Of a stretch of DNA of 64,000 nt, positions 1 through 64,000 are shown piece by piece. The stretch is from NCBI GenBank assembly GCA_013154005.1, contig JAADDK010000002.1, positions 1,729 through 65,728 on the forward strand. Reading direction: 5' to 3'. This DNA is from Methanobacteriota archaeon. Its GTDB lineage: Archaea; Thermoplasmatota; Thermoplasmata; Thermoplasmatales; Aciduliprofundaceae. Under the pieces are notes generated by a model. It did no database searches. It was not told where the DNA came from and saw only the letters and a list, made by a program, of their open reading frames with translations. The stretch's first letter is position 1. Each line of letters opens with the position of its first letter. The position numbers and the translations under genes are program-made.

Positions 1-1
1 G

Positions 2-304
2 GCAGCTATAATTCTGGGCGGATTCATCATAGGTGTTTCTGTTGCATTTATAAATGCGCCATCCACGGCGGTTTTTCAGAGAGTCATATCTGAAGAATAC
101 CGTGGGCGTGTTTTCGGGGCGCAGGGTGCTGTGATTCAGGGAGTCACGCTGATTTCAATAGTTATTATGGGTATTCTTGTGGAGATATTTGGGGTATTAC
201 CTGTCATCATAGCGTCTGGCATAATTCTGACCATTTTTGCCGGAATTCTAATCCTTTATAAGCCCGTGGTTATACTATTAAGTGGTGAAAATTTACCGGA
301 ATAA
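2..304 (+). CDS. C-terminal fragment of a multi-pass membrane transporter (MFS-like); 5' end lies outside the window
   Basis: The frame is open from the window edge to TAA at 302-304. Translation is AAIILGGFIIGVSVAFINAPSTAVFQRVISEEYRGRVFGAQGAVIQGVTLISIVIMGILVEIFGVLPVIIASGIILTIFAGILILYKP..., i.e. hydrophobic helices around a short basic loop. It is absent from the ORF track because there is no start codon in the window. Confidence 0.5.
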   Translation, partial: AAIILGGFIIGVSVAFINAPSTAVFQRVISEEYRGRVFGAQGAVIQGVTLISIVIMGILVEIFGVLPVIIASGIILTIFAGILILYKPVVILLSGENLPE

Positions 305-430
305 CCATTGCATATTTTTGAGATATGAGGTGTTCCATTGGAAATGTGCATTTCCACTGGAAGCAACGGAAAGTATATATACGACTTGGGACATACATAA
401 GTCGGACAAAAAATAGGGAAGGGAGCAAAA

Positions 431-790
431 ATGTCAGATTCATCACGTATAACAATACGGCTTTCGCAGACGGCTATGGAGCAGATGCAAAAGCTTGTGG
501 AAAGTGGCGAATTTAAAAACATATCGGATGTTGTGCGTACCGCAATAGAGCGGTTTCTTAGTGAGAAATTCTCACCTCCTAATGTTGAGAGGGTATCTGT
601 GGATCTGCCTAAAAAAACAAAAGACCTTCTGGTGGAATTAGTTGAGAGTGGGGAGATTGAGGCTGTGGATATGAATGATGCCATTCGTCTTGCGGTGAAG
701 GAATATGTAAGAAGGTACATCTCTCAGGCGGCTGAAAATGAAATAAAGAAGGAAATCGAAAAAATAAAGGAGCAGGGGGGAGATATTTGA
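431..790 (+). CDS. Tandem ribbon-helix-helix (CopG/Arc/MetJ-type) DNA-binding protein; first unit is CdrS-like
   Basis: There are two RHH units: SRITIRLSQTAMEQMQKLVESGEFKNISDVVRTAIERFL and ERVSVDLPKKTKDLLVELVESGEIEAVDMNDAIRLAVKEYV. A TATA-like tatatata lies about 50 nt upstream. The stop TGA at 788-790 overlaps the ftsZ start TTG at 787. Confidence 0.75.
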   Translation: MSDSSRITIRLSQTAMEQMQKLVESGEFKNISDVVRTAIERFLSEKFSPPNVERVSVDLPKKTKDLLVELVESGEIEAVDMNDAIRLAVKEYVRRYISQAAENEIKKEIEKIKEQGGDI

Positions 791-1818
791 GCTTGTCTTA
801 CATACTTCGTCGTGTCTCTGAGTACACGGAGAGCGATATGCATTTTGATGTTCAGAATCCCAATATTGTGGTTGTGGGGGTGGGCGGCTCCGGGTGCAAC
901 ACGGTATCCAGAATGAAGCGATTGGGTCTGGAAGTACCCACCATAGCGGTTAACACCGATATGGTAAACTTACGCATGGTGGATGCGGACAAGAAAATTT
1001 ATTTGAAAACGCGTACTGGAAGAAGCACGGGGGGCCATGTGGAGGAGGGTGAAGCCAGTGCCCTGATGGCGAGAGACTACCTTGAGAGATCTCTGGAAGG
1101 TTCGGATATTGTGTTCATCACCACGGGTCTGGGAGGCGGTACGGGCACAGGAGCCACGCCAGTAATAGCGGATATTGCGAGAAAGCTGGGCGCACTGGTT
1201 ATTTCCATTGTCAGTTTGCCTTTTGAAATTGAGAATATGCACGTGAAGCGTGCCCGTGAGGGGCTAAAGAAAATCATGGAATATTCGAATACGGTGATTG
1301 TGCTTGAGAATGAGAAGCTTCTGGATATAGTGCCCAACAAGCCGCTCAACGAGGCGTTTATGGTGATGGACCAGCTCATAAGTTATACAATTATGTCGTT
1401 TGTGGATATGATTACCAAGCCTTCGCTCATCAATATAGACCTTGCGGACCTGAGATACATGCTTGAGAGGGGCAATCTATCCACGATTCTCATAAGTGAG
1501 GGCGAGATAGACGATGTGCGCCGCATAGTCACAGACGCGCTAAACAACCCGCTGATGAATATCGATTATTCCACCGCGAACGGCGCCCTTATTCACATCA
1601 CGGTGGGCGAGGACGCATCTCTCAATACAATATATTCCACCGTGGATACCATATCCTCGTTCATGCGGAGAGACCCAAAGATTACCATGGGTGCGCGGAT
1701 AGACCCTGAGTACGGAAACAGAATGAGAATTCTCGTTGTGCTCACAGGTATAAAAGTCCCGTTTATGGAAAAGGTAAGGGAGATACCCGAGCTGGAGGAG
1801 GACTTTGAGGTAAGGTAA
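787..1818 (+). CDS. ftsZ: Cell division GTPase FtsZ (divergent, short, 343 aa)
   Basis: Motifs seen: IVVVGVGGSGCNTVSRM; the tubulin signature GLGGGTGTGATPVIADIARKLGALVISIVSLPF; NTVIVLENEKLL; and an acidic C-terminal tail EIPELEEDFEVR. It is translationally coupled to the upstream RHH gene. Confidence 0.9.
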   Translation: MSLSYILRRVSEYTESDMHFDVQNPNIVVVGVGGSGCNTVSRMKRLGLEVPTIAVNTDMVNLRMVDADKKIYLKTRTGRSTGGHVEEGEASALMARDYLERSLEGSDIVFITTGLGGGTGTGATPVIADIARKLGALVISIVSLPFEIENMHVKRAREGLKKIMEYSNTVIVLENEKLLDIVPNKPLNEAFMVMDQLISYTIMSFVDMITKPSLINIDLADLRYMLERGNLSTILISEGEIDDVRRIVTDALNNPLMNIDYSTANGALIHITVGEDASLNTIYSTVDTISSFMRRDPKITMGARIDPEYGNRMRILVVLTGIKVPFMEKVREIPELEEDFEVR

Positions 1819-1864
1819 AGTATTAAATTGGAAATTTCCATTACAAGTAAGGGAGGTTTGAAGA

Positions 1865-4800
1865 TTGCCAACGCCATATTTAAGCCGGCTAAAACTCGAA
1901 AAAGAGCTTGAGAAAAAAGCGCAGATGCTTAGAGAGAAGAAGGAAAAGTGCGATGCTTTGATGAGTGATGTGGAAAAGTACATGCAGATTTTAGAGGGCC
2001 GAATCGCTATTGATGATTATAAAGAGCAATACAAAAAGGGCCGTGAACTGTACGATATGAAGGACATGGATGCGGCCATAGAGGTTATGAAATCACTGCA
2101 TAGCGAGCTTCTTTCCAAACTCAAAGAGGTTTATAAAGAAGATAAGGAAAAAATTGAGAAAGTAATGGAAATGCTGTCCGGTGAGGACCTTGCGAAAATC
2201 CGTGCAGACCTTCGTGAAGGTGAAGAATATCTTGAAACCTCCCCCGAAAAGAGTTTTGAGATTCTGGATTCGATATCAAGCCGGCTGAAGGTAATTGTGG
2301 AAGAGAATATTGGTCATATGAAGATGGAGCTCGAGGGCTCTTTAGGGTCTATAGAGGGATTTGACTGGGTTAAAAAAGAGGTGGCGGAGGTTGGCGACGA
2401 GCCCACCACCGAGGCTCTTTTGAAATTACGGGAGATTCGGGACAGAGCCGTTAAAAAGGTGGAAGAGAAAATAAACATGGCGGTGAAGCGTGTAAACACA
2501 ATTGTGGAAATAGCCCACTCCGCACATTTCAATCTACCAATCGATAAAAGCCTGGAAAATAAGATATCGGAGCTGATGAGTGAGGGCAACTACGCAGGGG
2601 CACTCAGGGTTGCCGATGAATATCTTGCCAGTGCGAAGAAGGCATTTGAGTTCTTTTATCGCAAACTCTACGATATTGCCCGGCGCATAGTTGAAGAGGG
2701 CAAGGCCATGGATATAGAGATTGACAGTATAATGAGAATGCTGGAGCAATCGCGTAAAAAGTACGAAGAGGACAATTTTGAAGAAGCGGTAGCACTGATT
2801 AAAAAATCCACTGAAGAAGCGGAAAAATTGAAGGTTCAGAAAGTCATGGATACCATGAAAAAAGCGAGAGACATTTTCCTTCAGGCGAAATCGCAGGGGA
2901 TAGATATTGAGCCGTTTCTAAAAAGGATGGATAATGCGCGAAATTTCCTTAAAATAGGGAAGCCGAAGAGAGCATACGATATAATTCTGGAAACTCTTGA
3001 CATGGTTGAACGGAAGAAGAATCTGTACGAGCAGCTCAAATCGGAGATAAAGAGAATCAAAGAAATTGTTGAGGACCTGCGCAAGGAGAATATAGTGCTG
3101 GAGGGCGTGGATGAGAGTATTGCCAAGATAGATGCAGAGATAGAAAAGAGTCCTGAGCGTGCGGAGAAGATGGTGAACGAGCTTCGCGCAGGTATAAAAT
3201 CAAGCCTTAGGGATATTGCGCAGACACTTTACGGGGATATAGAAAAGCTCATTGATCTTGGAGAAAAAGAGGGGCTGGTGCTCGAAGATATGCGCCTCGC
3301 ACTGCGAGATATCAAGGGCCAGATTACCGATGAGAGCTATCGTGATGCCATTCTGGAGTTGCGAAAGATAGAAGAAGAGCTTTACTCGCGTACAGAAGCG
3401 TATCTTGAGGACATAGAAAAGCGCACATCCAAGTTCGAGGATAAAGATATAAAAGCAAAAATCGAAGCGGTTAAGAAGGATCTGGAAAATGCTGAATTAG
3501 AGGCGGCGTTTGAGAAGCTTGGCGAGATTCGGGAAAGGATATTCGAGATAGAGAGCAAGGGCTATATCGAGAGAATCAAAAAGCTTCGCGATGAGGTTGA
3601 GTTTTTGCGTGGCGCGGGCGGGAATGTGACCGAGATACTCAGTTACGTTGAAAGGGCTGAGGTTGCACTTAAAAAGAAAGATATAGTGCGCGTGGAGGAT
3701 TATATTTCTCGCAGTGAAGAAACGCTCAAAAATGTTGAGTCGCTGGTGGCGAAAGAAACGTTTGATTCTGCTAAGGCAATAGCGGCTGCCGCAAAAAGAA
3801 TTGGAGTGAACATATCTGCACAGGGTATACTCGGACTGCTTAAGAAGGCAAAGGAGAGCATAGAAAAAGGAGAGTATCATCGCTCCATAGAGTATTCGCT
3901 GGAAGCGAAGAAGAAATCCAAAGAGCTGAGAGATAAGGCGGAGCATGCTTACTCACTGTTGGTCAATGCGGCAAAACGCGTATCACGCATAAAGGAGATG
4001 AACGGCAAGGTTGACGAGCTGGCCAAGTTGCTGGTTGAAGCGAAGAAGAGTCTGGAAGATAACGATTTTGAGCGTGTAGAAAAACTTTCAAATGAGTGCA
4101 TACAGAAGGCGGATAAGATTGAGAAAAAGACGAAGATTGAGCAGATGCGCAAGGAGATAGATTCAATAGGTAAGGTGATGAGTGAGCTTGGACTCGCGGA
4201 TATATACAAGCAGAAGAGCCGGGAGTTTTACAGAAAATACGAGGATATGAAATACGATGAGCTTCCGCCAATTGGAGAGAAGGTGCTAAGCGAGCTTCGA
4301 GAGTACGTGGAGACGATACTCACTGATTATATAGGCAAGATTGAAACGGATATTTACGATGCCAAGGGCAAGGGATACAATCTGGACATCAATATGCAGG
4401 ACTTGGAAAACGCCGCGGACCTGTTCATAAAGAGGAAGTACATGGAATCGCTTTATCTGCTTAAGAAGCTGGAGAACCAGATTGCGGCCATTTATGAACG
4501 AAATGAGCGCATGGAGGAGTTGAAGAGCGAAATCAAAAAGTACATGGATATGGCGGTGTCGCTGGGTATAGATACCACGGAGTACAAGCGCCGGCTCGCG
4601 GAGCTGGAGCAGGAGAAGGATCTCAAAGTGGCTCAGAAAAAGGCGAAGAAAATCATATCGGATATAGAGGGTGCGCTTTACAAGAAGGTGCGCGCGCTCA
4701 TGGTTAAGGTGGAGAAGGAGTTAGACGCCATGCGCCGTCGTGGAGAAGATATAACTGCGCCTGAGAATATATTGAATAAGGCGAAAGATAAACTTAAAGA

Positions 4801-6718
4801 TAAAAAATACGTGGAATCTCTGAATCTGGTTATGAATGCGGTGGGTGAGATAGAGAAATACGAGATACAGAAGAACACCGCATACGGCATATTGAAGCGG
4901 CTGGGAGATAAGATAAAAGTTATGCAGAACGTGCTACCCAAGAAGATAGTGGACGAGTACGAGTACTCCAAGAAGCTGTTTCTTAAAGGTCTGTACGAGC
5001 AGTCTATAGAGCGCTCGATGAAGGTAAGCGAGGAGATATCCGAGATTGAGCGCATACTCAATTACATAAAGGAGAAGAACAAGCAGATTCGCGAGATGGT
5101 TATGCGTGCGCATCATCTTGGCATGGATGTGCGCGATGTGATTCGCATATTCAACAAGGCGAAGGAGGAGTTCAAGAACATGCATTATCAGGAATCTCTC
5201 AAGCTTGTGGACCAGTGCTATGCAGAGGCAAAATTGCTGATGATAGATGCCATGAACAAGTACAAGGGTGCGTACAGCCGCATGCTGAGTATGATGAAGC
5301 GCATGCACATAGATGATTATTTCAAGGATGATATTAGACAGATGGAGGAGTTGTTTGACAAGGGCGATTATGATTCAATAAAGGTAAAGTTGAGCGAGAT
5401 GAACAAAGCGCTCAACCAGAAGTTAGGTGAGCTGAGCAACGAGATGCTGAAAGAGTTTGCGGAGAAGAAGGCTCTGTTCAAGAGCATGCACGTGGATGCG
5501 GGCATAGATTTTGATAAAGAGGAGATGAAGCTTCGCGAATACCGAGCAAAAGATTTCAACAAGTTCTTTGAATATTACGCGTCACTTAACGAAAAGATAG
5601 AGTCGTACATGCCCAAGATTATCCGGAAGAAGGTGGAGGAGCTCAAATCTGAGTTTGATAAGTATGAGAGATACGGAGCGAACACCGAAGAATATCATTC
5701 CCGTCTTTACGAGATAATCTCCGAGATGGAAGAAAAAGATTACAACGAGATTTTCAAAATGCTAAGAGAGGTGGAAAACAAGTTCCGTGTTTACATAGAC
5801 GAGTATGTTAAGACTTTAATAGAGCGGGTTAAGAAGCGCGTGTCTGAGTTCAGCGAGGCGAAGGCTAACGAATACGTTGAGCGCATGGAAAAGCTTCGCA
5901 GTGTTGGTAACTACATCGATGCGATACGGGTTTACGAAGAGGCGAGCAATTTCGTGGGCAGATACAAAGTGTTCCGTGAAGATTTCGGGAAGAAGGTGGA
6001 AGAAGTTAAAGACCGGCTCCGGTTTGCTCTTTCGCTGGGATTGAAGGTTGGAGACCTTATCACCAAGCTGAAAGAAATAGAAGAGCATGCACCGGAGGAT
6101 ATGGAGCGTGCAAATCTGGAGCTGAAGGACCTCAAATCAGAGGTAAATAAGATGATAGACGCACTGGAGCCGCGCATTGAAGTGGATATCGAGCTTGGTG
6201 AGGAGTCGGGTGGGGTGATAAAAGCCACGCTGGGTGTGAAGAACACCGGTGACGTGGAGGCTCAGAACGTGCAGATACATATACGGGGAGCGCTCATCGC
6301 GGACAAGCCCATAGAGGTGCTCAAAGTGGATAAGGGGGCCAGAGAGGAAGTTGAAGCGACCCTGCGGATTGGAAAGGGCAATAAAGTTAGCATTGTGGCG
6401 CATTACAATCGGTTTGATGGTAAGGAGTACACGTATTCTCAGGAGTTCGAGGTGTCCGTGGAGAAGCCGAAGGAGGAGACCAAAGAGCCGAAAAAAGAGA
6501 AGCACGAGGAAAAAGAGAAGAGCAAGGAAGAAAGCAAGGGCTATCACATAGAGAAAGCCAAGGAGAAGGTTAAGTGTTCGTTCTGCCGTGGCACGATACT
6601 GCCCGCGATGAACCTCGATGTGGTAATCTGCGATAACTGCGGTGCAGTGTACCACGTGCCATGCGCGAAGAGGATAAAGAAGTGCAAGGTTTGCGGACAG
6701 GAGTTCAAGTTTGATTGA
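1865..6718 (+). CDS. Giant (1617 aa) helical-repeat protein with a C-terminal beta-sandwich (CARDB-like) domain and a C4HC3 zinc finger; function unknown
   Basis: TTG start is preceded by GGAGGT 7 nt upstream. It is a single long Lys/Glu-rich ORF with recurrent modules such as K-x2-G-[IV]-D ... G-x-[YF]-x2-[AS]. A beta-rich segment reads IEVDIELGEESGGVIKATLGVKNTGDVEAQNVQIHIRG.... The C-terminus is CSFC-x14-CDNC-x4-H-x2-C-x6-CKVC. No signal peptide or TM helix is evident. Confidence 0.85.
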   Translation: MPTPYLSRLKLEKELEKKAQMLREKKEKCDALMSDVEKYMQILEGRIAIDDYKEQYKKGRELYDMKDMDAAIEVMKSLHSELLSKLKEVYKEDKEKIEKVMEMLSGEDLAKIRADLREGEEYLETSPEKSFEILDSISSRLKVIVEENIGHMKMELEGSLGSIEGFDWVKKEVAEVGDEPTTEALLKLREIRDRAVKKVEEKINMAVKRVNTIVEIAHSAHFNLPIDKSLENKISELMSEGNYAGALRVADEYLASAKKAFEFFYRKLYDIARRIVEEGKAMDIEIDSIMRMLEQSRKKYEEDNFEEAVALIKKSTEEAEKLKVQKVMDTMKKARDIFLQAKSQGIDIEPFLKRMDNARNFLKIGKPKRAYDIILETLDMVERKKNLYEQLKSEIKRIKEIVEDLRKENIVLEGVDESIAKIDAEIEKSPERAEKMVNELRAGIKSSLRDIAQTLYGDIEKLIDLGEKEGLVLEDMRLALRDIKGQITDESYRDAILELRKIEEELYSRTEAYLEDIEKRTSKFEDKDIKAKIEAVKKDLENAELEAAFEKLGEIRERIFEIESKGYIERIKKLRDEVEFLRGAGGNVTEILSYVERAEVALKKKDIVRVEDYISRSEETLKNVESLVAKETFDSAKAIAAAAKRIGVNISAQGILGLLKKAKESIEKGEYHRSIEYSLEAKKKSKELRDKAEHAYSLLVNAAKRVSRIKEMNGKVDELAKLLVEAKKSLEDNDFERVEKLSNECIQKADKIEKKTKIEQMRKEIDSIGKVMSELGLADIYKQKSREFYRKYEDMKYDELPPIGEKVLSELREYVETILTDYIGKIETDIYDAKGKGYNLDINMQDLENAADLFIKRKYMESLYLLKKLENQIAAIYERNERMEELKSEIKKYMDMAVSLGIDTTEYKRRLAELEQEKDLKVAQKKAKKIISDIEGALYKKVRALMVKVEKELDAMRRRGEDITAPENILNKAKDKLKDKKYVESLNLVMNAVGEIEKYEIQKNTAYGILKRLGDKIKVMQNVLPKKIVDEYEYSKKLFLKGLYEQSIERSMKVSEEISEIERILNYIKEKNKQIREMVMRAHHLGMDVRDVIRIFNKAKEEFKNMHYQESLKLVDQCYAEAKLLMIDAMNKYKGAYSRMLSMMKRMHIDDYFKDDIRQMEELFDKGDYDSIKVKLSEMNKALNQKLGELSNEMLKEFAEKKALFKSMHVDAGIDFDKEEMKLREYRAKDFNKFFEYYASLNEKIESYMPKIIRKKVEELKSEFDKYERYGANTEEYHSRLYEIISEMEEKDYNEIFKMLREVENKFRVYIDEYVKTLIERVKKRVSEFSEAKANEYVERMEKLRSVGNYIDAIRVYEEASNFVGRYKVFREDFGKKVEEVKDRLRFALSLGLKVGDLITKLKEIEEHAPEDMERANLELKDLKSEVNKMIDALEPRIEVDIELGEESGGVIKATLGVKNTGDVEAQNVQIHIRGALIADKPIEVLKVDKGAREEVEATLRIGKGNKVSIVAHYNRFDGKEYTYSQEFEVSVEKPKEETKEPKKEKHEEKEKSKEESKGYHIEKAKEKVKCSFCRGTILPAMNLDVVICDNCGAVYHVPCAKRIKKCKVCGQEFKFD

Positions 6719-8192
6719 TATGCTCACAAAGAGATTTGGATTTGCCAAGGCCACGACGGGCGAGTTTGAGACGCCTATACTGTTAGATTGCGATGCGTTG
6801 CGCGAATCTGGCGAGATTCTGGGCCGTAGGGTGGAGCGGGGTGTGCATTATCCGCCGAGCATTTATCAGCGGGAGATTAAGATTGATGAGAACTTTTATC
6901 TCGTTCCCAACGCCAACGACCTGCTTCGCAATGCCAGGGATTTTGTGGATTACACGGTGAAAATAAGAAAAAAATACGGATTTGGAGCGATATTCTACCT
7001 TCCCGGAGCGCCCGCGCATCTCTATCCCGTGCTTTTCTATATGGGCTATGACGTGTTCGATGACTGCCATTCCCGCCTTGCAGGCGCCGCGCCGTGGGGG
7101 TCTTCCACTAATGATTACGGGAAGCAAATATTCGATATGACAGTCGATGCGTTTAACGAGGGCATGCTTCGGGAGTTCGTCGAGGGCATGCCAGACAATA
7201 AGAGTCAGGAGCTGCTTCGATATCTTGACCTTCACTACTGGAAAGAGCAGGAGCAGTTTTATCCCGCGCATAAAGAACGATTGAACGCAGTGAGCATGAA
7301 CTCTCTGTTTCGCCCGGATATACAGAGATGGTTTGAGCGATTGAAGGAAAGATACAAAAAACCCGATTACGCAAAGCATCTGCTTCTCATACCCTGCTCT
7401 GCCCGCAAGCCGTACTCTGAGTCGAAATCACATCGGTTGATGGCCCGATACATCAAATCCACCATGCATGAGGTCATACTCACCTCACCCCTGGGTCTCG
7501 TGCCCAGAGAGCTGGAATCTTTCTATCCCGCGAAGAATTACGATATACCCGTCATCGGGCACTGGTACGAGGAGGAGAAGAAATTAATACACGATATGCT
7601 GAGCTGGTACCTTGCCACGTTTGAGTATGACTCCGTGGTGGCGTATCTGCCCGAGAGCATGCGTTTTCTCCGCGAATTGCTCGAAAAGTACGATGCCGTG
7701 ATGCTCTGGGGCCATGACCTTGACTCTCTATCTACCGAGACCCGAAAACTTGGGTATCGGGTAAAACGCAGCGAGGTGCTGAGGCAGAATATGCAATCGC
7801 TCTCTCGCTTTCAGTTCGCGCACGAGTTCGATTTTGAGAACGTGCGTGTGGTGGGGCGTTATCCACGGGTGGATTTGAAGATGGACGGTGAAAGATTGTT
7901 TGGATACGACCTGCACCGGGGCATGCTCACACTGGCAGAAAGGTCGGCCCGTGAGCTCGCAGAGGCAGAAAAATACACTGTGGAAATTGACGATTTCTGG
8001 CCAGAAGGTGATGTTTTTGCGGCAGGAATACTTGAGGCCACTGCCGAAATTCGGGAAAGCGATGAGGTAGCGGTGGTTCATGATGGCGAATTGCGTGGCT
8101 GGGGCATTGCGAAAATGAGCGCTTACGATATGGTTAACGAATCTCGTGGCAAATCGGTGAAGATAAGATCATATCCGCATAAAAGGGCTTAA
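6711..8192 (+). CDS. arcS: Archaeosine synthase ArcS-like protein (truncated TGT-like N-terminus, DUF5591-type core, C-terminal PUA domain)
   Basis: Contains the LLIPCSARKPYSESKSH motif typical of the ArcS/DUF5591 core. The C-terminal PUA-like segment is DVFAAGILEATAEIRESDEVAVVHDGELRGWGIAKMSAYDM. Start is either TTG 6711 or ATG 6720, and it overlaps or abuts the stop of the giant gene. Confidence 0.65.
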   Translation: MIDMLTKRFGFAKATTGEFETPILLDCDALRESGEILGRRVERGVHYPPSIYQREIKIDENFYLVPNANDLLRNARDFVDYTVKIRKKYGFGAIFYLPGAPAHLYPVLFYMGYDVFDDCHSRLAGAAPWGSSTNDYGKQIFDMTVDAFNEGMLREFVEGMPDNKSQELLRYLDLHYWKEQEQFYPAHKERLNAVSMNSLFRPDIQRWFERLKERYKKPDYAKHLLLIPCSARKPYSESKSHRLMARYIKSTMHEVILTSPLGLVPRELESFYPAKNYDIPVIGHWYEEEKKLIHDMLSWYLATFEYDSVVAYLPESMRFLRELLEKYDAVMLWGHDLDSLSTETRKLGYRVKRSEVLRQNMQSLSRFQFAHEFDFENVRVVGRYPRVDLKMDGERLFGYDLHRGMLTLAERSARELAEAEKYTVEIDDFWPEGDVFAAGILEATAEIRESDEVAVVHDGELRGWGIAKMSAYDMVNESRGKSVKIRSYPHKRA

Positions 8193-8232
8193 TTTTTTAT
8201 ATTAGAATACAATTCTACCGAAACTTGAATGG

Positions 8233-10302
8233 GTGATGGATATGCTGGATTATGTAGGTTTGATAATGGGGTTGATATCAATAGTCCTCGCGGCAGTATT
8301 CGCAATGTATGTTCGTAAAAAAAGCCCGGGCGAGGGTTTGATGACCGAGATATCAGGGTACATCAGGCATGGGGCAATGACGTTTTTGAACAGAGAGTAC
8401 AGGTACCTGTCGATATACATAGTTGTGGTGGCGGTGCTTCTTTACATAGGCAGTTATTTCAGCTCGGGGCTCAGTAAGTTCACATGGATTGGCTTCGTCA
8501 CGGGTGCCATTCTCTCCGCACTGGCGGGTAATATAGGAATGCGCATCGCCACGCTCGCCAACGTGAGGACTGCCAAGGCGCTGGAAGATGACACCACTTC
8601 CGGGTTCAAGGTTGCGTTTTCCTCCGGTGCGGTTATGGGTCTCACCGTGGTGGGTCTCGGGCTGTCTGGCTTGAGTGTTGTTTATCTGGTATTCAGACAC
8701 ATGGTCTCACCCGCCGAACTATCCAATATACTGTTCGGATTTGGTTTTGGCGCGTCTTCCATTGCCCTGTTTGCCAGAGTGGGCGGCGGTATATACACCA
8801 AGGCCGCGGATGTGGGCGCTGATCTTGTGGGTAAAATAGAGACGGGCATACCGGAAGATGACCCGCGCAACCCTGCGGCAATCGCGGACAACGTGGGCGA
8901 TAATGTTGGTGATACTGCTGGAATGGGCGCTGACCTGTTTGAGAGTTACGTTGATTCGATAATTGCCACCATAGCCATAGGCGTGATGTTTGCTGCAGTT
9001 GCCTCGGACATAGTGCTTCTTCCGCTTCTGGTTGCAGCAATAGGTATAATCGCCTCCATAATCGGCATCGGCGCGGTGGTTGCGCTCAGAAACAAGAACC
9101 CGTCCTCGGCCATGAATGCAGGTGTGATTGTCAGTGCGGTGGTGATGGTCATATTTGCAGCCATTGCCCTGTACTGGCTCGGGCCAAACGGGTTCCATAT
9201 TGATATAATGGGCAACGGCAAGACCACGCTTATCCCGTGGTATTACATCTTAATCGCGCTCATTGGCGGTCTCGTTGCGGGCATAGTTATAGGGTTTGCG
9301 ACCGAGTACTACACGTCGGATAAGTACAAGCCAACTCAGGAGATTGCAAAAGCCAGCACCACGGGCGCAGCTACGAACCTGATAACAGGTATGGCAGTTG
9401 GAATGCTGAGCACGGTTATACCCATCATAACGGTATCAGTGGCAATAATCGTGGCGTATTACCTTGCCGGACTTTACGGCATTGCCATTGCGGCGGTGGG
9501 TATGCTCAGCACACTGGGCATGACTCTGAGCATGGACACCTACGGTCCGGTGGCCGACAACGCCGCGGGCATAGCGGAGATGGCAAAGTTGGGCGAGGAC
9601 GTGCGTGAGAAGGCGGAGGGACTGGACGCGGTTGGCAACACCACGGCGGCCATAGGCAAGGGCTTTGCAATAGGCTCCGCCGCCCTGACCGCACTGTCTC
9701 TGTTCGCCACGTTCACACACAGCTTGCCGAAAAGCGAGAGCGTGCTTGAGATTTCCAATCCCGCGGTGATGGTGGGTATATTCATAGGTGCATTGATGCC
9801 GTTCCTGTTCTCTGCACTGGCGCTCAAAGCCGTGGGCATCGCTGCGGAGGATATGGTCAACGAGGTGCGCAGGCAGTTCAAGGAGATTCCGGGCATACTT
9901 GAGGGCAAGGGCAAGCCCGACTACAATCGCTGTGTGGCTATATCCACCGAGGCGGCCATACGCAAGATGATGCTTCCGACGATTCTTGCCATAGTGGTGC
10001 CCATTGCGGTGGGTGTGATTCCGGGACTGGGCGCGAAGGCTGTGGGCGGCCTGCTGGCCGGCTCAATAGCTTCCGGATTTCTGCTTGCAATCTACATGGC
10101 GAATGCAGGTGGTGCGTGGGACAACGCCAAAAAGTACATTGAGAAGGGTAACTATGGTGGCAAGGGAAGCGAGGCGCACAAGGCTGCGATTGTGGGTGAC
10201 ACTGTGGGTGATCCGCTGAAGGATACCGCGGGACCTTCGCTCAACATACTTATAAAGTTGATGAGCATTGTCTCGCTGATAATGGTGTCTTTCTTCCATT
10301 AA
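8233..10302 (+). CDS. hppA: Membrane-bound proton/cation-translocating pyrophosphatase
   Basis: Motifs seen: [52 protein letters not shown] and [22 protein letters not shown]. It has many TM helices. Confidence 0.95.
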
Positions 10303-10338
10303 CAATTTTTTTATACTTTCAGAATATCTCTTTTTTAA

Positions 10339-11796
10339 ATGCGTATCTCTCTGGTATTTGCCGTACTGTTAATTTCGTTTGTGCCGATGCTTATTTCGCC
10401 CGGCGTGTACGGACAGGTATATCCGGAGAGCTTTGAAAAGAGCATAAATGGAGGCACATCCTACGAATTTCATTTTGCGGTTTTCAATGATAAAAATTGC
10501 ACGCTTTTCTATTCTATTATTCTTCCCGATGAAGGAGAGTGGGGGATGACTGCAAATCCCGTAAGCGGTATTCTCAATCCCGGAGATGCGAGGGACATAA
10601 CATTAAAACTGGATGCTCCGAAAGCCTCCCTGCATGAAAACTGGGTTTTCGATATAAAGGTGGAATTTTACAATACCACCGGACTGGTGGAGGTTAACTA
10701 CGTGACTCTTCATATTCACCTCAACGCCCGTGCATTCGAGCTTCTCTATTTCACCATCCCCTTTCCTGAAAGCTGGGGTTACTGGGGCAATTTTCTCAAT
10801 ATCGTGATATTCTGGGCGGTCGTGGGACTTGTGATATATCTGGTATTTTCCGCGCTCAAACGCCTTGTGCAGATGACCAAGACGAAGGTTGATGACATAC
10901 TTTTGCAGATTCTCCATACTCCGGTGACAATATGGGTTATCTCGTACGGCATATTCAATTCCTCGCTTGTGTTTCCTCTGTCAAATCGGGTGTTCTCATA
11001 CATTTATCTCGTTTATAACATAGTCACAATAATAATCATTACATGGATTATTTACCGCATTTACAGGAGACTTATTATTCATTACGCGTTCATTTATCGG
11101 GGCAAGCTGGGGCGCATGGAAGGTGCCATAATCTCCGCACTGGATAAACTCGGCGTGTTCACCATTCTATCAATTGGCGGCATAATGCTTCTGCAGGCGG
11201 TGGGCATCGACGTCACGGTGCTTCTGGCGAGCATGGGCATATTAGGTATCATTCTGGGTTTTGCGGCGCAGGATACAATTGGCAATTTCTTTTCGGGCAT
11301 ACATATTCTTCTCGACCGCTCGATAGAGGTGGGCGATTACATTCTCCTTGAAAATGATGAAAACGTGTACCTTGTAAAGGACGTGGGGCTGCGCAGCACC
11401 AAGCTATATGACCTATTTGCAAACACACTTATCTTTCTGCCAAATAACATAATTGCCAACCACAAAATAATAAATCTGAGCCGGCCAAACAGCAAGCTAA
11501 AGCTCAGGGTTGACGTGGGGGTATCTTACGGTGCCGATATAGAGAAGGTCAAAAAAGCGCTTCTGGAAGTGGCTCTGGAGAATGAGCATGTGATGAAGGA
11601 CGATAAATACAAACCTGCGGTGATATTTCACAGTTTTGGAGAGTCGAGTTTGAATTTCCGGCTTTACCTCTGGATTGATGACCTCAAAGACCAGTGGGAA
11701 GTGCAGAGCGAGATACGGAGCCAGATAGTGAATAAGTTCCGTGAGCTGGGAATAGAGATACCGTTCCCGCAGGTGGACGTGCACATCAAAAGGTAA
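10339..11796 (+). CDS. MscS-family mechanosensitive channel with an N-terminal extracytoplasmic domain
   Basis: It has a signal-like N-terminus, then TM helices. The MscS core is QDTIGNFFSGIHILLDRSIEVGDYILL, followed by a beta/alpha C-terminal domain. Confidence 0.8.
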   Translation: MRISLVFAVLLISFVPMLISPGVYGQVYPESFEKSINGGTSYEFHFAVFNDKNCTLFYSIILPDEGEWGMTANPVSGILNPGDARDITLKLDAPKASLHENWVFDIKVEFYNTTGLVEVNYVTLHIHLNARAFELLYFTIPFPESWGYWGNFLNIVIFWAVVGLVIYLVFSALKRLVQMTKTKVDDILLQILHTPVTIWVISYGIFNSSLVFPLSNRVFSYIYLVYNIVTIIIITWIIYRIYRRLIIHYAFIYRGKLGRMEGAIISALDKLGVFTILSIGGIMLLQAVGIDVTVLLASMGILGIILGFAAQDTIGNFFSGIHILLDRSIEVGDYILLENDENVYLVKDVGLRSTKLYDLFANTLIFLPNNIIANHKIINLSRPNSKLKLRVDVGVSYGADIEKVKKALLEVALENEHVMKDDKYKPAVIFHSFGESSLNFRLYLWIDDLKDQWEVQSEIRSQIVNKFRELGIEIPFPQVDVHIKR

Positions 11797-11821
11797 ATAT
11801 TTTGAATATTTTACCCTGCTT

Positions 11822-13246
11822 ATGTATCTTTCCATAGACGAGGGCACCACGAACGTTAAGGGAGTGCTTTTTGATTCGGATTTTAAACCTGTAAAAGTGA
11901 GGAGAGTGGGATTGAGAACGGTTTTTCCGCGTGAGGGGTGGGTTGAGCAGGCTCCTGAGGAGATATGGGAGCGCGTTAAGTCCGTAATTTCGAATATCCG
12001 CGAAGATATTGATGCTATTGGCATAACCAATCAGCGAGAGACCACCGTGGTGTGGAGCGTCGAGTCAGGGAAGCCGTTGCATAATGCCATAGTGTGGTCA
12101 TGCAGGCGCACTGCCGATTATATGGCGCACCTCGCGGAAGAATACAGCGAACTGGTAAAATCCAGGACCGGGCTGGAGATGGATGCGTATTTTTCAGCCT
12201 CGAAGATTCGCTGGATTCTGGAGCACGTGCCCGGTGCGGAAGAGCTTGCAAGGCTCGGAAAGTTGAGATTTGGCACGATAGACTCGTATTTGATTTGGAA
12301 GCTCACGGATGGAGAGGTGCATGCCACTGACCACACCAATGCGTCAAGGACGATGCTCTACAACATTCGCAGGGCTGACTGGGACGATGAGCTCATGGCG
12401 CTTTTTGGTGTGCCAGAAAGCATGCTTCCGGAGATACGCGATTCTGCGGCAGAGTATGGCGCTGTGAGAATAAATTCGCGAGATGTACCCATTACGGGTG
12501 TGATTGGAGACCAGCAATCTGCGCTTCTCGCTCATGGTTGTCATGGTGAGGGAGACGCGAAGGTTACCTATGGAACAGGCACGTTCATACTCGTCAATAC
12601 CGGAACGCGAATAATCGAAGAGCGTGGGCTTCTGTCCACGGTGGCATGGTCCATCGACTCGCGGCGCACTTACGCGCTGGAGGGAAGCATTCTGTCTTCC
12701 GGCACGGTGGTTGAATGGCTCAAATCCATGGGTCTCTGGGTCGATACTGTCGGCGAGGAAACCTCACTTTATTTTGTGCCTGCGTTTTTCGGGCTCGGCT
12801 CGCCTTACTGGGATCCGTATGCGCGGGGCACAATACTGGGATTGAGCGCGTACACGAACAAAGAGCACATCACGCGTGCGGCGCTGGAATCGATAGGGTT
12901 TATGGTGCGCGATATACTGGAGATAGTGAGTTCCCATGTGCCGCTCACATCGATTAAGGTCGATGGTGGCATGACCCGCAACTCGTTCCTGATGCAGTTT
13001 CAGGCGGATATTCTTGGGGTTCCGGTGAGCGTTCCTAAGTTTGGAGAGCTTACCGCTATGGGTGCTGCTCTCCTCGCCGCCCTCGCACAGGGCGGGGTTT
13101 CGATGTCTGAAATTCGCCATGTGGTGGAGTATCCGGAGGTGCACGTTCCTGAAAAATCGGAGCGCTGGAGAAAAAATAAATACGAAAAATGGCATGAGGC
13201 GGTGCGCAGAAGCATGGATTGGGCGAGTGCCACATGGGAAAATTGA
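11822..13246 (+). CDS. FGGY-family carbohydrate kinase (glycerol kinase-like)
   Basis: Motifs seen: LSIDEGTTNVKGVLFD, NQRETTVVWS..GKPLHNAIVWSCRRTA, GVIGDQQSALLAHGC and KVDGGMTRNSFLMQFQADILG. Confidence 0.8.
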   Translation: MYLSIDEGTTNVKGVLFDSDFKPVKVRRVGLRTVFPREGWVEQAPEEIWERVKSVISNIREDIDAIGITNQRETTVVWSVESGKPLHNAIVWSCRRTADYMAHLAEEYSELVKSRTGLEMDAYFSASKIRWILEHVPGAEELARLGKLRFGTIDSYLIWKLTDGEVHATDHTNASRTMLYNIRRADWDDELMALFGVPESMLPEIRDSAAEYGAVRINSRDVPITGVIGDQQSALLAHGCHGEGDAKVTYGTGTFILVNTGTRIIEERGLLSTVAWSIDSRRTYALEGSILSSGTVVEWLKSMGLWVDTVGEETSLYFVPAFFGLGSPYWDPYARGTILGLSAYTNKEHITRAALESIGFMVRDILEIVSSHVPLTSIKVDGGMTRNSFLMQFQADILGVPVSVPKFGELTAMGAALLAALAQGGVSMSEIRHVVEYPEVHVPEKSERWRKNKYEKWHEAVRRSMDWASATWEN

Positions 13247-13286
13247 TATATAGGGGAATGTTTTTAGGGCGATTAAGGCGATAACC

Positions 13287-13733
13287 ATGGCGGACTTCAA
13301 ATACATCGTTCGGATTGCCGAAACGGATATTGACGGTAACAGGCCCCTGCTCTATGCCCTTATGAGTATAAAGGGCATTGGATACAGGGTTGCAGAGGGT
13401 ATAGTAAAAAAGATGAGCCTTAATCCGAAGGTAAAGATAGGTGACCTCAGCGACGAGGAGATTGAGAAGCTCAGGGGCTATATTGAAAATGATATAGAGG
13501 ACATACTTCCTGTGTGGATGAAAAATCACAGGAGAGTTTATCTCACCGGCGAGGATAAGCATATTCTTGCCACGGACCTCGATTTGCAGATTCAGGATGA
13601 TATTAACAGGCTCAAGAGAATAAGAGCATATCGTGGAATACGCCACGAACGCGGTCTGGCAGTGCGTGGTCAGCGCACACGCTCAAATGGAAGAAGAGGC
13701 CTTGCGGTGGGCGTGAGCAGGAGAAAGAGGTGA
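13287..13733 (+). CDS. rps13: 30S ribosomal protein S13 (uS13)
   Basis: Motifs seen: IVRIAETDIDGNRPLLYALMSIKGIGYRVA and RIRAYRGIRHERGLAVRGQRTRSNGR. Confidence 0.95.
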   Translation: MADFKYIVRIAETDIDGNRPLLYALMSIKGIGYRVAEGIVKKMSLNPKVKIGDLSDEEIEKLRGYIENDIEDILPVWMKNHRRVYLTGEDKHILATDLDLQIQDDINRLKRIRAYRGIRHERGLAVRGQRTRSNGRRGLAVGVSRRKR

Positions 13734-13737
13734 GTAT

Positions 13738-14328
13738 ATGGGTGACCCGCGTTTTAACAGGAAAAAGTATGAGACTCCAAAGCATCCTTGGGAAGCTGAT
13801 CGAATCAAAGAAGAATGGGAGCTTCAGCGCAAATACGGGCTAAAAAATAAGAGGGAAATCTGGAAGGCCAAATCCATGCTGAGAAACCTGCGTGCTCAGG
13901 CGAGATATCTGCAGGCTAAGCTCAGGTATGGTGACCCGCAGGCAGAGAAGCAGCAGAAACAGCTCTTCGAGCGTCTCATACGCCTTGGTATTTTGAACGA
14001 AGATGGTGCCACACTCGATGCGGTACTTTCGCTGAGCGTGGAAGATATTCTTCGCAGAAGATTGCAAACTGTGGTGTATCTTAAAGGTCTTGCCCGTACG
14101 CCGAAGCAGGCCCGGCAGTTCATAGTGCATGGACACATATCCATAAACGGACGTAGGGTTACCATACCCGGTTATCTGGTGCGCAGGGAAGAAGAGCCCG
14201 CGGTGGATTACTATGAGCATTCTCCGCTGGCGGATGAGATGCATCCCATGCGCCCGCAGGTAATTGAAACGGCAAACACCGCAGAACCTGTAGCGGAGTC
14301 TGAAGAGGTTAAGGAAGGTGGTGAATAA
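13738..14328 (+). CDS. rps4: 30S ribosomal protein S4 (uS4)
   Basis: N-terminus is [18 protein letters not shown]. An S4 RNA-binding domain is present: [40 protein letters not shown]. Confidence 0.95.
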
Positions 14329-14714
14329 TGGCAAGTAAAGTTGGAGTGGTGCATATTTATTCTTCTCACAATGATACTATAATAACCGCAACCGATATCA
14401 CAGGTGCAGAAACACTGGGGAAGGCCTCTGGTGGTATGGTTGTGAAGGCAGATAGAGAGGAACCGTCTCCTTACGCGGCGATGAAGGCTGCTGAGATGGT
14501 TGCCGAGCAGCTCAAAGAGAAGGAAATAACCGAAATTATTGTGAAGGTGCGTGCCCCCGGTGGCAATAAGAGCCTGACTCCCGGTCCGGGTTCTCAGGCC
14601 GCCATTCGAGCCCTGGCAAGGGCGGGTATGAAGATTCTTCGCATCGAAGATGTAACGCCGATTCCGCATGATTCAACGCGCAAGAAGGGAGGAAAAAGAG
14701 GCAGGAGGATATAA
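14328..14714 (+). CDS. rps11: 30S ribosomal protein S11 (uS11)
   Basis: Motifs seen: [21 protein letters not shown] and VKVRAPGG...[34 protein letters not shown]. Confidence 0.95.
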
Positions 14715-15542
14715 ATGGAGTTGAATATACTTGAACTGAAGGACCGGTTTGTGCGATTTGAAATAAAGGGAATTACACCTGCCATGGCAAACGCGCTGCG
14801 TCGCACGCTAATCAATGATATACCCAAGCTTGCCATACATAAGGTAATATTTCATCACGGCCAGATTCGTGATTCGGAGGACAACGTATACGATTCTTCC
14901 ACGCCGCTTTTTGATGAGATTATCGCGCATCGACTGGGATTGATTCCTCTGCCCACGGACCTGAACATGAAATTTAGAGATGAGTGTGAGCACCCTCCAG
15001 ATGAGGGCTGTCCGCTTTGCACGGTGACGTACACGCTCAACAAACATGGCCCGGCGGTGGTGTACTCCGGCGATTTAATTGCAGTGGGTGGAGAAAAGTT
15101 CAGGCCCGTTGATCAGGTTATTCCTATCGTAAAATTGAAAGAAACTCAGGCGATACTGCTTGAAGCAGAGGCAATAATGGGCACCGCCAAGCAGCATGCC
15201 AAGTGGCAGGTGACCAGTGGTGTGACGTACAAGTATCATCGTGAAATCGTTGTTAATAAAGATTTTAGTGAGTACTGGGAAGAGGTAAAAGAGGCCTGTC
15301 CCCAGTGCGTTATCTATGAGGATAAAGACAAGATAATTTTCACCGATGATAAGGAATGCAAGGCGCTTGCAAAGATACTTTCGTATGATGAGCACGAGAT
15401 AAAAGAAGATGACTCTTGGTTCATATTCCAGTTTGAGACAGACGGTAGCCTGAGTGCAAAAGACACACTCGATTACGCGCTCAACCGTCTCAGGGAGCGT
15501 TTCAAGGTGCTCAGGGAATCTGCGGCACTATCTACAAAATAA
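14715..15542 (+). CDS. rpoD: DNA-directed RNA polymerase subunit D (Rpo3)
   Basis: Contains [27 protein letters not shown] and sits in the conserved S13-S4-S11-RpoD order. Cys clusters are [12 protein letters not shown] and CPQC...ECK. Confidence 0.9.
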
Positions 15543-15581
15543 TTTTATACTTTTTAGAAATTTTTATGGGGGGCTCATGGG

Positions 15582-16586
15582 ATGAAACTCACCGAGTTGA
15601 AGTGCCCGACCTGCGGGGCTAAACTTGTACCAGAGTCAGTTAATGCTAAAATAATAATGTGCAGTTATTGCGGCACGGTAGTTTATCTGGAAGAGGAGCG
15701 CAAGGTGGTTTATGTAGATGGGGTGTCGCAGAAAGAGCGTGGTGAGACTGAGCTGGCTTTGATTTCTCTGCATTCTGCAAATTATCAAGATGCAAAGGTA
15801 AAGTTCGAGCAGGCGATATCCAACAATGTGGGCAACAACGTCGCATGGTTCGGCAAGGCGGCGGCAGACGTGCATCTGGGGAGACTGGGCGAATCTCAAC
15901 TGGCTTTTAAAAAGGCAATCTCCCTCGGCTCACCCGCGGAGATGGTGATAAGCTGGGGCAATTATCTGATGGATACTGCTCGATACTATCAATACTCCAT
16001 GTATTCGCGGGCAAACGCATATCGAGGCAATCCGGCAGCATCTCCCAATGAAATAAACAGACTTTACCAATTATCACAGGAATATGGCAAATATCGAGAT
16101 GTGATTAATGGAGAGATGTATGCGTATCTATTATCAACGGCCAAAAGCAACACGATTGACGAAAACATACTTGGGTACGTGCTTCAACTGAGCTTGAACC
16201 AGAAAGATTATGCAAATGCCTACGCTCTGGCGGATAAGCTGCTGAGTCGAGAGCCTGCCAGTAAAGTTGGTCTCTATTATAAGGGTGTTGCGGCACTCTA
16301 CCTTGGCCAACCGGAGGTGAGCATATCTTCGCTGACGCCACTGCTGGAATCTTTGCCCAACAACTACAACGTTTACATATACCTTGCTTACGCATATTAC
16401 CGTGCCGGCAATAGAGATTATGCGCTGGACCTGCTTCTTACCGCATGCGGACGGTATGGAAACCGTGCGGTGTTCGATGCCCTATCCTCTCTTTACAAGG
16501 AGTGGTATAAAGACGATAAACGTGGTGCAAAATCATGGAAATCCTCGCGGAAAAAAGATATTAAAAGATATCGTGTGCAGCTGTGA
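15582..16586 (+). CDS. Zinc-ribbon plus TPR-repeat protein, function unknown
   Basis: N-terminal zinc ribbon is CPTCGAKL-x14-CSYCGTVV. TPR-like helical repeats follow (NYQDAKVKFEQAISNN, KDYANAYALADKLLSREP). Confidence 0.6.
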   Translation: MKLTELKCPTCGAKLVPESVNAKIIMCSYCGTVVYLEEERKVVYVDGVSQKERGETELALISLHSANYQDAKVKFEQAISNNVGNNVAWFGKAAADVHLGRLGESQLAFKKAISLGSPAEMVISWGNYLMDTARYYQYSMYSRANAYRGNPAASPNEINRLYQLSQEYGKYRDVINGEMYAYLLSTAKSNTIDENILGYVLQLSLNQKDYANAYALADKLLSREPASKVGLYYKGVAALYLGQPEVSISSLTPLLESLPNNYNVYIYLAYAYYRAGNRDYALDLLLTACGRYGNRAVFDALSSLYKEWYKDDKRGAKSWKSSRKKDIKRYRVQL

Positions 16587-16619
16587 TAACCTTTTATTTT
16601 TGAATGCTATGCTCCGGCA

Positions 16620-17690
16620 ATGCTTTATATAGTGTTCCTTACCGGTGTGTGCAATCTGCGATGTCGCTACTGTGGCGGCACCATACCAGAAGAGGTTATG
16701 CCCCACGAGATAGAGTATTCCGTCGATGTGCTCAAAGAGTTCGTAATGAAAGATGAAGAGCCGGTGATTGCATTTTACGGCGGTGAGCCACTGCTCAGGA
16801 TAAAGAAGATGATGGAGATCATGGATACGGTGCCCGCCAAAAAATTCGTGGTGCAGACCAACGGCTTTTTTTTGCATCAGGTGCCGCGCGATTATCTGAA
16901 CCGTTTAGATGCCATTCTGGTATCAATTGATGGCATACGGGAAGTCACAGATTTTTATCGCGGTAAGGGTGTGTACGATATTGTGGTGGACAGAGTGAAC
17001 AAGATTCGCAGTTCGTACAGGGGCGATATAATTGCGCGCATGGCGGTGAGTGAAGAAAGTGATATTTACAGAGATGTGCGCCATCTTCTCTCACTGCCCT
17101 TTGACCACGTGCACTGGCAGCTCAATGTTGTATGGGCGCCCGACGATTCGTGGCACGATTTTGACAGGTGGGTTAATGGCTCTTACAACCCGGGAATTAC
17201 GCGCCTCGCGGACTGGTGGATAGAAGAAATAAAAGATGGGCGCATTCCGGGCATTGTGCCGTTTCAGGGTGTAATTAAGAGAATGCTGTTCCACGAGACG
17301 GGGCTTCCCTGCGGAGCGGGCCGCAACGCTTTCGCCATAGCCACCGACGGACGCGTGCTGGCATGTCCAATCGGAGGCGAGTACGAGTGGAACAATCTGG
17401 GCACAATATGGAATCGCACTCCTGCCACGCTGCGCAATTCCGTGGAGATAGATGAGCCGTGCCGCTCATGCGATATATACAATATTTGCGGCGGACGCTG
17501 TTTATTCGCGAATAAAGAGCGATACTGGGGCATGGAGGGATTTGCGAAAATCTGCGGCACGGTTCGACATCTTGTCAAAGAGATGGAACGCGCCAGAAAA
17601 GTCATCGAGGAGCTGATTGAAGAGGGTAAATACCAGATGCAGGATTTCAATTATCCGCCGTTCAACAACACCACCGAAATCATACCGTAA
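16620..17690 (+). CDS. Radical SAM enzyme with a C-terminal SPASM-type auxiliary cluster domain (peptide/protein-modifying type; resembles the archaeal AF0577-like family)
   Basis: The radical SAM motif CNLRCRYCGG lies at residues 11-20. GGEPLL is present. C-terminal Cys motifs are GLPCGAG...ACP...CRSCDIYNICGGRC. Confidence 0.75.
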   Translation: MLYIVFLTGVCNLRCRYCGGTIPEEVMPHEIEYSVDVLKEFVMKDEEPVIAFYGGEPLLRIKKMMEIMDTVPAKKFVVQTNGFFLHQVPRDYLNRLDAILVSIDGIREVTDFYRGKGVYDIVVDRVNKIRSSYRGDIIARMAVSEESDIYRDVRHLLSLPFDHVHWQLNVVWAPDDSWHDFDRWVNGSYNPGITRLADWWIEEIKDGRIPGIVPFQGVIKRMLFHETGLPCGAGRNAFAIATDGRVLACPIGGEYEWNNLGTIWNRTPATLRNSVEIDEPCRSCDIYNICGGRCLFANKERYWGMEGFAKICGTVRHLVKEMERARKVIEELIEEGKYQMQDFNYPPFNNTTEIIP

Positions 17691-17721
17691 ATGCGATTAA
17701 GCATTACGCATTTATACCCTC

Positions 17722-18450
17722 GTGGACGAGATAAGCAGAGACGGGCTCACGCTTACCAAGTACGGTATGCTATTCATTGAAGATTACGAAACGGCAGTTA
17801 TAGCGGACCTGCATATTGGCTATGAAGACGTAATGTCCAGCAAAGGTATATTTCTGCCTCGAATACAGAAACGCTTTCTCATTGAGCGCCTTGAAGTGAT
17901 CATTGATAAATATCAGCCACGGCAACTCATCATCAACGGCGATTTCAAGCACGAATTTTCGCGTAATATGAGACAGGAATGGGACGAGATTGAGGAGGTG
18001 CTGGATTTTTTAAGTACTCGGGTGGACGTGGTGGTTGTGCGGGGCAACCATGACAATTTTCTAAAAACGATTCTTGGAAGAAGAGGGCTCACACTTTACG
18101 ATAAATACACAATTGGCAGGTACACCATGGTGCACGGGCACAGAGAGCACGAGGTGCGCCCCATCACCATAATCGGGCACGAGCACCCAAGCATAAGTTT
18201 AAGAGATGAGCTTTCTGCCACTGTGAAAGTGCCGTGCTTTCTTTATTCACCCGACCTGATTGTCCTGCCCGCCATGAGCATCTACGCATCCGGCACGGAC
18301 ATCACGAAAAACGAATTCATATCTCCGATTTTGCAGAAAAATAAAAGAGATTTTGAAATATACGGGATAGATGAGCATATGGGCGTGCTGCCCATGGGCC
18401 GGCTCAGTTCTCTCCCAGCACCTTCTGAAGATTATCCACCACTTCGTTGA
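17722..18450 (+). CDS. Calcineurin-like metallophosphoesterase (SbcD/MJ0037-like)
   Basis: Metallophosphoesterase motifs are present: DLHIGYE, INGDFKH, VRGNHDN, VHGH and GHEHP. Confidence 0.75.
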
Positions 18451-19246
18451 ACGCTTTTGCAGCCTCGCTGTCCTTGTATTCCAGCACGAAGGGTGTGCCA
18501 GAGTCGCCGCATTTCACAATATTCGCGTCCATGGGTATGCTCCCCAGAAACGGCACGTTGTACTTTTCTGCCGCTTTCTTTCCTCCTCCGGTGCCGAATA
18601 TCTCGCCGGCCATGTTCTCTATTATACCCACAACTTTCTTGTTCATCTGTCTTGCAAAGTTAATGGCCTTTGTGGCGTCCAGCACCGCAACTTCCTGGGG
18701 GGTGAGCACTATGAGCACGCCGTCCATATCAGGAATGAGCTGTGATACGCTCAGCGACTCATCGCCGGTGCCGGGAGGCATGTCAATGATGAGATAATCC
18801 AGCTCGCCCCAGTCCACTTCGTCCAGGAGCTGTTGTATTGCCTTGTGTTTCAGAGGCCCGCGCCATACCACGGGGAGGTCGTCCTGGGGCAGGGCCATCT
18901 GGATGGATATGACTTTTAAATTTGGTATTGGTTCCACAGGGACTATGAGCTTTTTATCGTTTACTTCCAGTTTTGCGTTCTGCACGCCCAGCATCTTGGG
19001 CACGTTGGGGCCGTGTATGTCCGCATCCAGCAGACCGACCTTGAACCCGCGCAGTGCGAGGGTTGCTGCCAGATTTACGGCCACGGTGGTTTTACCCACC
19101 CCGCCCTTACCGCTGAGTACCATGAGCTTGTGTTTTATTTTTTTCATTTTCTCCGCAATCCGTTTTTCGGTCTCTTTTGCCTGTTTAATTCTATCGGCCA
19201 TCGCTTTTGCCTGAACCGGATCAACTTGTACTCCCATATTCATCAC
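18404..19246 (-). CDS. Mrp/NBP35/ApbC-family Fe-S cluster carrier ATPase
   Basis: Motifs seen: deviant Walker [35 protein letters not shown] and [11 protein letters not shown]. Confidence 0.9.
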
Positions 19247-19358
19247 CTTGGAGCGGGATAGCCATGCTTATATATCATCTTTTTTGGACACATGTGGGGA
19301 ATCATACCTTTGTAATCGGCAAAAAAATACAAAAAGGGATATAGGGTGTAGCGCAAAA

Positions 19359-19366
19359 TTTTATAA
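19359..19366 (+). promoter_or_regulatory. TATA box candidate for the atp operon, implying a leaderless atpH start at 19391
   Basis: TTTTATAA abuts the ORF-track ATG at 19367. The next in-frame ATG at 19391 lies about 28 nt downstream of the box centre, which is the usual archaeal TATA-to-TSS distance. Confidence 0.45.
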
Positions 19367-19390
19367 ATGGGAATAACATCTACCAGGCGG

Positions 19391-19702
19391 ATGATTGGAG
19401 AGGAAATTAAAAAAATTCGTGAAGCAGAGGAAAAAGCAGAGATGCTCGTCCGTGAGGCTCAGGAAAACAGTAAAAAGAGGGTGGAGAGTTTCAAAAAGGA
19501 GATTCAGGATAGAATAGCCGCTGAGCGAAAGGAGCTTATGGCTCGTGGCGAAGCTATGAAAAAAAGTGCTGAGGAAACTGCTAATAAAGAAGCAAAGCTT
19601 GTACGCTCGAAGTATCTTGAGAAAGCAGAGAAGATAAAGGCAATAGATGATGATAAAGTTAAAGAGACCGCTTCCGAGATTATTCATGAGTTATTAAGGT
19701 GA
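19391..19702 (+). CDS. atpH: A-type ATP synthase subunit H
   Basis: It is a small charged coiled-coil protein, MIGEEIKKIREAEEKAEMLVREAQ..., immediately upstream of atpI. The ORF track starts at 19367, but promoter geometry favours 19391. Confidence 0.75.
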   Translation: MIGEEIKKIREAEEKAEMLVREAQENSKKRVESFKKEIQDRIAAERKELMARGEAMKKSAEETANKEAKLVRSKYLEKAEKIKAIDDDKVKETASEIIHELLR

Positions 19703-19708
19703 AATAAA

Positions 19709-21841
19709 ATGCTTTTCCCAGCCAAGATGGCTGAAGTCGAGGTCCTTGTTCACAACTCGGTGAAATATCAGGTTCTTAAGGTTATGCAGCGGAATGCGTT
19801 TATCCATCTCACTCAGCATAATCTTCCTGTGGAGAATGCAAAGCCCTCTCCAGATGTCAACGTTCTGGTCGATTATAGCTTCAGACTTTCAAAGTTGATG
19901 TCCGTGCTGGATATCGCAAAAGTGAAAAAGGAAGGTATCAAGGAAATACTAAATCCCACAGCTCCCGAGCGTTTTCCAGTTAAAGATATGAATAGGGAGG
20001 AGGTACTTCAAGAGACTAAGAAACTTCTCGATGAGCTCGAGGAGGAAATACAGAGTATTGGTGAGGAGTGGGAGAAAATAGCCGAGGTTGAAGATAAACT
20101 GGAAACGAGACTCAGATATGCCCGTATGCTGTTGGGACTCGATTTTGATGTTTCATATCTCGGCACGGGTAAATATGCAATTATTACTGCAGGTACAGTA
20201 AAGGAGCTCGAACCGCTTTATAAGATTAAATCGCAAAATAAACTTGCGTTCTGGCATCGAGTAGAAGGCAAAAAAAATCCACTGTATATTGTGGTGGTGG
20301 CGTATTTAATCGAGGATAGAAAGGAGGTTGAATCAGCACTTAGATTTGCAAATTTCTCAGAGTTCGATTTAAGTGGGTTCAGGGGTAAGCCTGTGGAGGT
20401 CATAAAAGATATTGAGAACAGACTGGCAGCTGCTCAGAAAGAGCGCAAGAAACTTTTGTCGCAAATTGGGGAACTCAGAAAAAAGCATTATGGAAGAATT
20501 GCTGGTCTCTGGGATAACATCGAAAATGAAAAAATTAAAGAAGAAGCTCACAACAAAATGGGTTCAACAAAATACACAACTGTCATAAGAGGATATATTC
20601 AGAAAAAGCGTTTGGATGAGGCAATAGCCAAAATAAATGAAGTGTCAAAAGGACTTGCTTATATATCATGGAAAGACGCAGAGGGAGATAAGGTTCCAAC
20701 TGCGTTTAACAATCCCATTTTTCTCAGGCCTTTCCAGGCGTTTGTGGAGATGTATTCTATTCCGAAGTACGGGTATATAGAACCCACTGTGATAATTGCA
20801 CCTTTATTTGTTGCATATTTCGGGTTGACTCTGGGCGATGCTGGCTACGGTTTTATAATGGCAGTTTTGGGATATCTGCTTTGGTTTCATATTGGAAGAT
20901 ACAACTGGACAAACCGGACACTGGGTAAAATTCTGTTTGCCTCGGGGATCTCCGCGATAGTGTTTGGTCTGATACAGGGTAGCATATTTGGCCCGTTAAA
21001 CTCTTACAATCCTCTTTATCCATGGATTCATTATAAGCCAATTCTGGATGCCATGAACGACCCGGTCACGCTGCTGGTCATAGCGTTGATAGTCGGTATA
21101 GCACAGATTTCGCTGGGGCTTATACTGGGTGCGTATCATCATCTCAAGCACAAAAACTATGGTGATTTTCTCACTTCAGAGCTTTCGTGGTTTTTAATTT
21201 TGCCTGCGGGCGGGGCACTCATCGGCTACTATTTTGGGTGGTGGACCGTGCCCGTGATGATACAGAACATTTCATGGGTTATGCTGCTCATAGGATTTGC
21301 GCTTCTTTCGGGTGTGCCCGGGCATATGGTTAATAAAAAATCGGAAATCAACGCCATGGCGTTCTTTGACGTCACCGGGATGATTGGAGACTGGCTCTCG
21401 TATTCTCGACTTCTTGCACTTGATCTGGCCACATCCGGTCTGGCGCTTACAATAAATCTCTTTGCTGATATCATTCGGGGAATGGTTGTGGGCGCAGGGA
21501 GTATGGTATGTTGCATGCCACTTTTAATTATTGGCTTTGCGTTGTTTGCGTTCGTGGCGCGCACCAGAGATAAGATGAAAATAGGCATTGCGGCAGTTCT
21601 TCTTCTGTTCGGTGCAGTGGGTATGGTAAGTTTATCTGCGGCGCTGTGGCTGTTTATCGGGGTATTCCTGATTGCGGGGCACATTGGCAACGCGATTCTG
21701 CAATCGCTGGGCTCTTTTGTGCATTCTTTGAGGTTACAGTACGTGGAATTCTTCTCAAAATTCTATGAGGGAGAAGGTGTGAAGTTTGAACCGTTTAGAG
21801 AAATTAGGAAGCACTCGCGTGTTGGAGGTGTGAAAAAATGA
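19709..21841 (+). CDS. atpI: A-type ATP synthase subunit I (stator a-subunit)
   Basis: A soluble coiled-coil N-terminal half of about 340 aa is followed by a multi-TM C-terminal half with the conserved SYSRLLALDLATSGLA motif. Confidence 0.9.
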   Translation: MLFPAKMAEVEVLVHNSVKYQVLKVMQRNAFIHLTQHNLPVENAKPSPDVNVLVDYSFRLSKLMSVLDIAKVKKEGIKEILNPTAPERFPVKDMNREEVLQETKKLLDELEEEIQSIGEEWEKIAEVEDKLETRLRYARMLLGLDFDVSYLGTGKYAIITAGTVKELEPLYKIKSQNKLAFWHRVEGKKNPLYIVVVAYLIEDRKEVESALRFANFSEFDLSGFRGKPVEVIKDIENRLAAAQKERKKLLSQIGELRKKHYGRIAGLWDNIENEKIKEEAHNKMGSTKYTTVIRGYIQKKRLDEAIAKINEVSKGLAYISWKDAEGDKVPTAFNNPIFLRPFQAFVEMYSIPKYGYIEPTVIIAPLFVAYFGLTLGDAGYGFIMAVLGYLLWFHIGRYNWTNRTLGKILFASGISAIVFGLIQGSIFGPLNSYNPLYPWIHYKPILDAMNDPVTLLVIALIVGIAQISLGLILGAYHHLKHKNYGDFLTSELSWFLILPAGGALIGYYFGWWTVPVMIQNISWVMLLIGFALLSGVPGHMVNKKSEINAMAFFDVTGMIGDWLSYSRLLALDLATSGLALTINLFADIIRGMVVGAGSMVCCMPLLIIGFALFAFVARTRDKMKIGIAAVLLLFGAVGMVSLSAALWLFIGVFLIAGHIGNAILQSLGSFVHSLRLQYVEFFSKFYEGEGVKFEPFREIRKHSRVGGVKK

Positions 21842-23172
21842 AAAAATTGATGCTGGCTTTGCTGCTCATGCTTTTGCTGAGCGGAGTGGCGTACGGTGGA
21901 GAGGTTAATGTGACGCATTACACGTGGTATAAAACGGATACAAAAGAGACCACGTCTGTGGAATCCACCACCTTTGTGGTTGGTGATACGTATGTGTTTG
22001 AGTACAGTGATAACGGTAAGGTTTTGGATAATGTGAGCTGGGTTATCACAAACATGAATGATGGAACTGAGCATGTGTATGTGGGCAATCCGGTAAGGGT
22101 GCAGTTCCAGGAGGCCGCGTATTATAACATCACTGTTAAAGAGGGTAACAATGTGGTTTATACCCACAAGATAAAAGTCCACGATGGGCCTCTGGGTGCG
22201 TATCTTGCGCTAATCGGTGCGGGTATTGCGGTGGGTGCATCGGGTATGGGAGCGGCAATCGGTGTGGGTATTGCTGGGGCCAGCGGTACTGCTGCAATCG
22301 CTGAAGATCCTAAAAGATTTAGAAACGCGCTCATATTTCAGGCATTTCCGCAGACACAGGCTATTTACGGGCTGCTTGTGGGTATAATGATTCTGATGTA
22401 CACGCATGCGTTCGCGTCTACACTGCATGTAAACATCGACGTGCCGGTGGGCGCCGGACTTATCGCGCTTGGTGCAGGATTGTCAGTGGGTATTGCGGGG
22501 CTCAGCGCCATAGGTCAGGGTATTGTGGCTGGTACAGGTATAGGTGTGACCCGAAAAGAGGGTACGTTCGGTAAGGCTGTGGTGTTCACAGTGCTGCCAG
22601 AAACCCAGGCAATTTACGGTTTGCTTATTGCAATTCTTCTGCTTCAGGGACTAACCTGGATGATGAACAAGTCGCTATCACCATCGTATATGCTTGGCAT
22701 GGGTATCGCTGCGGTGGGTGTCGGTCTCGGCATGGGACTTAGCGGTATCACGGCCATAGGTCAGGGCATTGCTGCCGCAGGTGGTTCTGCTGCCACCACA
22801 CAGAATCCAAAGGCTTTCTCCTCATCAATTATATTTGCGGTGCTTCCAGAAACCCAGTCCATATACGCGCTTCTGGCGGGTATACTTGTAATTACGTCTA
22901 TGAACCTGATGGGTGGGGTGCCTCACTTTGCGCCGTATCAGACGGTGTTAATAGGTCTCGGGGTTCTGGGCATAGGTTTCTCGGTAGGTCTGGCAGGCAT
23001 AAGCGGTATCGGACAGGGTATAACCGCCGGAGCCGGTGCAGCGGCGTATGTGAAGAATCCAGGTACCAGAAGCCGAGCAATTATACTGTCTGTGATGAGC
23101 GAAACTTTTGCCATATTCGGATTGTTGATGGCGATACTGATTATGATGTCTCTGGGCATATTTGGAGGATGA
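21838..23172 (+). CDS. atpK: A-type ATP synthase proteolipid subunit K: four fused hairpins preceded by a signal peptide and a beta-rich ectodomain of about 95 aa
   Basis: The ATGA overlap with the atpI stop is at 21838-21841. N-terminus is MKKLMLALLLMLLLSGVAYG. The four hairpins end in AFPQTQAIYG (Gln), VLPETQAIYG, VLPETQSIYA and VMSETFAIFG. Confidence 0.85.
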   Translation: MKKLMLALLLMLLLSGVAYGGEVNVTHYTWYKTDTKETTSVESTTFVVGDTYVFEYSDNGKVLDNVSWVITNMNDGTEHVYVGNPVRVQFQEAAYYNITVKEGNNVVYTHKIKVHDGPLGAYLALIGAGIAVGASGMGAAIGVGIAGASGTAAIAEDPKRFRNALIFQAFPQTQAIYGLLVGIMILMYTHAFASTLHVNIDVPVGAGLIALGAGLSVGIAGLSAIGQGIVAGTGIGVTRKEGTFGKAVVFTVLPETQAIYGLLIAILLLQGLTWMMNKSLSPSYMLGMGIAAVGVGLGMGLSGITAIGQGIAAAGGSAATTQNPKAFSSSIIFAVLPETQSIYALLAGILVITSMNLMGGVPHFAPYQTVLIGLGVLGIGFSVGLAGISGIGQGITAGAGAAAYVKNPGTRSRAIILSVMSETFAIFGLLMAILIMMSLGIFGG

Positions 23173-23176
23173 TCCC

Positions 23177-23764
23177 ATGGCTGATTCGGTGGACAGAATA
23201 GTGGAGAAAATACTGGCAGATGCCCGTGCGCGGGCGGCTGAATTTGATCAGGAAGCCCAGAGGAAGATAGATGAGATACGAGAGGAGGAAGAATCGAGAT
23301 GGGAAAAGGAAAAGGCGCGGCTTGAAGCGGAGTTCAGGAGAGAGGCGGAGGATATACGAATCCAGATTCTCTCCAGGGCCCATATGGAAGGCAAGCGTCT
23401 TATAGTAAATGCCCGTGAAGAGGTTATCAACCGTGTAATTGAGGCGATTCGACGTGGAATCCGCGATTCTTCGGATTACTCTAACTATTTGCGGAGAAGC
23501 GTGGAAAATGCCAGGGAAATTCTCGGAGATAAATTCGTGGTAAAATGCATTCCTGAGGACAAAGAAACGGTTAATGCCATAGTTTCGGAGGTGGCTCCCG
23601 GTGCCACTGTGGAGATAGGTATGATTCGAAACGGTGGGTTACTGGTTGAGTCCATGGATGGACTTCGGGTGGTGGATTACAGTGTGGATGCCCTGGTTAG
23701 CAGGAGAATGCAGGATATTCGAAAGATGATACTGGATAAGCTGTTTGAGGGAGAGTATGCTTGA
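23177..23764 (+). CDS. atpE: A-type ATP synthase subunit E
   Basis: N-terminus is MADSVDRIVEKILADARARAAEFDQEAQRKIDEI. GGAGG lies 8 nt upstream of ATG 23177. The ORF track's TTG at 23162 is less likely. Confidence 0.85.
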   Translation: MADSVDRIVEKILADARARAAEFDQEAQRKIDEIREEEESRWEKEKARLEAEFRREAEDIRIQILSRAHMEGKRLIVNAREEVINRVIEAIRRGIRDSSDYSNYLRRSVENAREILGDKFVVKCIPEDKETVNAIVSEVAPGATVEIGMIRNGGLLVESMDGLRVVDYSVDALVSRRMQDIRKMILDKLFEGEYA

Positions 23765-24848
23765 CGCCAACACCATAATCCTGGTGGCCATATCCGCGGC
23801 CTTCATTGCCGTTCTGATAGCGGTAATCGTATTCATGGGCTATCTCCGAAAGATACTGAGCATTGCATCGTACATGGCGCCCAACGCCACGATTTTTGCC
23901 ATTGGCTCTAAATATACAGAGAATGAGTACATTGATAAACTTCTCGAGATGAGCAGTGTTCAGGAGGTTCTGGCCGATGTGAAAAAGGAGGGCTATCATA
24001 TAGATGACCCATCCGTGGCTGATATTCAGATTGAAAAAGATTTGATAGACATGCTCCGCAATGTCATTGCGACGCTTCCAGAAGGTGTGCGCCAGTTTGC
24101 GGAGGTTTACATGCTCAAATACGAGGCAAATATAGTCAAGCGGATATTGCGTGCCAAAAATGCGCGATTATCCGCTTCGGAGATTTATCGGGTTGTGTAT
24201 CCGGGAGATGTAATAAACGACCTCGTAATCAATCATATGATAGAGGCTACCGGGGTGGAGGATGCTATCGCGGCCCTTGATGCGACTCCGTTCCGGGATG
24301 CGGTTCATGCATGGGCAGAGCGCAACTCTCTGTTTGATGTGGACGTTTTTCTCGATAAAGTGGTGTTTGAGAAGATACTAGAAGCAAAAAGCACAATCGA
24401 TGAGGATAGCAGAGAGGCGGTAGAAAAGTTTTCGTCCATTTTGGTGGATGTTTATAATTTGAAGACAATAGTGAGGGCCAAGTTTGCAGGAGCGGAAGGA
24501 GTTGAGAACTATCTCGTGGAGGGGGGATATGAGCTTTCCGAATGGAAACTGAAAAATATGGCAGAGGCCCGCACCGTGGAAGAGATGCTCACCCAGCTGG
24601 AGGGCACAGAGTACGCATTTGTTAGAGAGTACAGAAACGCATTTGAGATTGAGCTTGCTCTCGACAGGTATCTTCTGAATAAGGTTAACGAAATTGGAAT
24701 GGTTTACGCGGTCTCGGCGGGACCTGCGGTGATGTTCCTGGTGGCTAAGGAATATGAGGCCAGAAATTTGAAGGCCATAATTAAGGGAATGCTTATGGGT
24801 GTCTCTCGCGATAAAATAAGAAGTATGCTGGTGGGTGGTGCGATGTGA
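23757..24848 (+). CDS. atpC: A-type ATP synthase subunit C (V-type d homologue) with a hydrophobic N-terminal segment
   Basis: Position in the operon supports the call, as do the helical repeats and the SYMAPNATIFAIGSKYTENEYIDKLL region, which corresponds to the conserved N-terminal motif of AtpC. Start is ATG 23757 (or 23745). Confidence 0.8.
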   Translation: MLDANTIILVAISAAFIAVLIAVIVFMGYLRKILSIASYMAPNATIFAIGSKYTENEYIDKLLEMSSVQEVLADVKKEGYHIDDPSVADIQIEKDLIDMLRNVIATLPEGVRQFAEVYMLKYEANIVKRILRAKNARLSASEIYRVVYPGDVINDLVINHMIEATGVEDAIAALDATPFRDAVHAWAERNSLFDVDVFLDKVVFEKILEAKSTIDEDSREAVEKFSSILVDVYNLKTIVRAKFAGAEGVENYLVEGGYELSEWKLKNMAEARTVEEMLTQLEGTEYAFVREYRNAFEIELALDRYLLNKVNEIGMVYAVSAGPAVMFLVAKEYEARNLKAIIKGMLMGVSRDKIRSMLVGGAM

Positions 24849-25165
24849 AGATGGCAGTGCTTGGCGACGAGGAATTCGTGCTGGGGTTCAAATTGGCGGG
24901 TGTGAAGGTGGCCCGCACGTGTGAGAATGCAGAGGAGACGCGCCGCGCACTGGAAGAGTTTCGAGGTATGAACGATATTGCAGTGCTATTGATTCAGCGC
25001 AAATACGCGCGAATGGTTGGAGAGTATTTGCATGAGTGGAAATCCAAGAAAGATATTTATCCGGTTATTGTCGAGCTTCCCGGGTATGGAGAGCGGGAAG
25101 AGGTTGAAGACCCGATGCGTGAAGTTATCAGAAGAGCGATAGGTATAGACATTATGAAGAGGTGA
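24845..25165 (+). CDS. atpF: A-type ATP synthase subunit F
   Basis: It is about 100 aa, with [18 protein letters not shown] and the operon position between C and A. Confidence 0.85.
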
Positions 25166-26919
25166 AAGATATGGGAAAGATAATAAGGGTTGCAGGACCC
25201 GTGGTGATTGCGGACGGTATGCGTGGCAGTGAGATGTACGAAGTGGTTCGTGTGGGCGAAGAGGGTCTCATAGGTGAGATTATAGCCCTTGCAGGAGATA
25301 GAGCCACGATTCAGGTTTATGAAGAGACCTCTGGTATAAAACCGGGTGAGAAGGTGGTACGCACCAACGCGCCTCTTTCTGTAATTCTTGGTCCCGGTAT
25401 TATTGGCCAGATTTACGATGGTATCCAGCGTCCCTTGCCAAAGATTAAGGAAAACATGGGCGATTTCATCCAGCGCGGAGCCAACGTTGCTCCGCTGGAT
25501 TTTGATAAAAAATGGCATTTTGTACCCAAAGTTAAGGTTGGTACGGAGGTGCAGGGCGGCGACGTTCTGGGTGTGGTAAATGAGACAAACCTTGTGGAGC
25601 ACCGAGTGATGGTGCCCCCCGATATTTCGGGTACAGTGGAGTTTATAGTCGATGAGGGGGATTATACCATTGAAGAAGTAATAGCCAGAATTGGCGGTAA
25701 AGATGTTAAGATGTACCAGCGCTGGCCTGTGAGAAAACAGAGACCCTTTAACAGAAAGCTGGATCCCACGGAATTGCTCGTTACTGGACAGCGTGTCCTT
25801 GATACGTTTTTCCCAATTGCAAAGGGTGGTGCAGCGGCCATTCCCGGCGGGTTCGGAACGGGAAAGACCGTGACGCAGCACCAGCTTGCAAAGTGGAGCG
25901 ATGCCGAAGTCATAGTTTATGTGGGCTGCGGTGAGCGTGGAAACGAGATGACCGAGGTGCTTGAAGATTTTCCAAAACTTAAGGATCCGAAAACGGGCGA
26001 GCCGCTTATGAACCGAACGATTCTTATAGCCAATACCTCGAATATGCCGGTGGCTGCAAGGGAGGCCAGTATTTATACGGGTATTACAATCGCTGAATAC
26101 TTCCGGGATATGGGATACAATGTGGCACTTATGGCAGATTCCACATCTCGCTGGGCCGAAGCGTTACGAGAAATTTCCGGACGTCTGGAAGAGATGCCCG
26201 GTGAGGAGGGTTATCCAGCATATCTCGCATCACGCCTCGCGGAATTCTACGAACGTGCGGGTTACGTGAATGTTCTGGGTACTGATGAGAGAAAGGGATC
26301 GGTCACAGTGGTGGGCGCAGTTTCTCCGCCGGGTGGGGACTTCTCGGAGCCGGTAACACAGAATACTTTGCGTATCGTTAAGGTGTTCTGGGCTCTGGAT
26401 GCAGAGCTTGCGCATAAACGACATTTTCCCTCAATCAACTGGCTTCGCTCGTATTCGCTGTACCTTAACACGATTCGGGGCTGGTGGGAACGAAATGTTG
26501 CAAAGGATTGGTACGATATGCGAAGAGAAGCCATGGGTATTCTGCAGAGAGAGGCTGAGTTACAGGAGATTGTGCAGCTTGTGGGTCCCGATGCACTGCC
26601 GGCTAAGGAGCAGGCCCTTCTCGAGACTGCCAGGTCCATCAGAGAGGATTTTCTGCAGCAAAACGCGTTTCATGACGTTGATACGTACTGCCCCGCGGAG
26701 AAACAGTACGATATGCTGCGCATAATATTAAAGTTCCATGCTCTTGCAACACAGGCGGTGGAACGGGGTGTGCCTGTGGACAAAATCCGCAGATTATCCG
26801 TTAAGGAAGATATAGCGTACATGGGTCGTATACCCAACGACACATACAAAGAGGAGTTTAAGAAAATTGAGGATAAGCTTGAGGCGGAGATTGCCAAGCT
26901 CATAGCCGAGGTGAGCTAA
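25162..26919 (+). CDS. atpA: A-type ATP synthase catalytic subunit A
   Basis: Contains [14 protein letters not shown], Walker [11 protein letters not shown] and the [27 protein letters not shown] motif. An alternative ATG is at 25171. Confidence 0.97.
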
Positions 26920-28326
26920 ATGGAAGTTGAATATAAAACTATAAGGGAGGTAAAAGGTCCGTTGCTAATTGTGGAAAACACCCGGGATGTGGCCTATGGA
27001 GAGGTTGTGAAGATTCGAGGCCCAGATGGTAAGGAGCGTCTGGGACAGGTGCTGGAGGCAAGAGAGAATATGGCGGTTGTGCAGGTTTTTGAAGGTACAC
27101 GCGGGCTTGATGTGAAAAACACCTCTGTGAAATTTCTGGGAGATACGCTCAAAATTGGTGTATCCCTTGAAATGTTGGGTCGTGTGTTCGATGGCACCGG
27201 GCGCCCAATAGACGGTGGTCCAGATATAATACCTGAGGAGATGCGAGATATAAACGGAAATCCGATAAATCCTGCGGCGAGGGAGTATCCCCGTGAGTTT
27301 ATTCAGACGGGCATATCCACCATCGATGGTATGAACACCCTGGTGCGCGGTCAGAAACTTCCTATATTCAGTGGTGCGGGTCTGCCGCACAACGATATTG
27401 CCGCGCAGATTGCGAGGCAGGCAAAGGTGCGTGGTGAGGGTGAAAAATTCGCCGTGGTTTTCGTGGCTATGGGCATTACCGCTGAGGAAGCCAACTTTTT
27501 CCGCAAAGAGTTCGAGAGAACCGGGGCCCTTGAACGCACTGTGCTGTTCCTGAATCTGGCAAATGATCCTGCTATTGAGAGGATTGTGATTCCGAGAATG
27601 GGACTCACGGTGGCCGAGTATCTGGCGTTCGAGAAAGATATGCATGTTCTCGTCATTCTGACAGATATGACGAATTACTGCGAAGCACTGCGCGAAATAT
27701 CCGCCGCACGAGAAGAGGTGCCCGGACGCCGTGGATATCCGGGTTATATGTACACGGACCTCGCTATGCTTTACGAGCGCGCGGGAAGAATAAGAGAGAA
27801 GAACGGAAGCATAACCCAGATCCCGATTCTGACCATGCCCGACGACGATATGACACACCCGATTCCAGACCTCACGGGGTATATCACGGAGGGTCAGATA
27901 GTGCTTAGCAGAGAACTGCATCGCCGCGGCATCTATCCTCCGATTAATCCGCTGCCTTCTCTGTCCAGACTTATGAAAGAGGGTATTGGTGAGGGGCGTA
28001 CTCGGGAAGACCACTCTGGTGTGGCGAATCAGCTTTACGCTGCCTATGCAGAGGGATTGCGTCTCCGTGATCTCGTGGCGGTGGTTGGTGAAGAGGCTTT
28101 GACAGAAGAGGACAGAATCTTGCTCAAATTTGCAGATGCTTTTGAGGATAAGTTCATCACTCAGGGCAGCGATGACGACCGCAGCATAGAAGAAACCCTG
28201 ACCATTGCCTGGGAACTGCTTGCAATGCTTCCTCGCAGTTACCTGAAAAAGATAGATAAGAAGTATATAGAGACGTATCTGCCAATGACGCCAGATGTAC
28301 CAGTACTGCCTGAAGACGAGATTTAA
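26920..28326 (+). CDS. atpB: A-type ATP synthase subunit B
   Basis: Motifs seen: [35 protein letters not shown] and [35 protein letters not shown]. Confidence 0.97.
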
Positions 28327-29207
28327 TTTATAATCTCTTTTATTATTTCTGGATATCTTGTTATTTTGTCTGCCACTATGGTTGTGCATCTTTTTCCGCT
28401 TTCTGCTATTTTTCTTGCGTGGTAGTAATTTGCTCCAGATGTGGGACCTCCCGGAATGCCCATCTTTCTAAGCATATCCATCCCTTCAATGGATTCCTGT
28501 GCGGATACATAGATAATCTGGTCCACCACATTTTCATCTATTGCCATTTGAATGAGCTCTGGAAAGCTGTGGTATGTGAAACCTTCCATAATTTCTAAGT
28601 CTTCTTCTTTTTCTCCGCTCAATTGCTCCTGTGCAAGCGAGCCACGAGGCAGCAAAAGCACAATTTCTGCATTCAGGTGTTCCTTTAGATATTTCCCAGC
28701 TCCGTACACCGTGCCCCCCGTGCCCGCACCCATTACGAACACCTCCGTGTCCGGTGCCTGCTTTGCAATCTCCGGACCGGTTGTCTCATAGTGAGCCTTG
28801 AAATTTGCCATGTTCCGAGTTTGAGCCAGAAACGTGCCACCGCGCTCCGTGGCTATTTCCTCCGCTAAAATGTGTCCATCGATATCCTCTGGCACATTGA
28901 TTATCTCAGCTCCAAACAGTTTAATCAGATTTATTTTCATGCCGCTGGTTCCCTCAGGCACCAGGATTATGCTTTTCAAGTGCATCTGTAACGCAACCCA
29001 TGCCACTGAGATGCCTGTGTTGCCGGAAGTGTATTCTACCACAGTATCTCCCGGCTTCAATCCCCTTTCCATGGCCTCTTTTATCATGTAAAAAGCGGTT
29101 CTATCTTTGTGACTTCCGGTGGGATTGAAAAACTCCAGTTTCAAATTCACGTTTCCGAATTTAATCATAGGTGTGTTACCCACTAAATGCAACATTTTAC
29201 TCACCAA
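28323..29207 (-). CDS. PLP-dependent cysteine synthase-family enzyme
   Basis: Motifs seen: GNTPMIKF...[20 protein letters not shown] (PLP lysine), [10 protein letters not shown] and [16 protein letters not shown]. Confidence 0.8.
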
Positions 29208-30123
29208 ATATTCGACCTATAAACCAGTCCACATCAAATTTCATCAGGTCATCATACTCCTGTCCCGTACCCAGGAACAGTATGGGCTTATCAATCTCGT
29301 ATGCGATACTTATTGCGGCCCCGCCCTTTGCGTCAGCGTCTATTTTGTTCAGTATCACGCCATCCACACCCACCTCTGTGTCAAATGCCCGGGCCTGTTC
29401 AATCGCGTCGTTACCTGCAAGGGCATCGCCGACGAATATCGTGAGATGTGGCTTGGCCACTCTCTTAATCTTCTTCATCTCATCCATCAAATTACGGTTG
29501 GTCTGCATTCTCCCCGCAGTGTCGATGAGCACAAAATCCCGGTGCTTCGCTTTAGCATGCTCTATTGCATCATAGGCCACGGCGGCCGGGTCTCCGCCAG
29601 CCTGATGCTTGATAACTTTCACACCAAGATTCTCGCCATGTATGGAAATCTGCTCAATTGCACCTGCCCGAAATGTGTCAGATGCGGCTATGACCACCGA
29701 ATATCCGTGCTCCATAAGGTATTTTGCAAGCTTTGCTATCACAGTGGTCTTTCCGGTGCCGTTCACTCCCAGGAACATAATGATGCATGGTTTGGTGCAG
29801 TTCTTTGCAAAAGTATCAAAATCAAATTCCTTATCCAGAATTTTTTTGAGCGAGCGGCGAAGCGTGTTTTCCACGATCTTTCCCACATCCGCACCAAGTT
29901 TGACCTTTTTACCCACAAGTTCCTTCTTTATATCCTCTTTCAGTTTTTCAATAACGTCCACCGCTACATCCGCTTCCATCAGCGCAATCTCCAGGTCCCA
30001 GAGAAACTCATCCAATTTTTCCTCCTTAAGCCGCTTGCCCATTCCAGAGGTGAACTCATTGCCCAGTTCCTCGTTTGCCTTCTTTTTTAGATTGCGGATT
30101 TTTTCTTTAAGGAGTTTGAACAT
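29197..30123 (-). CDS. ftsY: Signal recognition particle receptor FtsY
   Basis: Motifs seen: IIMFLGVNGTGKTTVIAKLA, DTFRAGAIEQ, LIDTAGRMQ and LNKIDADAKGGAAISI. Confidence 0.95.
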   Translation of the reverse strand: MFKLLKEKIRNLKKKANEELGNEFTSGMGKRLKEEKLDEFLWDLEIALMEADVAVDVIEKLKEDIKKELVGKKVKLGADVGKIVENTLRRSLKKILDKEFDFDTFAKNCTKPCIIMFLGVNGTGKTTVIAKLAKYLMEHGYSVVIAASDTFRAGAIEQISIHGENLGVKVIKHQAGGDPAAVAYDAIEHAKAKHRDFVLIDTAGRMQTNRNLMDEMKKIKRVAKPHLTIFVGDALAGNDAIEQARAFDTEVGVDGVILNKIDADAKGGAAISIAYEIDKPILFLGTGQEYDDLMKFDVDWFIGRIFGE

Positions 30124-30547
30124 TTCTCCTCTCCTCTATGTATTTGCGGTAATCTTCTTCAACTTTGGCACTTAGAAGGGCATAATTCTCCTGGAGTCTG
30201 TATGAATCTTCCATAAGCTTCGTTTTGAGTTTTTCCAAGTCTTCCATTCTTTCTTTAAGTTTCTTGGCTATTTCTTCTATGTTCATCTCAGTATATAGCG
30301 CGTTGCCGATGCTTATTAACCCTTTCTTTCCCGAGACTTTTGCACTAATGAGTACCCCCGCGCCTATGGGTATCAAAATCTCATCATCACCCATGTTTCT
30401 GTATCCTTCGATGGTCTCAATGGCTTTTTTATGCTCCTGGATGGAGAGTTCCAGGGCGCTGAGCTGCTGCTGTATGTTTGCTATTTGAGCTTTCAGGCTC
30501 TCCAGAGTAGCAATACTTCGTTCCAGAGCCTGCTCTTCACTGTCCAT
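30107..30547 (-). CDS. pfdA: Prefoldin alpha subunit
   Basis: Shows the coiled-coil / beta-hairpin / coiled-coil layout (ILIPIGAGVLISAKV) and conserved adjacency to ftsY and rplX. The likely start is MDSEEQ at 30547 rather than the ORF-track 30601. Confidence 0.8.
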   Translation of the reverse strand: MDSEEQALERSIATLESLKAQIANIQQQLSALELSIQEHKKAIETIEGYRNMGDDEILIPIGAGVLISAKVSGKKGLISIGNALYTEMNIEEIAKKLKERMEDLEKLKTKLMEDSYRLQENYALLSAKVEEDYRKYIEERRNVQTP

Positions 30548-30776
30548 TTTGCTCCCCCAGAAGATACTGCACGGTGGGGTCCTGCGATTCTGCAGGGTCA
30601 ATCTCGGTTATAGCTTCAATCTTAATCAGACGTCTTTTGATGCCGTATTTGCTTCCCAGCAGGGAATATGCTATGTCAAGTGCGTTATTTTCGTCTTCCG
30701 CCACAATATCTTTCGTGAATTTGAACCATTCTTTGCCTTTCGGAGAGTATTTGCCTTTTATTCTGAATGCCTTCAT
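30537..30776 (-). CDS. rplX: 50S ribosomal protein LX (eL20 / L18Ae)
   Basis: Sequence MKAFRIKGKYSPKGKEWFKFTKDIVAEDENNALDIAYSLLGSKYGIKRRLIKIEAITEI matches the archaeal LX pattern. A TATA-like TTAAATATA lies about 32 nt upstream on the minus strand. Confidence 0.8.
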   Translation of the reverse strand: MKAFRIKGKYSPKGKEWFKFTKDIVAEDENNALDIAYSLLGSKYGIKRRLIKIEAITEIDPAESQDPTVQYLLGEQNGQ

Positions 30777-30861
30777 TGAAATCACCGCCAGTGCATGAGC
30801 AACTATATTTAATAATTTTTCACGTTGAGTTTTGCAAAAAAATTTATATCTATACCCCATA

Positions 30862-31551
30862 GTGAACGGTGTGAATAAAAGGGACAGAAAGCTGATTCTC
30901 GAACTTGAGGCGAAAAAAACTGAAGAAAAGAAAAATAGGAAAGAGCTTGTGCCGCTTGAGCGTGGATTTTATCGAAGCATTGCGGAGGCAATCAGTAATA
31001 TGCGCAAAGAAATAATGGAACTTTACGAGAAAAAACAGTTTTTGGAGGCAATGCGACTCACTCAGGAAGTTGAGAAAATAGAGCGCTCTGTGCAGGAACT
31101 TCTTCAATTTCGGCTCAGAAAAATATTGATTTTTGCCGTTTGGGAGCGTAAGGAGATAAAAAACATGACTCCGGAGGAAATTCAGCTTTATACGGATATT
31201 CGCAGTTATATTTCTATGTTTGAGAATCGGGTGTTTGGAAGGGAGGATGCTGGAGTGGCGCCTCCGGGCACTGCGGAGCATGTCACCGAACCGGAAAAAG
31301 AAATTAACAGTGAGAGCGTGAAAGCGGAGGAGGATAAACCAAAAACCGTGGAATCTGAGAATGAGCCAGTAAAGGATATGCATAATGAGAATGTGGTTCT
31401 TGTGCGGGTTAAGTCGCCGGTTGGACGGTTTGCGCTTCCGGGGGATGTGGTTTTGAATTTAAGAAAAGAGGATGTTTTGTATTTGCCCGAAAAAGTTTAT
31501 AGAATTCTCGCAAGGATGGACAAGGTGGAAATGCTGCATATTGAGGAGTGA
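30862..31551 (+). CDS. GINS complex subunit (Gins51/Sld5-type) with a long acidic inter-domain linker
   Basis: A-domain pattern is LVPLERGFYRSIAEAISNM...LRKILIFAV...MTPEEIQLYTDI. The B-domain is VVLVRVKSPVGRFALPGDVVLNLRKEDVLYLPEKV. Start is uncertain (GTG 30862 or 30871) because TATA TTTATAT at 30843-30849 rules out the ORF-track start at 30832. Confidence 0.65.
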   Translation: MNGVNKRDRKLILELEAKKTEEKKNRKELVPLERGFYRSIAEAISNMRKEIMELYEKKQFLEAMRLTQEVEKIERSVQELLQFRLRKILIFAVWERKEIKNMTPEEIQLYTDIRSYISMFENRVFGREDAGVAPPGTAEHVTEPEKEINSESVKAEEDKPKTVESENEPVKDMHNENVVLVRVKSPVGRFALPGDVVLNLRKEDVLYLPEKVYRILARMDKVEMLHIEE

Positions 31552-31594
31552 AAGTTTAAATACCCGCGCTTATTTTGAAGTCTGGTGATGTTTC

Positions 31595-33049
31595 ATGTGG
31601 AATGGACCTTTGAGAAAAATAGATTCTTTTCGGTGGGAGATTCCTTCGGATTATAAAAAGGGAATGCGGGTACCCGGCCGCATATTTGCCACTCCCGCAA
31701 TGATTGAGCAGATTAAGAGGGACAACGCACCGGAGCAGGTGGCCAACGTTGCCACGTTGCCCGGAATAGTGAAAGCGAGCATGGCGATGCCGGACATACA
31801 CTGGGGCTACGGCTTTCCGATTGGCGGAGTGGCGGCGTTTCGCGAGGAAGATGGCATAATCTCGCCCGGTGGTGTGGGTTACGATATTAATTGTGGAGTG
31901 CGACTTCTGCGCACCACTCTCAGCGAAGAGGACGTGCGCCCGAAACTGAAAGAGCTTGTGGATACAATATTTGTGAACGTGCCGTCCGGTGTGGGCGAGA
32001 AGGGTAAACTGCGCCTGAGCTTTCGCGAACTTGATGAGGTTCTTGATTACGGTGTGAAATGGGCCGTGGAGCACGGATACGGCTGGAAAGAGGATTTGGA
32101 GCGGATTGAAGAGGGCGGAAGCATAAGATTTGCAGACCACAGCAAGGTCAGCGAGAAGGCGAAGAAGCGTGGTGCGCCCCAGCTGGGAACGCTGGGGGCG
32201 GGAAATCATTTTTTGGAGGTGCAGAAGGTTGATAAGATTTTCATACCCGAAATTGCCAGAAAATTTGGAATAGAACATGAAGGGCAAATAATGGTGATGA
32301 TTCACACGGGCTCACGCGGGCTCGGGCATCAGGTTGCCACGGACTATATTCGCATAATGGAAAATGCGGCTCGCAAATATAACATACCGCTTGCGGACCG
32401 ACAGCTGGCATGCGCTCCGATAAAGAGCAAAGAGGCGGAGGATTACTTTGCGGCAATGAGCGCTGCGGCGAATTTTGGATTTACCAATCGTCAGCTCATC
32501 ATGCACTGGGTCCGTGAATCTTTCGGCAAGGTGTTCGGCGAAGCTCCGGAAGAGCTGGGCATGCACCTGATTTACGGTGTGGCGCACAACATTGCAAAGC
32601 TGGAAGAGCACACTGTGGACGGAAAGAGAATGAAACTGTATGTGCATCGTAAAGGTGCAACGCGCGCGTTTGCGGCGGGCAGAGAGGAATTATCCGCGCT
32701 TTACAGAGATGTTGGACAACCGGTGCTCATTCCGGGAGATATGGGCACCGCGTCTTATGTGCTCGTGGGCACGCAGAAGGCGATGGAAGAGACGTTCGGC
32801 TCCACGTGCCATGGCGCAGGTCGGGTTATGAGCCGGCATGCCGCGCTTCGCAGATTCCGCGGCGAACAGATAAAAAGAGAGCTTTGGGAAAAGAAGAAAA
32901 TCTATGTGCGCAGTGCCAGCAACAAGGTGGCCGCGGAGGAAGCGCCCGGTGCATACAAGAACGTGGACGATGTGGTTCGTGCCGTGGAGGGCGCGGGCAT
33001 ATCGCGCATTGTGGCGCGCATGGTGCCGCTGGGCGTGGTAAAAGGCTAA
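31595..33049 (+). CDS. rtcB: RNA-splicing ligase RtcB
   Basis: Motifs seen: [54 protein letters not shown] and STCHGAGR. No intein is present. Confidence 0.97.
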
Positions 33050-33054
33050 AAAAA

Positions 33055-33663
33055 TTAGAGAGTGCTGAGTATCTCTTCCTTTTTCTTTTTGTACTCTTCT
33101 TCGTCGATTATTCCGTCATCGTACAGCGCTTTCAGTTTTCTCAATCTTTCCTCCGTGCTGTTTCCACTTGTGCTTTGTGGCTGAGCCGGCTCCTGAGGTG
33201 GCGGCGGTGAAGTGGGTGGTGGCGCGGGTGGCGGAGGAGTGTAGCTCTGCTGTGCGCTATACTGCTGGGTGCCGTACTGCGGCTGAGGCGCAGGTTTGTT
33301 GAGGCTGTCGAATTTGAGGTATGCAAACAGCAGTATCAGGCCGGGTATGAAACCGCCGAGAATTATGCCGATAATCATCCAGAGCATGGTTTTGCTCTTT
33401 GCCTCGTCGTATCTGCCCTGGTCCATCAGTCCGTTTATGTTATCACACTGTTTCCACATAATCAGGTCAATTATTCCAAATATTATTCCCACAATTCCCA
33501 CCAGAAACAGGAGTCCTGCCAGTCCCCAGAGTATGTTTATTATTCCGAAAATCAGTGCTATGAGCCCGGCAGTTTTGACAAGGTCCTTTATGCCCTTCAC
33601 TTCCGGGGACGTGCTTTGCTGATTTTGATATCCGTACGGATTTCCTTCCATTTTAATCACCAA
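33055..33663 (-). CDS. Membrane protein with a Pro/Gln-rich linker and a C-terminal SHOCT domain
   Basis: It has about three TM helices, then PAPQPQYGTQQYSAQQSYTPPPPAPPPTSPPPPQEPAQPQ, then the SHOCT-like LRKLKALYDDGIIDEEEYKKKKEEIL. Confidence 0.6.
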   Translation of the reverse strand: MVIKMEGNPYGYQNQQSTSPEVKGIKDLVKTAGLIALIFGIINILWGLAGLLFLVGIVGIIFGIIDLIMWKQCDNINGLMDQGRYDEAKSKTMLWMIIGIILGGFIPGLILLFAYLKFDSLNKPAPQPQYGTQQYSAQQSYTPPPPAPPPTSPPPPQEPAQPQSTSGNSTEERLRKLKALYDDGIIDEEEYKKKKEEILSTL

Positions 33664-33781
33664 CGCGAGTTAGCAGTAATGATGTATAAAAATATTTCCA
33701 TTCTTTGCGTTCAACTTTTATTTTTAAATATTTTTGCATTTTCTCAAAATTATTTTGCTCAGAGATGTTTAATGCTCTGCT

Positions 33782-34966
33782 TTATTTACTAACCCGTACG
33801 ATTATCGCCACGGTTGAAAATGCGAATATTGCAGAGAGTATTGCGGTGCTGAACGCGCCAAAGAGTGCGGCAAAAACACCCGCAATCAGTGCAAGTGGAA
33901 TGTTTGCAAGGCGGTTGAGCATCATAATGCTGGAAAACACTGTGCCGCGGGAATGAGATGGCACGTTCGCCAGCAGTGCGGGTTTGAAGCTCATGTGCCA
34001 GAGCGGCCAGAAAAACAGATGTGCGATGTAAAGAGCCATGTAAATGATAAACAGCAGGTTTCCGTGAATGTACAGGGGCGCTAAGAATATGGCTGAGGCC
34101 AATGTGCCCATACTGCCCATTGCAATCACCGGTATATGTTTCCACGTTTTTTTCGGGATTCTCGTTTTCAAATAGCTGGCTCCGAACATAATTATGCTGC
34201 CGATAAGGCCTAAAAAGACAATCACCGCCACGCTGGAGCCGAAGTAGTTTATTATTATGTTGTCAAAAGGAAGCCCGTATATGAAAAATGCAGAGAAATT
34301 TGCGAATATGAACGCGAGGGCCACAGGCACTAATTTTTTATTTAATTTTATTTTCTTTCTTTCCCGATACACCGGCAGGTTCGGCAATTTGAAATACACG
34401 TACGCAACGTAAAATATTCCCGCAAAGCCGAAAATTATATAATAAACGCGCATCGCCCACACATTCGGGAACAAAGAGAAATAAATTAGTGCTGCGAGAT
34501 ACGATGCGATGCCCGCTGCGGTGGGTATCAGCCAGTGCCAGATGTACACCTCTTCCAGATTGTTCGCGGGGTACAGTTCTTTTTCATACACGCTTGAGGC
34601 AAATGTGAACAGCATTGCTGTGGAGAATATCAATCTTCCAGCGAGAATCATCACGGGTCCCGTTGCCAGCCCGTAAATCAGAAAAGAGACGCCAATTAAG
34701 GATTCTGAGGTCATAATCAGATATTTAGCGTTGATTTTTCTGTCGGAGAGATAACCGAGCAGTGGAAGAAAAAGGGAGGTTAAAAATGAGGCAAAGGTGA
34801 TTATCGCGCCCACTTCAAGCACCGAGTATCCGGTTAAAAGGAGATACGCGTTGAATATTACCATACCGATTATCCCCGGCTCTGCCAGCGCATAGTAAAT
34901 AATCAGGTTTCTCGCATCGTGCGGGAGTTTTCTGAACGGTGTTATATTCACCAGCATGTATTGCAC
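33782..34966 (-). CDS. MFS-type transporter
   Basis: It has about 12 hydrophobic helices and an LLGYLSDRK loop between TM2 and TM3. Confidence 0.7.
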   Translation of the reverse strand: MQYMLVNITPFRKLPHDARNLIIYYALAEPGIIGMVIFNAYLLLTGYSVLEVGAIITFASFLTSLFLPLLGYLSDRKINAKYLIMTSESLIGVSFLIYGLATGPVMILAGRLIFSTAMLFTFASSVYEKELYPANNLEEVYIWHWLIPTAAGIASYLAALIYFSLFPNVWAMRVYYIIFGFAGIFYVAYVYFKLPNLPVYRERKKIKLNKKLVPVALAFIFANFSAFFIYGLPFDNIIINYFGSSVAVIVFLGLIGSIIMFGASYLKTRIPKKTWKHIPVIAMGSMGTLASAIFLAPLYIHGNLLFIIYMALYIAHLFFWPLWHMSFKPALLANVPSHSRGTVFSSIMMLNRLANIPLALIAGVFAALFGAFSTAILSAIFAFSTVAIIVRVSK

Positions 34967-35033
34967 TCAAAACTTAAAAATTCTCCGAACGATAGACCAA
35001 ATCTCTTATATCCATGATTTGCCATATAGCAGT

Positions 35034-35609
35034 GTGTCCATTTCCGCACTGAACGATGCATGGTTCTCCGCCATTAACGCATTTGCGGGCAAAAATCCCT
35101 ATCTCGATGCATTTATGATTTTCTCGGCGCAGGTTCTCATATTTATTGTGCCTTCCGTGATAATTTATCTTTTTTTCACCGGACGCAGAGAACTCGCAGT
35201 AATGGTATTTCTTTCATCGTTCATTGCCGGAGCAATTTCAATGGGCATAGGTGCGGTGTACTATCACCCCAGGCCCTTCGTGCTTGGACTCGGCACCACG
35301 CTAATTTCGCATGCGCCCGATAGCTCTTTTCCCAGCGACCACACCTCGGTGGCGTTCGCATTTGCGTTTTCTTTTCTTATGTTTAACAGGTATCGAGCAA
35401 GTGCTGTTTTCATACCAATCGCATCGCTTATCGGCATTGCCCGGATATTTTGCGGCGTGCATTTTCCACTTGATATAATTGGCGGGGTGCTCGTGGGAGT
35501 TATATCTGCGGGTATTGTGTTTCTCATGAGCGATTACATTCACAAAGTGCTGGTGCGTCTCAACGAATGGGTAAAAAAATTTAATAGGGGAGGTGATGCT
35601 GTATCGTGA
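35034..35609 (+). CDS. PAP2-family lipid phosphatase (BcrC/undecaprenyl-diphosphatase-like)
   Basis: PAP2 motifs are YHPRP, SFPSDHTS and ARIFCGVHFPLDIIGG. The ORF-track start at 34956 overlaps the divergent MFS gene start. GTG 35034, downstream of a TATA-like cttaaaaatt, is more plausible. Confidence 0.75.
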   Translation: MSISALNDAWFSAINAFAGKNPYLDAFMIFSAQVLIFIVPSVIIYLFFTGRRELAVMVFLSSFIAGAISMGIGAVYYHPRPFVLGLGTTLISHAPDSSFPSDHTSVAFAFAFSFLMFNRYRASAVFIPIASLIGIARIFCGVHFPLDIIGGVLVGVISAGIVFLMSDYIHKVLVRLNEWVKKFNRGGDAVS

Positions 35610-36106
35610 AAAAAATCAACATTGTGGTTATCGGACACGCCCCGCCGGCAGAGGTGGAGCATTACAGGCGTTTTATAGAAAAAGCGTTCAGATACCCTGT
35701 GGAAGTTTATGCCCGGGTGGCGTATCCCGAAAAATGCTATGTTCCCGAACGCGGCCAGTACGATGCCGCCTGCGTCCTTGCAAAGCTTTTTGAGTATCCG
35801 GGATTTCGGGTGCTGGGCATAATCGATGTGGATATATTTGTGGAAGGCACAAACTTTGTGTTCGGACTTGCGGCCAGAAATGAGCAGTGTGCGCTGGTGT
35901 CAACGTATCGTTTGAGAAACGCGCAGCATCTGTTTTTTGAGCGAATGAAAAAGGAAATCATGCACGAGCTGGGGCACACTTTCGGGCTGCTGCACTGTGA
36001 AAACGAGTGTGTGATGCGTTTCTCCAATACGGTATTTGATACCGACAACAAGCCGGCAGAGTTCTGTCAGGCATGCAGAGATAAGATTCATGAGCATCTG
36101 AGGTGA
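35606..36106 (+). CDS. amzA: Archaemetzincin (zinc metallopeptidase)
   Basis: Contains HELGHTFGLLHCENECVMRFSN...FCQAC, which is the archaemetzincin HExxHxxGxxxCxxxxCxM...CxxC signature. Confidence 0.9.
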   Translation: MKKINIVVIGHAPPAEVEHYRRFIEKAFRYPVEVYARVAYPEKCYVPERGQYDAACVLAKLFEYPGFRVLGIIDVDIFVEGTNFVFGLAARNEQCALVSTYRLRNAQHLFFERMKKEIMHELGHTFGLLHCENECVMRFSNTVFDTDNKPAEFCQACRDKIHEHLR

Positions 36107-36657
36107 GCGGTATGGAAATTTTGAAAGAGCTGGATTATAATGGAGTGAAGATTCAGATTGTTCGCGGCGATATCACAGAGGAGAATGTCGATGCGATAGT
36201 GAACGCGGCCAACCGCTTTCTCAGGCACGGAGGCGGTGTGGCCGGCGCAATCGTCAGGGCTGGAGGCGAGAAAATTCAGGAGGAGAGCGATGAGTATGTT
36301 CGCACACACGGCCCTTTGCGCACCGGTGAGGCGGTGATAACCTCTGGCGGCAGGTTGAAGGCGAAGTATGTTATACACACCGTTGGCCCTGTCTGGCGCG
36401 GACAGGGTGGCGAGGATTCGTTGCTTTACGATGCGGTGTTCAATGCTCTGCTCCGGGCGTGTGAGGTGCGGGCAAAAAGCGTATCCATGCCTGCGATAAG
36501 CACCGGCATATACGGCTTTCCAAAAGAAAGAGCGGTGCCGATTTTCGCGCGCGCGATAAAAGATTTCATAGACACGCATGGGTGTGTGAAACTTATACGG
36601 ATCTGCAATATAGATTATGAAACAGCAAAAATATTCGCGGAGAAGTTTGAAATTTAA
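36103..36657 (+). CDS. Macro-domain protein (ADP-ribose binding/hydrolase)
   Basis: Motifs seen: VRGDITEENVDAIVNAAN..LRHGGGVAGAI, ITSGGRLKAKYVIHTVGP and SMPAISTGIYGFP. Confidence 0.9.
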   Translation: MSGMEILKELDYNGVKIQIVRGDITEENVDAIVNAANRFLRHGGGVAGAIVRAGGEKIQEESDEYVRTHGPLRTGEAVITSGGRLKAKYVIHTVGPVWRGQGGEDSLLYDAVFNALLRACEVRAKSVSMPAISTGIYGFPKERAVPIFARAIKDFIDTHGCVKLIRICNIDYETAKIFAEKFEI

Positions 36658-37007
36658 ATTGAAATGAACGATTCCGGGTTGCTGGTGAACTCCGTGGCGT
36701 AGGCGTTGACTTCGTATAGCTCTCTTGGAATTTCCTTTCCCGCAAGATATGCTATGAAAAGCAGAGAGGTGAGATGCGCCCTGCCGGGCAGCTGCCATGT
36801 GCCCTTGCCGGAGGCGGTGATGCCCTGCGCGATATCTGTTAATTTTTCTCGCACATTTTTTGAGAGCCAGCCTATTTTCTCGTAGTACGTCAGCAATTTT
36901 GCCAGCTCTTCGTGGTCCATGTATTGCAGCAGATATCCGAGCCACCGATGCACCATGGCGTACGCTTCCACACTATCCGGCAGGGTTTCGAGCAGCATTT
37001 TCACCAC
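36654..37007 (-). CDS. Archaellum accessory protein, ArlD/E (FlaD/E) C-terminal-domain family
   Basis: HRWLGYLLQYMDHEELAKLLTYYEKIGWLSKNVREKL matches the FlaD/E 'YY..IGWIS..V' core. It overlaps the archaellin gene end by 7 nt. Confidence 0.6.
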   Translation of the reverse strand: MVKMLLETLPDSVEAYAMVHRWLGYLLQYMDHEELAKLLTYYEKIGWLSKNVREKLTDIAQGITASGKGTWQLPGRAHLTSLLFIAYLAGKEIPRELYEVNAYATEFTSNPESFISI

Positions 37008-37870
37008 AGCTCCATATATTTGGTCGTGTACGTTGCGGGAGTGGTGAACTCAATCAGAGTGGGCACGCCGTGCTTGGGTATGAGCTTAATCATCACATCA
37101 GTTTGCGGGGCGAGGTAAAGACCCACGGCTGACGCATTGATGTATATAACCACCACATCTCCCGCGGTCATCACACGGTCCCGTTCCCAGTTGGAGGGTG
37201 GCATGTCTCTCGCTATCGATGCACCGAACGTTTTTCCATCCAACCCGGAGTAGTTTGTCGCCGTGGCATTGTATGTTAGCGTCTTATCCGTGTAGCCATC
37301 TGTGATTTCCACAAGCACGCTGTTCATGGCTATCGGCGGGCTGCCTGCAATCAGGCCGATTTTAATTTCCAGATACGAGATTGTATTTTTGTATCCCGAG
37401 CCATAATGCGCTGTTATTGTTGTGCCCGCTGCAGGAGCGGTGCTGTATATTACCGCAATGGTGCCGTTGTTGTATCCTATCCAGCCGGTGACTCCGCTGC
37501 CAGAGGTGAGCACGAGATTGCCCGTGCCATCATCTTTGAGTGTGTTTGTGCCGTCCGTGACCGTGACTGAGTGCGGGTTCACTGGAGTATGGCTGAGCTT
37601 GTAAACGAATACGGTGGTGGAGCCATCACCGGTGCCTATCGTTTCTGTGAAATAATAATCCTCCCGAACCCCCTGCACGGTGATGGCCTTAAATCCGGTG
37701 CAAACGTCCTGCCTTGCTATATCACCGGTCTTCTCTGCCTGCTGCTGAAGCACGTATGCTGTTTCAATGATTACCGAGGCGGCGACTGCTGCCACGATGA
37801 TTATGGCAATGAATATGATCAGCGTACCGATTCCGAACTCGCCTTTCTCTTTCCTCCATACCTTCTTCAT
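37001..37870 (-). CDS. arlB: Archaellin (ArlB/FlaB), class III signal peptide
   Basis: N-terminus is MKKVWRKEKGEFGIGTLIIFIAIIIVAAVAASVIIETAYVLQQQAEKTG. The body is Thr/Gly-rich and beta-rich. Confidence 0.85.
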   Translation of the reverse strand: MKKVWRKEKGEFGIGTLIIFIAIIIVAAVAASVIIETAYVLQQQAEKTGDIARQDVCTGFKAITVQGVREDYYFTETIGTGDGSTTVFVYKLSHTPVNPHSVTVTDGTNTLKDDGTGNLVLTSGSGVTGWIGYNNGTIAVIYSTAPAAGTTITAHYGSGYKNTISYLEIKIGLIAGSPPIAMNSVLVEITDGYTDKTLTYNATATNYSGLDGKTFGASIARDMPPSNWERDRVMTAGDVVVIYINASAVGLYLAPQTDVMIKLIPKHGVPTLIEFTTPATYTTKYMELW

Positions 37871-38022
37871 CCTTCAATCTCCTGGGAGACCCTGTGCCCG
37901 CAGGTGATGATTACAGGTGTGGTTTTCACCTTTGATAACGATTGTTAATAATCTTGCCTTATTTTAAAAAGTTTTTCTCACGGTTATCTTTCAGGGAACG
38001 TTTTTCATAAGTTGAGAAAAAT

Positions 38023-38526
38023 TCAGAATTCTACAAACTCTGCATTGCTGGTATCCACGTCTAAAATTGCGAAGCTGCGTTTTACAAACAGATATCCGCA
38101 AACTTCTCCGGGATTAAGCAGCACCGTTTTGCCTATTCGTCGATAATCGCGTATGTGCGTGTGCCCGTAAAGCACAAAATCGTACTCACCGCTTTTCGCG
38201 AAGGATTCCACAATTTTTCTGGTCTTCTCCACGCTTCCCGAGCCGTGATACAGCAGAAATTTCTTGCCCCGGAACTCGATGAGGGCCGGCTGCAGTTCAA
38301 GGGCAAAACCCATCTCTCTGGCTATTTCCCCCAGCAGCGCCTTCTCACCATCGTTGTTGCCAAATACACCGAGATATTCGAATCCATAGAAGTTTCGGAG
38401 CGTGAATGGAGATATAATGTCTCCCATGTGAAAAACTGTGTTTATGTCCCTTCTCTTCAGCTCATTTATAAGGGCATTAACCGCTTCCTGATTGTCGTGC
38501 GTGTCGCTGACCACCGCGATTTTCAT
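38023..38526 (-). CDS. YfcE/MJ0936-family metallophosphoesterase
   Basis: Motifs seen: MKIAVVSDTHDN, HMGDI, GNNDGE, YHGS and GHTH. The ORF-track start at 38592 adds an implausible N-terminal extension. Confidence 0.8.
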   Translation of the reverse strand: MKIAVVSDTHDNQEAVNALINELKRRDINTVFHMGDIISPFTLRNFYGFEYLGVFGNNDGEKALLGEIAREMGFALELQPALIEFRGKKFLLYHGSGSVEKTRKIVESFAKSGEYDFVLYGHTHIRDYRRIGKTVLLNPGEVCGYLFVKRSFAILDVDTSNAEFVEF

Positions 38527-38614
38527 AGGTGGAGATGGAACTTTGTGTATTTTATGTTTTCCAACTCTATACACAAAAAACATTATATTCAATCATTCAT
38601 TAACGTACTTCGTA

Positions 38615-38845
38615 ATGGCTACCGAGTACAGTCAGAAGATTGAGGAGATAATGACGAGGGAGCTGGGACAACTCGGCAAATTTGTTATAAAAAAGCAGTG
38701 CAGAGATTTGGGGATAGACCCTGAAAATATACAGGCCGAGGATCTTCCCAAGGTAGCCAAGGCTATGGGCAAGGTTATGGTAACTTTCGGGGGGCCGGAT
38801 AAGGCCAAGAAAATAGAAAGAGAAATCAGGCACCTTATTCTGTGA
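38615..38845 (+). CDS. Small (76 aa) helical protein, function unknown
   Basis: Starts at ATG 38615 as MATEYSQKIEEIMTRELGQLGKFVIKKQCRDLGIDPENIQAEDLPKVAKAMGKVMVTFGG. It has coding-like composition and its 3' end overlaps taw1 convergently. Confidence 0.4.
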   Translation: MATEYSQKIEEIMTRELGQLGKFVIKKQCRDLGIDPENIQAEDLPKVAKAMGKVMVTFGGPDKAKKIEREIRHLIL

Positions 38846-39785
38846 GTTTCGCGGGATTTTTGTGCTTTGAGAGCAGCACCACGCGACTATCTTCTTTTTC
38901 GTCTATATAATTATATCCGGTTTCTGCGGCAAGCGAGTTTGCAAATTGTCTGATTTCTTCGTGGCTGGGCATGTTGGCTATGCTCAATCGCTCACGGGAA
39001 TAACCCACGAACACGTACGCTTTCGGCTCGATGAAGTCCGGCTCTGCCAGAGTGTCAAGCCTGGCATACTCGCCTATGTGCTCCATGTTCCAGCCCTTGA
39101 CCAGTGTGTGGCGTATCACGGTTCTCGTATCAAGCGAAGGTAGGAGTTCGAGAGTGCGCTGCAGGCGCTCCCAGCCATTTTTTATGAGCGGAACGAGCAA
39201 TTTTTTGTAAATTTCTTCGTTGGGTGCAGCGACGGTTATGTACAGCTGAGTGGGTAGCGTGTCCAGATTTTCTAAGACTTCCGGCATGGTGCCGTTTGTC
39301 ACCAGAAACGTTGTAAAACCGCGCTTGTGGTACTCTTCAATCAATTCTCCGAGGCGCGGGTACAGGGTGGGCTCGCCGATTAGCGAAATCGCCACATGTT
39401 TTGGCTCCATGGCCTCTTCCCATTTTTTTCTATCAACGCGGGGGTCGCCTTTGTAGCCTACAATCAGGCGCTTTTGCTGTTTGATGCTCTCTTCCACGAT
39501 GAATTCCGGCTCGTCGACCTCGCGAAGATGCACCTCGCTGAATCCCTGAAAGCGCCAGCAGAACATGCAGTTTTGAGTGCAATTATTAACCGCAGGGCTC
39601 ATCTGCAGACAGCGGTGCGTGGCTATGCCGTAAAACTGCTGTTTGTAGCAGCAGCGGTTGCGCAGCAAGCTCTCCCGGAGCCAGTGGCACAGCTTGACCG
39701 CGCTGTGATTGCCCACAATGGCGTAACCCTGCTTTTGCAGTATTTTCTTTGAATCTGAGTCCATAGCGCATAGAAATTCCTGCAC
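38835..39785 (-). CDS. taw1: tRNA 4-demethylwyosine synthase Taw1 (radical SAM, TYW1 homologue)
   Basis: Contains SAVKLCHW...CYKQQFYGIATHRCLQMSP, the radical SAM CTQNCMFCWR motif, and ISLIGEPTLYP. Confidence 0.85.
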   Translation of the reverse strand: MQEFLCAMDSDSKKILQKQGYAIVGNHSAVKLCHWLRESLLRNRCCYKQQFYGIATHRCLQMSPAVNNCTQNCMFCWRFQGFSEVHLREVDEPEFIVEESIKQQKRLIVGYKGDPRVDRKKWEEAMEPKHVAISLIGEPTLYPRLGELIEEYHKRGFTTFLVTNGTMPEVLENLDTLPTQLYITVAAPNEEIYKKLLVPLIKNGWERLQRTLELLPSLDTRTVIRHTLVKGWNMEHIGEYARLDTLAEPDFIEPKAYVFVGYSRERLSIANMPSHEEIRQFANSLAAETGYNYIDEKEDSRVVLLSKHKNPAKLTE

Positions 39786-39799
39786 TTATTTAAAGAATG

Positions 39800-41179
39800 C
39801 TACCCGCTACTGTGCCATTCTCTCTCCACTTTTTTCAGTGTGGCCAGCCCCCAGGGCAGGGCTATTGCCGATGCGGCGATGTTCGCAATAACTATACCTA
39901 TCCAGATTCCTGCCAGTCCGTAGCCCAGCACTATGCCGAGAAGGTACGTGAATATCACCTGCATTACCAGTCCGCGAAGTATCGTCTGTATGAACGAGTA
40001 CGTGCCCTTCTTTATGCCCCGAAACATGCTGGACGTGAGCATGCCCGCAGCCACTGCCGGGAAATAGAACACTATGTATCTGAGAAATTCTATTATGCCC
40101 GGGGCAAGAGACGCGGAGCTCTCCGAATACGTGAACAGGTACGTGAGCTGAGGTGCGAATATCCAGATTAGCGCGCCGGTTATTGCGCCAAGCACGGTGC
40201 CTATTTTCACACCGTACAGATACGCGATTTTGAGATTTTTCATGTTCTTTGCGCCGTACGCCGCCCCGGTGACCGATGTGACTGCGGCGGCTATACCTGT
40301 AAGCGGCACGATGGCGAGCATCACCACGCGCCAGCCACCTGCAAATACCGACATGCCATAGTCCCCGCCCGCGGATATCACGATGGTGTTGAGTATAATC
40401 ATTGTGAGCGACATTGAAATCTGTGCGAAAGATGAGGGTAATCCCACCGCGAATATTTCTTTGATTATGCTCCAGTTTCTGTGGAAATATCGCAATCGAA
40501 GCTGCACATACGTGTCTTTCTTCACAAGCAGCCAGAACATTATTATCGTGGCAGATACCGCGATGGATATCACCGTGGCCACTGCCGCACCGACCACGCC
40601 CATGTTGAAGGTGAATATGAATATCGGGTCCAGAATCATGTTGAGTATCGAGCTTATAAGCATCACGTACATTGCGCGTTTTGTATCACCTTCACCTCTC
40701 AGTATCGCGTTGCCCAGACTTGATAGGAACATAAGCGGCGTGCCGAGGATTATTACGGTGCCGTATGCCGTGGCCAGCTCCGCGATGTGTGCGCTGGCGC
40801 CCATTTTCAAGAATATGCCGTTCAGAAATGGAAGCATTAACAGTCCCACCGCGGTGCCGATTATCGTGCCCATGATAAGGGTATGCTCCGCGACGTTGCC
40901 CGCGCGCGCCCGGTCTTTGGAACCAATTGCTCTCGAGATGGCAGAGCTGCCTCCCACACCTATTCCCATACCAAGCGCCGAGAGAATGAGCATGAATGGC
41001 ATAAACAATCCCACCGCGGCCAGAGAATCTGCACCAACACCCGATACCCATATGCCATCTACAAAATTGTAAAGCGTCTGCACCATGCTCCCTATCATGA
41101 TGGGAATGGAGAGCTTGATTATGGCTTTTTTCGGGTCGCCCAGAAGAAGCGACAGATTGCGCTGCACATGGTCATTCAT
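39800..41179 (-). CDS. MATE-family efflux transporter
   Basis: It has 12 TM helices, with N-terminal LLGDPKKAIIKLSIPIMIGSMVQTLYNFVDGIWVSGVG and an internal duplication. Confidence 0.85.
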   Translation of the reverse strand: MNDHVQRNLSLLLGDPKKAIIKLSIPIMIGSMVQTLYNFVDGIWVSGVGADSLAAVGLFMPFMLILSALGMGIGVGGSSAISRAIGSKDRARAGNVAEHTLIMGTIIGTAVGLLMLPFLNGIFLKMGASAHIAELATAYGTVIILGTPLMFLSSLGNAILRGEGDTKRAMYVMLISSILNMILDPIFIFTFNMGVVGAAVATVISIAVSATIIMFWLLVKKDTYVQLRLRYFHRNWSIIKEIFAVGLPSSFAQISMSLTMIILNTIVISAGGDYGMSVFAGGWRVVMLAIVPLTGIAAAVTSVTGAAYGAKNMKNLKIAYLYGVKIGTVLGAITGALIWIFAPQLTYLFTYSESSASLAPGIIEFLRYIVFYFPAVAAGMLTSSMFRGIKKGTYSFIQTILRGLVMQVIFTYLLGIVLGYGLAGIWIGIVIANIAASAIALPWGLATLKKVEREWHSSG

Positions 41180-41631
41180 TTTTCCCCCTCCAGAATGGCT
41201 TCGATTTTTCTGGTGGTCTCTCTCAATATCCTGCCCAGCTCTTCCCGTTTTCTCTCATCGATGGAATTCATCTCTTTTATCGTCTCGGTGAGCACGTGCA
41301 TGAGCTCGTGGCCGCCGAGCTTGTGGAATTCACCTAAATTGCGGAGCGTGGTCTTTGCTTTATTCAGTTCTTCCGCTTTTTTCTCCAAATATTTTCTGCC
41401 AGCAGGCGTGATGCGGTAAGTTTTGCGGTCTCTCGGTCCTGAACTGCAGACCTCTATCAATCCCGCTTTTCTGAGCGATGCAAGGGTCGGATAAATAATC
41501 CCGGGGCTGGGCTTTTTAATGCCGTATTCCTCGGTGATTTTCTCGGATATTGCGTATCCGTGGAGTTCTTCGTCCTTTAGCGTGTCCAATATAATTAAGC
41601 GCATACCCTTCCTTCTGTTTTCGGCGAGCAT
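41176..41631 (-). CDS. PadR-family transcriptional regulator
   Basis: Contains LIILDTLKDEELHGYAISEKITEEYG...PSPGIIYPTLASLRKAGLIEV. Its stop overlaps the MATE start, so the two form an operon. Confidence 0.85.
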   Translation of the reverse strand: MLAENRRKGMRLIILDTLKDEELHGYAISEKITEEYGIKKPSPGIIYPTLASLRKAGLIEVCSSGPRDRKTYRITPAGRKYLEKKAEELNKAKTTLRNLGEFHKLGGHELMHVLTETIKEMNSIDERKREELGRILRETTRKIEAILEGEK

Positions 41632-41642
41632 GTTATCACCAG

Positions 41643-41660
41643 ATATATCAGTTGATATAT
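41643..41660. promoter_or_regulatory. Palindromic operator candidate between the padR TATA box and the start codon
   Basis: ATATATCA-GT-TGATATAT is an 8-bp perfect inverted repeat. It lies between the minus-strand TATA-like TTTAAATA (about 41676-41685) and the padR ATG at 41631. Confidence 0.5.
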
Positions 41661-41973
41661 TACATGATACATTGGTATTTAAATTTTGTGGTTTCTGGTT
41701 GAGAGGCGGCCCGCGGGTTGCCCGTTGATTATCTGAAAATTATGAACCTGATCAAGGGGATAGGTTCGAAGAATTCAATATCACAAAAATTTTCTTTGGT
41801 GTGAAGGGACACCCAGGTTTCCCTTTCAAAATCCTTCCTTTTAGAAGTGTTAGTTGAATATGATGCATCAAGCACATACCACATTCGTGGGCATGTTTGC
41901 AGCCCTTCGGGTCACACATTTTCCCTTACAAAAACATTCCTTAAAGATTCATGGGGTTTGGAAAAGTGGTCAG

Positions 41974-42048
41974 TGCTCCGGCCGGGATTTGAACCCGGGT
42001 CGAGGGGTTGAGAGCCCCTAATGCTTGGCCGTGCTACACCACCGGAGC
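41974..42048 (-). tRNA. tRNA-Glu (anticodon CUC)
   Basis: The reverse complement folds as a cloverleaf: acceptor GCTCCGG/CCGGAGC, anticodon arm AGGGG-CTCTCAA-CCCCT, T-arm CCGGG-TTCAAAT-CCCGG, discriminator A. No CCA is encoded. TATA TTTTTATAC is centred about 28 nt upstream. Confidence 0.9.
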
Positions 42049-42329
42049 CTGATTGGCGTAATTCGGTTTCAGTATAAAAACATTACACTTTCAGGGGGTG
42101 TCAAAGATTGAAATCGAGAATCGTTATGCGCGCCCATCGGGCTCTGGAGCCATCTAATAACAAGATTTATAAACCATATGAACATAATGGTGTGGGGAGA
42201 AATGGTCATGCTCTCACCTATTCACACTATCACGCTCATTACGATAATTACGGGCTCATACGATATGGAGGAGAAGTGAGAGGTGACTGTTTTTTCCCGA
42301 CGTGCATAATAACTACGGAATGGAGGTGA

Positions 42330-43544
42330 ATGAAGTTGTATAACGATCCCAATGCGGCAAAATATCTGATAACAGCAAGAATTGAGGCAGATGGTGTTGT
42401 GGAGAGGCCCGATGTTGTGGGCGCAATTTTTGGACAGACCGAGGGTCTTCTGGGCGACGATTTGGACCTAAGAGACCTGCAGAAAAGCGGAAGGATTGGG
42501 CGCATTGAAGTGGAAATAAAATCCGAGAAGGGGCGCTCTATCGGCGAGATAAGAATTCCTTCAAGCCTTGATCAGGTGGAAACCGCGATTCTGGCAGCGG
42601 CGCTGGAGACCATTGACAGAGTGGGTCCGTGCCGGGCGCGCGTGGAGGTGCTTGGCATAGAGGATATACGGGCAACGAAGAGACAGCGCGTGGTTGAGCG
42701 TGCCAAACAGTTGCTGCAGAGCATACTCGAGCAGGGCAAGCACGTGAGCGAAGATATCATCAAAGAGGTGCGCGAGAGCGTGGAAATCGAAGAGATAATG
42801 AGCTACGGTGAGGAGCACCTGCCTGCGGGTCCCAACGTGGACAAGAGCGATGCCATAATTGTGGTGGAGGGCAGAAGCGACATAATCAATCTTCTCAAGC
42901 ACGGCATAAAGAACACAATAGCCCTTAACGGCACCAACGTGCCCAAGACGATAGTGGAGCTGAGCAAGAAAAAGATGGTCACGGCGTTTCTGGACGGTGA
43001 TAGAGGTGGCGATTTGATACTCAAAGAGCTGCTTCAGGTGGCAGATGTGGATTTTGTGGCCCGTGCACCCAAGGGCTACGAGGTGGAAGAGCTCACGTAT
43101 AAACAGTTGCAGAAAGCGCTTCGCAACAAGATGCCCGTGGAACAGTATCTGGCCACCCATGACCTCGGCATAGAGCTGAACCGCGAGGAGAAGAAAGAAG
43201 AGGTTAAAGAGCAGCACACCACGTCCAAGCGTAAGAAGGAGACGGCAGAGAAGAAAGAGGACCCGATGGATGCGCTGTTCAAAGAGCTCAACGATAAAAA
43301 AGAGGCAGCGATTCTCAAAAATACCAAGGTTCTCACAAGATTCCCGCTCAACGAATTTATCGATAAACTCAAAGAGTTCAAGGAGAAGGGCGATACAATA
43401 GTGACCGGCGGCGTAATCTCGCAGCGGCTGGTGGATATTGCGCATCAGAAGGGCATAAAGACAATAATCGGGTACAAGGTGGGTAATGTGACCAAAAAGC
43501 CGGTATCTTTGAAAATAATCACGAAGGATACGGTGAAGAGATGA
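42330..43544 (+). CDS. dnaG: Archaeal DnaG (TOPRIM primase-like, exosome-associated)
   Basis: N-terminus is KYLITARIEADGVVERPDVVGAIFGQTEGLLGDDLDLRDLQKSGRIGRI. The TOPRIM domain is IIVVEGRSDIINLLKHGIKNTIALNGT...DGDRGGDLI. Confidence 0.93.
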   Translation: MKLYNDPNAAKYLITARIEADGVVERPDVVGAIFGQTEGLLGDDLDLRDLQKSGRIGRIEVEIKSEKGRSIGEIRIPSSLDQVETAILAAALETIDRVGPCRARVEVLGIEDIRATKRQRVVERAKQLLQSILEQGKHVSEDIIKEVRESVEIEEIMSYGEEHLPAGPNVDKSDAIIVVEGRSDIINLLKHGIKNTIALNGTNVPKTIVELSKKKMVTAFLDGDRGGDLILKELLQVADVDFVARAPKGYEVEELTYKQLQKALRNKMPVEQYLATHDLGIELNREEKKEEVKEQHTTSKRKKETAEKKEDPMDALFKELNDKKEAAILKNTKVLTRFPLNEFIDKLKEFKEKGDTIVTGGVISQRLVDIAHQKGIKTIIGYKVGNVTKKPVSLKIITKDTVKR

Positions 43545-45028
43545 TTGACCCGCGCAAGGAGTTCAGTTTGAAAGATTTCGAGACCACGGAAGAGATACTC
43601 ATACCGAAGGACCCGCTGGAGCGCGTGATTGGCCAGGACGAAGCGATATCCATCGCCAAGATGGCCGCGCATCAGCATCGAAACTTGCTGCTTGTGGGGC
43701 CTCCGGGCACGGGGAAGAGCATGACCGCCCAGGCAATCGCACTGCATCTTCCTCCGCCCACCGAGGAGATAGTGGTTGTCCACAATCCGCAGAATCCAGA
43801 GCGGCCCATGGTGGAGATACGCACTGCGGAGATTGTGCAAAGAGAGATGGAGGCGCGTAAATACGCGGAGGGCAAGTTGATAGAGCCCAGAGATGCACCG
43901 CCTGAAATAGCGATTAAGCTGGGATTTAAATGTGGCAAGTGCGGAGCGTATTCTTCGCCAGATGAGCCCATATGCCCAAAGTGTGGTGAGCCGAAGAAAG
44001 CGCAGACGGTCGGGCCGTTCGGAGACCTTTTTGGAAATATCGGCGCGGCGTTCGGCATCTCCACGTTTCCGCCCCGCATAACCCGTACAACTTACGAGGG
44101 TGGTGTGGAGAAGATTATTGTTTACGAGCGTGCTGGAGACATGATTCGCGTTCTGGACGAAAAAGCGCTGGAGAAAAGAAGAGAAATAGAGGGTAAAAAG
44201 CCGTACAAGGTGATTGTGCCGCTGAAGCGAAAGCCGTTTGTGCTTGCCACCGGCTCCAGTGAGACGGAATTGCTCGGCGACGTGCGTCACGACCCGTACG
44301 GTGGACATCCGCAGCTGGGCACACCGCCCTACAAGCGTGTGGTGCCGGGCGCCATACACGAAGCGCATCAGGGTGTGCTGTTTATAGACGAGATCACGCA
44401 TCTTGGCGAGTTGCAGAGACACATTCTCACCGCCCTGCAGGAGCGCAAGTTTCCGATATCCGGGCGCAATCCTCAAAGCGCGGGAGCGAGCGTGCGCGTG
44501 GACGATGTGCCGTGCGATTTTATTCTCGTGGCCGCGTGCAACATTCAGGATATACCGAAAATACTTTCCCCGCTGCGCTCAAGAATCGTAGGTGATGGAT
44601 ACGAGGTGCTTATGAACATCACCATGGAGGATAGCGAGGAGAATCGAAGAAAGTATGTGCAGTACATAGCACAGGAGATTCATGCGGACGGCAAGATACC
44701 ACATGCCACCAGAGAGGCGGTGATGGCCATAATAGAGGAGGGCAGAAGGCGCGCAAAGTCCATAGACGGAAAGGATAATGCGCTGACCCTGCGACTTCGA
44801 GATTTGGGAGGCCTGATTCGGGCGGCGGGGGACCTGGCGGTGATGAACGGAGACAGGTACATCGAAGCGAAGCACGTGAAAAAGGCCATTGACCTGGCAG
44901 TGCCCGTGGAAAAGAAAATCGAGAGATTATACGGCTCGTTCGAATCTGGCATGCTTCGGGATATGTCACCTTCGCAGAAGCCACCGTACAATTACTGGAA
45001 CGCCAGTGATGAAAATGGATACCAGTGA
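43541..45028 (+). CDS. Lon-related AAA+ ATPase lacking a protease domain, with a zinc-ribbon insertion
   Basis: Walker A is LLLVGPPGTGKSM and Walker B is GVLFIDEI. It has the LonB-like ATGSSETELLGDVRHDPYGG motif. CGKCG-x11-CPKCG is inserted between Walker A and B. No Ser-Lys protease domain and no TM helices are present. Confidence 0.7.
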   Translation: MIDPRKEFSLKDFETTEEILIPKDPLERVIGQDEAISIAKMAAHQHRNLLLVGPPGTGKSMTAQAIALHLPPPTEEIVVVHNPQNPERPMVEIRTAEIVQREMEARKYAEGKLIEPRDAPPEIAIKLGFKCGKCGAYSSPDEPICPKCGEPKKAQTVGPFGDLFGNIGAAFGISTFPPRITRTTYEGGVEKIIVYERAGDMIRVLDEKALEKRREIEGKKPYKVIVPLKRKPFVLATGSSETELLGDVRHDPYGGHPQLGTPPYKRVVPGAIHEAHQGVLFIDEITHLGELQRHILTALQERKFPISGRNPQSAGASVRVDDVPCDFILVAACNIQDIPKILSPLRSRIVGDGYEVLMNITMEDSEENRRKYVQYIAQEIHADGKIPHATREAVMAIIEEGRRRAKSIDGKDNALTLRLRDLGGLIRAAGDLAVMNGDRYIEAKHVKKAIDLAVPVEKKIERLYGSFESGMLRDMSPSQKPPYNYWNASDENGYQ

Positions 45029-45395
45029 ACTTGTTGCAATGGCGAAGAACGCGCGAGAAAATGCGTATGCTCCGTATTCCAGCTTCAGGGTGGGTGCGGC
45101 TGTGGTTTCGGATATCGGTGTGTTCACCGGTGCAAACGTGGAAAATGCATCATACGGGTTGACAATGTGCGCAGAGCGCGTTGCCATTTTCAGCGCTATA
45201 AGTGCGGGTGCAAAAGAAATCACAGAGGTTGCAGTATTTGCAGAGAGCATGCCGTATCCGTGCGGTGCATGTTTGCAGGTGATGGAAGAGTTCTGCACTC
45301 CCGAATGCCGTGTGATAGTTGCTGACCCGAAAAATATAAAGATTTTAACGCTGCGCGAGCTGCTACCGCATCCTTTTTCAAAGGATACTCTCTAA
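45009..45395 (+). CDS. cdd: Cytidine deaminase
   Basis: Contains YAPYSSFRVGAAV and the zinc ligands CAERVAI and PCGACLQ. ATG 45009 overlaps the end of the upstream gene. Confidence 0.9.
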   Translation: MKMDTSELVAMAKNARENAYAPYSSFRVGAAVVSDIGVFTGANVENASYGLTMCAERVAIFSAISAGAKEITEVAVFAESMPYPCGACLQVMEEFCTPECRVIVADPKNIKILTLRELLPHPFSKDTL

Positions 45396-47900
45396 CTTTT
45401 TGCGCAGAGTTTCGAGGTATTTTCTTCTTTCTTCCAGTTCTTTTTCCGTTTCCTCGATGTGTGCTTCTCTCTCTGCAAGCTCCTGGCTTTTTTTCTCAAT
45501 TTCTGCGTATAATCTTTCAATCTCCGCCCTCTCATTTTTCAGCGACTCTTCCATTTTTGTGAGTGAGTTCTCTTTCTTTTTGAGTTCTTCTTCCAGAAGT
45601 TTGAGCCTCTTTTCCATAGCCTTTAATTCGCGTTCTCTCTCTTTCAGTTCCTCCACTTTTTTCTGCTCGACAGATAGCGTCTCCCGTTCTCTTTTTATGG
45701 ATTCGAGTATCTTGCGCTTTTCTTCCATTTCTCTGCTCTTTGCATAGTTCAGTATTGAGAGCGCGGATTTACGCATCTCTTCTGCTTCTTTCATCTTGGC
45801 GTTCAGTTCTTCTTCCATTCTGGCCAGGTTTTCCTCTTTTATGCGCATCTCTTCTTCGCGCTCTGCCAGTTTTTCCTCCATCTCTCGAAGTTTTGCTTCT
45901 TTTGATTCCAGCTCTTTCAGCTTTGCGTCCCATTCTGCAATCTTTGCCTCTTTCTCTTTCAGCTCCTCCATCTTGGATTTGAGTTCATCTTCCTTTCGTT
46001 TTATCCTGTCCCGCTCGATGAGCACGGATTCTTCTTCTTTTGCAAGCTGCGTTTTTTCCTTTGCAAGCTCTTCCATCATCGCTTTTATTTCTGCTTCTTT
46101 TGTCTCCACCTCTTTAAGACGGTTTCTTACCTGCATCTCGTTTTCCATTATCCATGACTCTCTATTCTGCAACTCTGCCATCTTTGATTCTATTGCATTT
46201 TTTATGCGCTCAAGCTTCTCTTTCTCTATTTTCAGTTTTTCTATCTCCTCGCCCATGCTTTTCCAGAACTGTTCAATTGAATCTTTTTCCTCCTGCACAC
46301 TCTTTTGCTTTGCTTCGAGTGCCTTTTCCCTTTCTTTAAGGCGATTTTCCCATTCAGTAAGGCGTAGACGCTCTTTGTTAATCTCTTTCATATTCAGCTC
46401 CACAACCTTTTCCCGCTCTGGAAGGTCGCGGTACTTTTCACTCAACTCGCGCTCTTTTGTCTCCAGCTCAGCCTCTTTCTTTTTGGTTTCTTCCTCTCTT
46501 TTAATGAGCTCTTTGCGCAGCGCCTCCAGCTCTCCCTCTCTCTGTTTGAGGAGTTTTTCACGGGCCTTGATTTCGCTGGCAGTCTCTTCAAGCATTCGTT
46601 CCCTTTCATCTAATGCCGCCTGTATGCCCGATATCTGCACTTCTCTATTTTCCAGTGTTTCTTTGAGTCTGTTAAGCTCATCTTCTTTTTTGGATAGCTC
46701 TTCCCGTTTTCTCTCAAGCTGCGCTCTCTCCTGCGCAAGCTCCTCCCGCATATGCTCAAGCTCCACGTTCTTCTCGAGAATAATGCGCTCTTTTTGTTCG
46801 ATTTCGGCGGCGCGCAATCTAAGCGCGTTTTCCTTCTCTTTTATCGCAGCCTCTTTCTCTTTCAGTGTTTTTTCTAATTCCCGGATGCGCACCTCTCTGC
46901 CATCTATCTCTTTTTCCCTCTCTTCTATCGTTTTCTCGCGCTCGTTCAGCTCTTTTTCCCGCTCGTCCATTACACGCTCTCTGTCTTCGAGTTTTTTCTC
47001 TCTCTCTTTGAGCTCGTTTTCCTGCTTCTGAAGCTTCTCACCCATCTGTTTCAGATTCTTTCGCTCCACTTCGAGTTCGGCCTTTGCGTCTTCAATCGCT
47101 TTCCGCTCTTTTTCAAGTGCTTCTTTCTCTTTATCCAGCTTTAGCTGTTCTTCTGAGAGCTCTTTTCTTAACGAGTCCAGCGATTCTTTCATCTGGCGGA
47201 GCCGCTTCATCTCGCGCTCTATGTTTCGCTCTTTTGTCTGAAGCAGCAAAAGCTCCTCATCTAAATGGCTCTTCTCTTCCCTGAGATTTTCGGACATTTC
47301 TTTCAGTGCTGCTTCTTTCAGGGCCTGTCTTCTGCTTATTTCGTCTATCACGCGCCTCTTCTCGTCTAAAATTTTCTGCTGTGATTCTATTTCTTCTTTC
47401 AGTGCCTCTAACTCTTTTTTCTCGTTGATAATTCTCTGGAGATTATCCTCTATCTCTTTTCTTTTGTTTTCAATCTCCTGCTCTCTGGCAGATAGCTCCT
47501 CTTCTTTCTTTTTAAGGCGCTCTATGTATATTTTGAGTTTTTCTTTACGTTCCTGCAACTCCTGACGTAAAGAATCAACAATCTTGCTCTCCTCCTCCAC
47601 CTGCGCACGAACTTCGTCGATATCGCGGCTTTCGGTTAATTTTTTAAGCTGGGCAATCTCACTCTCTTTGAGTTCGAGCTCTTTGGTTCTGGAATCCAGC
47701 TCGTTTTTAAGGCGAACAAGTGCATTTTTGAGCTTTGAAATTTCCGCCTCTTTCTCTCTCAGCCGTTCCTGCAGTTTTTTGAGTTCTTCATCGTTAACTT
47801 TCTTTTCCGCAACTTCTTTTTCTTTCGGTTCGGCAGCGGGTTTCTTCTCCGTGCCGTCTCTTATTGCCTGTGCTTTATCAAGAAGACCCACTGCCACCAC
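45378..47900 (-). CDS. 840-aa Glu/Lys/Arg-rich coiled-coil protein, no recognisable globular domain
   Basis: It is a continuous heptad-like charged sequence (REKELNEREKTIEEREKEIDGREVRIRELEKTLKEKEAAIKEKENAL...). The GTG start overlaps the upstream gene by 23 nt. Confidence 0.7.
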   Translation of the reverse strand: MVAVGLLDKAQAIRDGTEKKPAAEPKEKEVAEKKVNDEELKKLQERLREKEAEISKLKNALVRLKNELDSRTKELELKESEIAQLKKLTESRDIDEVRAQVEEESKIVDSLRQELQERKEKLKIYIERLKKKEEELSAREQEIENKRKEIEDNLQRIINEKKELEALKEEIESQQKILDEKRRVIDEISRRQALKEAALKEMSENLREEKSHLDEELLLLQTKERNIEREMKRLRQMKESLDSLRKELSEEQLKLDKEKEALEKERKAIEDAKAELEVERKNLKQMGEKLQKQENELKEREKKLEDRERVMDEREKELNEREKTIEEREKEIDGREVRIRELEKTLKEKEAAIKEKENALRLRAAEIEQKERIILEKNVELEHMREELAQERAQLERKREELSKKEDELNRLKETLENREVQISGIQAALDERERMLEETASEIKAREKLLKQREGELEALRKELIKREEETKKKEAELETKERELSEKYRDLPEREKVVELNMKEINKERLRLTEWENRLKEREKALEAKQKSVQEEKDSIEQFWKSMGEEIEKLKIEKEKLERIKNAIESKMAELQNRESWIMENEMQVRNRLKEVETKEAEIKAMMEELAKEKTQLAKEEESVLIERDRIKRKEDELKSKMEELKEKEAKIAEWDAKLKELESKEAKLREMEEKLAEREEEMRIKEENLARMEEELNAKMKEAEEMRKSALSILNYAKSREMEEKRKILESIKRERETLSVEQKKVEELKERERELKAMEKRLKLLEEELKKKENSLTKMEESLKNERAEIERLYAEIEKKSQELAEREAHIEETEKELEERRKYLETLRKKLESIL

Positions 47901-48840
47901 CCAGCCCGTACATTTCCATTACTTTCTTATACAGTTCAAAATCCTTGGACATTGCAAATTCTTCGATTATCTCGTCGGGGAGTTTTCCTAATAGTGTATC
48001 CAGAACTTTCAAAACTTCGCGCACCAGTTTGTCTTTTTCGCTGCTCTCTCTCTTTTTTATCACTTCTTCGCGAATCTTGTACAGTTTTTCCTGAATCTCT
48101 CTCTGCGCGGCCATCCACTCTTCCTTGGTTATCTCGGTGCCTTCCAGTTTCTTCGCGGACGATTCTATGCTTGCCAGCTCTTTCTCTATCAAACGCTCGC
48201 GCTCTCTGAGCTTGTGCTCTCTTTCCAGCAACTCTTTTTCTTTTTCTAAAAGCATCTTTGCCTGCAGTTTCCTGCGCTCCACATCTTTCTGAAACTCTTC
48301 TATGCGCCCTTTCAGTGCTGTTTCTTTCTTGGTGATAAACTCGTTGTACGCGTCCAATAGCTCGGAGAACTGTACCTGCATATCGCGTATTTTGTCCAGT
48401 GCCTCTTCTCTCTGTTTCTCCAGATCCTGCAGGGTATCTAAATCGCTCAGAATCTCGTCTTTTTTCTCTTTTTTCATTCTTTTTATCAGTTCATTTATGT
48501 TATCGTTCAGATTCTGATACCTTGAAACGTAATACTTTAAAATTAAAAGCCCGCGAGACACGCGCTCTGGAAATCCTGAGTTTTCCAGCTCGGTTATGAT
48601 GTTTCCGAGGTACTGCGGGTCCAGAATGGAAGAACCCGATAACATACGGAAAATCTTAACTGCTTTCTGGGTGTCATCTTCGTTTTCTTTTTGTATAACC
48701 ACCTTAAAATTCTCCGATTCTTCCACGGTATCTTTCAACGGACTGCCACACTGCTCACAATCTTCAGCTTCTGCGGGTACCACCGCCCCGCAGGAGGAAC
48801 AAATATACTCGCCAGATGCTAAACGAATCTTAACTGCCAT
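47878..48840 (-). CDS. Zinc-ribbon plus coiled-coil protein, function unknown
   Basis: N-terminal zinc ribbon is CSSCGAVVPAEAEDCEQCG, followed by a central coiled coil. The C-terminal helix is LLGKLPDEIIEEFAMSKDFELYKKVMEMYGL, followed by the GGGSGSS tail. Confidence 0.65.
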   Translation of the reverse strand: MAVKIRLASGEYICSSCGAVVPAEAEDCEQCGSPLKDTVEESENFKVVIQKENEDDTQKAVKIFRMLSGSSILDPQYLGNIITELENSGFPERVSRGLLILKYYVSRYQNLNDNINELIKRMKKEKKDEILSDLDTLQDLEKQREEALDKIRDMQVQFSELLDAYNEFITKKETALKGRIEEFQKDVERRKLQAKMLLEKEKELLEREHKLRERERLIEKELASIESSAKKLEGTEITKEEWMAAQREIQEKLYKIREEVIKKRESSEKDKLVREVLKVLDTLLGKLPDEIIEEFAMSKDFELYKKVMEMYGLGGGSGSS

Positions 48841-48868
48841 AACGACACTCTAATGTTTTCCTATGTAT

Positions 48869-49999
48869 TTAAAATTTTTTCTGTCTTGCTGCAATGTGCG
48901 TGTATTTAAGCAGTCCCGGCTTGCGGCGGAATATACGCCATGCAACCCGTGAGGGGTAATCGATATCGCCGAATTTATTTATTATTCTTATCACGTCATC
49001 GTTATTGAGGTCATGAATGAGCGCGTTGAAATCTGCGTCGGTCATTCGGGTGTAGAGTCCGTGCAGGTAAGTTGCTATTTTCAGCTCTTTGCCCACACTT
49101 TTTCTCCAGCACTGCTCGTAGGCTCTCAAAGACGCTCCTTCACTTAAAAAGCGATGCACGCTCTGCACCGCGCACTCTGCACTGCGCAGACCCGGATAAA
49201 CGCCGCCACCGCTGGTCGCTTTAACCTGCCCCGCGGCATCGCCAACTATTATGCGGCTGGAATCCCATGTGCGCTCCACCTGTGTGATTGGTATTGCGCC
49301 GCCGTGTATGGAGAGTGGTTGCAAATTCAGACGTTTGAGCAGGTTGGTGAGGTGCTCCCATGCCCGCGTTCTGGCGCCCAGACCCACCTTCACCAGCGTG
49401 TCAGATATGGGAATAAGCCATGCAAAAAACCCCGGTGCAATGGAGTCGCCAACCCAGATTTTCACACGCTCTATTTCTTCGCTTTCGTATTCTGCTATAA
49501 CCTGCACGGCGCCCATGAGCTTTGGGCCGGGGATACCCATACTTTTTCTCACGAGACTGTTCACGCCGTCCGCACCGATTATCACGCGGGCGCGATACTC
49601 ACCCAGTGTCGTGGTTATCTCGTTTTTGTGAATTTTTCGAGTGCGTTCTTTAACGTGTATTTCTGCACCTTCACGCACGGCGGTGCGGGCCATGGCACGG
49701 TCGAATTCCACGCGGTCCACCACGTAGCCACGAACGGTGGAGTCGCCAATGCTGAGTTTTTCGCCGGAGGGTGCTATTATATCCGCCCTTTTTACAGGGT
49801 GCGCTATGCCTTTGTTGCCCACAATCTCGAAGATGTGGGTGGAGAATAGCCCGGAGCAGTGCGAGGGATTACCTATATCCGGGTGCTCTTCAAATACTAT
49901 CACATCGTATCCGCGCTTTGCCAGCTCGCCTGCGGCGAACAGCCCGATGGGGCCCGCGCCAATAACCGCTATATCATGCACAGTATCCCCATGGCTCAT
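48869..49999 (-). CDS. Geranylgeranyl reductase-family flavoprotein (digeranylgeranylglycerophospholipid reductase-like)
   Basis: The FAD fold is DIAVIGAGPIGLFAAGELAKRGYDVIVFEE, with RVIIGADGVNS and IIVGDAAGQVKATSGGG also present. Confidence 0.8.
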   Translation of the reverse strand: MSHGDTVHDIAVIGAGPIGLFAAGELAKRGYDVIVFEEHPDIGNPSHCSGLFSTHIFEIVGNKGIAHPVKRADIIAPSGEKLSIGDSTVRGYVVDRVEFDRAMARTAVREGAEIHVKERTRKIHKNEITTTLGEYRARVIIGADGVNSLVRKSMGIPGPKLMGAVQVIAEYESEEIERVKIWVGDSIAPGFFAWLIPISDTLVKVGLGARTRAWEHLTNLLKRLNLQPLSIHGGAIPITQVERTWDSSRIIVGDAAGQVKATSGGGVYPGLRSAECAVQSVHRFLSEGASLRAYEQCWRKSVGKELKIATYLHGLYTRMTDADFNALIHDLNNDDVIRIINKFGDIDYPSRVAWRIFRRKPGLLKYTHIAARQKKF

Positions 50000-50022
50000 A
50001 TAATTAAAAAACTTTCACAGAA

Positions 50023-50493
50023 TTAAGTGGGGAAAAAGTAAAACAGTGCCATAATTATGGCTGTGCCCGCGGTGCCTATTGCGCCTATGTATATGCTGCC
50101 CTCACCGTACATGTTGTCACCTTTTTTCTTTGAGATTATGCCAAGAATTATCGCGGCGATGCCTGCTATAAGTGAGATGTAGCCAGCGTGGCCCATGGTG
50201 AATACGGACACCAGCGAGATGAAAAATGAGAAGTTTCCAGTAAGTGTGGTGACTTTTTTCAGCCCGTATTTCTTCTTCTCGTCTTTGTATCCAAGATATC
50301 CGGTAAGAGCAATCATACCGCCTATGAATATGATCATTATGCCGTAAATGTCCATTGCTAAAACTGCAGAGGGATATATTTTCTCAAAGACGTACTGTCC
50401 GAGCCAGAGCATGAATCCGATGAGCATGGTCCAGAGCCCGAAGCGGTACATTCTCGCGTATGTTCCAATCTCCTCCCCGAAATACTCGGCCAT
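50023..50493 (-). CDS. Small integral membrane protein, function unknown
   Basis: It has four to five hydrophobic helices. The start is uncertain (MAEYFGEE at 50493, or upstream at 50526/50559). Confidence 0.45.
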   Translation of the reverse strand: MAEYFGEEIGTYARMYRFGLWTMLIGFMLWLGQYVFEKIYPSAVLAMDIYGIMIIFIGGMIALTGYLGYKDEKKKYGLKKVTTLTGNFSFFISLVSVFTMGHAGYISLIAGIAAIILGIISKKKGDNMYGEGSIYIGAIGTAGTAIIMALFYFFPT

Positions 50494-50598
50494 GTGCACA
50501 CCAATTAAGCAATGCGGGCATAACATATAAACTTTTTTAAAAAATAATGGCGGAGACAAAGAAATTTTTAAATATCTGCGTCTATATCGGGGTTACAG

Positions 50599-50714
50599 AG
50601 CGGGGTGGGGTAGCCAGGAAATCCCGCCGGGCTCATATCCGCAGCCTGCGAGGACTACACCTCGCCTGTGAGGGGGAGACCCGGAGATCGGTGGTTCAAA
50701 TCCACCCCCCGCTA
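50599..50714 (+). tRNA. Initiator-type tRNA-Met (CAU) with a 41-nt intron at the canonical 37/38 position
   Basis: Exons are AGCGGGGTGGGGTAGCCAGGAAATCCCGCCGGGCTCATA and ACCCGGAGATCGGTGGTTCAAATCCACCCCCCGCTA. It has the A1:U72 pair and three G:C pairs closing the anticodon stem, both archaeal initiator hallmarks. TATA TTTTTAAATAT is centred about 29 nt upstream. Confidence 0.85.
50638..50678 (+). other. tRNA intron
   Basis: TCCGCAGCCTGCGAGGACTACACCTCGCCTGTGAGGGGGAG interrupts the anticodon loop after A37 and contains an internal hairpin CGAGG-ACTACA-CCTCG. Confidence 0.7.
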
Positions 50715-50926
50715 CTTTTCATCAACATTCAAGCAGCGTTGGGTTCTATCAAAAATGCCCTGCATTTTCTCTATCCACCCCCCGCTACTCCTTTTGTCGT
50801 AGCGTTGGGTACACTCTAAAATATGCGATATTTTCTCGTTCCACCCCCCGCTACTTTTCATCAACATTCAAGCAGCGTGGGGTTCTATCAAAAATGCCCT
50901 GCATTTTCTCTATCCACCCCCCCGGG
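50701..50926 (+). repeat. Tandem array of 66-73-bp units, each beginning with the 14-nt 3' terminus of the adjacent tRNA-Met
   Basis: TCCACCCCCCGCTA occurs at 50701 (within the tRNA), 50774 and 50840. A variant TCCACCCCCCC occurs at 50913. The 59-nt spacers after 50701 and 50840 differ at one position. Confidence 0.9.
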
Positions 50927-50971
50927 CCTCTGGAATGAAAGAATAATATACTCCCACTCTTTTATCGCGGT

Positions 50972-51925
50972 GTGTTTGACAATATACCCACGGTGCTCAA
51001 GTCGGAGGAAATCGTAGATAAGATGTTTCGTCGTGCCAAGAAGGTGGAGGTATCATACTCACGCAATCGTCTTGCCATGGAGAAGAATCTCAGCATTGCA
51101 AAAATTTATACGGCGAGAGATGTGGCTGTGAGCACACTTAGAAAGTATGTGAACACTTTTCCGTACATTAACAAGCTGCACCCCTTTTATCGCTCACTTC
51201 TCGATTTGCTCATTGATAAAAACATGTACAAAAAAAGCCTGTCTTCCGTGAACTGGGCTGCTGGACGCATAGAATCCCTTGCGGCAAAATACGCATCTAA
51301 AATTAAAGGTGTGGGGCGGGTGGAAGAGGCGCTGAAATTTAGAAAACAGTTTTACGGCCGTGCGGCTTCGATACTCAAAGATATACACAGAGAGCTGGAG
51401 TATCTGAACCATGCGCGTGATGTGATGCGCAAGCTCCCCGATGTGGACGTCTCTTTGCCCACTGTGGTGATTGCCGGGTATCCAAATGTTGGTAAATCGG
51501 AGCTGGTGAGCAGAATCAGCACCGCCAGGCCGGAGATAGCAAGCTATCCTTTTACTACCAAGGGTATAATAATGGGGCATCTGGAACGGGGTGGAAAAAT
51601 CGTGCAGATTATAGACACTCCCGGACTCTTGGACCGGCCCCTTGAGGAGCGAAATAAGATTGAGAGGCAGGGTATTCTGGCGCTGCGTTATCTGGCTACT
51701 GGCATAGTGTTCGTGCTGGACCCTTCGGAAACATGCGGCTACTCACTGGAAGATCAGGAAAAGCTGCTGGCAGAGGTGCGCAGGGATTTTCAGGTTCCCA
51801 TCATTGAAGTGGAAAACAAGGCGGATTTGCTCAGAACGGATAGCAAGCGTTTGAAAATATCTGCCAAGACCGGGGAGGGTGTGGAAGAGCTGGTTGATGC
51901 GATTTTTGAGATGGTGCGCGTGTGA
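50972..51925 (+). CDS. NOG1-family GTP-binding protein
   Basis: Has a NOG1-type N-terminal helical domain. G motifs are GYPNVGKSELV, TTKGI, DTPGLLDRP and ENKADL. The GTG start lies about 25 nt downstream of a TATA-like AATAATATAC. Confidence 0.8.
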   Translation: MFDNIPTVLKSEEIVDKMFRRAKKVEVSYSRNRLAMEKNLSIAKIYTARDVAVSTLRKYVNTFPYINKLHPFYRSLLDLLIDKNMYKKSLSSVNWAAGRIESLAAKYASKIKGVGRVEEALKFRKQFYGRAASILKDIHRELEYLNHARDVMRKLPDVDVSLPTVVIAGYPNVGKSELVSRISTARPEIASYPFTTKGIIMGHLERGGKIVQIIDTPGLLDRPLEERNKIERQGILALRYLATGIVFVLDPSETCGYSLEDQEKLLAEVRRDFQVPIIEVENKADLLRTDSKRLKISAKTGEGVEELVDAIFEMVRV

Positions 51926-52019
51926 GAATTGAGCATCAGAGGATTATTTTTCGTGAATTCGCGCATATGATAAAAATTCCGAATTGTAGCGAAAATTATT
52001 TGCGCAAAACCTGAAAGGA

Positions 52020-52228
52020 TGCAGGCGCCGGGATTCTACAACCACGTTCGTGGTTGCGCTCTCATCGCAGATGCTCACTCCAACCACGTTCGTGGTTGAG
52101 TTCACAGCAAGATGCTCGCTACTACCACATTCGTGGTTGAGCTCAAAACACTGCGTGTTTTTCGTGAATCCGGGCTAAGGTATTGAAAATGTGTTGGTGC
52201 CTTTCAAAAAACATTCAGGAAGTGGGAG
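52020..52228 (-). repeat. tRNA-Gly 3'-end duplicate plus a partial T-arm copy, enclosing three 41-43-bp tandem units each carrying the palindrome AACCACGTTCGTGGTT
   Basis: TGCAGGCGCCGGGATT at 52020-52035 is identical to 52229-52244 (the tRNA 3' end). GAATCCGGGCTAAGG at 52168-52182 matches the tRNA's GAACCCGGGCTAAGG. Palindromes lie at about 52040-52056, 52082-52098 and 52124-52139. Confidence 0.85.
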
Positions 52229-52301
52229 TGCAGGCGCCGGGATTTGAACCCGGGCTAAGGGCTTGGAAGGCCCTTGTGCTGCCAGACTACACTACGCCTG
52301 C
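52229..52301 (-). tRNA. tRNA-Gly (anticodon UCC)
   Basis: The reverse complement is GCAGGCGTAGTGTAGTCTGGCAGCACAAGGGCCTTCCAAGCCCTTAGCCCGGGTTCAAATCCCGGCGCCTGCA. The cloverleaf has the anticodon loop CTTCCAA. TATA TTTATATA is centred about 29 nt upstream, and an oligo-T follows the 3' end. Confidence 0.9.
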
Positions 52302-52341
52302 TCGAATAAGTGTATAAGCACGGGGTATATAAATTTGATGC

Positions 52342-52938
52342 TCAGGCGTTGAGCTTTCCAATAAGTGCAAAAAAATATGCAATCATAATGGTGCCTGCAG
52401 CTACAAATTCTGCGATGGCCACTCCGGGGAAATGCGCAAGTGCTGCCACTGCCAAGGATGCACCCACCATTGACGGGATGATAATTCCGTATGCCACCCT
52501 TGCACTGCTTTCCTTTTCCCACAGGTACCCTGAGCCGACTATCATCATGGAGATTATGCCTGAGTAGAAGAATGCATGGCTCACAAAGCCGTGGGGCAGG
52601 GTACCCTCAGGAAACACGCCGATTAACAGCAGAAAAATCAGTGCAAACATAAACGCGTAAACTCCGAATCTGGTTATGGATCCTTTTACCGTTTTGCTGA
52701 GAAAATACGTTGCAAGCATTGTAAGTAGCGCTCCAATAATGATGGGCACGTTGAGAACGTAGTTGTACGGTAAGCCCACGTGCCCCAGGTCGCTGATGGC
52801 ATGGTCTGTTAGATTCCACCAGCTACGGTTTATGTATGCTGCTGTGGCAATGCCTGCAAAAATTATCGAGGGTCCTGCAAATCCAAGAAGGAGTTTTCTA
52901 TTCACAGCCGGTGTAATGCATTTATATTTTATAAACAA
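52342..52938 (-). CDS. DUF998-like integral membrane protein
   Basis: It has about six TM helices and the HAISDLGHVG motif. The start is uncertain (TTG 52938, or GTG about 52905). Confidence 0.5.
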   Translation of the reverse strand: MFIKYKCITPAVNRKLLLGFAGPSIIFAGIATAAYINRSWWNLTDHAISDLGHVGLPYNYVLNVPIIIGALLTMLATYFLSKTVKGSITRFGVYAFMFALIFLLLIGVFPEGTLPHGFVSHAFFYSGIISMMIVGSGYLWEKESSARVAYGIIIPSMVGASLAVAALAHFPGVAIAEFVAAGTIMIAYFFALIGKLNA

Positions 52939-52947
52939 TTACCCTTC

Positions 52948-53739
52948 ATGCTCACGGGAGCGGTTGTGGCACCGCACGGTGATGAGATTTTAACCCCGGA
53001 AAGCGAGGATATGAAAGCGCTGCATGATGCCATGGCATTTGCGGGCAGTGTTCTGGGTGACACGGATTTGTATATCCTCATATCTCCACATAACATCCGT
53101 ATAGATACGCACATCGGCGTTATTCTCACAGAAAATTTGAGCGGGAGCTGGGAATGGAGAGGTATAAAGATTGAAAAGCATCTGCGCTCCGAGCGTGGCG
53201 TGGCAGAGAGGATTTATAACACAGCACTGAAAGAACATGTGCCGGTTGTGGGCATAAATTTTGGGGCACTGGAAGGGCCGCTCTCTGAAATGATTCTTGA
53301 CTGGGGCTCGCTAATTCCATTGCATTTCTTTCCAGATAAATCCACGGTGCTTCTCACACCCGCAAGAGGCATCACCAGAGCGCAACTTGTGAAGTTTGGA
53401 GAAATACTTGCGGATATTGCGGAGACGGAGCAGAGAAAAATAGCGTTGATAGTGAGCGCTGACCAGGCCCACGCGCACAGCCCGCGCGGTCCGTACGGGT
53501 ACAGCCCCATGGCGAAAGAGTTCGACTCTCAGGTGCTTTCTGCACTGCGGGCAGGTGAGCTTTCTCCGCTTTTGGAGATGCCGCAGACCCTGATTGACGG
53601 GGCGCTACCTGATAGCTACTGGCAGCTTTTGATTCTTCACGGCGTTATGAAAAAGGTGCCTATGCAGGTCTTGCGGGTGGAATACGGAGTGGCCGAGTAT
53701 TTTGGCATGGCTGTGGCGGTAATGCAAAGAAATGAATGA
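52948..53739 (+). CDS. LigB-family (class III extradiol dioxygenase-like) protein
   Basis: Motifs seen: VVAPHGDEIL, ISPHN, DWGSLIPLHF and VSADQAHAH. TATA tttatattttataaac lies immediately upstream, so the transcript is near-leaderless. Confidence 0.6.
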   Translation: MLTGAVVAPHGDEILTPESEDMKALHDAMAFAGSVLGDTDLYILISPHNIRIDTHIGVILTENLSGSWEWRGIKIEKHLRSERGVAERIYNTALKEHVPVVGINFGALEGPLSEMILDWGSLIPLHFFPDKSTVLLTPARGITRAQLVKFGEILADIAETEQRKIALIVSADQAHAHSPRGPYGYSPMAKEFDSQVLSALRAGELSPLLEMPQTLIDGALPDSYWQLLILHGVMKKVPMQVLRVEYGVAEYFGMAVAVMQRNE

Positions 53740-53741
53740 AT

Positions 53742-54344
53742 CTATGGGACCTGTGTTGTGGCAAGATACTCGTCTGCCTGGTGACCGAGTATGCTCTTAA
53801 TCAGTTTTTCTCGTGCAGGCATGTACTCTTCGCGCAGTATGTCGAAAAAGTACCAGTTCCACGTACGTCCCATCACGTACGCGCCTTTTCTGTGCACCCC
53901 TCCACGGCGAAAGCCGCAAGTTTCCAGAACTTTATGAGCTCTTTTATTGTATTCTATGCTGTACGCCTCACATTTATCCAGATTCATAAAATAGAATGAA
54001 AGTTCAAGAAGCGCAAGCGTGATAACCTTTCCCAGTCCGCGATTCCAGTACGCTTTATCCAGGTATGTGCCTATGTTGCCCGTGCGCACGTTGCCCCAGC
54101 TCTCTATGCGTATGGTGGCAGTGCCCATTGCCTTACCACTTTCCCGATGCTCAATTAAGTACTGTCTTCGCCTATCGTTTTTTCTGTCTTCTGTGTATCT
54201 TTCTATAATGCTTTCCATGGGTATCATATTCTCCGGCTTGCCCCGAGAGTACAGCATAAGCGAAAAATCGTTTTCCCATTTATGAACCAACTCCATATCT
54301 TCTTTCTCCACCGGACGGAGCCGTATTGGACCTATTTCGAACAT
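53742..54344 (-). CDS. GNAT-family N-acetyltransferase (RimJ/RimL-like)
   Basis: Motifs seen: IRLRPVEKEDMELVHKWEND, YLDKAYWNRGLGKVITLALLELSF and KCEAYSIEYNKRAHKVLETCGFRRGG. Confidence 0.8.
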   Translation of the reverse strand: MFEIGPIRLRPVEKEDMELVHKWENDFSLMLYSRGKPENMIPMESIIERYTEDRKNDRRRQYLIEHRESGKAMGTATIRIESWGNVRTGNIGTYLDKAYWNRGLGKVITLALLELSFYFMNLDKCEAYSIEYNKRAHKVLETCGFRRGGVHRKGAYVMGRTWNWYFFDILREEYMPAREKLIKSILGHQADEYLATTQVP

Positions 54345-54388
54345 AAAACAATATCTCTCGCGAAGTACTTAACCCTTTGCAGAAAAAG

Positions 54389-54461
<73 letters not shown>

Positions 54462-54548
54462 TGCAAGCACCCATATAATCTTTCCAGATTTAAAATTTAC
54501 TGCGATGCCCACAAATATCTTTTTATATAAGTCAAACATTAAGAGAAT

Positions 54549-55307
54549 ATGGCAGACGAAAACTGGGAAGCGGACATTCAGAAATACATCGAAATGGGGC
54601 TATTTGAGCCCGGGCTGGAAATGATTGAAGAGGTTCTGAAAGAGAACCCGAATGACCGAAAAGCGCTGACTTACAAAGCGTACATTTATCGCAGTCTGGA
54701 CCGCGATGATGAGGCGCTCGAAATCGTTGACGCGCTCTTAAAAGAAGATATGGACGATGTGGACCTGCTTCTTCTCAAAGGCATGATTCTTTTTGATAAT
54801 GAAAAGTACAAAGATGCGGCTAAATATTTCAGGCGAGTGTGGGAGATGGAGCCCGAGAACACAGATGCTCTTTACAATCTGGCCTCGTGCTACGACGCGC
54901 TTGAGCAGCCGGAATCTGCGGCCAAGTATTACAAGAAAATCGTGGAGATTAATCCCGACGATGAAGAGGCATGGAACAATCTCGCTGTGAGCTATGTGTT
55001 TCAGGAGAAATATGAAGATGCTTTGAAAGCTGCTGAAAAGGCGCTTGCGCTTGATAAAGAATACGATAATGCGTGGTACAACAAGGGTCTTGCACTGTAT
55101 TATCTGGAAAGATACAAAGAGGCGCTGGACGCGTTCACGAAGAGCATAGAGCTGTCTGATGACCCTGATGCATGGTACGCGAAAGGCATCTGTTATGCGG
55201 CCATGGACATGAAAGAAGAGGCTAAGCGCGCGCTGAAAGAGGCACTCAAACGCAATCCCGATGATGAAGAGGTAAAGGAAGCATTAAAGGCGATAGAGAA
55301 TGAGTGA
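54549..55307 (+). CDS. TPR-repeat protein
   Basis: It has six to seven 34-aa TPR units (ALYNLASCYDALEQPESAAKYYKKIVEINPDDEEAWNNLAVSY...). TATA tttttatata is centred about 24 nt upstream of the ATG. Confidence 0.8.
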   Translation: MADENWEADIQKYIEMGLFEPGLEMIEEVLKENPNDRKALTYKAYIYRSLDRDDEALEIVDALLKEDMDDVDLLLLKGMILFDNEKYKDAAKYFRRVWEMEPENTDALYNLASCYDALEQPESAAKYYKKIVEINPDDEEAWNNLAVSYVFQEKYEDALKAAEKALALDKEYDNAWYNKGLALYYLERYKEALDAFTKSIELSDDPDAWYAKGICYAAMDMKEEAKRALKEALKRNPDDEEVKEALKAIENE

Positions 55308-55833
55308 AATCGACCCCGCTCCAGAGGAAGTGGAGGCGGGAGAAAGCACCGTGAAAAAAGCGCTGCATCTGTTCCCTCCCGGAATCCTCTGGAAATTCGT
55401 ACTTGTGGGGTTACTCGGTTTTTTCACACAATATTTTGTTCTTACCTATATCGATAAAACGCTCGATGTGGATATAACTCGCTGGCCGTTCTGGGTCTCT
55501 GTGGAGGCGGGCATAATTGTGACATTCATACTGAATGACCAGTGGGTTTTCAAGACTGATTACAAAAATTCCATATTCATACGGTTTCTGAGTTACGAAG
55601 GCACGCTTTTCATAGGCGCCATATTTCAGTGGCTTCTGTTTATGGTGTTCTACGCACACATATTATTTGTGGGAAACAGGTTCTGGGCCAATGCGTGGGC
55701 GGTGTTCTTCGCAACAATATGGAACTACATAATAATGCGCAAATTTATCTTTAAGGGTGGAGAAGATGAGGATAGCGATAATGGGAGCGGGAGCGCTGGG
55801 AAGCACACTGGGAGCGATACTGTCAAAGAATAA
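55300..55833 (+). CDS. GtrA-family membrane protein
   Basis: Contains KFVLVGLLGFFTQYFVLTYI and NDQWVFK, with four TM helices. The acidic or low-complexity tail overlaps the next gene and may not be genuine. Confidence 0.65.
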   Translation: MSEIDPAPEEVEAGESTVKKALHLFPPGILWKFVLVGLLGFFTQYFVLTYIDKTLDVDITRWPFWVSVEAGIIVTFILNDQWVFKTDYKNSIFIRFLSYEGTLFIGAIFQWLLFMVFYAHILFVGNRFWANAWAVFFATIWNYIIMRKFIFKGGEDEDSDNGSGSAGKHTGSDTVKE

Positions 55834-56617
55834 CGATGTGCTGCTGGTCACGCGTGGAAAGCATCTGTCTGCAATACGGGAAAACGGGTTGAAAGTTGAA
55901 GGACTGCTGTCTGGGACATTTTATCTTGATGCGGAGCGCAATTATCCCGGCGGCTATGATGTGATAATATTCACCGTGAAAGCATATCAGACTCGAGACG
56001 CAAAAGAGGCAGTTAAGAAGGTATATTCGGGAGAAACGGTGCTTACGTTTCAGAACGGTGTGGGTGTAGTGGAGCTTTTGTCAGAGTTCGATGTTGTGCC
56101 GGGAAGCACGAGCATGGGTGCAACGCTGGTGGCACCGGGGCATGTGCGATATGCAGGAGATGGGGATACTTTTATCGGCGAGTTAAATGGAGAGCTAACT
56201 TCGCGCGTTAAAGAAATCGCCGATAATTTTACCGAATGTGGACTTAACACTCTTGCGGTGAGCGATATCATGGCACGGCGCTGGATCAAGACTGCGGTAA
56301 ATGCGTGCATTAACCCGCTCACCGCCGTGCTGGGTGTGAGAAACGGAGCTTTGATGCACAGAGATTTGCAGTCTATCGTGCGCTGTGTGGCGGAAGAGTG
56401 CGAGGCGGTGCTGCGGGAGCGAGGCATAGATGCAGATGTTTACCGTGAGGCACTCAAAGTGATTAAACGCACGGCGGATAACGAATCGAGCATGTACCAG
56501 GACATTAAAAACAGAAAAAGAACAGAGGTGGACTACATACTGGGTCCGTTTGTGGCGGGCAACTGCAATCGCACTCTGTATCATATGGTCAAATATCTGG
56601 AGAAAAAAACATTATAG
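55766..56617 (+). CDS. panE: 2-dehydropantoate 2-reductase (ketopantoate reductase family)
   Basis: Has the Rossmann N-terminus MRIAIMGAGALGSTLGAILSK, plus VKAYQT and the KTAVNACINPLTAVLG motif region. Confidence 0.7.
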   Translation: MRIAIMGAGALGSTLGAILSKNNDVLLVTRGKHLSAIRENGLKVEGLLSGTFYLDAERNYPGGYDVIIFTVKAYQTRDAKEAVKKVYSGETVLTFQNGVGVVELLSEFDVVPGSTSMGATLVAPGHVRYAGDGDTFIGELNGELTSRVKEIADNFTECGLNTLAVSDIMARRWIKTAVNACINPLTAVLGVRNGALMHRDLQSIVRCVAEECEAVLRERGIDADVYREALKVIKRTADNESSMYQDIKNRKRTEVDYILGPFVAGNCNRTLYHMVKYLEKKTL

Positions 56618-56638
56618 TTCCTGCGCTTTTCACCTCAT

Positions 56639-57340
56639 ATGGGGCTCAGAGAAGACATTGAAGAAAAGATGAAAGAGTGCGAGCTGGTAGTTGTGTACCC
56701 GCAGAGCCCCGTTTATCGAGTTGCATATATGCTCGCCCGCACAGTTTTTCCTGCCATTGAAGAGAACCCGATTGCGCCGGTGTTTGGGTATCGTGGCCGG
56801 ATTTACGGATTTGAAGAAGATGAAAATTTAACGGAGATTCTGGTGCAGAGAGATTATCGAAATGTGTGCCGGATAAATGCCAGAGTGAACTGGAACAAAA
56901 ACCGGGTGCGCGATTTTCTTGCCGTGATGAAAAAATACGATGACGGTCGCGTGTTTTTCAGATACGTGCTTGTGGGGATACTGGGTATAGTTCTCAATCT
57001 GTTTTTCTTTTTTCTCCTCTACATAGTTGTGGGAATAAATGATATTATTGCGCTATTTATAGCGATTGAGCTGAGCATACTTGTAACGTTCTTTGCAAAC
57101 AATTACTGGGTGTATTTCAATCGTGTGTACACGCGCAGTATGGCTTGGAGAATTGGTATGTATCATTTTACAATGCTGGCGGGGATAGTAATCAATGTTG
57201 TCACCTACAAAATACTGTTCTGGATTGGCGAGAATTACCTTCTTGCTGATCTGTTCGGCATACTTCTATCTAGCGTATGGAATTTTTACATGACAAACGT
57301 CCACGTATTCTTCGCGCAGTACCAGAAGATGGAAAAATGA
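56639..57340 (+). CDS. GtrA-like membrane protein with a soluble N-terminal domain of about 100 aa
   Basis: The C-terminal half is FFRYVLVGILGIVLNLFFFFLLY...FFANNYWVYF, as in the GtrA family. Confidence 0.6.
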   Translation: MGLREDIEEKMKECELVVVYPQSPVYRVAYMLARTVFPAIEENPIAPVFGYRGRIYGFEEDENLTEILVQRDYRNVCRINARVNWNKNRVRDFLAVMKKYDDGRVFFRYVLVGILGIVLNLFFFFLLYIVVGINDIIALFIAIELSILVTFFANNYWVYFNRVYTRSMAWRIGMYHFTMLAGIVINVVTYKILFWIGENYLLADLFGILLSSVWNFYMTNVHVFFAQYQKMEK

Positions 57341-57346
57341 GTTTTT

Positions 57347-57486
57347 GAAGCGCGGGGAGGGGGATTTTGAGCCCAAACGGGCGATGAACACCCTCCATAG
57401 TGATTGAACAAAGTGAAAGCGCGGGGAGGGGGATTGCGAGCTGAAAAGTGAGTTTCACCCTCCATAGCGATTGAATGAAATGAAAG
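57347..57486 (-). repeat. Two tandem 67-69-bp units, each carrying a copy of the tRNA-Ser 3' terminus plus trailer
   Basis: GA(A)AGCGCGGGGAGGGGGATT occurs at 57347, 57415 and 57482 (the last is the tRNA itself). Both units also share CACCCTCCATAG(T/C)GATTGAA. Confidence 0.9.
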
Positions 57487-57568
57487 CGCGGGGAGGGGGA
57501 TTTGAACCCCCGCGGGCAATAGCCCAATGGCTTAGCAGGCCATCGCCGTACCGCTCGGCCATCCCCGC
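57487..57568 (-). tRNA. tRNA-Ser (anticodon GCU), long variable arm
   Basis: The reverse complement is GCGGGGATGGCCGAGCGGTACGGCGATGGCCTGCTAAGCCATTGGGCTATTGCCCGCGGGGGTTCAAATCCCCCTCCCCGCG. The anticodon loop is CTGCTAA. TATA TTTTATATAT is centred about 28 nt upstream. Confidence 0.9.
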
Positions 57569-57697
57569 CAGACGGGAAATGTGAGTTTCCATATATAAAA
57601 TTATCCCGAGAGCCTGTTTTATTTTCAGATATTTGCATTGATGAGTATGGATTGGGTAATATGAAAACATTTATCTTAAATAAAGCATGCGGAGTGT

Positions 57698-58210
57698 ATG
57701 CGTGCATTACTGATTGGAAGATTTCAGCCGTTTCACAATGGACATATGGAAGTGGTAAAATACATAATTGAGAGGTACGAGGCTGTGATTATAGGAATCG
57801 GCAGTGCTCAGGACTCGCATACACTTGACAATCCGTTCACCGCCGGTGAGAGACATCTTATGATTTCTCGCAGTCTGGAGAATGAGGGCATTCATGATTA
57901 TTATCTTGTGCCGATTGAAGACCTGCACCGCAATTCGGTGTGGGTTGCGCATGTGGAGTCCATTGCCCCGCCATTCGACGTGGTGTTTGCGAATAACCCG
58001 CTCACAAAGCGGCTTTTCTACGAGAAGGGTTATAAGGTGGTGGTTCCTCCGTTCTACGACCGCTCTAAATACTCTGGAAAGGAGGTTAGAAGACGCATAA
58101 TTAAAGGTGAGAGCTGGGAGCATCTCGTTCCTGCCGGCGTGGCCGAGACAATTAAGGAAATAGATGGCATATCGCGTCTTCGCGCACTGGCCCAGAGCGA
58201 CGACGAGTAA
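57698..58210 (+). CDS. nadM: Nicotinamide-nucleotide adenylyltransferase (archaeal NMNAT)
   Basis: Contains MRALLIGRFQPFHNGHMEVVKYI, IGIGSAQ and the SGKEVRRRI motif. Confidence 0.9.
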   Translation: MRALLIGRFQPFHNGHMEVVKYIIERYEAVIIGIGSAQDSHTLDNPFTAGERHLMISRSLENEGIHDYYLVPIEDLHRNSVWVAHVESIAPPFDVVFANNPLTKRLFYEKGYKVVVPPFYDRSKYSGKEVRRRIIKGESWEHLVPAGVAETIKEIDGISRLRALAQSDDE

Positions 58211-58271
58211 TACACAAATCTGTCCAATAACCTTTTTATTATACACAATTATGACCCACGCGGTGATTGAT

Positions 58272-58706
58272 ATGAAGATTTGTGTTGCTTCATCAGGAAG
58301 TGGCGGGTTAGAAGACACTGTGAGCCCGCAGTTTGGCAGATGTCCCACCTTCACAGTGGTCGAGGTTGAAGGTGGCGAGATACGCAACGTTTATGTGATT
58401 CCGAATCCGGGTGCCAGCGCAGCCAGCGGTGCGGGCATACAGGCCGCTCAGACGGTGGTCAATGAGGGCTGCAACGTGGCAATTGCCGGTGCGATAGGCC
58501 CCAATTCTGCTCAGGTTCTGGCCATGGCCGGGGTGGACATGCGAGGCTCTTCCCCTATCCGAATCGCCGATGCGATTCAGCAGTATCTCACCACAGGATT
58601 GCCCCCTGCGCAGAGCGGAGGCGGCATGGGCGGTGGCCGCGGTATGGGCAGAGGCGGCGGAATGGGCCGTGGTCGAGGTATGGGACGAGGACGCGGTGGC
58701 TGGTAA
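58272..58706 (+). CDS. NifB/NifX-family (dinitrogenase FeMo-cofactor-binding-like) protein with a Gly/Arg/Met repeat tail
   Basis: Contains MKICVASSGSGGLEDTVSPQFGRCPTFTVVEV and GIQAAQTVVNEGCNVAIAGAIGPNS. The tail is GGGMGGGRGMGRGGGMGRGRGMGRGRGGW. Confidence 0.7.
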   Translation: MKICVASSGSGGLEDTVSPQFGRCPTFTVVEVEGGEIRNVYVIPNPGASAASGAGIQAAQTVVNEGCNVAIAGAIGPNSAQVLAMAGVDMRGSSPIRIADAIQQYLTTGLPPAQSGGGMGGGRGMGRGGGMGRGRGMGRGRGGW

Positions 58707-58718
58707 AGAGGTGAGCGT

Positions 58719-59582
58719 ATGAAAATAACCGTCACCGGCGGTAAGGGTGGCACTGGTAAAAGCACAGTGGCCACCAATCTGGCCTGGATCCTGAGCAAGC
58801 GTCATAAAGTTGTGCTCGTGGACGCAGATGTGGAATGCCCTGACGATTACATACTTCTCAATTCAAAGTTAGACGCACAGGAAGACGTGAACCTGTTCAA
58901 GCCTAAATTCAACTACGATATATGCACGGGTTGCGGATTGTGTGTCGAGAACTGCAGCGAGAACGCACTCGTGCAGTTCAAGAACGGCAAGCCATTTCTC
59001 ATGCCCACACTTTGCTCTGGCTGTTTCACCTGCAAGCTTATCTGTCCTGAGGACGGTGCAATACTCGACGATTATCGGCTTGTGGGCTATACGTATCGTA
59101 CCCGTATCTCTGACACACTTGAGCTTGTTACCGGACTTCTTGCCGAGGGCGAGGAGCGCTCTTATCCAACGGTGCTTGCAGCCCGGAGACGTGCAATGGA
59201 AATACCCGCGGATATTCACGTATTTGACACGATGCCCGGCACCGGGAACCATGTTGCAGCAGCCATCGAAGATTCAAAAGTGGTAATCACGGTATCCGAG
59301 CCCACTCCGCTTGGTGAGCATGATTTGGAAATGATTCTCAAGCTACTCAACAAACTGAACCTAAAGGCGTGGATTGTGGTGAATCGCAGTGATATCGGCG
59401 ATATGGAACGACACAGAAAAATCGCAGAAAAATACGGTGGAGAAATAATCGCGGAGATTCCCATGTATGAAGAGATAATGAAAAGTTACGTTGCAGGCGT
59501 GCCTGTTGTGGAAAAGTACCCGGAAAGCGAAGCTGCCCGAATATTTGAGAGTATAGCAAAGCGAATTGAGGAGGTGCTTTAA
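58719..59582 (+). CDS. MinD/ParA-type P-loop ATPase with an inserted 2x[4Fe-4S] ferredoxin domain
   Basis: Contains ITVTGGKGGTGKSTVATNLA, with ferredoxin Cys motifs CTGCGLCVENC and CSGCFTCKLICP. Confidence 0.85.
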   Translation: MKITVTGGKGGTGKSTVATNLAWILSKRHKVVLVDADVECPDDYILLNSKLDAQEDVNLFKPKFNYDICTGCGLCVENCSENALVQFKNGKPFLMPTLCSGCFTCKLICPEDGAILDDYRLVGYTYRTRISDTLELVTGLLAEGEERSYPTVLAARRRAMEIPADIHVFDTMPGTGNHVAAAIEDSKVVITVSEPTPLGEHDLEMILKLLNKLNLKAWIVVNRSDIGDMERHRKIAEKYGGEIIAEIPMYEEIMKSYVAGVPVVEKYPESEAARIFESIAKRIEEVL

Positions 59583-60464
59583 ATGGAGCTTCTAATTGCG
59601 AGCGGCAAAGGCGGAGTGGGTAAGAGCACCATAACCGCGTCGCTAATATCGCTGCTCAGCAAGGATTTCAAGATTGCGGCGGTTGATGCCGATGCCGAAG
59701 CGCCGAACCTTCATATCCTGTTCGGTGTGCATGACTGGGACCGGGTGGAAGAGTTCTCCGCAGCAAAAACCGCGTATATAACCGATGCCTGCACAAATTG
59801 CGGGCTGTGTAAAGATGTGTGCGTTTATGAGGCTATTTACGAGAAAGATGGCATGCATCATATTAAGTCCTATATCTGTGAGGGCTGTGGTGCGTGCAGC
59901 ATAGTTTGTCCGGTGGACGCTATTCGCATAACGGATACCATCTCCGGGTGGCTTAAGGTGGGCACCACCAAATACGGCCCATTGGTCAGCGCCGAGCTCG
60001 ACGTGGGCAAGCCCAACAGCGGAAAATTGGTTACGGAAGAGAAGAAAATTGCGAGAGACTGGGTAAAAGAGGGAAAAGCCGAGCATATAATTATAGATGC
60101 AGCCGCCGGAATAGGGTGTCAGGTGATTGCCTCCATAAGCGGCGTGAACCTTGCAATACTCATCGCTGAGCCCACACCTTCCAGTTTGAGCGACCTGAAG
60201 AGAATGTACGGCCTTGCAAAGCATTTTGGAGTGCCGTCCAAGCTGGTTATAAATAAAGACGGAATCAATCCCGATTACCGCGGGCTGGAAGAGTTTGCAG
60301 AGGAAAACAATATAGAGATTATAGGGCGCGTTCCATACGATTCCTCGGTGCCCAGAGCCATCACCGCCCTTCGTCCGCTGGTGGAATACGCCCCTGACTC
60401 TCCTGCCAGCCGGGCCATTGTGGAGATAGCGGATAAAGTAAAGGGGTGGTTCGATGCAAGATGA
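59583..60464 (+). CDS. Second MinD/ParA-type P-loop ATPase with an inserted 2x[4Fe-4S] ferredoxin domain
   Basis: Contains [18 protein letters not shown], with ferredoxin Cys motifs CTNCGLCKDVC and CEGCGACSIVCP. Confidence 0.85.
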   Translation: MELLIASGKGGVGKSTITASLISLLSKDFKIAAVDADAEAPNLHILFGVHDWDRVEEFSAAKTAYITDACTNCGLCKDVCVYEAIYEKDGMHHIKSYICEGCGACSIVCPVDAIRITDTISGWLKVGTTKYGPLVSAELDVGKPNSGKLVTEEKKIARDWVKEGKAEHIIIDAAAGIGCQVIASISGVNLAILIAEPTPSSLSDLKRMYGLAKHFGVPSKLVINKDGINPDYRGLEEFAEENNIEIIGRVPYDSSVPRAITALRPLVEYAPDSPASRAIVEIADKVKGWFDAR

Positions 60465-60831
60465 GGAGATTATAAAATACCTGCTAAAAGAGTGTGGCGG
60501 GCTGCACCCCTACTACATAATTCACATACTCGCGCTGCTTGATTTGGAATATATTGAGAGCACGGGCCGAAAATTGACGGGCATAGACTACCAGAAATCC
60601 GAGTATGGATTTTACAGCAACGCGCTCCCCCAGATTCTTGAGAAGATAGGTGTGGAAAAGGTCAGCGACGAAAACGGCAATTATCTGAAACTGAAGAATG
60701 AAAAAGAAGCGGTGCATCTTCCGGAAGATATCAAAAATAAGGTGAACTCTATACTTGATTACTTCTGTGATCTGAGCGATGCGGAGATGCATATGAGAGT
60801 GCTCAACGCGAAGCATTACAGTGAGTTATAG
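60454..60831 (+). CDS. Hypothetical protein, possibly Panacea/SocA (DUF4065)-like
   Basis: HILALLDLEYIESTGRKLTGIDYQKSEYGFYSNALPQIL loosely matches the DUF4065 pattern. It overlaps the upstream ATPase gene by 11 nt. Confidence 0.3.
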   Translation: MQDEEIIKYLLKECGGLHPYYIIHILALLDLEYIESTGRKLTGIDYQKSEYGFYSNALPQILEKIGVEKVSDENGNYLKLKNEKEAVHLPEDIKNKVNSILDYFCDLSDAEMHMRVLNAKHYSEL

Positions 60832-60926
60832 TTTCAAACGGTTTTTAATTTTTAGGCAACTATTATTTTTGTTTTGGCCATTAAAAATATTAACTGTGAT
60901 GCTATACCCCATATTGAGGTGAGAGC

Positions 60927-63374
60927 ATGGCGGGGAAAGATTACAAGGATATGTCCGTTGAAGAGGTACTCAGGGAGTTCAACACAGACCCGGAGCACGG
61001 CCTTTCTTCAGCAGAAGTTAAAAAGCGCCTTGAAAAATATGGATACAACGAGATTCCCGAAAAAAAGGTAAATCCTGTGATAAAGTTTTTGTCGTATTTC
61101 TGGGGGCCGATTCCATGGATGATTGAAATTGCCGCGATTTTAAGTGCTTTAATTCAGCACTGGGTTGATTTCTGGATTATATTCTCCCTGCTTCTGGTAA
61201 ATGGAATCATTGGATTCTGGCAGGAGCATAAGGCGGAGAACATAATAGAGTTTCTTAAAAACAAGCTATCTCTGACTGCCAGGGTGCTGAGAGATGGAGA
61301 ATGGAAAACCATTCCTGCCCGTGAATTGGTGCCGGGAGATATAGTGCGTATTAGAATGGGTGACATAGCGCCGGCAGATATCAAGCTCCTTGATGGGGAT
61401 TATGTGAATGTGGACGAGTCTGTGCTCACTGGAGAATCAGTCCCCGTATCCAAGAAAAGAGGAGAGATTGTTTATTCAGGCTCGCACGTTAAGCGAGGTG
61501 AGATGACGGGAGTGGTTGTGGCCACAGGATTGCATACTTACTTTGGTAAAACTGTGCAGCTTGTGCAGATTGCCAAGAGTGAGAGCAAATATCAGAAATT
61601 GGTGACTAAGATAGGCAATTATCTCATTCTGATTACAATCTTCCTTGTGAGCGCAGTGGCAATAGTGCAATTGCACCGTGGTATGGACCCTCTCGAGCTA
61701 CTTCGTTTCTCGCTGGTTCTTGTTGTGGCGGCCATTCCTGCAGCACTTCCTGCGGTGCTATCCATTACCATGGCCATCGGCGCTTATGAGCTTGCAAAAA
61801 AGCATGCTATAGTTACCAAGTTGGTTGCCATTGAGGAGCTTGCAGGTGTGGATACCCTGTGTGCCGATAAAACCGGCACGCTGACTTTGAATAAACTCAC
61901 GGTTGGTGAGGTCATACCTCTTAACGGGCACACCAGTGAAGATGTGATACTTTATGCGTCACTTGCCTCTGTGGAGGAAAATAAAGACCCGATAGATCTG
62001 GCGGTTCTGGGGGCAATGAAAAAGATGTCTCTGGAAAGCGTCTATAAGAAATACAAGCAACTTAAATTCACTCCTTTTGATCCAGTTATAAAGAGAACCG
62101 AAGCTGTTGTACGTGGAGATGACGGGGAGTTTAGTGTTGCAAAGGGCGCTCCACAGGTTATACTTCAACTCACTGAGGCCGATGAACAGACAAAAGAGAA
62201 GGTCTCTGAGATTGTCAATGAGAACGCACATCGTGGCTACCGAATAATAGGTGTGGCCGTCAAAAAAACCGATAAATGGGAACTCGTGGGTTTGATACCG
62301 CTGTATGATCCGCCCAGAAAAGATGCGGCAGAGACCATCAGGTTCCTGAAGGAAAATGGCATAAGAGTGAAAATGATTACTGGAGACCATCTTTCCATAG
62401 CTCAGGAAATTGCAAAGCAGCTTGATATTGGAAAGAACATTTATCCATATCAGGTTCTCAAAGCCTCGCATCAGTCAAAAAGAGAGGAGTTTATAGAGCG
62501 CGCTGACGGCTTTGCAGAGGTGTTTCCCGAGCACAAATTCACTATTGTGGAAACTTTGCAGAAGAATGGACACACCGTAGCCATGACCGGTGATGGAGTC
62601 AACGACGCTCCGGCGCTGAAAAAAGCAGATGTGGGTATAGCGGTGGCGGGAGCCACTGATGCGGCCCGGTCTGCTGCAGGCATAGCCCTGCTTAAAGAGG
62701 GTATCTCCGTAATAAAGGATGCAGTAGTGACCTCACGAAAAATCTTCAAAAGAATGTACAGTTATGTAATCTACCGTATCACGGAAACGATCAGGGTTCT
62801 CTTTTTCATCACACTGGCAATACTCGCGTTTAATTTCTATCCCATAACACCGGTGCTCATCATACTTCTTGCGCTTCTCAATGATATACCCATTCTTACC
62901 ATTGCTTACGATAATGTGAAAATTGATAAGAAACCGGAGAAGTGGGAAATGCATAAGATTCTAACTCTTTCAACTGCGCTGGGATTGCTGGGTGTGATAG
63001 AGACGTTTTTGCTGCTGTGGATTGCGGTGAAGTACTTTGGGATATCCACGACGAACAATGTGGCAATGCTTCAAACCTTAATCTTTCTGAAATTGGCTGT
63101 TGCGGGACATCTTACAATATTTGTAACGCGTACAAAGGGCCCCTTCTGGAGCATCATGCCAGGGAAAGGACTGCTATGGAGCGCAGTGGGTACAAAGGCA
63201 CTGGCCACCGTGATTGCAGTTTACGGATTCGGGCTTGCAGGGGCACTTCCACTATGGCTGGCGGGCTTTATATGGCTGTACTGTATATTCTGGTTCTTTG
63301 TGGAAGATGCCACAAAGCAGGCGGTGTATAAGATGATGGAAGGCCATCATCTGTTTGGAAAGAGCTATTTCTAA
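60927..63374 (+). CDS. P-type ATPase, type IIIA (plasma-membrane H+-ATPase-like)
   Basis: Motifs seen: TGES, CADKTGTLTLNKL, MITGDH and MTGDGVNDAPALKKADVGIAV. Overall layout and length match PMA1/AHA-type pumps. Confidence 0.9.
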   Translation: MAGKDYKDMSVEEVLREFNTDPEHGLSSAEVKKRLEKYGYNEIPEKKVNPVIKFLSYFWGPIPWMIEIAAILSALIQHWVDFWIIFSLLLVNGIIGFWQEHKAENIIEFLKNKLSLTARVLRDGEWKTIPARELVPGDIVRIRMGDIAPADIKLLDGDYVNVDESVLTGESVPVSKKRGEIVYSGSHVKRGEMTGVVVATGLHTYFGKTVQLVQIAKSESKYQKLVTKIGNYLILITIFLVSAVAIVQLHRGMDPLELLRFSLVLVVAAIPAALPAVLSITMAIGAYELAKKHAIVTKLVAIEELAGVDTLCADKTGTLTLNKLTVGEVIPLNGHTSEDVILYASLASVEENKDPIDLAVLGAMKKMSLESVYKKYKQLKFTPFDPVIKRTEAVVRGDDGEFSVAKGAPQVILQLTEADEQTKEKVSEIVNENAHRGYRIIGVAVKKTDKWELVGLIPLYDPPRKDAAETIRFLKENGIRVKMITGDHLSIAQEIAKQLDIGKNIYPYQVLKASHQSKREEFIERADGFAEVFPEHKFTIVETLQKNGHTVAMTGDGVNDAPALKKADVGIAVAGATDAARSAAGIALLKEGISVIKDAVVTSRKIFKRMYSYVIYRITETIRVLFFITLAILAFNFYPITPVLIILLALLNDIPILTIAYDNVKIDKKPEKWEMHKILTLSTALGLLGVIETFLLLWIAVKYFGISTTNNVAMLQTLIFLKLAVAGHLTIFVTRTKGPFWSIMPGKGLLWSAVGTKALATVIAVYGFGLAGALPLWLAGFIWLYCIFWFFVEDATKQAVYKMMEGHHLFGKSYF

Positions 63375-63406
63375 ATCTTTTTAATTTTTTTCCACATGCC
63401 CTTTCT

Positions 63407-63661
63407 ATGGATATACGAGATGCGCAGAAATTTATTGAGGATACTTACGGAGCGATGGACCGTGAACGTGGTATTCATGCAGACCTGGTGTGGCTTGGTG
63501 AGGAAGTTGGAGAGCTTTTCAAGGCCGTTCGAGAAAACGAAGGCATAGAAGAAGAAATAGCCGATGTGTTTGCGTGGCTTCTCTCTGTTGCAAATGTTCT
63601 TGGGGTAGATGTCGAAAAAGCGTTTAAGGCAAAGTATCTTACTGGAGATCCTCCATTGTGA
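63407..63661 (+). CDS. MazG-like nucleotide pyrophosphohydrolase (small single-domain type)
   Basis: Contains WLGEEVGELFKAVRENE and EEEIADVFAWLLSVANVLGVDVEKAF, which supply the EExxE/D metal ligands. Confidence 0.7.
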   Translation: MDIRDAQKFIEDTYGAMDRERGIHADLVWLGEEVGELFKAVRENEGIEEEIADVFAWLLSVANVLGVDVEKAFKAKYLTGDPPL

Positions 63662-64000
63662 GTTCTGTAAGGTCTATAACTTCATCCACGAAGGTTGTGG
63701 CCTGGCTAAACTCTACCTCCTGAAGCTCTTTGTCCAGCATGAATATTATGCCTACCAGTCCATAGAGTCTAATTTCATTGGTTACTGTGCGCAGGAATCT
63801 TATAAATGCCTGATACGAGTTATATGCAAGAAGGGTACTGATTGATTCAATGTACACAAAATTGCGCTCACCTTCCAGCATTTTAAGTGCGTGTTTCATG
63901 GTGCCTTCCAGAAGCACAAGATTTGGTGTATCAAGATAAATGACGTTTTCGGTTGTCTCCACAGGTTTTATTGAGGAGGTAATGCAATCCACAAAAAATA
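63639..64000 (-). CDS. Partial CDS (N-terminus outside the window), RecA/KaiC-superfamily or DUF835-like C-terminal region
   Basis: The frame is open to the window edge. FVYIESISTLLAYNSYQAFIRFLRTVTNEIRLYGLVGIIFMLDKE resembles the 'IDS...L' strand-helix-strand of RecA-fold signalling ATPases or DUF835. Confidence 0.3.
   Translation of the reverse strand, partial: FFVDCITSSIKPVETTENVIYLDTPNLVLLEGTMKHALKMLEGERNFVYIESISTLLAYNSYQAFIRFLRTVTNEIRLYGLVGIIFMLDKELQEVEFSQATTFVDEVIDLTELTMEDLQ

Follow-up and report, generated by a model that had tools for sequence, protein, structure and literature searches.

A giant helical-repeat protein encoded next to ftsZ2 in a DHVE2 archaeon, and its family in the Thermoplasmatota

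Described systems closest to the locus

In haloarchaea and other Euryarchaeota a small ribbon-helix-helix (RHH) regulator, CdrS, is encoded immediately upstream of an FtsZ2-type paralogue and coupled to it (PMC7439475, PMC8406309). The synteny of cdrS and ftsZ2 has been published (PMC7439475), RHH_1 genes are typical in ftsZ2 contexts, and informational genes are the usual surroundings of archaeal ftsZ genes (PMC9871819). The locus described here was found in a window of 64,000 nt, the whole stretch of DNA analysed, from a vent archaeon of the DHVE2 group (Aciduliprofundales, Thermoplasmatota). It has the same arrangement of RHH and ftsZ genes, but the RHH protein consists of two halves, forming a single-chain pseudo-dimer of 119 aa, whereas CdrS has about 60 aa. 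Furthermore, these genes are followed by a gene for a giant protein and by an arcS-like gene (Table 1), neither of which is mentioned in the published descriptions of cdrS-ftsZ2 consulted (PMC7439475, PMC8406309).

For the giant protein the nearest functional analogue, if its link to FtsZ is real, would be EzrA of Firmicutes, a spectrin-like regulator of FtsZ, which likewise is an elongated array of helical-bundle repeats. However, EzrA has five triple-helix repeats of ~100 residues and an N-terminal membrane anchor (PMC4243239), whereas the giant has 23 two-helix repeats of ~60 residues, an Ig-like plus RING head and no membrane segment, and domain and structure searches gave no sequence or fold match between the two. 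A second likeness is to TPR and TPR-like (MIT-type) scaffolds. In the giant, the first hairpin of every repeat carries the TPR-type signature ...L..A...L...gdY..A......A, and its repeat profile finds consensus-TPR proteins, with a match that spans 22 positions (positions 10–31, E 3e-18 summed over 8 units). Yet the period is 60 residues instead of 34, with a second helix of about 40 residues. At E<=0.01 none of the Pfam TPR models matched the giant of the window, and Foldseek brought up no TPR structure, although some relatives gave faint TPR_2 or ANAPC3 matches in Pfam.

Prok-RING_1 proteins have been reported as a sporadic family of binuclear treble-clef fingers, tied to ubiquitin-system genes or membrane helices. 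The C-terminal 52 residues of the giant score above the gathering threshold of this family (PF14446, 34.4 bits versus a cut-off of 29.1) and hold the complete C4HC3 set, but here the finger caps a repeat protein of ~1500 residues and has no ubiquitin-system or membrane-helix neighbours. Finally, CdpC, a zinc-ribbon protein that anchors FtsZ1 to the membrane in Haloferax, resembles the giant as a fast-evolving archaeal zinc-finger protein proposed to act on an FtsZ, and remote relatives of it have been reported in Thermoplasmatota (bioRxiv 10.64898/2026.07.16.738847). CdpC is described as two zinc ribbons connected by a variable unstructured linker, its N-terminal domain bearing an amphipathic membrane helix (same source); the giant, in contrast, combines an ordered repeat array with a RING-type cross-brace finger, and no amphipathic anchor was identified in it.

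Two probable gene pairs and the spacer between them

Table 1. Features of the locus (positions within the window)
Feature	Position	Strand	Evidence or remark
Candidate BRE/TATA, GGAAAG-TATATATA-C	368..382	+	about 50–60 nt 5' of RHH start; read from sequence
CdrS-like ribbon-helix-helix regulator, 119 aa	431..790	+	Pfam RHH_1, NCBIfam CdrS
FtsZ, FtsZ2-type paralogue, 343 aa	787..1818	+	Pfam Tubulin and FtsZ_C
BRE/TATA-like AAAG-TATTAAAT, candidate internal promoter for giant-arcS	1817..1828	+	conserved in DHVE2
Shine-Dalgarno GGAGGT	1852..1857	+	7 nt 5' of TTG start; GGAGGT in 9/10 loci
Giant protein, 1617 aa	1865..6718	+	uncharacterised family; named members all Thermoplasmatota (for two fragments see text)
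N-terminal conserved peptide and first long helix, residues 1–45, MPTPYLSRLKLEKELEKKA...	1865..1999	+	alignment, AF2
23 tandem repeats of ~60 aa, residues 50–1435	2012..6169	+	AF2, repeat dissection
Ig-like eight-strand beta-sandwich, residues 1438–1529, CARDB / adaptin-appendage-like	6176..6451	+	AF2, Foldseek
Lys/Glu-rich disordered linker, residues 1533–1557	6461..6535	+	AF2 pLDDT below 50
C4HC3 binuclear zinc finger, Prok-RING_1, residues 1560–1617	6542..6715	+	PF14446
ArcS-like archaeosine synthase alpha, DUF5591 and PUA	6711..8192	+	Pfam; start TTG 6711 or ATG 6720

The RHH protein has tandem halves at residues 6–46 and 56–93 and exceeds the cut-off of Pfam RHH_1 (32.4 versus 20.5 bits). 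Its top match in NCBIfam is CdrS (NF058555), with 40.5 bits under a cut-off of 100 bits, and in the same search the second half matched the ORF56 RHH. Among DHVE2 the protein is 65–71% identical. The FtsZ protein scored 294.5 bits with TIGR00065 (cut-off 295.2) and its top match in the PDB is FtsZ1 of M. jannaschii (243 bits). Its orthologue group is sharply bounded, with at least 56% identity inside and a fall to 49% or less beyond; a 45% identical paralogue in Aciduliprofundum MAR08-339 adjoins L7Ae-S28e-L24e. Since the gene is linked to an RHH gene and the other DHVE2 paralogue lies in a ribosomal-protein context, like ftsZ1, we assign it to the FtsZ2 type. The initial annotation of a CdrS-like RHH gene paired with ftsZ is thus borne out by the top NCBIfam match, the context of the paralogue and the published synteny. 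The stop codon of the RHH gene (TGA, 788–790) overlaps the TTG start of ftsZ by 4 nt, as had been noted, and the same overlap is seen as ATGA in relatives, which validates the start at 787.

Between the ftsZ stop (1816–1818) and the TTG of the giant gene at 1865 lies a spacer of 46 nt, and the gap, the GGAGGT and the start codon originally described here are confirmed. The initial annotation had also found no room for an internal promoter here. This does not hold, because the spacer contains a BRE/TATA-like element, 43 nt upstream of the giant start. In 9/10 DHVE2 loci the element, in the form GGTAAA(n)ATTAAAT or AAAAATTTAAAT, stands in register, and it is kept even in clades whose giant proteins are only 35–37% identical. 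Its distance is the usual one in the window, where other co-directional genes with gaps of 25–45 nt have a TATA-like element between -30 and -43 (starts 8233, 13287, 31595, 47878 and others). The giant gene therefore seems to have its own predicted promoter in the spacer. In every lineage other than DHVE2, an intergenic region of 85–270 nt precedes it. No oligo-T terminator was found in the sequence between ftsZ and the giant gene; thus, read-through from the RHH promoter can reach giant-arcS. Of the three-gene module suggested at the outset, the adjacency stands throughout DHVE2, whereas an obligate operon does not fit the conserved element before the giant gene.

The arcS-like protein scored 381 and 332 bits with the NCBIfam ArcS models, below their cut-offs of 600 and 440. 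Its gene may start at TTG 6711 or at ATG 6720, 2 nt past the stop of the giant gene. In relatives an ATG recurs within 5 nt after this stop, and one locus (L021) offers that start alone; ATG 6720 is the more likely start. The overlap of the two genes that had been described holds only with TTG 6711; the tightness of the junction stands, and it is too tight for a promoter with either start. In DHVE2 and in two further loci (L003, L022) the giant stop and the start of arcS overlap or adjoin.

Most likely, then, RHH-ftsZ2 and giant-arcS are two adjacent units and not one operon. The locus would consist of two compact gene pairs arranged head to tail. The former would be the division module known from archaea, in which a CdrS-like RHH regulator and an FtsZ2-type tubulin homologue are translationally coupled. 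The latter would couple the 1617-residue giant with an ArcS-like tRNA-modification gene; the 46-nt spacer would provide this pair with a conserved BRE/TATA-like promoter of its own as well as a strong ribosome-binding site, and read-through from the RHH promoter could supplement the output of this internal promoter.

The giant protein and its family

AF2 and Pfam agree with the first description of the giant as a 1617-aa reading frame with helical repeats and a C-terminal zinc finger. The N-terminus is nearly invariant at P4, Y5, S7, K10, E14 and L15 in 27 homologues, which supports the start at 1865, and the motif L..L.K.LE.KA is retained down to members with 20% identity; residues 1–7 are predicted to be disordered and 8–43 helical. 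In the repeat region a 15-residue helix alternates regularly with one of ~40 residues, the first hairpin being TPR-like. Repeat dissection gave 23 units with a mean of 60.3 aa (sd 5.5). The AF2 models reached pLDDT values of 83.0 and 87.6 and pTM of 0.33–0.46; a Foldseek search with the helical array found no solved structure alike (best E 0.16). The strands of the beta-sandwich have a pLDDT around 90 and weakly match TRAP-beta and the appendage ears of AP2/GGA in Foldseek (E 4e-4 to 1e-2), and there are weak matches to CARDB (PF07705) among the relatives. The zinc ligands C1571, C1574, C1589, C1592, H1597, C1600, C1607 and C1610 are invariant. Neither a signal peptide nor a membrane segment is evident, and the protein looks cytoplasmic.

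Close relatives fall into 28 clusters of 1498–1637 aa, a profile search added 52 further members, and at E<=1e-30 the family comprises 370 representatives. Its usual length is conserved at about 1430–1640 residues, the longest members reaching up to 7,686 aa. Named members are 'hypothetical proteins' of Thermoplasmatota MAGs, barring two short partial fragments of one cluster labelled Planctomycetota bacterium, which are probably mis-binned. The searchable literature gave no account of the family, in agreement with the first impression that it had not been described. It is a large, unannotated family spread across the Thermoplasmatota.

Gene neighbourhoods and the possible role of the giant

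Within DHVE2 the order RHH-ftsZ2-giant-arcS never changes, whereas the genes on either side do, with at least five upstream and at least three downstream contexts, and it persists across clades whose giants are just 35% identical. Indeed, in the comparison across relatives proposed initially, every DHVE2 locus with sufficient sequence had a giant homologue downstream of RHH-ftsZ. Outside DHVE2, ftsZ was never found beside the giant gene in about 35 loci sampled from other Thermoplasmatota lineages. Its upstream neighbours there are SMC-ScpA-ScpB (L027, L029, L032 and L038, another Thermoplasmata clade), Cgi121 (L004, L033, L037, L039, L040), aIF5A (L034, L035, L055) or none in particular. The SMC-linked loci have a lyase gene downstream in common, therefore they may all belong to one clade in which gene order is conserved in general. 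Directly 3' of the giant gene, arcS occurs in DHVE2 and at least five other lineages. The arcS-like gene is thus the tightest and most widespread partner of the giant, ahead of FtsZ, and together with the lack of an ftsZ neighbour outside DHVE2 this weakens the case for an FtsZ-specific role.

The originally favoured single operon, in which the giant is a dedicated FtsZ scaffold, tether or spacer acting, for example, on the C-terminal tail, appears unlikely. It would fit the invariant adjacency in DHVE2, the spacer without a terminator-like T-run, the semi-conserved C-terminal peptide [FY]-x-[VI]-[RK] of the FtsZ2 orthologues and the bacterial precedent of EzrA (PMC4243239). However, the internal BRE/TATA-like element is conserved at the usual distance of this genome, the ftsZ adjacency is confined to DHVE2 among the loci sampled, the tail of archaeal FtsZ2 is already known to serve SepF, and two loci (L012, L013) have lost the tail motif yet retain the giant. 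Adjacency without a shared function is a more serious, if still somewhat doubtful, explanation. The giant would then be a general housekeeping scaffold of Thermoplasmatota, such as a membrane skeleton, nucleoid organiser or protein-complex hub, and an ancestral giant-arcS unit would have landed by ftsZ2 in DHVE2, where compact spacing preserved the order. Many lineages indeed have giant-arcS without ftsZ, the upstream neighbours are lineage-specific, the promoter-like element belongs to the giant gene itself and archaeal ftsZ genes generally lie among informational genes; given the recurrent Cgi121 and aIF5A neighbours, the giant gene may simply sit among informational housekeeping genes. Against mere adjacency, the DHVE2 block outlasted all these flanking rearrangements despite the divergence of its giants, and the second independent neighbourhood, SMC-ScpA-ScpB, is likewise a chromosome/cell-cycle operon.

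A scaffold tethering tRNA-modification and translation factors would explain the tight arcS junction in DHVE2, L003 and L022, the giant-arcS order in at least five further lineages and the recurrence of Cgi121 (KEOPS, t6A; five loci) and aIF5A (three loci). This is quite improbable, as domain searches detected no RNA-binding or enzyme domain in the giant, a conserved repeat array of ~1500 residues has no precedent in tRNA modification, and the links to Cgi121 and aIF5A are weak because 100–270 nt or more intervene. We give hardly any credence to an E3-like enzyme with a RING core, whose repeats recruit substrates for ubiquitin-like (SAMP/Urm1-type) modification: Prok-RING_1 exceeds its cut-off and the C4HC3 ligands do not vary wherever the domain exists, but genes for E1, E2, Ubl and JAB were seen in none of the neighbourhoods examined, and P0040, the sole member of ~1435 aa inspected, has no RING while repeats and beta-sandwich are kept.

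We tentatively prefer the reading in which a division pair is followed by a promoter-bearing giant-arcS pair and the giant is a scaffold with a role in the cell cycle. The giant would be an elongated scaffold or tether for protein-protein contacts, with a length of perhaps about 70 nm if the repeats of the predicted rod stack linearly, gripping its partners by both ends and by conserved repeat zones at residues ~300–455 and ~940–1120. On gene neighbourhood alone, a cell-cycle scaffold is plausible. Its role would most likely be tied to cell-cycle organisation, because the independently acquired non-translational neighbourhoods are ftsZ2 in DHVE2 and SMC-ScpA-ScpB. In DHVE2, co-expression with FtsZ2 by read-through would put the giant at or near the division ring.

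Architecture and extent of the giant protein family

The 1617-aa protein encoded downstream of ftsZ (the giant protein in the following) had been described as a helical-repeat protein with a zinc finger, and structure prediction bears this out. AlphaFold2 was run on two segments with 54-sequence alignments and gave pLDDT values of 83.0 for residues 1–1100 and 87.6 for residues 1001–1617; the low pTM is what one would expect of an elongated chain. In the model, helices of ~15 and ~40 residues alternate without a break from residue 8 to residue 1432. Dissection of this array gave 23 repeats, 60.3 +/- 5.5 residues in length, with the consensus ..LeeAkelLeekdYeeA.e.l.E......G(I)D(I), and if each repeat advances by about half a long helix, the protein would by estimate be ~70 nm long. 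Two zones of the array, residues 300–455 and 940–1120, are conserved. The sole Pfam match is the C-terminal Prok-RING_1 domain (34.4 bits versus a gathering threshold of 29.1), with an invariant full set of eight zinc ligands (C-x2-C-x14-C-x2-C-x4-H-x2-C-x6-C-x2-C); judged by its sequence, the giant protein belongs to Prok-RING_1 alone, via its last 52 residues. P0040, a family member of ~1435 residues from the SMC-linked clade and the one of this length inspected, ends after the beta-sandwich without a RING; therefore, some lineages at least can do without the finger. The same length is seen in P0037, P0039, P0041 and P0043. The giant protein shows no apparent signal peptide, membrane segment or enzyme domain.

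Over 22 positions the repeat profile matches proteins of the consensus-TPR type (E 3e-18 as the sum of eight units), therefore the first hairpin of the repeat is TPR-like; the repeat departs from TPR in its 60-residue period and its long second helix. Indeed, the period of 60.3 residues compares with 34 in canonical TPRs, and no Pfam TPR model was matched at E<=0.01. With regard to spectrin and EzrA, which are built from triple-helix repeats of ~100–106 residues, there was no Pfam match to PF00435 or PF06160, no PDB sequence match and no Foldseek match at E<0.1. The giant protein thus falls outside spectrin/EzrA and canonical TPRs by every test, and is at most similar in its working to EzrA and other helical-repeat divisome scaffolds. 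Identity with spectrin, EzrA, MIT or DivIVA was rejected as no model was matched and single-repeat matches at E>0.004 were taken as noise; a relationship to CdpC was rejected on differing architectures. Foldseek against the PDB found no structural relative of the helical array (best E 0.16), and the sequence profile gave only apolipoprotein-type compositional matches to solved structures (E>=3e-4). For the beta-sandwich only weak Ig-like Foldseek matches were obtained, to TRAP-beta and adaptin ears. This fold class has also been reported from archaeal ESCRT loci (Makarova et al.); an ESCRT link was dropped because no Vps4 or ESCRT-III gene lies near any giant locus. No PADLOC model was matched by the giant protein or by the upstream ribbon-helix-helix regulator (RHH), and an anti-phage defence system was discarded as an explanation.

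A word-indexed search with the giant protein yielded 28 clusters of 1498–1637 residues, and a profile built from distant members added 52 further ones. An exhaustive profile search with the C-terminal third, covering 1.84 billion representatives, returned 370 representatives at E<=1e-30; relaxing this to E<=1e-10 gave 1112. Lengths are mostly 1430–1640 residues. All named members are 'hypothetical proteins' of Thermoplasmatota MAGs, save for two fragments, short and partial, that share a cluster and the label Planctomycetota bacterium and were probably mis-binned. The initial annotation had not recognised the protein as described, and no paper on the family was found in the literature searched. 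We conclude that the giant family and its predicted fold are real and new.

The same ~60-residue module is also seen in larger proteins of other Thermoplasmatota MAGs (2400, ~3100, 3904, 5,000, 7,274 and 7,686 residues). The five outsized members of ~3100 residues and more (P0201, P0202, P0239, P0212, P0203) have up to 33 matched stretches and are all annotated as hypothetical. In one relative (L022, 4169–9041) the homologue is split into ORFs of 1320 and 328 aa, by a frameshift, as a pseudogene or through an assembly error.

Features of the window, segments of the giant protein and neighbourhoods of giant-family genes
Feature	Position or loci	Strand	Remarks
RHH gene	431-790	+	TGA stop 788-790
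ftsZ	787-1818	+	TTG start 787; stop 1816-1818
BRE/TATA-like element AAAG-TATTAAAT	1817-1828		43 nt 5' of giant start
Palindrome GGAAATTTCC	1831-1840		perfect, 10 nt; between TATA-like element and Shine-Dalgarno sequence
Giant gene, 1617 codons	1865-6718	+	TTG start 1865; GGAGGT 1852-1857
arcS-like gene, DUF5591+PUA	6711 or 6720 to 8192	+	start TTG 6711 or ATG 6720
H+-pyrophosphatase gene			next after arcS-like gene
TPR protein, 334 aa	15582-16586	+	downstream of S4 gene and Rpb3/RpoA-like (RNA_pol_L) RNA-polymerase subunit gene
Mrp/NBP35-type ParA-family ATPase	18404-19246	-	separate from the CbiA/ParA-type pair
ATP synthase subunit I	19709-21841
A/V-type ATPase proteolipid, 444 aa	21838-23172	+	four PF00137 matches
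ATP synthase subunit A	25162-26919
ATP synthase subunit B	26920-28326
Archaellin gene	37001-37870	-
Four tRNA genes (Glu, Gly, Phe, Ser)	41973, 52228, 54388, 57486	-
840-aa ORF	45378-47900	-	RNase_Y_N 26.5 bits, sub-threshold
320-aa ORF	47878-48840	-	overlaps 840-aa ORF
Two tandem CbiA/ParA-type P-loop proteins	58719-60464	+	inserted 4Fe-4S ferredoxin motifs
Eight-strand beta-sandwich	giant residues 1438-1529		AlphaFold2
Disordered Lys/Glu linker	giant residues 1533-1557		AlphaFold2
Zinc finger Prok-RING_1	giant C-terminal 52 residues		Pfam PF14446
RHH-ftsZ2-giant-arcS (DHVE2)	L001/12, L005-7, L009, L013, L016, L021, L049, L050		partial in L010, L015
SMC-ScpA-ScpB-giant	L027, L029, L032, L038		~86-nt gap; lyase gene downstream; L028 disrupted
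Cgi121-giant	L004, L033, L037, L039, L040
aIF5A-giant	L034, L035, L055
No recurrent upstream neighbour	L030, L031
Giant then directly arcS	L003, L022, L051-53, L055, L057, L060, L061, L063		4-nt overlap in L003, L022

The RHH-ftsZ pair and the spacer before the giant gene

The RHH protein scores 32.4 bits with RHH_1 (cut-off 20.5). Its best match is the CdrS equivalog NF058555 (E 2e-10), limited to residues 6–46 and reaching 40.5 bits versus a curated NCBIfam cut-off of 100, so that it is not a strict CdrS equivalog. It does share with CdrS the RHH fold and the place directly 5' of ftsZ2. The 119-residue protein, in which two RHH halves stand in tandem, is strongly conserved over the Aciduliprofundales (DHVE2), the order of the source organism. 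Close homologues in a scan of species-representative genomes belong to 'DHVE2 group' and Aciduliprofundum MAGs.

The FtsZ protein exceeds the thresholds of PF00091 (118.7 bits) and PF12327 (65.9 bits), stays marginally under the cut-off of TIGR00065 (294.5 versus 295.2) and contains the motifs GGGTGTG and NIDLAD. Its orthologue group has at least 56% identity, with a sharp fall to 49% or less for all others. The FtsZ of Aciduliprofundum sp. MAR08-339 (complete 1.44-Mb genome; L036) is 45% identical and adjoins L7Ae-S28e-L24e-NDK-TruD. A ribosomal context is typical of ftsZ1, RHH_1 genes are typical of ftsZ2 contexts (PMC9871819). Since the gene of the window has an RHH_1 neighbour, while the 45% paralogue lies in ftsZ1-like surroundings, identity grouping and gene context classify it as the FtsZ2-type paralogue. 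As such it falls under the published cdrS-ftsZ2 synteny (PMC7439475, PMC8406309). Together with the conserved 4-nt overlap of the two genes, these results uphold the earlier reading of RHH and ftsZ as a CdrS-like/ftsZ2 pair; it is of the known CdrS-FtsZ2 kind, with a variant tandem RHH.

The C-termini of 9 out of 11 FtsZ2 orthologues carry a semi-conserved [FY]-x-[VI]-[RK] peptide (lost in L012 and L013), a candidate partner-docking tail. SepF is a known user of such FtsZ tails in archaea. All giant-family members and all FtsZ2 orthologues with at least 56% identity were found on contigs of 282 kb or less; the FtsZ1 of MAR08-339 was recovered from a complete genome. It may be that ftsZ2 and the giant gene are both missing from cultured Aciduliprofundum, which would amount to co-loss.

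RHH, ftsZ and the giant gene lie where the initial annotation had placed them, with the overlap of the first two, the 46-nt spacer, GGAGGT and the TTG start at 1865 all as claimed. The RHH/ftsZ junction reads ATGA in relatives, which validates the ftsZ start, and position 1865 is supported as the start of the giant gene by an N-terminus (MPTPYLS...) almost invariant among the 27 homologues compared. The claimed overlap of the giant stop by the next gene stands solely if TTG 6711 is the arcS start; ATG 6720 lies 2 nt past this stop, and an ATG up to 5 nt past the stop recurs in relatives, being the sole choice in L021. With either start, this junction is too tight for a promoter.

The spacer between ftsZ and the giant gene is a different case. 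Inspection of the sequence 5' of every large ORF in the window regularly showed TATA-like elements at -30 to -43 before co-directional genes with gaps of 25–45 nt (starts 8233, 13287, 31595 with AAAGTTTAAATA at -40, and 47878). Therefore, the spacer is long enough to hold one. The BRE/TATA-like element found there is kept, in register, by 9 of the 10 DHVE2 loci, even in clades in which the giant protein is only 35–37% identical. GGAGGT is likewise kept in 9 of 10, and the remaining spacer sequence drifts. In the tenth locus (L012) the spacer has 12 nt and an A/T-rich stretch lies within the end of ftsZ. No T-run terminator was read 3' of ftsZ; a T6 run does occur after the arcS-like gene. This conserved element contradicts the earlier statement that an internal promoter would find no room, and it argues against a single three-gene operon without an internal promoter 5' of the giant gene. 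Because promoter-like elements in this genome lie only 30–45 nt 5' of start codons, tight spacing is weak evidence of co-transcription here. The most economical prediction separates RHH-ftsZ from giant-arcS as two units and allows for read-through. The palindrome in the spacer was dismissed as a feature, being partly kept only in L005 and L010 and missing in other relatives.

Other genes of the window

The four PF00137 matches make the proteolipid of the ATP-synthase cluster a fused multi-hairpin c/K subunit. The 840-aa and 320-aa ORFs are another uncharacterised pair that includes a large protein; the former has only the coiled-coil-type match listed, the latter no Pfam match. None of the CbiA/ParA-type and Mrp/NBP35-type genes of the window adjoins ftsZ. 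The arcS-like gene scores 380.8 with NF053620 (cut-off 600) and 332.4 with NF040592 (cut-off 440).

Gene neighbourhoods and possible role of the giant protein

RHH-ftsZ2-giant-arcS was found in every DHVE2 locus with enough DNA. The four-gene block is invariant while its flanks differ, with at least five upstream and at least three downstream contexts by flanking-ORF clustering. Within it the giant protein evolves much faster (35% identity across DHVE2) than FtsZ (57–61%), RHH (66%) or ArcS (55%). Outside DHVE2, the giant gene never adjoins ftsZ in the sampled loci; among these, a giant homologue downstream of RHH-ftsZ is a trait of DHVE2 only. The giant-arcS linkage is deep, often overlapping, and extends over at least five Thermoplasmatota lineages. 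From this pattern, ArcS is the deepest and tightest partner of the giant protein, and the link with ftsZ2 is limited to one order. In L023, from a lineage without ftsZ adjacency, an RHH_8/RHH_1 gene (4700–5005, minus strand) faces the giant gene in convergent orientation; it was not among the orthologues of the window's RHH gene detected by tblastn.

The giant protein would be a scaffold or tether, long and with both ends specialised. A connection to cell-cycle organisation is probable, because the ftsZ2 module and the SMC-ScpAB operon are the two non-translational neighbourhoods that it acquired independently, and because the DHVE2 block resisted rearrangement. Against this it may be held that the giant's neighbours are all informational housekeeping genes, the kind of surroundings in which archaeal ftsZ genes themselves tend to be found (PMC9871819). 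Furthermore, the links to arcS, Cgi121 and aIF5A are without cell-cycle logic, and the SMC-linked loci may represent one syntenic clade. Taken as a whole, two transcription units and a cell-cycle scaffold are a tentative reading, to which we give somewhat less than an even chance. That giant and ftsZ2 are adjacent for purely historical reasons is somewhat less likely than this; against it stands the block that is kept amid changing flanks in DHVE2. The dedicated three-gene FtsZ scaffold operon of the initial annotation loses its operon argument with the promoter-like element in the spacer, and we regard it as quite improbable. Small weight is given to a tRNA/translation scaffold and to an E3-like role.

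Within the cell-cycle reading, the link of the giant protein to division remains a hypothesis, if an attractive one. In its boldest and an unlikely form, the family would be an unrecognised Thermoplasmatota-specific class of cytoskeletal/cell-cycle scaffolds, fixed-length ~70-nm rods of ~60-residue repeats (7,000+ residues in some lineages) whose Ig-like and RING head would bridge the FtsZ2 ring and the SMC-ScpAB chromosome, an archaeal counterpart, made from unrelated parts, of bacterial Ter-linkage/EzrA-type systems.

To our knowledge, only a handful of archaeal FtsZ partners are known (SepF, CdpA, CdpB1-3, CdpC), nearly all from haloarchaea. From sequence and model, the giant protein is predicted to be a repeat scaffold from an undescribed family. 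Should it work together with FtsZ2 or SMC, archaea outside haloarchaea would have in it their first large structural divisome/segregation component, and its helical-repeat architecture would be new as well. Otherwise, what has been defined is a large, uniformly unannotated family whose fold is predicted with confidence, for which no structural relative was found and among whose members are some of the longest archaeal proteins predicted.

What the first reader, a model, noticed from the sequence alone, without database searches (positions are those of the whole stretch)
21838..23172. ATP synthase c-ring subunit with four fused hairpins, one lacking the carboxylate, and a signal peptide plus extracellular beta domain
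- Seen in sequence:
  - The atpK ORF (444 aa) starts at an ATG overlapping the atpI stop (ATGA), so the long N-terminus is not an annotation artefact of a far-upstream start.
  - It encodes MKKLMLALLLMLLLSGVAYG (signal-like).
  - About 95 beta-rich residues follow, with a PKD-like stretch (WVITNMNDGTEHVYVGNPVRVQFQEAAYYNITVKEGNNVVYTHKIKV).
  - Four proteolipid hairpins then follow. The ion-binding position reads Q (FPQTQAIYG), E, E, E.
- Established knowledge:
  - Archaeal K subunits occur as 1-, 2-, 3- and 13-hairpin fusions. Examples are the Methanocaldococcus jannaschii triplication with one hairpin lacking the carboxylate, and Methanopyrus kandleri.
  - The N-terminus of a c hairpin faces the outside, so an ectodomain is topologically permitted.
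- Inference:
  - The rotor ring would have 3 coupling sites per 4 hairpins, which changes the ion/ATP ratio.
  - The ring would carry protein domains on its extracellular face. I have not seen that described for any rotary ATPase.
Basis: partly seen in the sequence, partly recalled or inferred. Interest (0 to 1): 0.75.

Follow-up and report, generated by a model that had tools for sequence, protein, structure and literature searches.

The report
ATP synthase rotor subunit carrying an outside domain
The rotor-ring gene of this archaeal ATP synthase really does encode an export signal, a small immunoglobulin-like (PKD-type) outside domain and four fused rotor hairpins with only three ion sites, and dozens of uncultured relatives share this design, which I could not find described in the literature.

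Summary
ORF 21838-23172 (444 aa) overlaps the atpI stop (ATGA) and has a perfect Shine-Dalgarno GGAGGTG 7 nt upstream.

It encodes four parts:
- a Sec-type signal peptide (aa 1-20);
- an eight-strand beta-sandwich (aa 21-116);
- a 3-residue linker;
- four proteolipid hairpins with ion-site residues Q/E/E/E.

It is not an artefact. Twenty-six further proteins (67-86% identical, independent assemblies) have the same layout. The N-domain is under purifying selection. No conserved internal start exists.

The N-domain is a divergent PKD/Ig domain. More distant Thermoplasmata relatives carry a canonical PKD domain on 3- or 6-hairpin K subunits in the same H-I-K-E-C-F-A-B operon.

The "first hairpin dead" pattern (QEE, QEEE, QEEEEE, Q+11E) runs through a large family that includes the known M. 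jannaschii triplication.

My best reading, which is inferred, is this. The signal peptide is cleaved and the glycosylated PKD domains sit as a co-rotating crown on the outer mouth of the ring. The ring is probably 3 x 4 = 12 hairpins with 9 Na+ sites, about 3 Na+/ATP. The crown caps and stabilises the ring, much as Ac45/Voa1 do in V-ATPases.

This is a new variant of a known kind. Its function is untested.

The parts
19367..19702 (+). small coiled-coil ORF upstream of atpI (position of atpH); first gene of the operon
   Evidence: ORF list. No Pfam hit. Called as a 103-aa gene in the public contig. Assigned by position only.
19709..21841 (+). atpI (stator subunit a/I), 710 aa; its stop overlaps the atpK start
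   Evidence: PF01496 V_ATPase_I, E 8.7e-23. Coordinates.
21824..21830 (+). Shine-Dalgarno GGAGGTG, 7 nt upstream of the atpK ATG
   Evidence: Sequence. The same 7-mer sits at the same spacing in L001, L002, L003 and L005.
21838..21897 (+). signal peptide (aa 1-20: MKK, hydrophobic core of 15 residues, A-Y-G before the predicted cut)
   Evidence: Sequence. Present in all 27 orthologues, with small residues at -3/-1. AF2 models a low-confidence helix at aa 2-15. No signal-peptide predictor was available.
21898..22185 (+). divergent PKD/Ig-like beta-sandwich ectodomain (aa 21-116) with sequons at N24, N65 and N97
   Evidence: AF2 on aa 1-120 (the signal peptide plus this domain): mean pLDDT 86.5, above 90 through most of the domain, eight strands. 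Foldseek returns PKD domains 1wgo and 4tn9. Pfam PKD hits 13 of 25 family members. The profile hits multi-PKD proteins. W68 aligns with the Trp of WDFGDG. dN/dS is 0.06 in the closest orthologue pair. A sequon at N65 is present in 26 of 27.
22189..22407 (+). hairpin 1, 'dead': Val143 in place of the helix-1 Gln, Gln172 (codon 22351-22353) in place of the carboxylate; Thr173, Gln174 and Tyr177 are kept
22444..22659 (+). hairpin 2, full Na+-type ligand set (Q227 ... P-E255-T-Q ... Y260); E255 codon at 22600-22602
   Evidence: Ligand set as defined in PMC2359735.
22690..22899 (+). hairpin 3, full ligand set (Q309 ... P-E338-T-Q ... Y343); E338 codon at 22849-22851
22942..23151 (+). hairpin 4, carboxylate kept (Q393 ... 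S-E422-T-F ... F427); E422 codon at 23101-23103
23177..28326 (+). rest of the operon: atpE (23177-23764), atpC (to 24848), atpF (24845-25165), atpA (25162-26919), atpB (26920-28326)
   Evidence: ORFs. Pfam for E. Pfam families of the called genes in the public contig.

Best explanation
This is the genuine, only atpK (rotor proteolipid) gene of the A-type ATP synthase operon of an uncultured DHVE2-related Thermoplasmata archaeon.

Shown: it is one conserved ORF encoding a signal peptide, a PKD-like beta-sandwich, and four hairpins. The first hairpin lacks both the carboxylate and the helix-1 Gln.

Inferred:
1. The signal peptide drives Sec-dependent export of the N-terminal domain and is cut after Gly20.
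2. The domain is joined to inner-ring helix 1 by only about 3 residues. It therefore stays on the outer mouth of the ring, is probably N-glycosylated at Asn65 and Asn97, and rotates with the ring.
3. The ring is built from a few copies, most simply three. That gives 12 hairpins and 9 Na+-type sites, about 3 ions per ATP, and three PKD domains forming a crown.
4. The crown caps or plugs the central hole and stabilises or fixes the copy number of the ring. This is the role that separate lumenal subunits (Ac45/ATP6AP1, PRR, Voa1) play on eukaryotic V-ATPase c-rings.

The gene identity and architecture are near certain. The crown/cap function is my preferred but untested mechanism.
For: One ORF with a strong start:
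- ATGA overlap with atpI and SD GGAGGTG at -7, conserved in five loci.
- Twenty-seven proteins of 434-450 aa, from independent assemblies, share the layout signal peptide + about 95 aa + 4 hairpins + QEEE.
- The I-K-E synteny is the same in L002. A 6-hairpin, canonical-PKD relative shows it in a closed genome.
- This is the only K gene in the window.

The N-domain is translated and constrained:
- dN/dS is 0.06 between L002 and L003.
- Against the window, pN is 0.32-0.35 while synonymous sites are saturated.

PKD identity.

Outside location:
- K+R count is 10 in the four hairpin loops against 1 in the inter-hairpin links.
- The sequon at N65 is present in 26 of 27 and at N97 in 18 of 27.

Short linker: strand 105-115, helix from 119. 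K subunits without the extension start at the same 'LGAYLAAIGAG' motif.

Structural rather than catalytic role: the only invariant N-domain residues are core-type (W, Y, F, G, V).

Na+-type ligand set in hairpins 2 and 3 (with PMC2359735).

Twelve-hairpin idea:
- Relatives with exactly one dead first hairpin have 3, 4, 6 or 12 hairpins.
- The solved T. thermophilus K subunit occurs at 12 chains per entry.
Against: - There is no experimental evidence of export, cleavage, glycosylation or presence of the domain in the mature ring.
- Six-hairpin QEEEEE subunits of Methanomicrobiales and many 4-hairpin QEEE subunits work without any N-domain. The domain is therefore not needed for multi-hairpin rings.
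- Ring size is unknown. Apparently complete 7- and 8-hairpin relatives do not fit a universal 12-hairpin ring.
- The query's own N-domain does not reach any Pfam PKD threshold.
- Foldseek E-values are weak (4e-3).
Confidence: 0.6

Rival explanations
1. Biogenesis device only. The signal peptide and folded domain exist to route this large polytopic protein through Sec and to fix the N-out orientation of helix 1. The domain has no role in the working ring and may be clipped off at the conserved V-H-[DE]-G-P-L-G junction.
For: The signal peptide is universal in the extended forms. The junction motif (V114, G117, P118, G120) is invariant. The N-domain evolves about 3 times faster than the hairpins: dN 0.41-0.47 against 0.09-0.17.
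Against: K subunits with 4, 6 or 12 hairpins insert without any such device. A throw-away pro-domain would not be expected to keep a folded PKD core and conserved glycosylation sequons across 3-, 4- and 6-hairpin lineages. The invariant junction residues also fit a helix cap.
Confidence: 0.17
2. Uncleaved signal-anchor. The N-terminal helix is kept as a ninth transmembrane helix, possibly inside the ring pore like TM1 of V-ATPase c'' or the helices of Voa1/Ac45. The PKD domain then loops over the outer mouth.
For: In the 6-hairpin relatives the hydrophobic stretch is 20-22 residues, preceded by several Arg/Lys. That is long enough for a membrane anchor (e.g. P0050). Foldseek aligns the model to c'' subunits over about 200 columns.
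Against: In the query clade the hydrophobic core is only about 15 residues, followed by small residues at -3/-1 (A-x-G, A-x-A). This is typical of cleaved signal peptides. AF2 confidence for this helix is low (pLDDT 41-59).
Confidence: 0.13
3. The outside domain binds a partner, such as the S-layer or glycocalyx, a regulator or a virus. It would act as a brake, tether or receptor rather than as a cap.
For: PKD domains are common in archaeal surface and S-layer proteins. The profile's other hits are giant multi-PKD surface proteins. One such gene lies just downstream of the operon in L006.
Against: A tethered rotor cannot turn, so a stable tether would be lethal for the only ATP synthase operon seen. 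No conserved surface patch is evident, since the invariant residues are core-type.
Confidence: 0.08
4. Artefact: frameshift, assembly chimera or mis-called start fusing a small secreted-protein gene to a normal atpK.
For: None was found. In-frame GTG/ATG codons do occur within the N-domain by chance.
Against: Twenty-seven independent assemblies carry the same uninterrupted frame. The region is under purifying selection. A perfect conserved SD sits at the first ATG, and none is conserved near the junction. The protein is identical in an NCBI MAG and a JGI contig.
Confidence: 0.02

Closest known systems
Methanocaldococcus jannaschii-type triplicated proteolipid AtpK (NCBIfam PRK06271; 3 hairpins, 2 carboxylates)
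   Same: It is a multi-hairpin single chain in which the first hairpin has Gln in place of the carboxylate and lacks the helix-1 Gln. The last hairpin is the S/A-E-T-F/Y variant. It is the best NCBIfam match, 317.8 bits against a cut-off of 211. M. jannaschii P0353 and 54 others show QEE.
   Different: Here there are four hairpins and three sites, not three and two. There is also a signal peptide plus a PKD-like ectodomain, which the Methanococcales proteins lack (first hairpin at residue <10).
Six-hairpin PKD-K subunits of Thermoplasmata MAGs (e.g. P0050 in CP070751.1, deposited as 'PKD domain-containing protein')
   Same: Same module order (signal, PKD, dead hairpin, live hairpins), same operon slot, same 4-nt overlap with atpI. 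Hairpins 1, 2, 3 and 4 of the query correspond to hairpins 1, 2, 3 and 6 of these proteins.
   Different: They have one extra (h2-h3) hairpin pair (QEEEEE) and, in several clades, a canonical WDFGDG PKD domain that passes Pfam thresholds. The query's domain is too diverged to pass.
Enterococcus hirae NtpK and eukaryotic V-ATPase c / c'' subunits (solved structures)
   Same: They are the closest solved relatives by sequence (2bl2, E 1.7e-14) and by fold. They too are fused hairpins with fewer sites than hairpins.
   Different: They have two hairpins with one site. No solved rotor subunit is longer than 213 aa, and to my knowledge none carries an extracellular domain.
Ac45/ATP6AP1, (pro)renin receptor/ATP6AP2 and yeast Voa1 on the V-ATPase c-ring (my own knowledge of published cryo-EM structures; not tested here)
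   Same: These are protein domains sitting on the lumenal (topologically outside) face of a rotary ATPase rotor ring, turning with it and needed for assembly or stability. This is the best functional analogy.
   Different: They are separate polypeptides anchored by helices inside the ring. They are not homologous to PKD domains and are not fused to the proteolipid.
Methanopyrus kandleri 13-hairpin single-chain rotor
   Same: It is an extreme hairpin fusion within one polypeptide. A 12-hairpin analogue (P0128) turned up among relatives.
   Different: All 13 hairpins keep the site (PMC2359735). As far as I know it has no ectodomain.

Membership tests
A/V-type ATPase proteolipid subunit K/c (Pfam PF00137) | helical-hairpin domain matching ATP-synt_C above the gathering score | tested here: met
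   Four stretches, 195.4 bits against a cut-off of 24.
A/V-type ATPase proteolipid subunit K/c (Pfam PF00137) | gene located between atpI and atpE of an A-type operon | tested here: met
   Same in L002 and L006.
A/V-type ATPase proteolipid subunit K/c (Pfam PF00137) | membrane-buried carboxylate in the second helix of the hairpin | tested here: met
   E255, E338 and E422 are present. Hairpin 1 has Q172.
A/V-type ATPase proteolipid subunit K/c (Pfam PF00137) | assembles into a ring that rotates against subunit a/I | not testable with these tools
   Needs biochemistry or a multimer model.
M. jannaschii-type multi-hairpin K (NCBIfam PRK06271) | score above the curated cut-off | tested here: met
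   317.8 bits against 211.
M. jannaschii-type multi-hairpin K (NCBIfam PRK06271) | first hairpin without the carboxylate (Gln) | tested here: met
   The Q/E pattern is QEEE here and QEE in M. jannaschii P0353.
M. jannaschii-type multi-hairpin K (NCBIfam PRK06271) | three hairpins, no N-terminal extension | tested here: not met
   Four hairpins and a 118-aa extension.
PKD domain (Pfam PF00801 / PF18911) | sequence match above the Pfam threshold | tested here: not met
   The query has no PKD hit even at E <= 1. Thirteen of 25 family members do hit (best E 3.9e-5). The 6-hairpin relatives pass the threshold.
PKD domain (Pfam PF00801 / PF18911) | Ig-like beta-sandwich fold closest to PKD domains | tested here: inconclusive
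   The top Foldseek hit is the SorCS2 PKD domain (E 4.4e-3), and ColG PKD domains also appear. E-values are weak, and other Ig-like folds score similarly.
PKD domain (Pfam PF00801 / PF18911) | conserved Trp of the WDFGDG motif and the C-terminal G-x-Y-x-V-x-L strand | tested here: met
   W68 is invariant and aligns with the Trp of WDFGDG. 'YYNITV' aligns with 'GTYNVTL'.
Sec-type cleavable signal peptide | positive n-region, hydrophobic core of 7-15 residues, small residues at -3/-1 | tested here: met
   MKK + LMLALLLMLLLSGVA + A-Y-G, by inspection, and conserved in 27 orthologues. No dedicated predictor was available, so the cleavage itself is untested.

The most novel reading that the evidence does not exclude
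The PKD domains are a working part of the rotor. Three copies form a glycosylated crown that plugs the ring and fixes it at 12 hairpins. The lineage then tunes its ion/ATP ratio purely by how many hairpins are fused behind one dead hairpin: 8, 9, 10 or 11 sites per 12 hairpins for the 3-, 4-, 6- and 12-hairpin genes. This would be the first rotary ATPase whose rotor carries a covalently attached extracellular domain, and a natural external handle on the rotor.
Probability: 0.3. Interest if true: 0.85.

Novelty: new variant of a known kind. Interest (0 to 1): 0.72.

Why it matters
Rotor rings of rotary ATPases are thought of as bare helical hairpins. A 2022 paper from a leading laboratory lists archaeal c subunits as having '1, 2, 3, or even 13 hairpins' (PMC9171764).

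This gene differs in two ways.
- It belongs to a large uncharted set with 4, 6, 7-9 and 12 hairpins.
- It has a folded, exported, probably glycosylated domain fused to the rotor. I found no paper describing this.

If the domain stays on the ring, three things follow.
- It bears on how rings are capped, assembled and given a fixed size.
- It offers a prokaryotic counterpart to the Ac45/Voa1 plug of V-ATPases.
- It provides a natural outside handle for single-molecule rotation work.

The series with exactly one dead hairpin per chain also makes the question 'how is the ion/ATP ratio tuned?' directly testable.

Tried and rejected
- Frameshift, chimera or two genes: rejected.
- Internal start near 22150-22190: the window has an in-frame GTG at codon 106, preceded by AGAGGGT. 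No SD-plus-start combination is conserved at codons 100-125 in five loci.
- Pfam and NCBIfam on the N-domain alone gave only noise (T9SS sortase N at E 1e-3, below cut-off; plastocyanin-like at 0.033).
- A PDB sequence search with the N-domain profile gave only marginal collagenase hits (E 0.012).
- Looking for a cultured host of the 4-hairpin PKD form: no hit in the two censuses came from a named isolate. No hit sat on a contig longer than 1 Mb, apart from two closed Thermoplasmata MAG genomes. Cluster look-up returned no names. Aciduliprofundum boonei therefore apparently does not have this form, though I could not read its genome.
- Literature searches for a PKD or Ig domain on a c/K subunit found nothing. 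Subscription-only papers are not covered.
- A universal 12-hairpin ring was considered, but apparently complete 7- and 8-hairpin relatives (P0064-66, P0062) do not fit. I keep it only as the simplest case for this clade.
Full report
**1. Observation**

The window holds an A-type ATP synthase operon on the + strand:
- a small coiled-coil ORF (19367-19702);
- atpI (19709-21841);
- the ORF in question (21838-23172);
- atpE, atpC, atpF, atpA and atpB (to 28326).

The 444-aa ORF starts at an ATG that overlaps the atpI stop as ATGA. A perfect Shine-Dalgarno, GGAGGTG (21824-21830), precedes it by 7 nt.

Pfam finds four ATP-synt_C domains (E 1.4e-58) and nothing in residues 1-120. NCBIfam's best model is PRK06271, the three-hairpin Methanocaldococcus-type K subunit, at 317.8 bits against a cut-off of 211.

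I built a hairpin HMM from the four repeats. It places them at 22189-22407, 22444-22659, 22690-22899 and 22942-23151, and finds no other K gene in the 64 kb. The aligned ion-site residues are Q172, E255, E338 and E422. The helix-1 Gln position reads V, Q, Q, Q.

**2. It is not an artefact**

The identical protein is deposited from an NCBI MAG ('Euryarchaeota archaeon', GXO25_00225) and from a 70,976-bp JGI contig of metagenome 3300005095.

Twenty-six further proteins of 434-450 aa are 67-86% identical over 95-100% of the length. They come from independent assemblies and share the same layout: signal peptide, about 95 residues, four hairpins, QEEE.

Species-representative genomes that carry it are labelled 'DHVE2 group archaeon' and 'uncultured Thermoplasmata archaeon'. 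In L002 the gene has the same ATGA overlap with atpI and is followed by atpE.

All five DNA loci have GGAGGTG 7 nt before the signal-peptide ATG. No Shine-Dalgarno plus start codon is conserved around codons 100-125.

The N-terminal region evolves as a protein:
- In the closest pair (L002/L003), dN/dS is 0.06 for residues 21-116.
- Against the window, synonymous sites are saturated (pS 0.74-0.84) while pN is only 0.32-0.35.

**3. What the N-terminal module is**

Residues 1-20 have the n-region (MKK), a hydrophobic core of 15 residues, and small residues at -3/-1 (A-Y-G). All orthologues show equivalent A-x-G, A-x-A or V-S-A ends and none has a lipobox Cys.

AlphaFold2 models residues 21-115 as eight strands:
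- N-terminal 120 residues alone (signal peptide plus domain): mean pLDDT 86.5, above 90 through most of the domain.
- Full-length model: pLDDT 78, pTM 0.73.

Foldseek against the PDB returns these hits for the domain:
- the PKD domain of SorCS2 (1wgo, E 4.4e-3);
- an Ig-like Leptospira protein;
- the ColG collagenase PKD domains.

The E-values are weak and other Ig-like folds score nearby.

Sequence evidence is stronger at the family level:
- Pfam PKD matches 13 of 25 orthologous N-domains (best E 3.9e-5), though not the query itself.
- A profile of the N-domains, run against 1.84 billion representatives, gives 182 hits. Apart from K fusions, these are giant multi-repeat proteins that Pfam calls PKD.
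- In an alignment with distant relatives that carry a canonical WDFGDG PKD domain, the query's invariant W68 falls on the PKD Trp. 'YYNITV' falls on 'GTYNVTL'.

So it is a divergent PKD/Ig domain. Its invariant residues are core-type (W, Y, F, V, G, and a G-N-P turn). That points to a structural role rather than an enzymatic or ligand-binding one.

**4. Topology**

The four intra-hairpin loops contain 10 Lys/Arg. The three inter-hairpin links contain 1, and the C-terminus contains none. The loops are therefore cytoplasmic, and the N-terminus and links are outside. This is the accepted topology of c/K subunits (my own knowledge).

An N-X-S/T sequon at Asn65 is present in 26 of 27 orthologues, and one at Asn97 in 18 of 27. 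This fits an exported, glycosylated domain.

The last strand ends at residue 115 and helix 1 begins at 119. K subunits without an extension begin with the same 'LGAYLAAIGAG' motif. The domain is therefore attached almost directly to the outer end of an inner-ring helix.

**5. The wider family**

Two censuses (and 56/57) show a large family whose first hairpin is 'dead': V/A/T in place of the helix-1 Gln, and Gln in place of Glu.

| Form | Pattern | N-terminal module | Where found |
|---|---|---|---|
| 3 hairpins | QEE | none | Methanococcales, including M. jannaschii P0353 |
| 3 hairpins | QEE | signal + PKD | P0286, P0297, P0299 |
| 4 hairpins | QEEE | none | about 320 aa, 26 clusters; named ones from Thermoplasmata, Hydrothermarchaeota, a Methanosarcinales MAG and Diapherotrites |
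| 4 hairpins | QEEE | signal + PKD-like | this clade |
| 6 hairpins | QEEEEE | none | Methanomicrobiales, including cultured Methanocalculus, Methanofollis and Methanomicrobium |
| 6 hairpins | QEEEEE | signal + PKD | about 55 clusters; the named ones are Thermoplasmata/Thermoplasmatota MAGs |
| 12 hairpins | Q + 11 E | none | one chain, P0128, 969 aa |

One 6-hairpin PKD form (P0050) lies in a closed 5.16-Mb genome, in an H-I-K-E-C-F-A-B operon with the same 4-nt I/K overlap.

Hairpin-by-hairpin identities show that the query's hairpins 1, 2, 3 and 4 correspond to hairpins 1, 2 (or 4), 3 (or 5) and 6 of the six-hairpin forms. The two forms differ by one (h2-h3) unit.

Litty and Müller (2022) still list archaeal c subunits as having '1, 2, 3, or even 13 hairpins' (PMC9171764). 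I found no paper linking a PKD or Ig domain, or a signal peptide, to a c/K subunit. No solved rotor subunit is longer than 213 aa, and to my knowledge none carries an extracellular domain.

**6. Coupling sites**

Hairpins 2 and 3 carry the complete Na+ ligand set defined from the I. tartaricus and E. hirae rings. This set comprises the helix-1 Gln, then Glu, Thr, Gln and the stabilising Tyr (PMC2359735).

Hairpin 4 keeps Gln, Glu and Thr, but has Phe at the last two positions.

Hairpin 1 lacks the Gln and the Glu but keeps Thr173, Gln174 and Tyr177, all invariant. In the solved rings, a site is completed by the neighbouring hairpin. The retained residues plausibly serve the adjacent site; this is inference.

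The ring therefore has three sites per four hairpins, and the predicted ion is Na+.

**7. Mechanism: best reading**

Shown: gene identity, architecture, conservation and constraint.

Inferred: the signal peptide is cleaved, and the PKD domains remain on the outer mouth of the ring and turn with it.

Forms with one dead hairpin per chain have 3, 4, 6 or 12 hairpins. The solved T. thermophilus K subunit appears at 12 chains per entry. The simplest model is therefore three copies, giving:
- 12 hairpins;
- 9 sites, or 3 Na+ per ATP;
- a crown of three PKD domains.

I think the crown caps the central hole and stabilises or fixes the oligomer. This parallels the lumenal Ac45/ATP6AP1, PRR and Voa1 subunits of V-ATPases (my own knowledge).

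Caveats:
- Many multi-hairpin K subunits do without the domain.
- Apparently complete 7- and 8-hairpin relatives exist.
- No multimer model or coordinates were available.

**8. Rivals**

- The N-terminal module is only a Sec-targeting or topogenic device, possibly removed.
- The signal is an uncleaved anchor lodged in the pore like c'' TM1.
- The domain binds an external partner.
- It is an artefact (rejected).

Probabilities and tests are given in the structured fields.

**9. Verdict**

The object is a new variant of a known kind: a rotor proteolipid with an exported PKD-like domain and a 3-of-4 site pattern. It is widespread in uncultured Thermoplasmata relatives but, as far as I could find, undescribed. 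Its function is untested.

Noticed in passing
P0128 (969 aa, JGI; 90%-identity cluster of P0010): A single-chain K subunit with 12 hairpins, pattern Q + 11 E and no N-terminal extension. It is a near-monomeric rotor comparable to the 13-hairpin Methanopyrus kandleri protein, but with a dead first hairpin.
   Followed up: partly
P0043, P0054, P0103, P0115 and about 30 other clusters (472-486 aa): Cultured Methanomicrobiales (Methanocalculus, Methanofollis, Methanomicrobium sp. W14) encode six-hairpin K subunits with pattern QEEEEE and no extension. The hairpin numbers quoted in the literature are 1, 2, 3 and 13. These isolates would allow ring size and ion/ATP ratio to be measured.
   Followed up: partly
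P0062 (QEEEQEEE), P0049 (EEQEEEQEEE, cut at its N-terminus), P0064-66 (QEEEQEE), P0079 (EQEQEQE), P0031 (QEEEEEQEE): Seven- to ten-hairpin K proteins in which dead hairpins recur with a period of 4, 2 or 6. They look like tandem fusions of the shorter units. Several come from short contigs and may be fragments.
   Followed up: no
P0372, P0378, P0385-P0392 (about 324 aa; P0390 'ATP synthase F0 subunit C', Desulfatitalea sp.): Bacterial F-type c subunits with four fused hairpins and site pattern EQQE or EQEE, which means only two or three carboxylates per four hairpins.
   Followed up: no
P0371, P0377, P0379 (231-235 aa): Two-hairpin K subunits (site pattern M/E) with a signal-peptide-like start and an extension of about 75 aa that does not look like PKD. 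Exported N-terminal extensions on K subunits may have arisen more than once.
   Followed up: no
P0124 (799 aa, in the cluster of P0095): A six-hairpin PKD-K with a 306-aa N-terminal region, about twice the usual length. It may carry two outside domains or have a mis-called start.
   Followed up: no
window 28323-29207 (- strand), directly after atpB (26920-28326): The operon ends at atpB. The next gene is a convergent PALP-family (pyridoxal-phosphate enzyme) gene, so the central-stalk gene atpD is not in its usual place after atpB. The same is true of the closed Thermoplasmata genome locus L006, where a 1,835-aa multi-PKD protein follows atpB.
   Followed up: no
window 41974-42048, 52229-52301, 54389-54461, 57487-57568 (all - strand): Four tRNA genes. 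No rRNA or other Rfam family reaches threshold in the window.
   Followed up: no

Follow-up and report, generated by a model that had tools for sequence, protein, structure and literature searches.

Behind the initiator tRNA gene of a vent archaeon, the 3′ tail of the tRNA is repeated in three tandem units, each made of a short spacer and a further copy of the tail. Our tentative reading is that DNA was inserted site-specifically at the T-loop/3′ end of the tRNA and that the units are footprints of this process, reshaped by unequal exchange, and not small tRNAs. This reading is favored because the repeats of all three tRNAs concerned begin in the T-loop, because two relatives (L001 and L002) differ by a clean, repeat-bounded indel, and because copy number at the initiator tRNA is patchy among relatives. 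It is further favored because the spacer families are locus-specific, with a decay series at the tRNA-Ser locus, because other Thermoplasmata carry larger inserts within the same repeat, and because the spacers are not local copies and match no RNA family. We infer that the first unit was created by insertion and not by a purely local process. The enzyme would have been a tyrosine integrase, a casposase-like Cas1 or another one, and the units would be without function for the cell.

Genes for tRNAs are classic landing sites of mobile DNA, and the annotated cases usually show single, long repeats around large elements. The window, that is the whole stretch of 64,000 nucleotides analysed here, is chromosomal DNA of an uncultured DHVE2 archaeon (Aciduliprofundum-like, Thermoplasmata) from a deep-sea vent. 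The signature of such a landing site is present here on a small scale and in several copies, behind three of the window's five tRNAs. With related arrays across Thermoplasmata, a genome-wide process is plausible. If the units are scars, they would offer an inexpensive way to read from genomes how frequently tRNA tails suffer attack and repair in these archaea, and would call for caution from annotators who meet tRNA fragments downstream of real tRNAs. Should an enzyme stack short inserts beside a tRNA "leader", the arrays would represent a present-day counterpart of the transition that has been proposed from casposons to CRISPR. Handles for experiments are offered by the conserved blocks and by the recurrent hairpin insertions exactly into the T-loops of pseudo-copies.

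Copies of tRNA tails in the window

The initiator tRNA gene (Table 1) was retrieved by a sensitive Rfam scan (48.7 bits) and by ARAGORN with introns allowed; it was missed by default ARAGORN and by Rfam at the gathering threshold. Its exon limits were set from the intron-less orthologues of L001 and L002. [quoted passage not shown] A decayed third downstream copy, TCCACCCCCCCGGG, begins at 50913 and has only its first 10-11 nt in common with the others. The start-to-start distances are 73, 66 and 73 bp. Spacers A and A′ show one mismatch, and both lie inside an 83-nt direct repeat with 99% identity. The motif AGCG(T/G)TGGGT is present once per spacer on the + strand, at 50735, 50801 and 50874; six matches to the pattern were counted on both strands, against 0.32 expected by chance. 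The motif is able to pair with the ACCC..CGCT that follows, and an inner 7-bp hairpin forms too. A sequence-only reading had already described the recurring last 14 nt of the tRNA with their variant, the unit sizes, first and third spacers one base apart in 59, and a motif AGCG(T)TGGGT in every spacer that could pair with the following sequence. The same coordinates, sizes, near-identity and pairing potential were recovered here.

Table 1. Coordinates of the tRNA genes, repeat copies and units in the window
Feature	Position	Strand	Description
Initiator tRNA-Met gene	50599..50714	+	No encoded CCA; from sequence, sensitive Rfam scan and ARAGORN with introns
Exons and intron of tRNA-iMet	5′ exon 50599-50637; intron 50638-50678; 3′ exon 50679-50714	+	41-nt intron at position 37/38
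R0	50701..50714	+	14-nt repeat TCCACCCCCCGCTA within the functional tRNA, T-loop position 60 to discriminator 73
Unit 1	50715..50787	+	Spacer A 50715-50773 (59 nt) and R1 50774-50787
Inner elements of unit 1	50735-50744; 50752-50768	+	AGCGTTGGGT; 7-bp hairpin
Unit 2	50788..50853	+	Spacer B 50788-50839 (52 nt) and R2 50840-50853
Inner elements of unit 2	50801-50810; 50818-50834	+	Motif; hairpin, in which two base pairs differ from unit 1 by compensatory changes
Unit 3	50854..50926	+	Spacer A′ 50854-50912 and decayed R3* 50913-50926, TCCACCCCCCCGGG
tRNA-Ser(GCU) and two downstream units	57348..57568	-	tRNA itself 57486-57568
tRNA-Gly(UCC) region	51947..52301	-	tRNA 52228-52301, then a 48-nt linker, then a split 3′-half copy

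It had also been proposed that the same architecture occurs at two other tRNAs. This holds for tRNA-Ser(GCU), where copies of AATCCCCCTCCCCGCGCTT are found at 57484-57502 (in the tRNA), 57417-57435 and 57348-57366, with a period of 67-69. The spacers measure 50-52 nt and are 69% identical, and the second unit retains a decayed variable-arm/T-arm 5′ of its repeat copy. The tRNA-Gly(UCC) region is related but different. Its 3′-half copy is cut exactly in the T-loop into the pieces CCTTAGCCCGGATTCA (52165-52180) and AATCCCGGCGCCTGCA (52020-52035), and the split is filled by about 125 nt comprising an initial small hairpin and three units of 41-42 bp that carry the hairpin CAACCACGAAYGTGGTTG. A second TTCA/CGAAAAA junction (the slash marks the junction) lies at 51947-51964. 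A genome-wide search for TTCA/CGA junctions returned chiefly coding-sequence noise, the relevant cases being the Gly region of the window, L155 and L197 only. No downstream copies of this kind were found behind the tRNA-Phe and tRNA-Glu of the window.

In the initiator, Ser and Gly tRNAs alike, the repeat starts at tRNA position 58-60 (..TTCAA/ATCC..). It ends at the discriminator base in tRNA-iMet and tRNA-Gly, and a few bases past it in tRNA-Ser, giving repeat lengths of 14 nt (iMet), 16 nt (Gly) and 17-19 nt (Ser). The direct repeats are identical to the 3′ part of the corresponding tRNA at 14/14 positions (50774 and 50840), 19/19 positions (57417 and 57348) and 16/16 positions (52020).

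Distribution and descent of the units

Where the synteny of the initiator tRNA with NOG1 is kept, the number of units is three in the window, one in the species of L002, and zero in L001, L102, L345 and L346. The one-unit state is found in three independent assemblies of a single species (L002, L347 and L348). Relative to these occupied sites, that of L001 is empty: with near-identical flanks, it differs from L002 by exactly a 58-nt spacer and one repeat copy, and the indel is bounded by the repeat. In a sample of 12 DHVE2 initiator tRNA loci picked irrespective of arrays, 11 were readable downstream of the tRNA; a unit is present at one of these and absent from the other ten. The initiator tRNA spacers of the window and of L002 are related (z = 6-9). 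The core of unit 2 is about equally similar to the single unit of L002 (72%) and to unit 1 (70%), and its linker is nearer to that of L002 (47%) than to that of unit 1 (28%).

At tRNA-Ser, around which the gene order is conserved, a series of states can be followed. No unit is seen in L188 and L191, a remnant in L112, one unit in L120 and two in the window; L184 carries one unit whose T-arm and repeat have decayed. The window, L120 and L184 share a family of related spacers (z = 3.6-10.6). Between the initiator and Ser families no relatedness was detected, and this lack of similarity rules out that the two form one mobile family. As judged by sequence comparison, the units are old and locus-specific: other DHVE2 genomes have diverged homologues of them at the same loci, and some of these are visibly decaying. 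A dispersed miniature transposon was also considered and rejected, the module being confined to these arrays among 26 DHVE2 sequences (the window and 25 loci).

A wider survey covered 119 tRNA-Ser-type loci. A copy of the repeat lies within 500 nt of the tRNA at 6 of the 69 non-thaumarchaeal loci, versus none of the 50 from Nitrososphaerota. Behind the tRNA-Ser of other Thermoplasmata, inserts of 66 nt to 2.35 kb are bounded by the same repeat. The largest, in L171, is a 2.35-kb segment between 20-nt repeats that likewise start in the T-loop. In L197 and L199, perfect inverted copies of the T-arm are found 27-44 nt downstream.

Sequences of possible donors were also searched. No integrase, Cas1/PolB, cas or other mobile-element gene was found in about 40 scanned reading frames of the window, which is part of the 71-kb contig that represents this organism. 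Viral contigs scanned for both repeats and the unit core gave solely phage tRNA-Met genes, unrelated matches or none at all, and plasmid BLAST with the initiator array and the Gly region gave no match; both collections are poor in archaeal elements. A metagenome scan for repeat-spacer-repeat at the initiator tRNA, in a collection that does not contain the source contig itself, gave no match. With a looser unit pattern, a second metagenome scan gave at least 120 matches; among the matches listed, none passed a filter that required the 3′ end of a tRNA close by or a copy of the repeat followed by GCTA.

Structure and conservation of the units

The repeat copies are 93-100% identical; in the rest of the spacer, identity is about 70% in the core and 23-47% in the linker. 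The block TTTTCTC adjoining the repeat is conserved far above the remainder of the spacer. Under neutrality, conservation of the repeat would have a probability of 0.64^14, about 0.002. Some blocks are better conserved than neutral decay predicts. In the inner hairpin, pairing is kept through three double changes and 96% of the cells are paired, as counted over only three distinct sequences; the covariation score, with the same three sequences underlying the count, was reached by 7 of 500 shuffles. The predicted fold of a unit consists of 4 bp, a 2x2 loop, 4 bp, large loops and a 7-bp AT-rich hairpin. Unit 1 folds better than its shuffles (z = -3.5 to -4.4), and the remaining units do not (z = -0.6 to -1.8).

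It had been proposed that each unit is an internally deleted tRNA copy, or minihelix. This view finds no support: the units match no Rfam family or tRNA model at E <= 5, and the predicted fold contains neither a T-loop nor a continuous 12-bp acceptor/T helix. Local alignments of the spacers with the tRNA body, compared with shuffles, fall short of significance for both strands (best p = 0.03-0.09, uncorrected for multiple testing), and alignments with the downstream trailer and the 5′ region of NOG1 are suggestive, none being significant. No TATA of the archaeal promoter type is seen upstream of the units. A C/D-box small RNA was dismissed by eye, there being no C and D boxes at the proper spacing, and an integron attC-like site was discarded as the GTTRRRY/RYYYAAC ends are missing. 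A search for inverted repeats gave none in 50550-51000 or 57200-57650, and inversion of one spacer end (CTTTTC...) does not yield the other (...TCTCTA).

Origin of the units and comparison with known systems

If the units arose by insertion, an event would put a short non-coding segment (52-59 bp at the initiator tRNA) directly behind the tRNA and would duplicate the target from the T-loop to the discriminator base, as an attachment-site or target-site duplication does. The intact tRNA would still be functional because it keeps its own copy. Units would be gained when the site is hit again and when copies exchange unequally, as may be exemplified by A and A′. Copy-to-copy exchange would also remove units cleanly, possibly as between L001 and L002, and copies that are not refreshed would decay, as may be the case of the terminal copy at 50913 and of those in L184 and L112. 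Scars of integration and excision, which the sequence-only reading had listed, give the best fit to the T-loop boundary, the repeat-bounded indel and the larger inserts, but no integrase, casposon or free element was found to go with them. Other properties also count against insertion. A unit of 66-73 bp is too small for a circular integrase substrate. Element genes are lacking in the scanned frames of the window, as are free elements in the viral and plasmid collections, and the spacers have neither terminal inverted repeats nor the TCCCC-type ends of the A. boonei casposon. In addition, spacer lengths of 48-66 nt are oddly uniform for remnants of random deletion. Finally, the conservation of the repeat and of TTTTCTC, together with the hairpin pairing, hints that the units are constrained or continually homogenised, neither of which is expected if they are simply "dead scars".

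Among the alternatives, a local origin without any mobile element may be envisaged. Replication slippage or template switching at the stable hairpin of the T-arm, or else an unequal crossing-over, would have duplicated the tail with adjacent DNA, and later exchange would have altered the copy number. A precedent is found at the E. coli tyrTV-rttR locus (NC_000913.3 was checked), where 178-bp tandem units each overlap the last 19 nt of tRNA-Tyr; unequal crossing-over has reportedly been proposed for tyrT. The near-identical A and A′, and the two Ser units, which are mutually closest, look like duplications within the lineage, and the inverted T-arm copies of L197 and L199 might be products of template switching at near-palindromes. 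However, simple tandem duplication predicts a spacer equal to the trailer after the last copy, and no such match is seen. Moreover, the spacer of L002 has no counterpart in L001, a second tRNA gene is absent and the spacers are dissimilar to the tRNA body. We regard a local origin as unlikely. Pseudo-tRNAs, that is internally deleted and decayed tandem copies of the whole gene, would explain the likeness of AGCG(T/G)TGGGT to the tRNA 5′ end AGCGGGGTGGGGT and its pairing with the repeat. They would also suit the decayed variable-arm/T-arm 5′ of the repeat in Ser unit 2 and L184, as well as a duplicate of the tRNA 5′ end observed upstream of the initiator gene of L103. They are nevertheless very improbable: beyond the missing tRNA model matches, the repeat must have stayed perfect while the remainder decayed to noise. 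The related proposal of tandem gene duplication followed by decay is not supported either: the spacers do not significantly resemble the tRNA body, whichever strand is compared, or the trailer. A functional module has more in its favor: a structured 3′-trailer RNA (a fail-safe for processing or termination, or a decoy for tRNA 3′-end enzymes) or a protein-bound DNA site. It would account for a hairpin kept through three pairs changed on both sides, for the conservation of AGCG..GGGT, TTTTCTC and the repeat beside a poorly conserved linker, for the fold of unit 1, and for the T-tracts that each unit adds between the tRNA and the downstream, co-oriented NOG1 gene. Such a function is still rather improbable. 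Units are absent at 10 of 11 readable DHVE2 initiator loci, including four lineages with the same gene order, and those at tRNA-Ser are decaying in L184 and L112. The other units fold like shuffles, Rfam matches and promoter-like TATA boxes are wanting, and the covariation count comes from only three distinct sequences. The functional tRNA-like minihelices suggested earlier find no support on similar grounds (no covariance-model match, no T-loop or 12-bp helix, absence from most initiator loci), but they keep a small probability because some blocks are conserved beyond neutral expectation.

A casposase-type (Cas1) integrase would use the T-arm as a "leader"; the 14-19-nt copies would be target-site duplications, the spacers mini-casposons or solo ends, and the whole a CRISPR-like proto-array. 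In A. boonei, a member of the same archaeal group, the casposase acts on a tRNA 3′ end, its recognition motif is TCAAATC in the T-loop, and its duplications measure 14-15 bp (PMC5137440, PMC6614799). It can insert very short DNA in vitro (PMC6614799), repeated insertion beside the leader has been predicted for casposons (PMC5137440), and Methanosarcina is known to have tandem casposons as well as solo ends (PMC4779613). The sites compared were tRNA-Pro in A. boonei and tRNA-Leu and IR1 in Methanosarcina (PMC5137440, PMC6614799, PMC4779613). The window arrays resemble these systems in the use of a tRNA 3′ end read through the T-loop, in the length of the repeat at the initiator tRNA only (14 nt, against 16 nt at tRNA-Gly and 17-19 nt at tRNA-Ser), and in the motif itself: TCAAATC is present in all arrayed tRNAs and in tRNA-Glu, and tRNA-Phe, which has TCAATTC, is without copies. 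The register is wrong, however. The A. boonei duplication begins 8 bp downstream of TCAAATC (PMC6614799), whereas the repeat of the window begins within this motif, in the T-loop. The spacers lack terminal inverted repeats and TCCCC-type 3′ ends, the repeats at tRNA-Ser and tRNA-Gly measure 16-19 nt, the spacers are homologues inherited at each locus and not captured foreign DNA, and neither Cas1 nor PolB was found in the scanned frames. A casposase seems improbable. It is equally a long shot that Thermoplasmata possess a site-specific insertion system, so far undescribed, which reads the T-arm as a "leader" and stacks short hairpin-bearing segments, duplicating 14-19 nt of the tail each time, whether by a casposase-like enzyme or a novel recombinase, to build CRISPR-like proto-arrays. 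Under that hypothesis, the conserved repeat, the inverted motif and the hairpin would be recombinase recognition sites. An assembly artefact, in which a path collapsed or made chimeric at the 83-nt repeat produced the three-unit array, may be evoked because the contig is found in one assembly only and A and A′ are nearly identical. It is scarcely credible: a homologous single unit exists in three independent assemblies of a relative, arrays also occur at two more tRNAs of the window and in many unrelated assemblies, and a k-mer assembler is not misled by a repeat as short as 14 nt.

Returning to insertion at the T-loop, the PYG1 element of Pyrococcus yayanosii illustrates how an integrative element yields a partial duplication of a tRNA gene, as attL/attR direct repeats (PMC9897764). 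Such duplications share with the window arrays a direct copy of the tRNA 3′ part downstream of an intact tRNA, occupied and empty sites in relatives, and a defined boundary inside the tRNA. In the known cases, however, one copy of about 40-50 bp bounds a 9-23-kb element encoding an integrase, whereas the copies of the window measure 14-19 bp, are iterated up to three times at 48-59 bp from each other, and enclose no element genes.

The arrays also bear some likeness to CRISPR, in that short direct repeats alternate with spacers of similar size beside a fixed "leader" and the terminal repeat is degenerate. CRISPR arrays have 24-47-bp repeats, unrelated spacers and adjacent cas genes. In contrast, the repeats of the window are 14-19 nt long and part of a tRNA, the units number at most three, the spacers are 70-99% similar and inherited, and the scanned frames contain no cas genes.

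As to the E. coli locus, its 178-bp units have a homologue (66%) in the spacer that separates two full tRNA genes, tyrT and tyrV, and it has an annotated small RNA (rttR) and a small protein (tpr). The archaeal units, known from sequence alone, are 66-73 bp long, have no second iMet, Ser or Gly gene beside them and carry spacers unrelated to the trailer. Common to the bacterial and archaeal loci are tandem units placed directly downstream of a tRNA, each of which ends in the terminal nucleotides of that tRNA.

Tail copies behind the tRNA genes

The window is a stretch of ordinary chromosome from an uncultured archaeon of the DHVE2 group (Aciduliprofundum-like, Thermoplasmata). Its source contig (JGI 3300005095 Ga0072504_121499, 70,976 bp) is present in a single assembly. 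In a Pfam scan, the approximately 40 reading frames of the window were either housekeeping (FtsZ, A-type ATPase, RtcB, SRP receptor, ribosomal and RNA-polymerase subunits among them) or without a domain match, and none was a mobile-element gene. Five tRNA genes are present. That of the initiator (iMet) scores 48.7 bits in a sensitive Rfam scan but is missed by default scans because of its intron; its exon boundaries were set thanks to intron-less orthologues in two related loci, L001 and L002.

Features of the window (positions in nt)
Feature	Position	Strand	Remarks
1617-aa reading frame	1865-6718		sole Pfam match a C-terminal prokaryotic RING finger (Prok-RING_1)
A-type ATPase c/K subunit frame	21838-23172		444 aa, four ATP-synt_C matches: a multiplied proteolipid
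Core CCACGAATGTGG(TA) behind tRNA-Glu	41879-41890	minus	about 80 nt downstream of the tRNA
tRNA-iMet	50599-50714		41-nt intron at position 37/38 (50638-50678)
Exact R copies (starts)	50774, 50840		no others in the window beyond tRNA-iMet
Decayed R copy (start)	50913		TCCACCCCCCCGGG
NOG1 GTPase gene	50972-51925		protein at most 80% identical to DHVE2 genomes
Second TTCA/CGAAAAA junction	51947-51964
Split pseudo T-arm	52020-52188	minus	TTCA/AATCC
tRNA-Ser(GCU)	57486-57568	minus	layout as at iMet
tRNA-Gly(UCC), downstream			48-nt linker, then a 3′-half copy split exactly in the T-loop

The array that the sequence-only reading had placed behind tRNA-iMet is real and lies where it was described. 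The repeated block R (TCCACCCCCCGCTA) comprises the 3′-terminal 14 nt of the tRNA: it starts at T-loop position 60 and runs up to and includes the discriminator base. With its copies as limits, the units (a spacer plus the following R) measure 73, 66 and 73 bp. In units 1 and 3, the spacers (A and A′) differ by one base, belong to an 83-nt repeat of 99% identity and reflect a recent duplication. The core of spacer B, in unit 2, is 70% identical to that of A. All three spacers contain AGCG(T/G)TGGGT, a pattern with six matches on both strands against 0.32 expected. As a single strand, each 53-nt core is predicted to pair with the R that follows it in an outer helix of 4+4 bp, and to form a 7-bp A/T-rich hairpin inside. 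Compared with shuffled sequences, unit 1 folds better (z = -3.5 to -4.4) and units 2 and 3 no better (z = -0.6 to -1.8).

The same architecture had been claimed at two other tRNAs. This holds for tRNA-Ser(GCU), with three occurrences of AATCCCCCTCCCCGCGCTT at a period of 67-69, separated by 50-52-nt spacers (69% identical), but only in part for tRNA-Gly(UCC), where the 3′-half copy is interrupted (CCTTAGCCCGGATTCA / about 125 nt / AATCCCGGCGCCTGCA). One small hairpin is present in the Gly insert, together with three 41-42-bp units that each contain a second one. At all three tRNAs, the start of the repeated block is at position 58-60, inside TTCAA/ATCC, and its end at the discriminator base or, in Ser, a few nucleotides past it. 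Neither tRNA-Phe nor tRNA-Glu of the window has tail copies.

Pseudo T-arms split exactly as TTCA/AATCC, without duplication, occur downstream of tRNAs at window Gly and in two further loci (L155:3999, L197:5812). The inserts of split T-arms are chains of small hairpins, all starting with CGA(A/G): CCCGGATTCA/CGAAAAACAC...GTAG/AATCCCGG at window Gly, GGGGGTTCA/CGAACAAATC.../AATCCCCC in L197 and TTGGGTTCA/CGAGTTAAA.../AATCCCCC in L155. Judged from sequence, they resemble a family of very small insertions with hairpin ends that would target TTCA, and may recall IS200/IS605-type or palindrome-associated elements. The hairpin core CCACGAATGTGG(TA) of the Gly insert has five matches in the window with at most one mismatch (0.41 expected); the four exact ones are all downstream of tRNA-Gly or tRNA-Glu. 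The first 60 nt or so behind these two tRNAs are weakly similar (z = 3.8).

The arrays in other genomes

Twelve DHVE2/Aciduliprofundum iMet loci were fetched with a 31-nt pattern in the tRNA 5′ half, so that the sample is independent of the arrays. One (L098) ends just beyond the tRNA; a downstream unit is found in 1 of the 11 readable loci. Among lineages with the iMet-NOG1 gene order, the window has three units and the L002 species one, identical in three independent assemblies (L002, L347, L348), whereas L001/L100, L102, L345 and L346 keep the order and have none. Between L001 and L002, whose flanks are nearly identical, the difference amounts to exactly one 58-nt spacer and one R, and has R at its bounds. 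The unit of L002 is a homologue of those in the window (z = 6.4-8.9) and is nearest to B in local alignment score (L002-B 42, A-B 37, A-L002 34) and in its linker (47% versus 23%), but core identities of 70-73% do not separate A, B and L002. The A and B types may thus have split before or around the divergence of the two lineages, which would make the iMet array old.

Gene order around tRNA-Ser is conserved in eight DHVE2 loci. There, the window has two units, L120 one with a perfect R, L184 one with decayed T-arm and R, L112 a 33-nt remnant, and L188 and L191 none. The Ser spacers are mutually homologous (z = 3.6-10.6) but not similar to the iMet spacers, so that each locus has its own inherited spacer family.

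More widely, the tRNA-Ser T-arm/acceptor sequence fetched at least 119 loci. Among the matches listed, 6 of 69 non-thaumarchaeal loci, mostly Thermoplasmata (L120, L143, L155, L169, L197, L199), have an R copy no more than 500 nt downstream, and none of 50 Nitrososphaerota loci does. Unit sizes at tRNA-Ser-type loci span 66-171 nt. Behind the tRNA-Ser of L171 (1127-3482), a 2.35-kb segment carries a 20-nt R (TCAAATCCCCCTCCCCGCGCT), starting in the T-loop, at both bounds; no integrase-like reading frame is apparent in it, and it is possibly a degraded integrated element. Perfect inverted T-arm copies are found 27-44 nt behind the tRNA in L197 (13/13) and L199 (15/15); of the other loci listed, L223 alone, outside the array set, has a hit even at two mismatches. 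AGCG..GGGT (iMet) and GGAGGG (Ser) of the window may be weak equivalents of these inverted copies. In a Methanosarcinales genome (L038), the iMet gene is followed, after 52 nt, by a single 21-nt tail copy. Two units of 161-164 nt follow tRNA-Ser in L169 (5440-5800), each containing several perfect hairpins and, in inverted orientation, a 3′ fragment of another tRNA (GGTTCAAATCCAATACTCCCC, opposite strand). In L143, a run of N, a masked stretch or a scaffold gap, extends from the tRNA-Ser tail to the downstream R copy; tRNA-tail arrays may break short-read assemblies.

Origin of the units

The feature is real and non-random. Nothing in the analysis supports the units as tRNA-like RNAs, such as the minihelices that the sequence-only reading had offered as one of three possibilities: none has an Rfam match, tRNA included, at E ≤ 5, their predicted fold has neither a T-loop nor a continuous acceptor/T helix, and alignment of the spacers to the tRNA body gave no significant similarity on either strand (best uncorrected p = 0.03-0.09). 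Nor are the spacers significantly similar to the sequence 3′ of the last repeat, which leaves simple tandem duplication of the tail together with its trailer also without support. The units are best placed among the tRNA-tail duplications known as a signature of DNA insertion at tRNA genes, as a new variant that is miniature and iterated. In the model to which we would give slightly less than an even chance, the T-loop/3′ end of the tRNA would be a hot-spot for recombination or insertion with target duplication, followed by unequal exchange and decay. It is based on the T-loop boundary shared by the arrays, the clean indel with R at its bounds that separates close relatives, inserts of varied size, the Ser decay series, and spacers unrelated to tRNA or trailer.

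Several agents may be envisaged for such a hot-spot. Tyrosine integrases leave att scars, the classical origin of partial tRNA copies (PMC9897764). No integrase was found among the reading frames scanned, nor a free element in the viral and plasmid collections searched, and a unit of about 70 bp is by itself too small for an integrase to act on. An attractive candidate is the DHVE2 casposase, which reads the T-loop TCAAATC of tRNA-Pro, makes 14-15-bp duplications and can insert very short DNA in vitro (PMC5137440, PMC6614799); Methanosarcina has tandem casposons and solo ends (PMC4779613). However, the register of the duplication is wrong, and the spacers are inherited homologues devoid of terminal inverted repeats and TCCCC-type ends. 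A purely local origin, by slippage or template switching, is also possible, its nearest known analogue being E. coli tyrTV, checked in this analysis.

R copies are 93-100% identical and the adjoining TTTTCTC block is invariant, against about 70% for spacer cores and 23-47% for linkers (0.64^14, about 0.002). Inner hairpin pairing is kept through three double changes, a covariation score reached by 7 of 500 shuffles with only three distinct sequences. This conservation may be due to ongoing homogenisation against the tRNA, to sites recognised by a recombinase, or to a role in the cell (possibly processing, termination or decoy). An essential function is made less likely by the patchy distribution, which is compatible with an accessory one.

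Introns and fragments at iMet genes

The intron at 37/38 is polymorphic among DHVE2 genomes: it is absent from L001, L002, L098 and L100-L103, resembles that of the window in L096 and L104 (30-41 nt) and is of an unrelated type in L095, L097, L099 and L105 (41-48 nt). In L103 (5782-5846), the first 13 nt of the intron-less tRNA (AGCGGGGTGGGGT) are duplicated 52 nt upstream and followed by CGAGGAC...TACACCTCGC, matching the hairpin of the window's intron; the duplicate looks like what is left of an intron-bearing copy. About 10-25 nt upstream of the iMet genes of L105, L095 and L099, all intron-containing, lies a partial D-stem/anticodon-stem copy (TCCCGCCGGGCTCA or a diverged form), so that tRNA fragments flank these genes on the 5′ side too.
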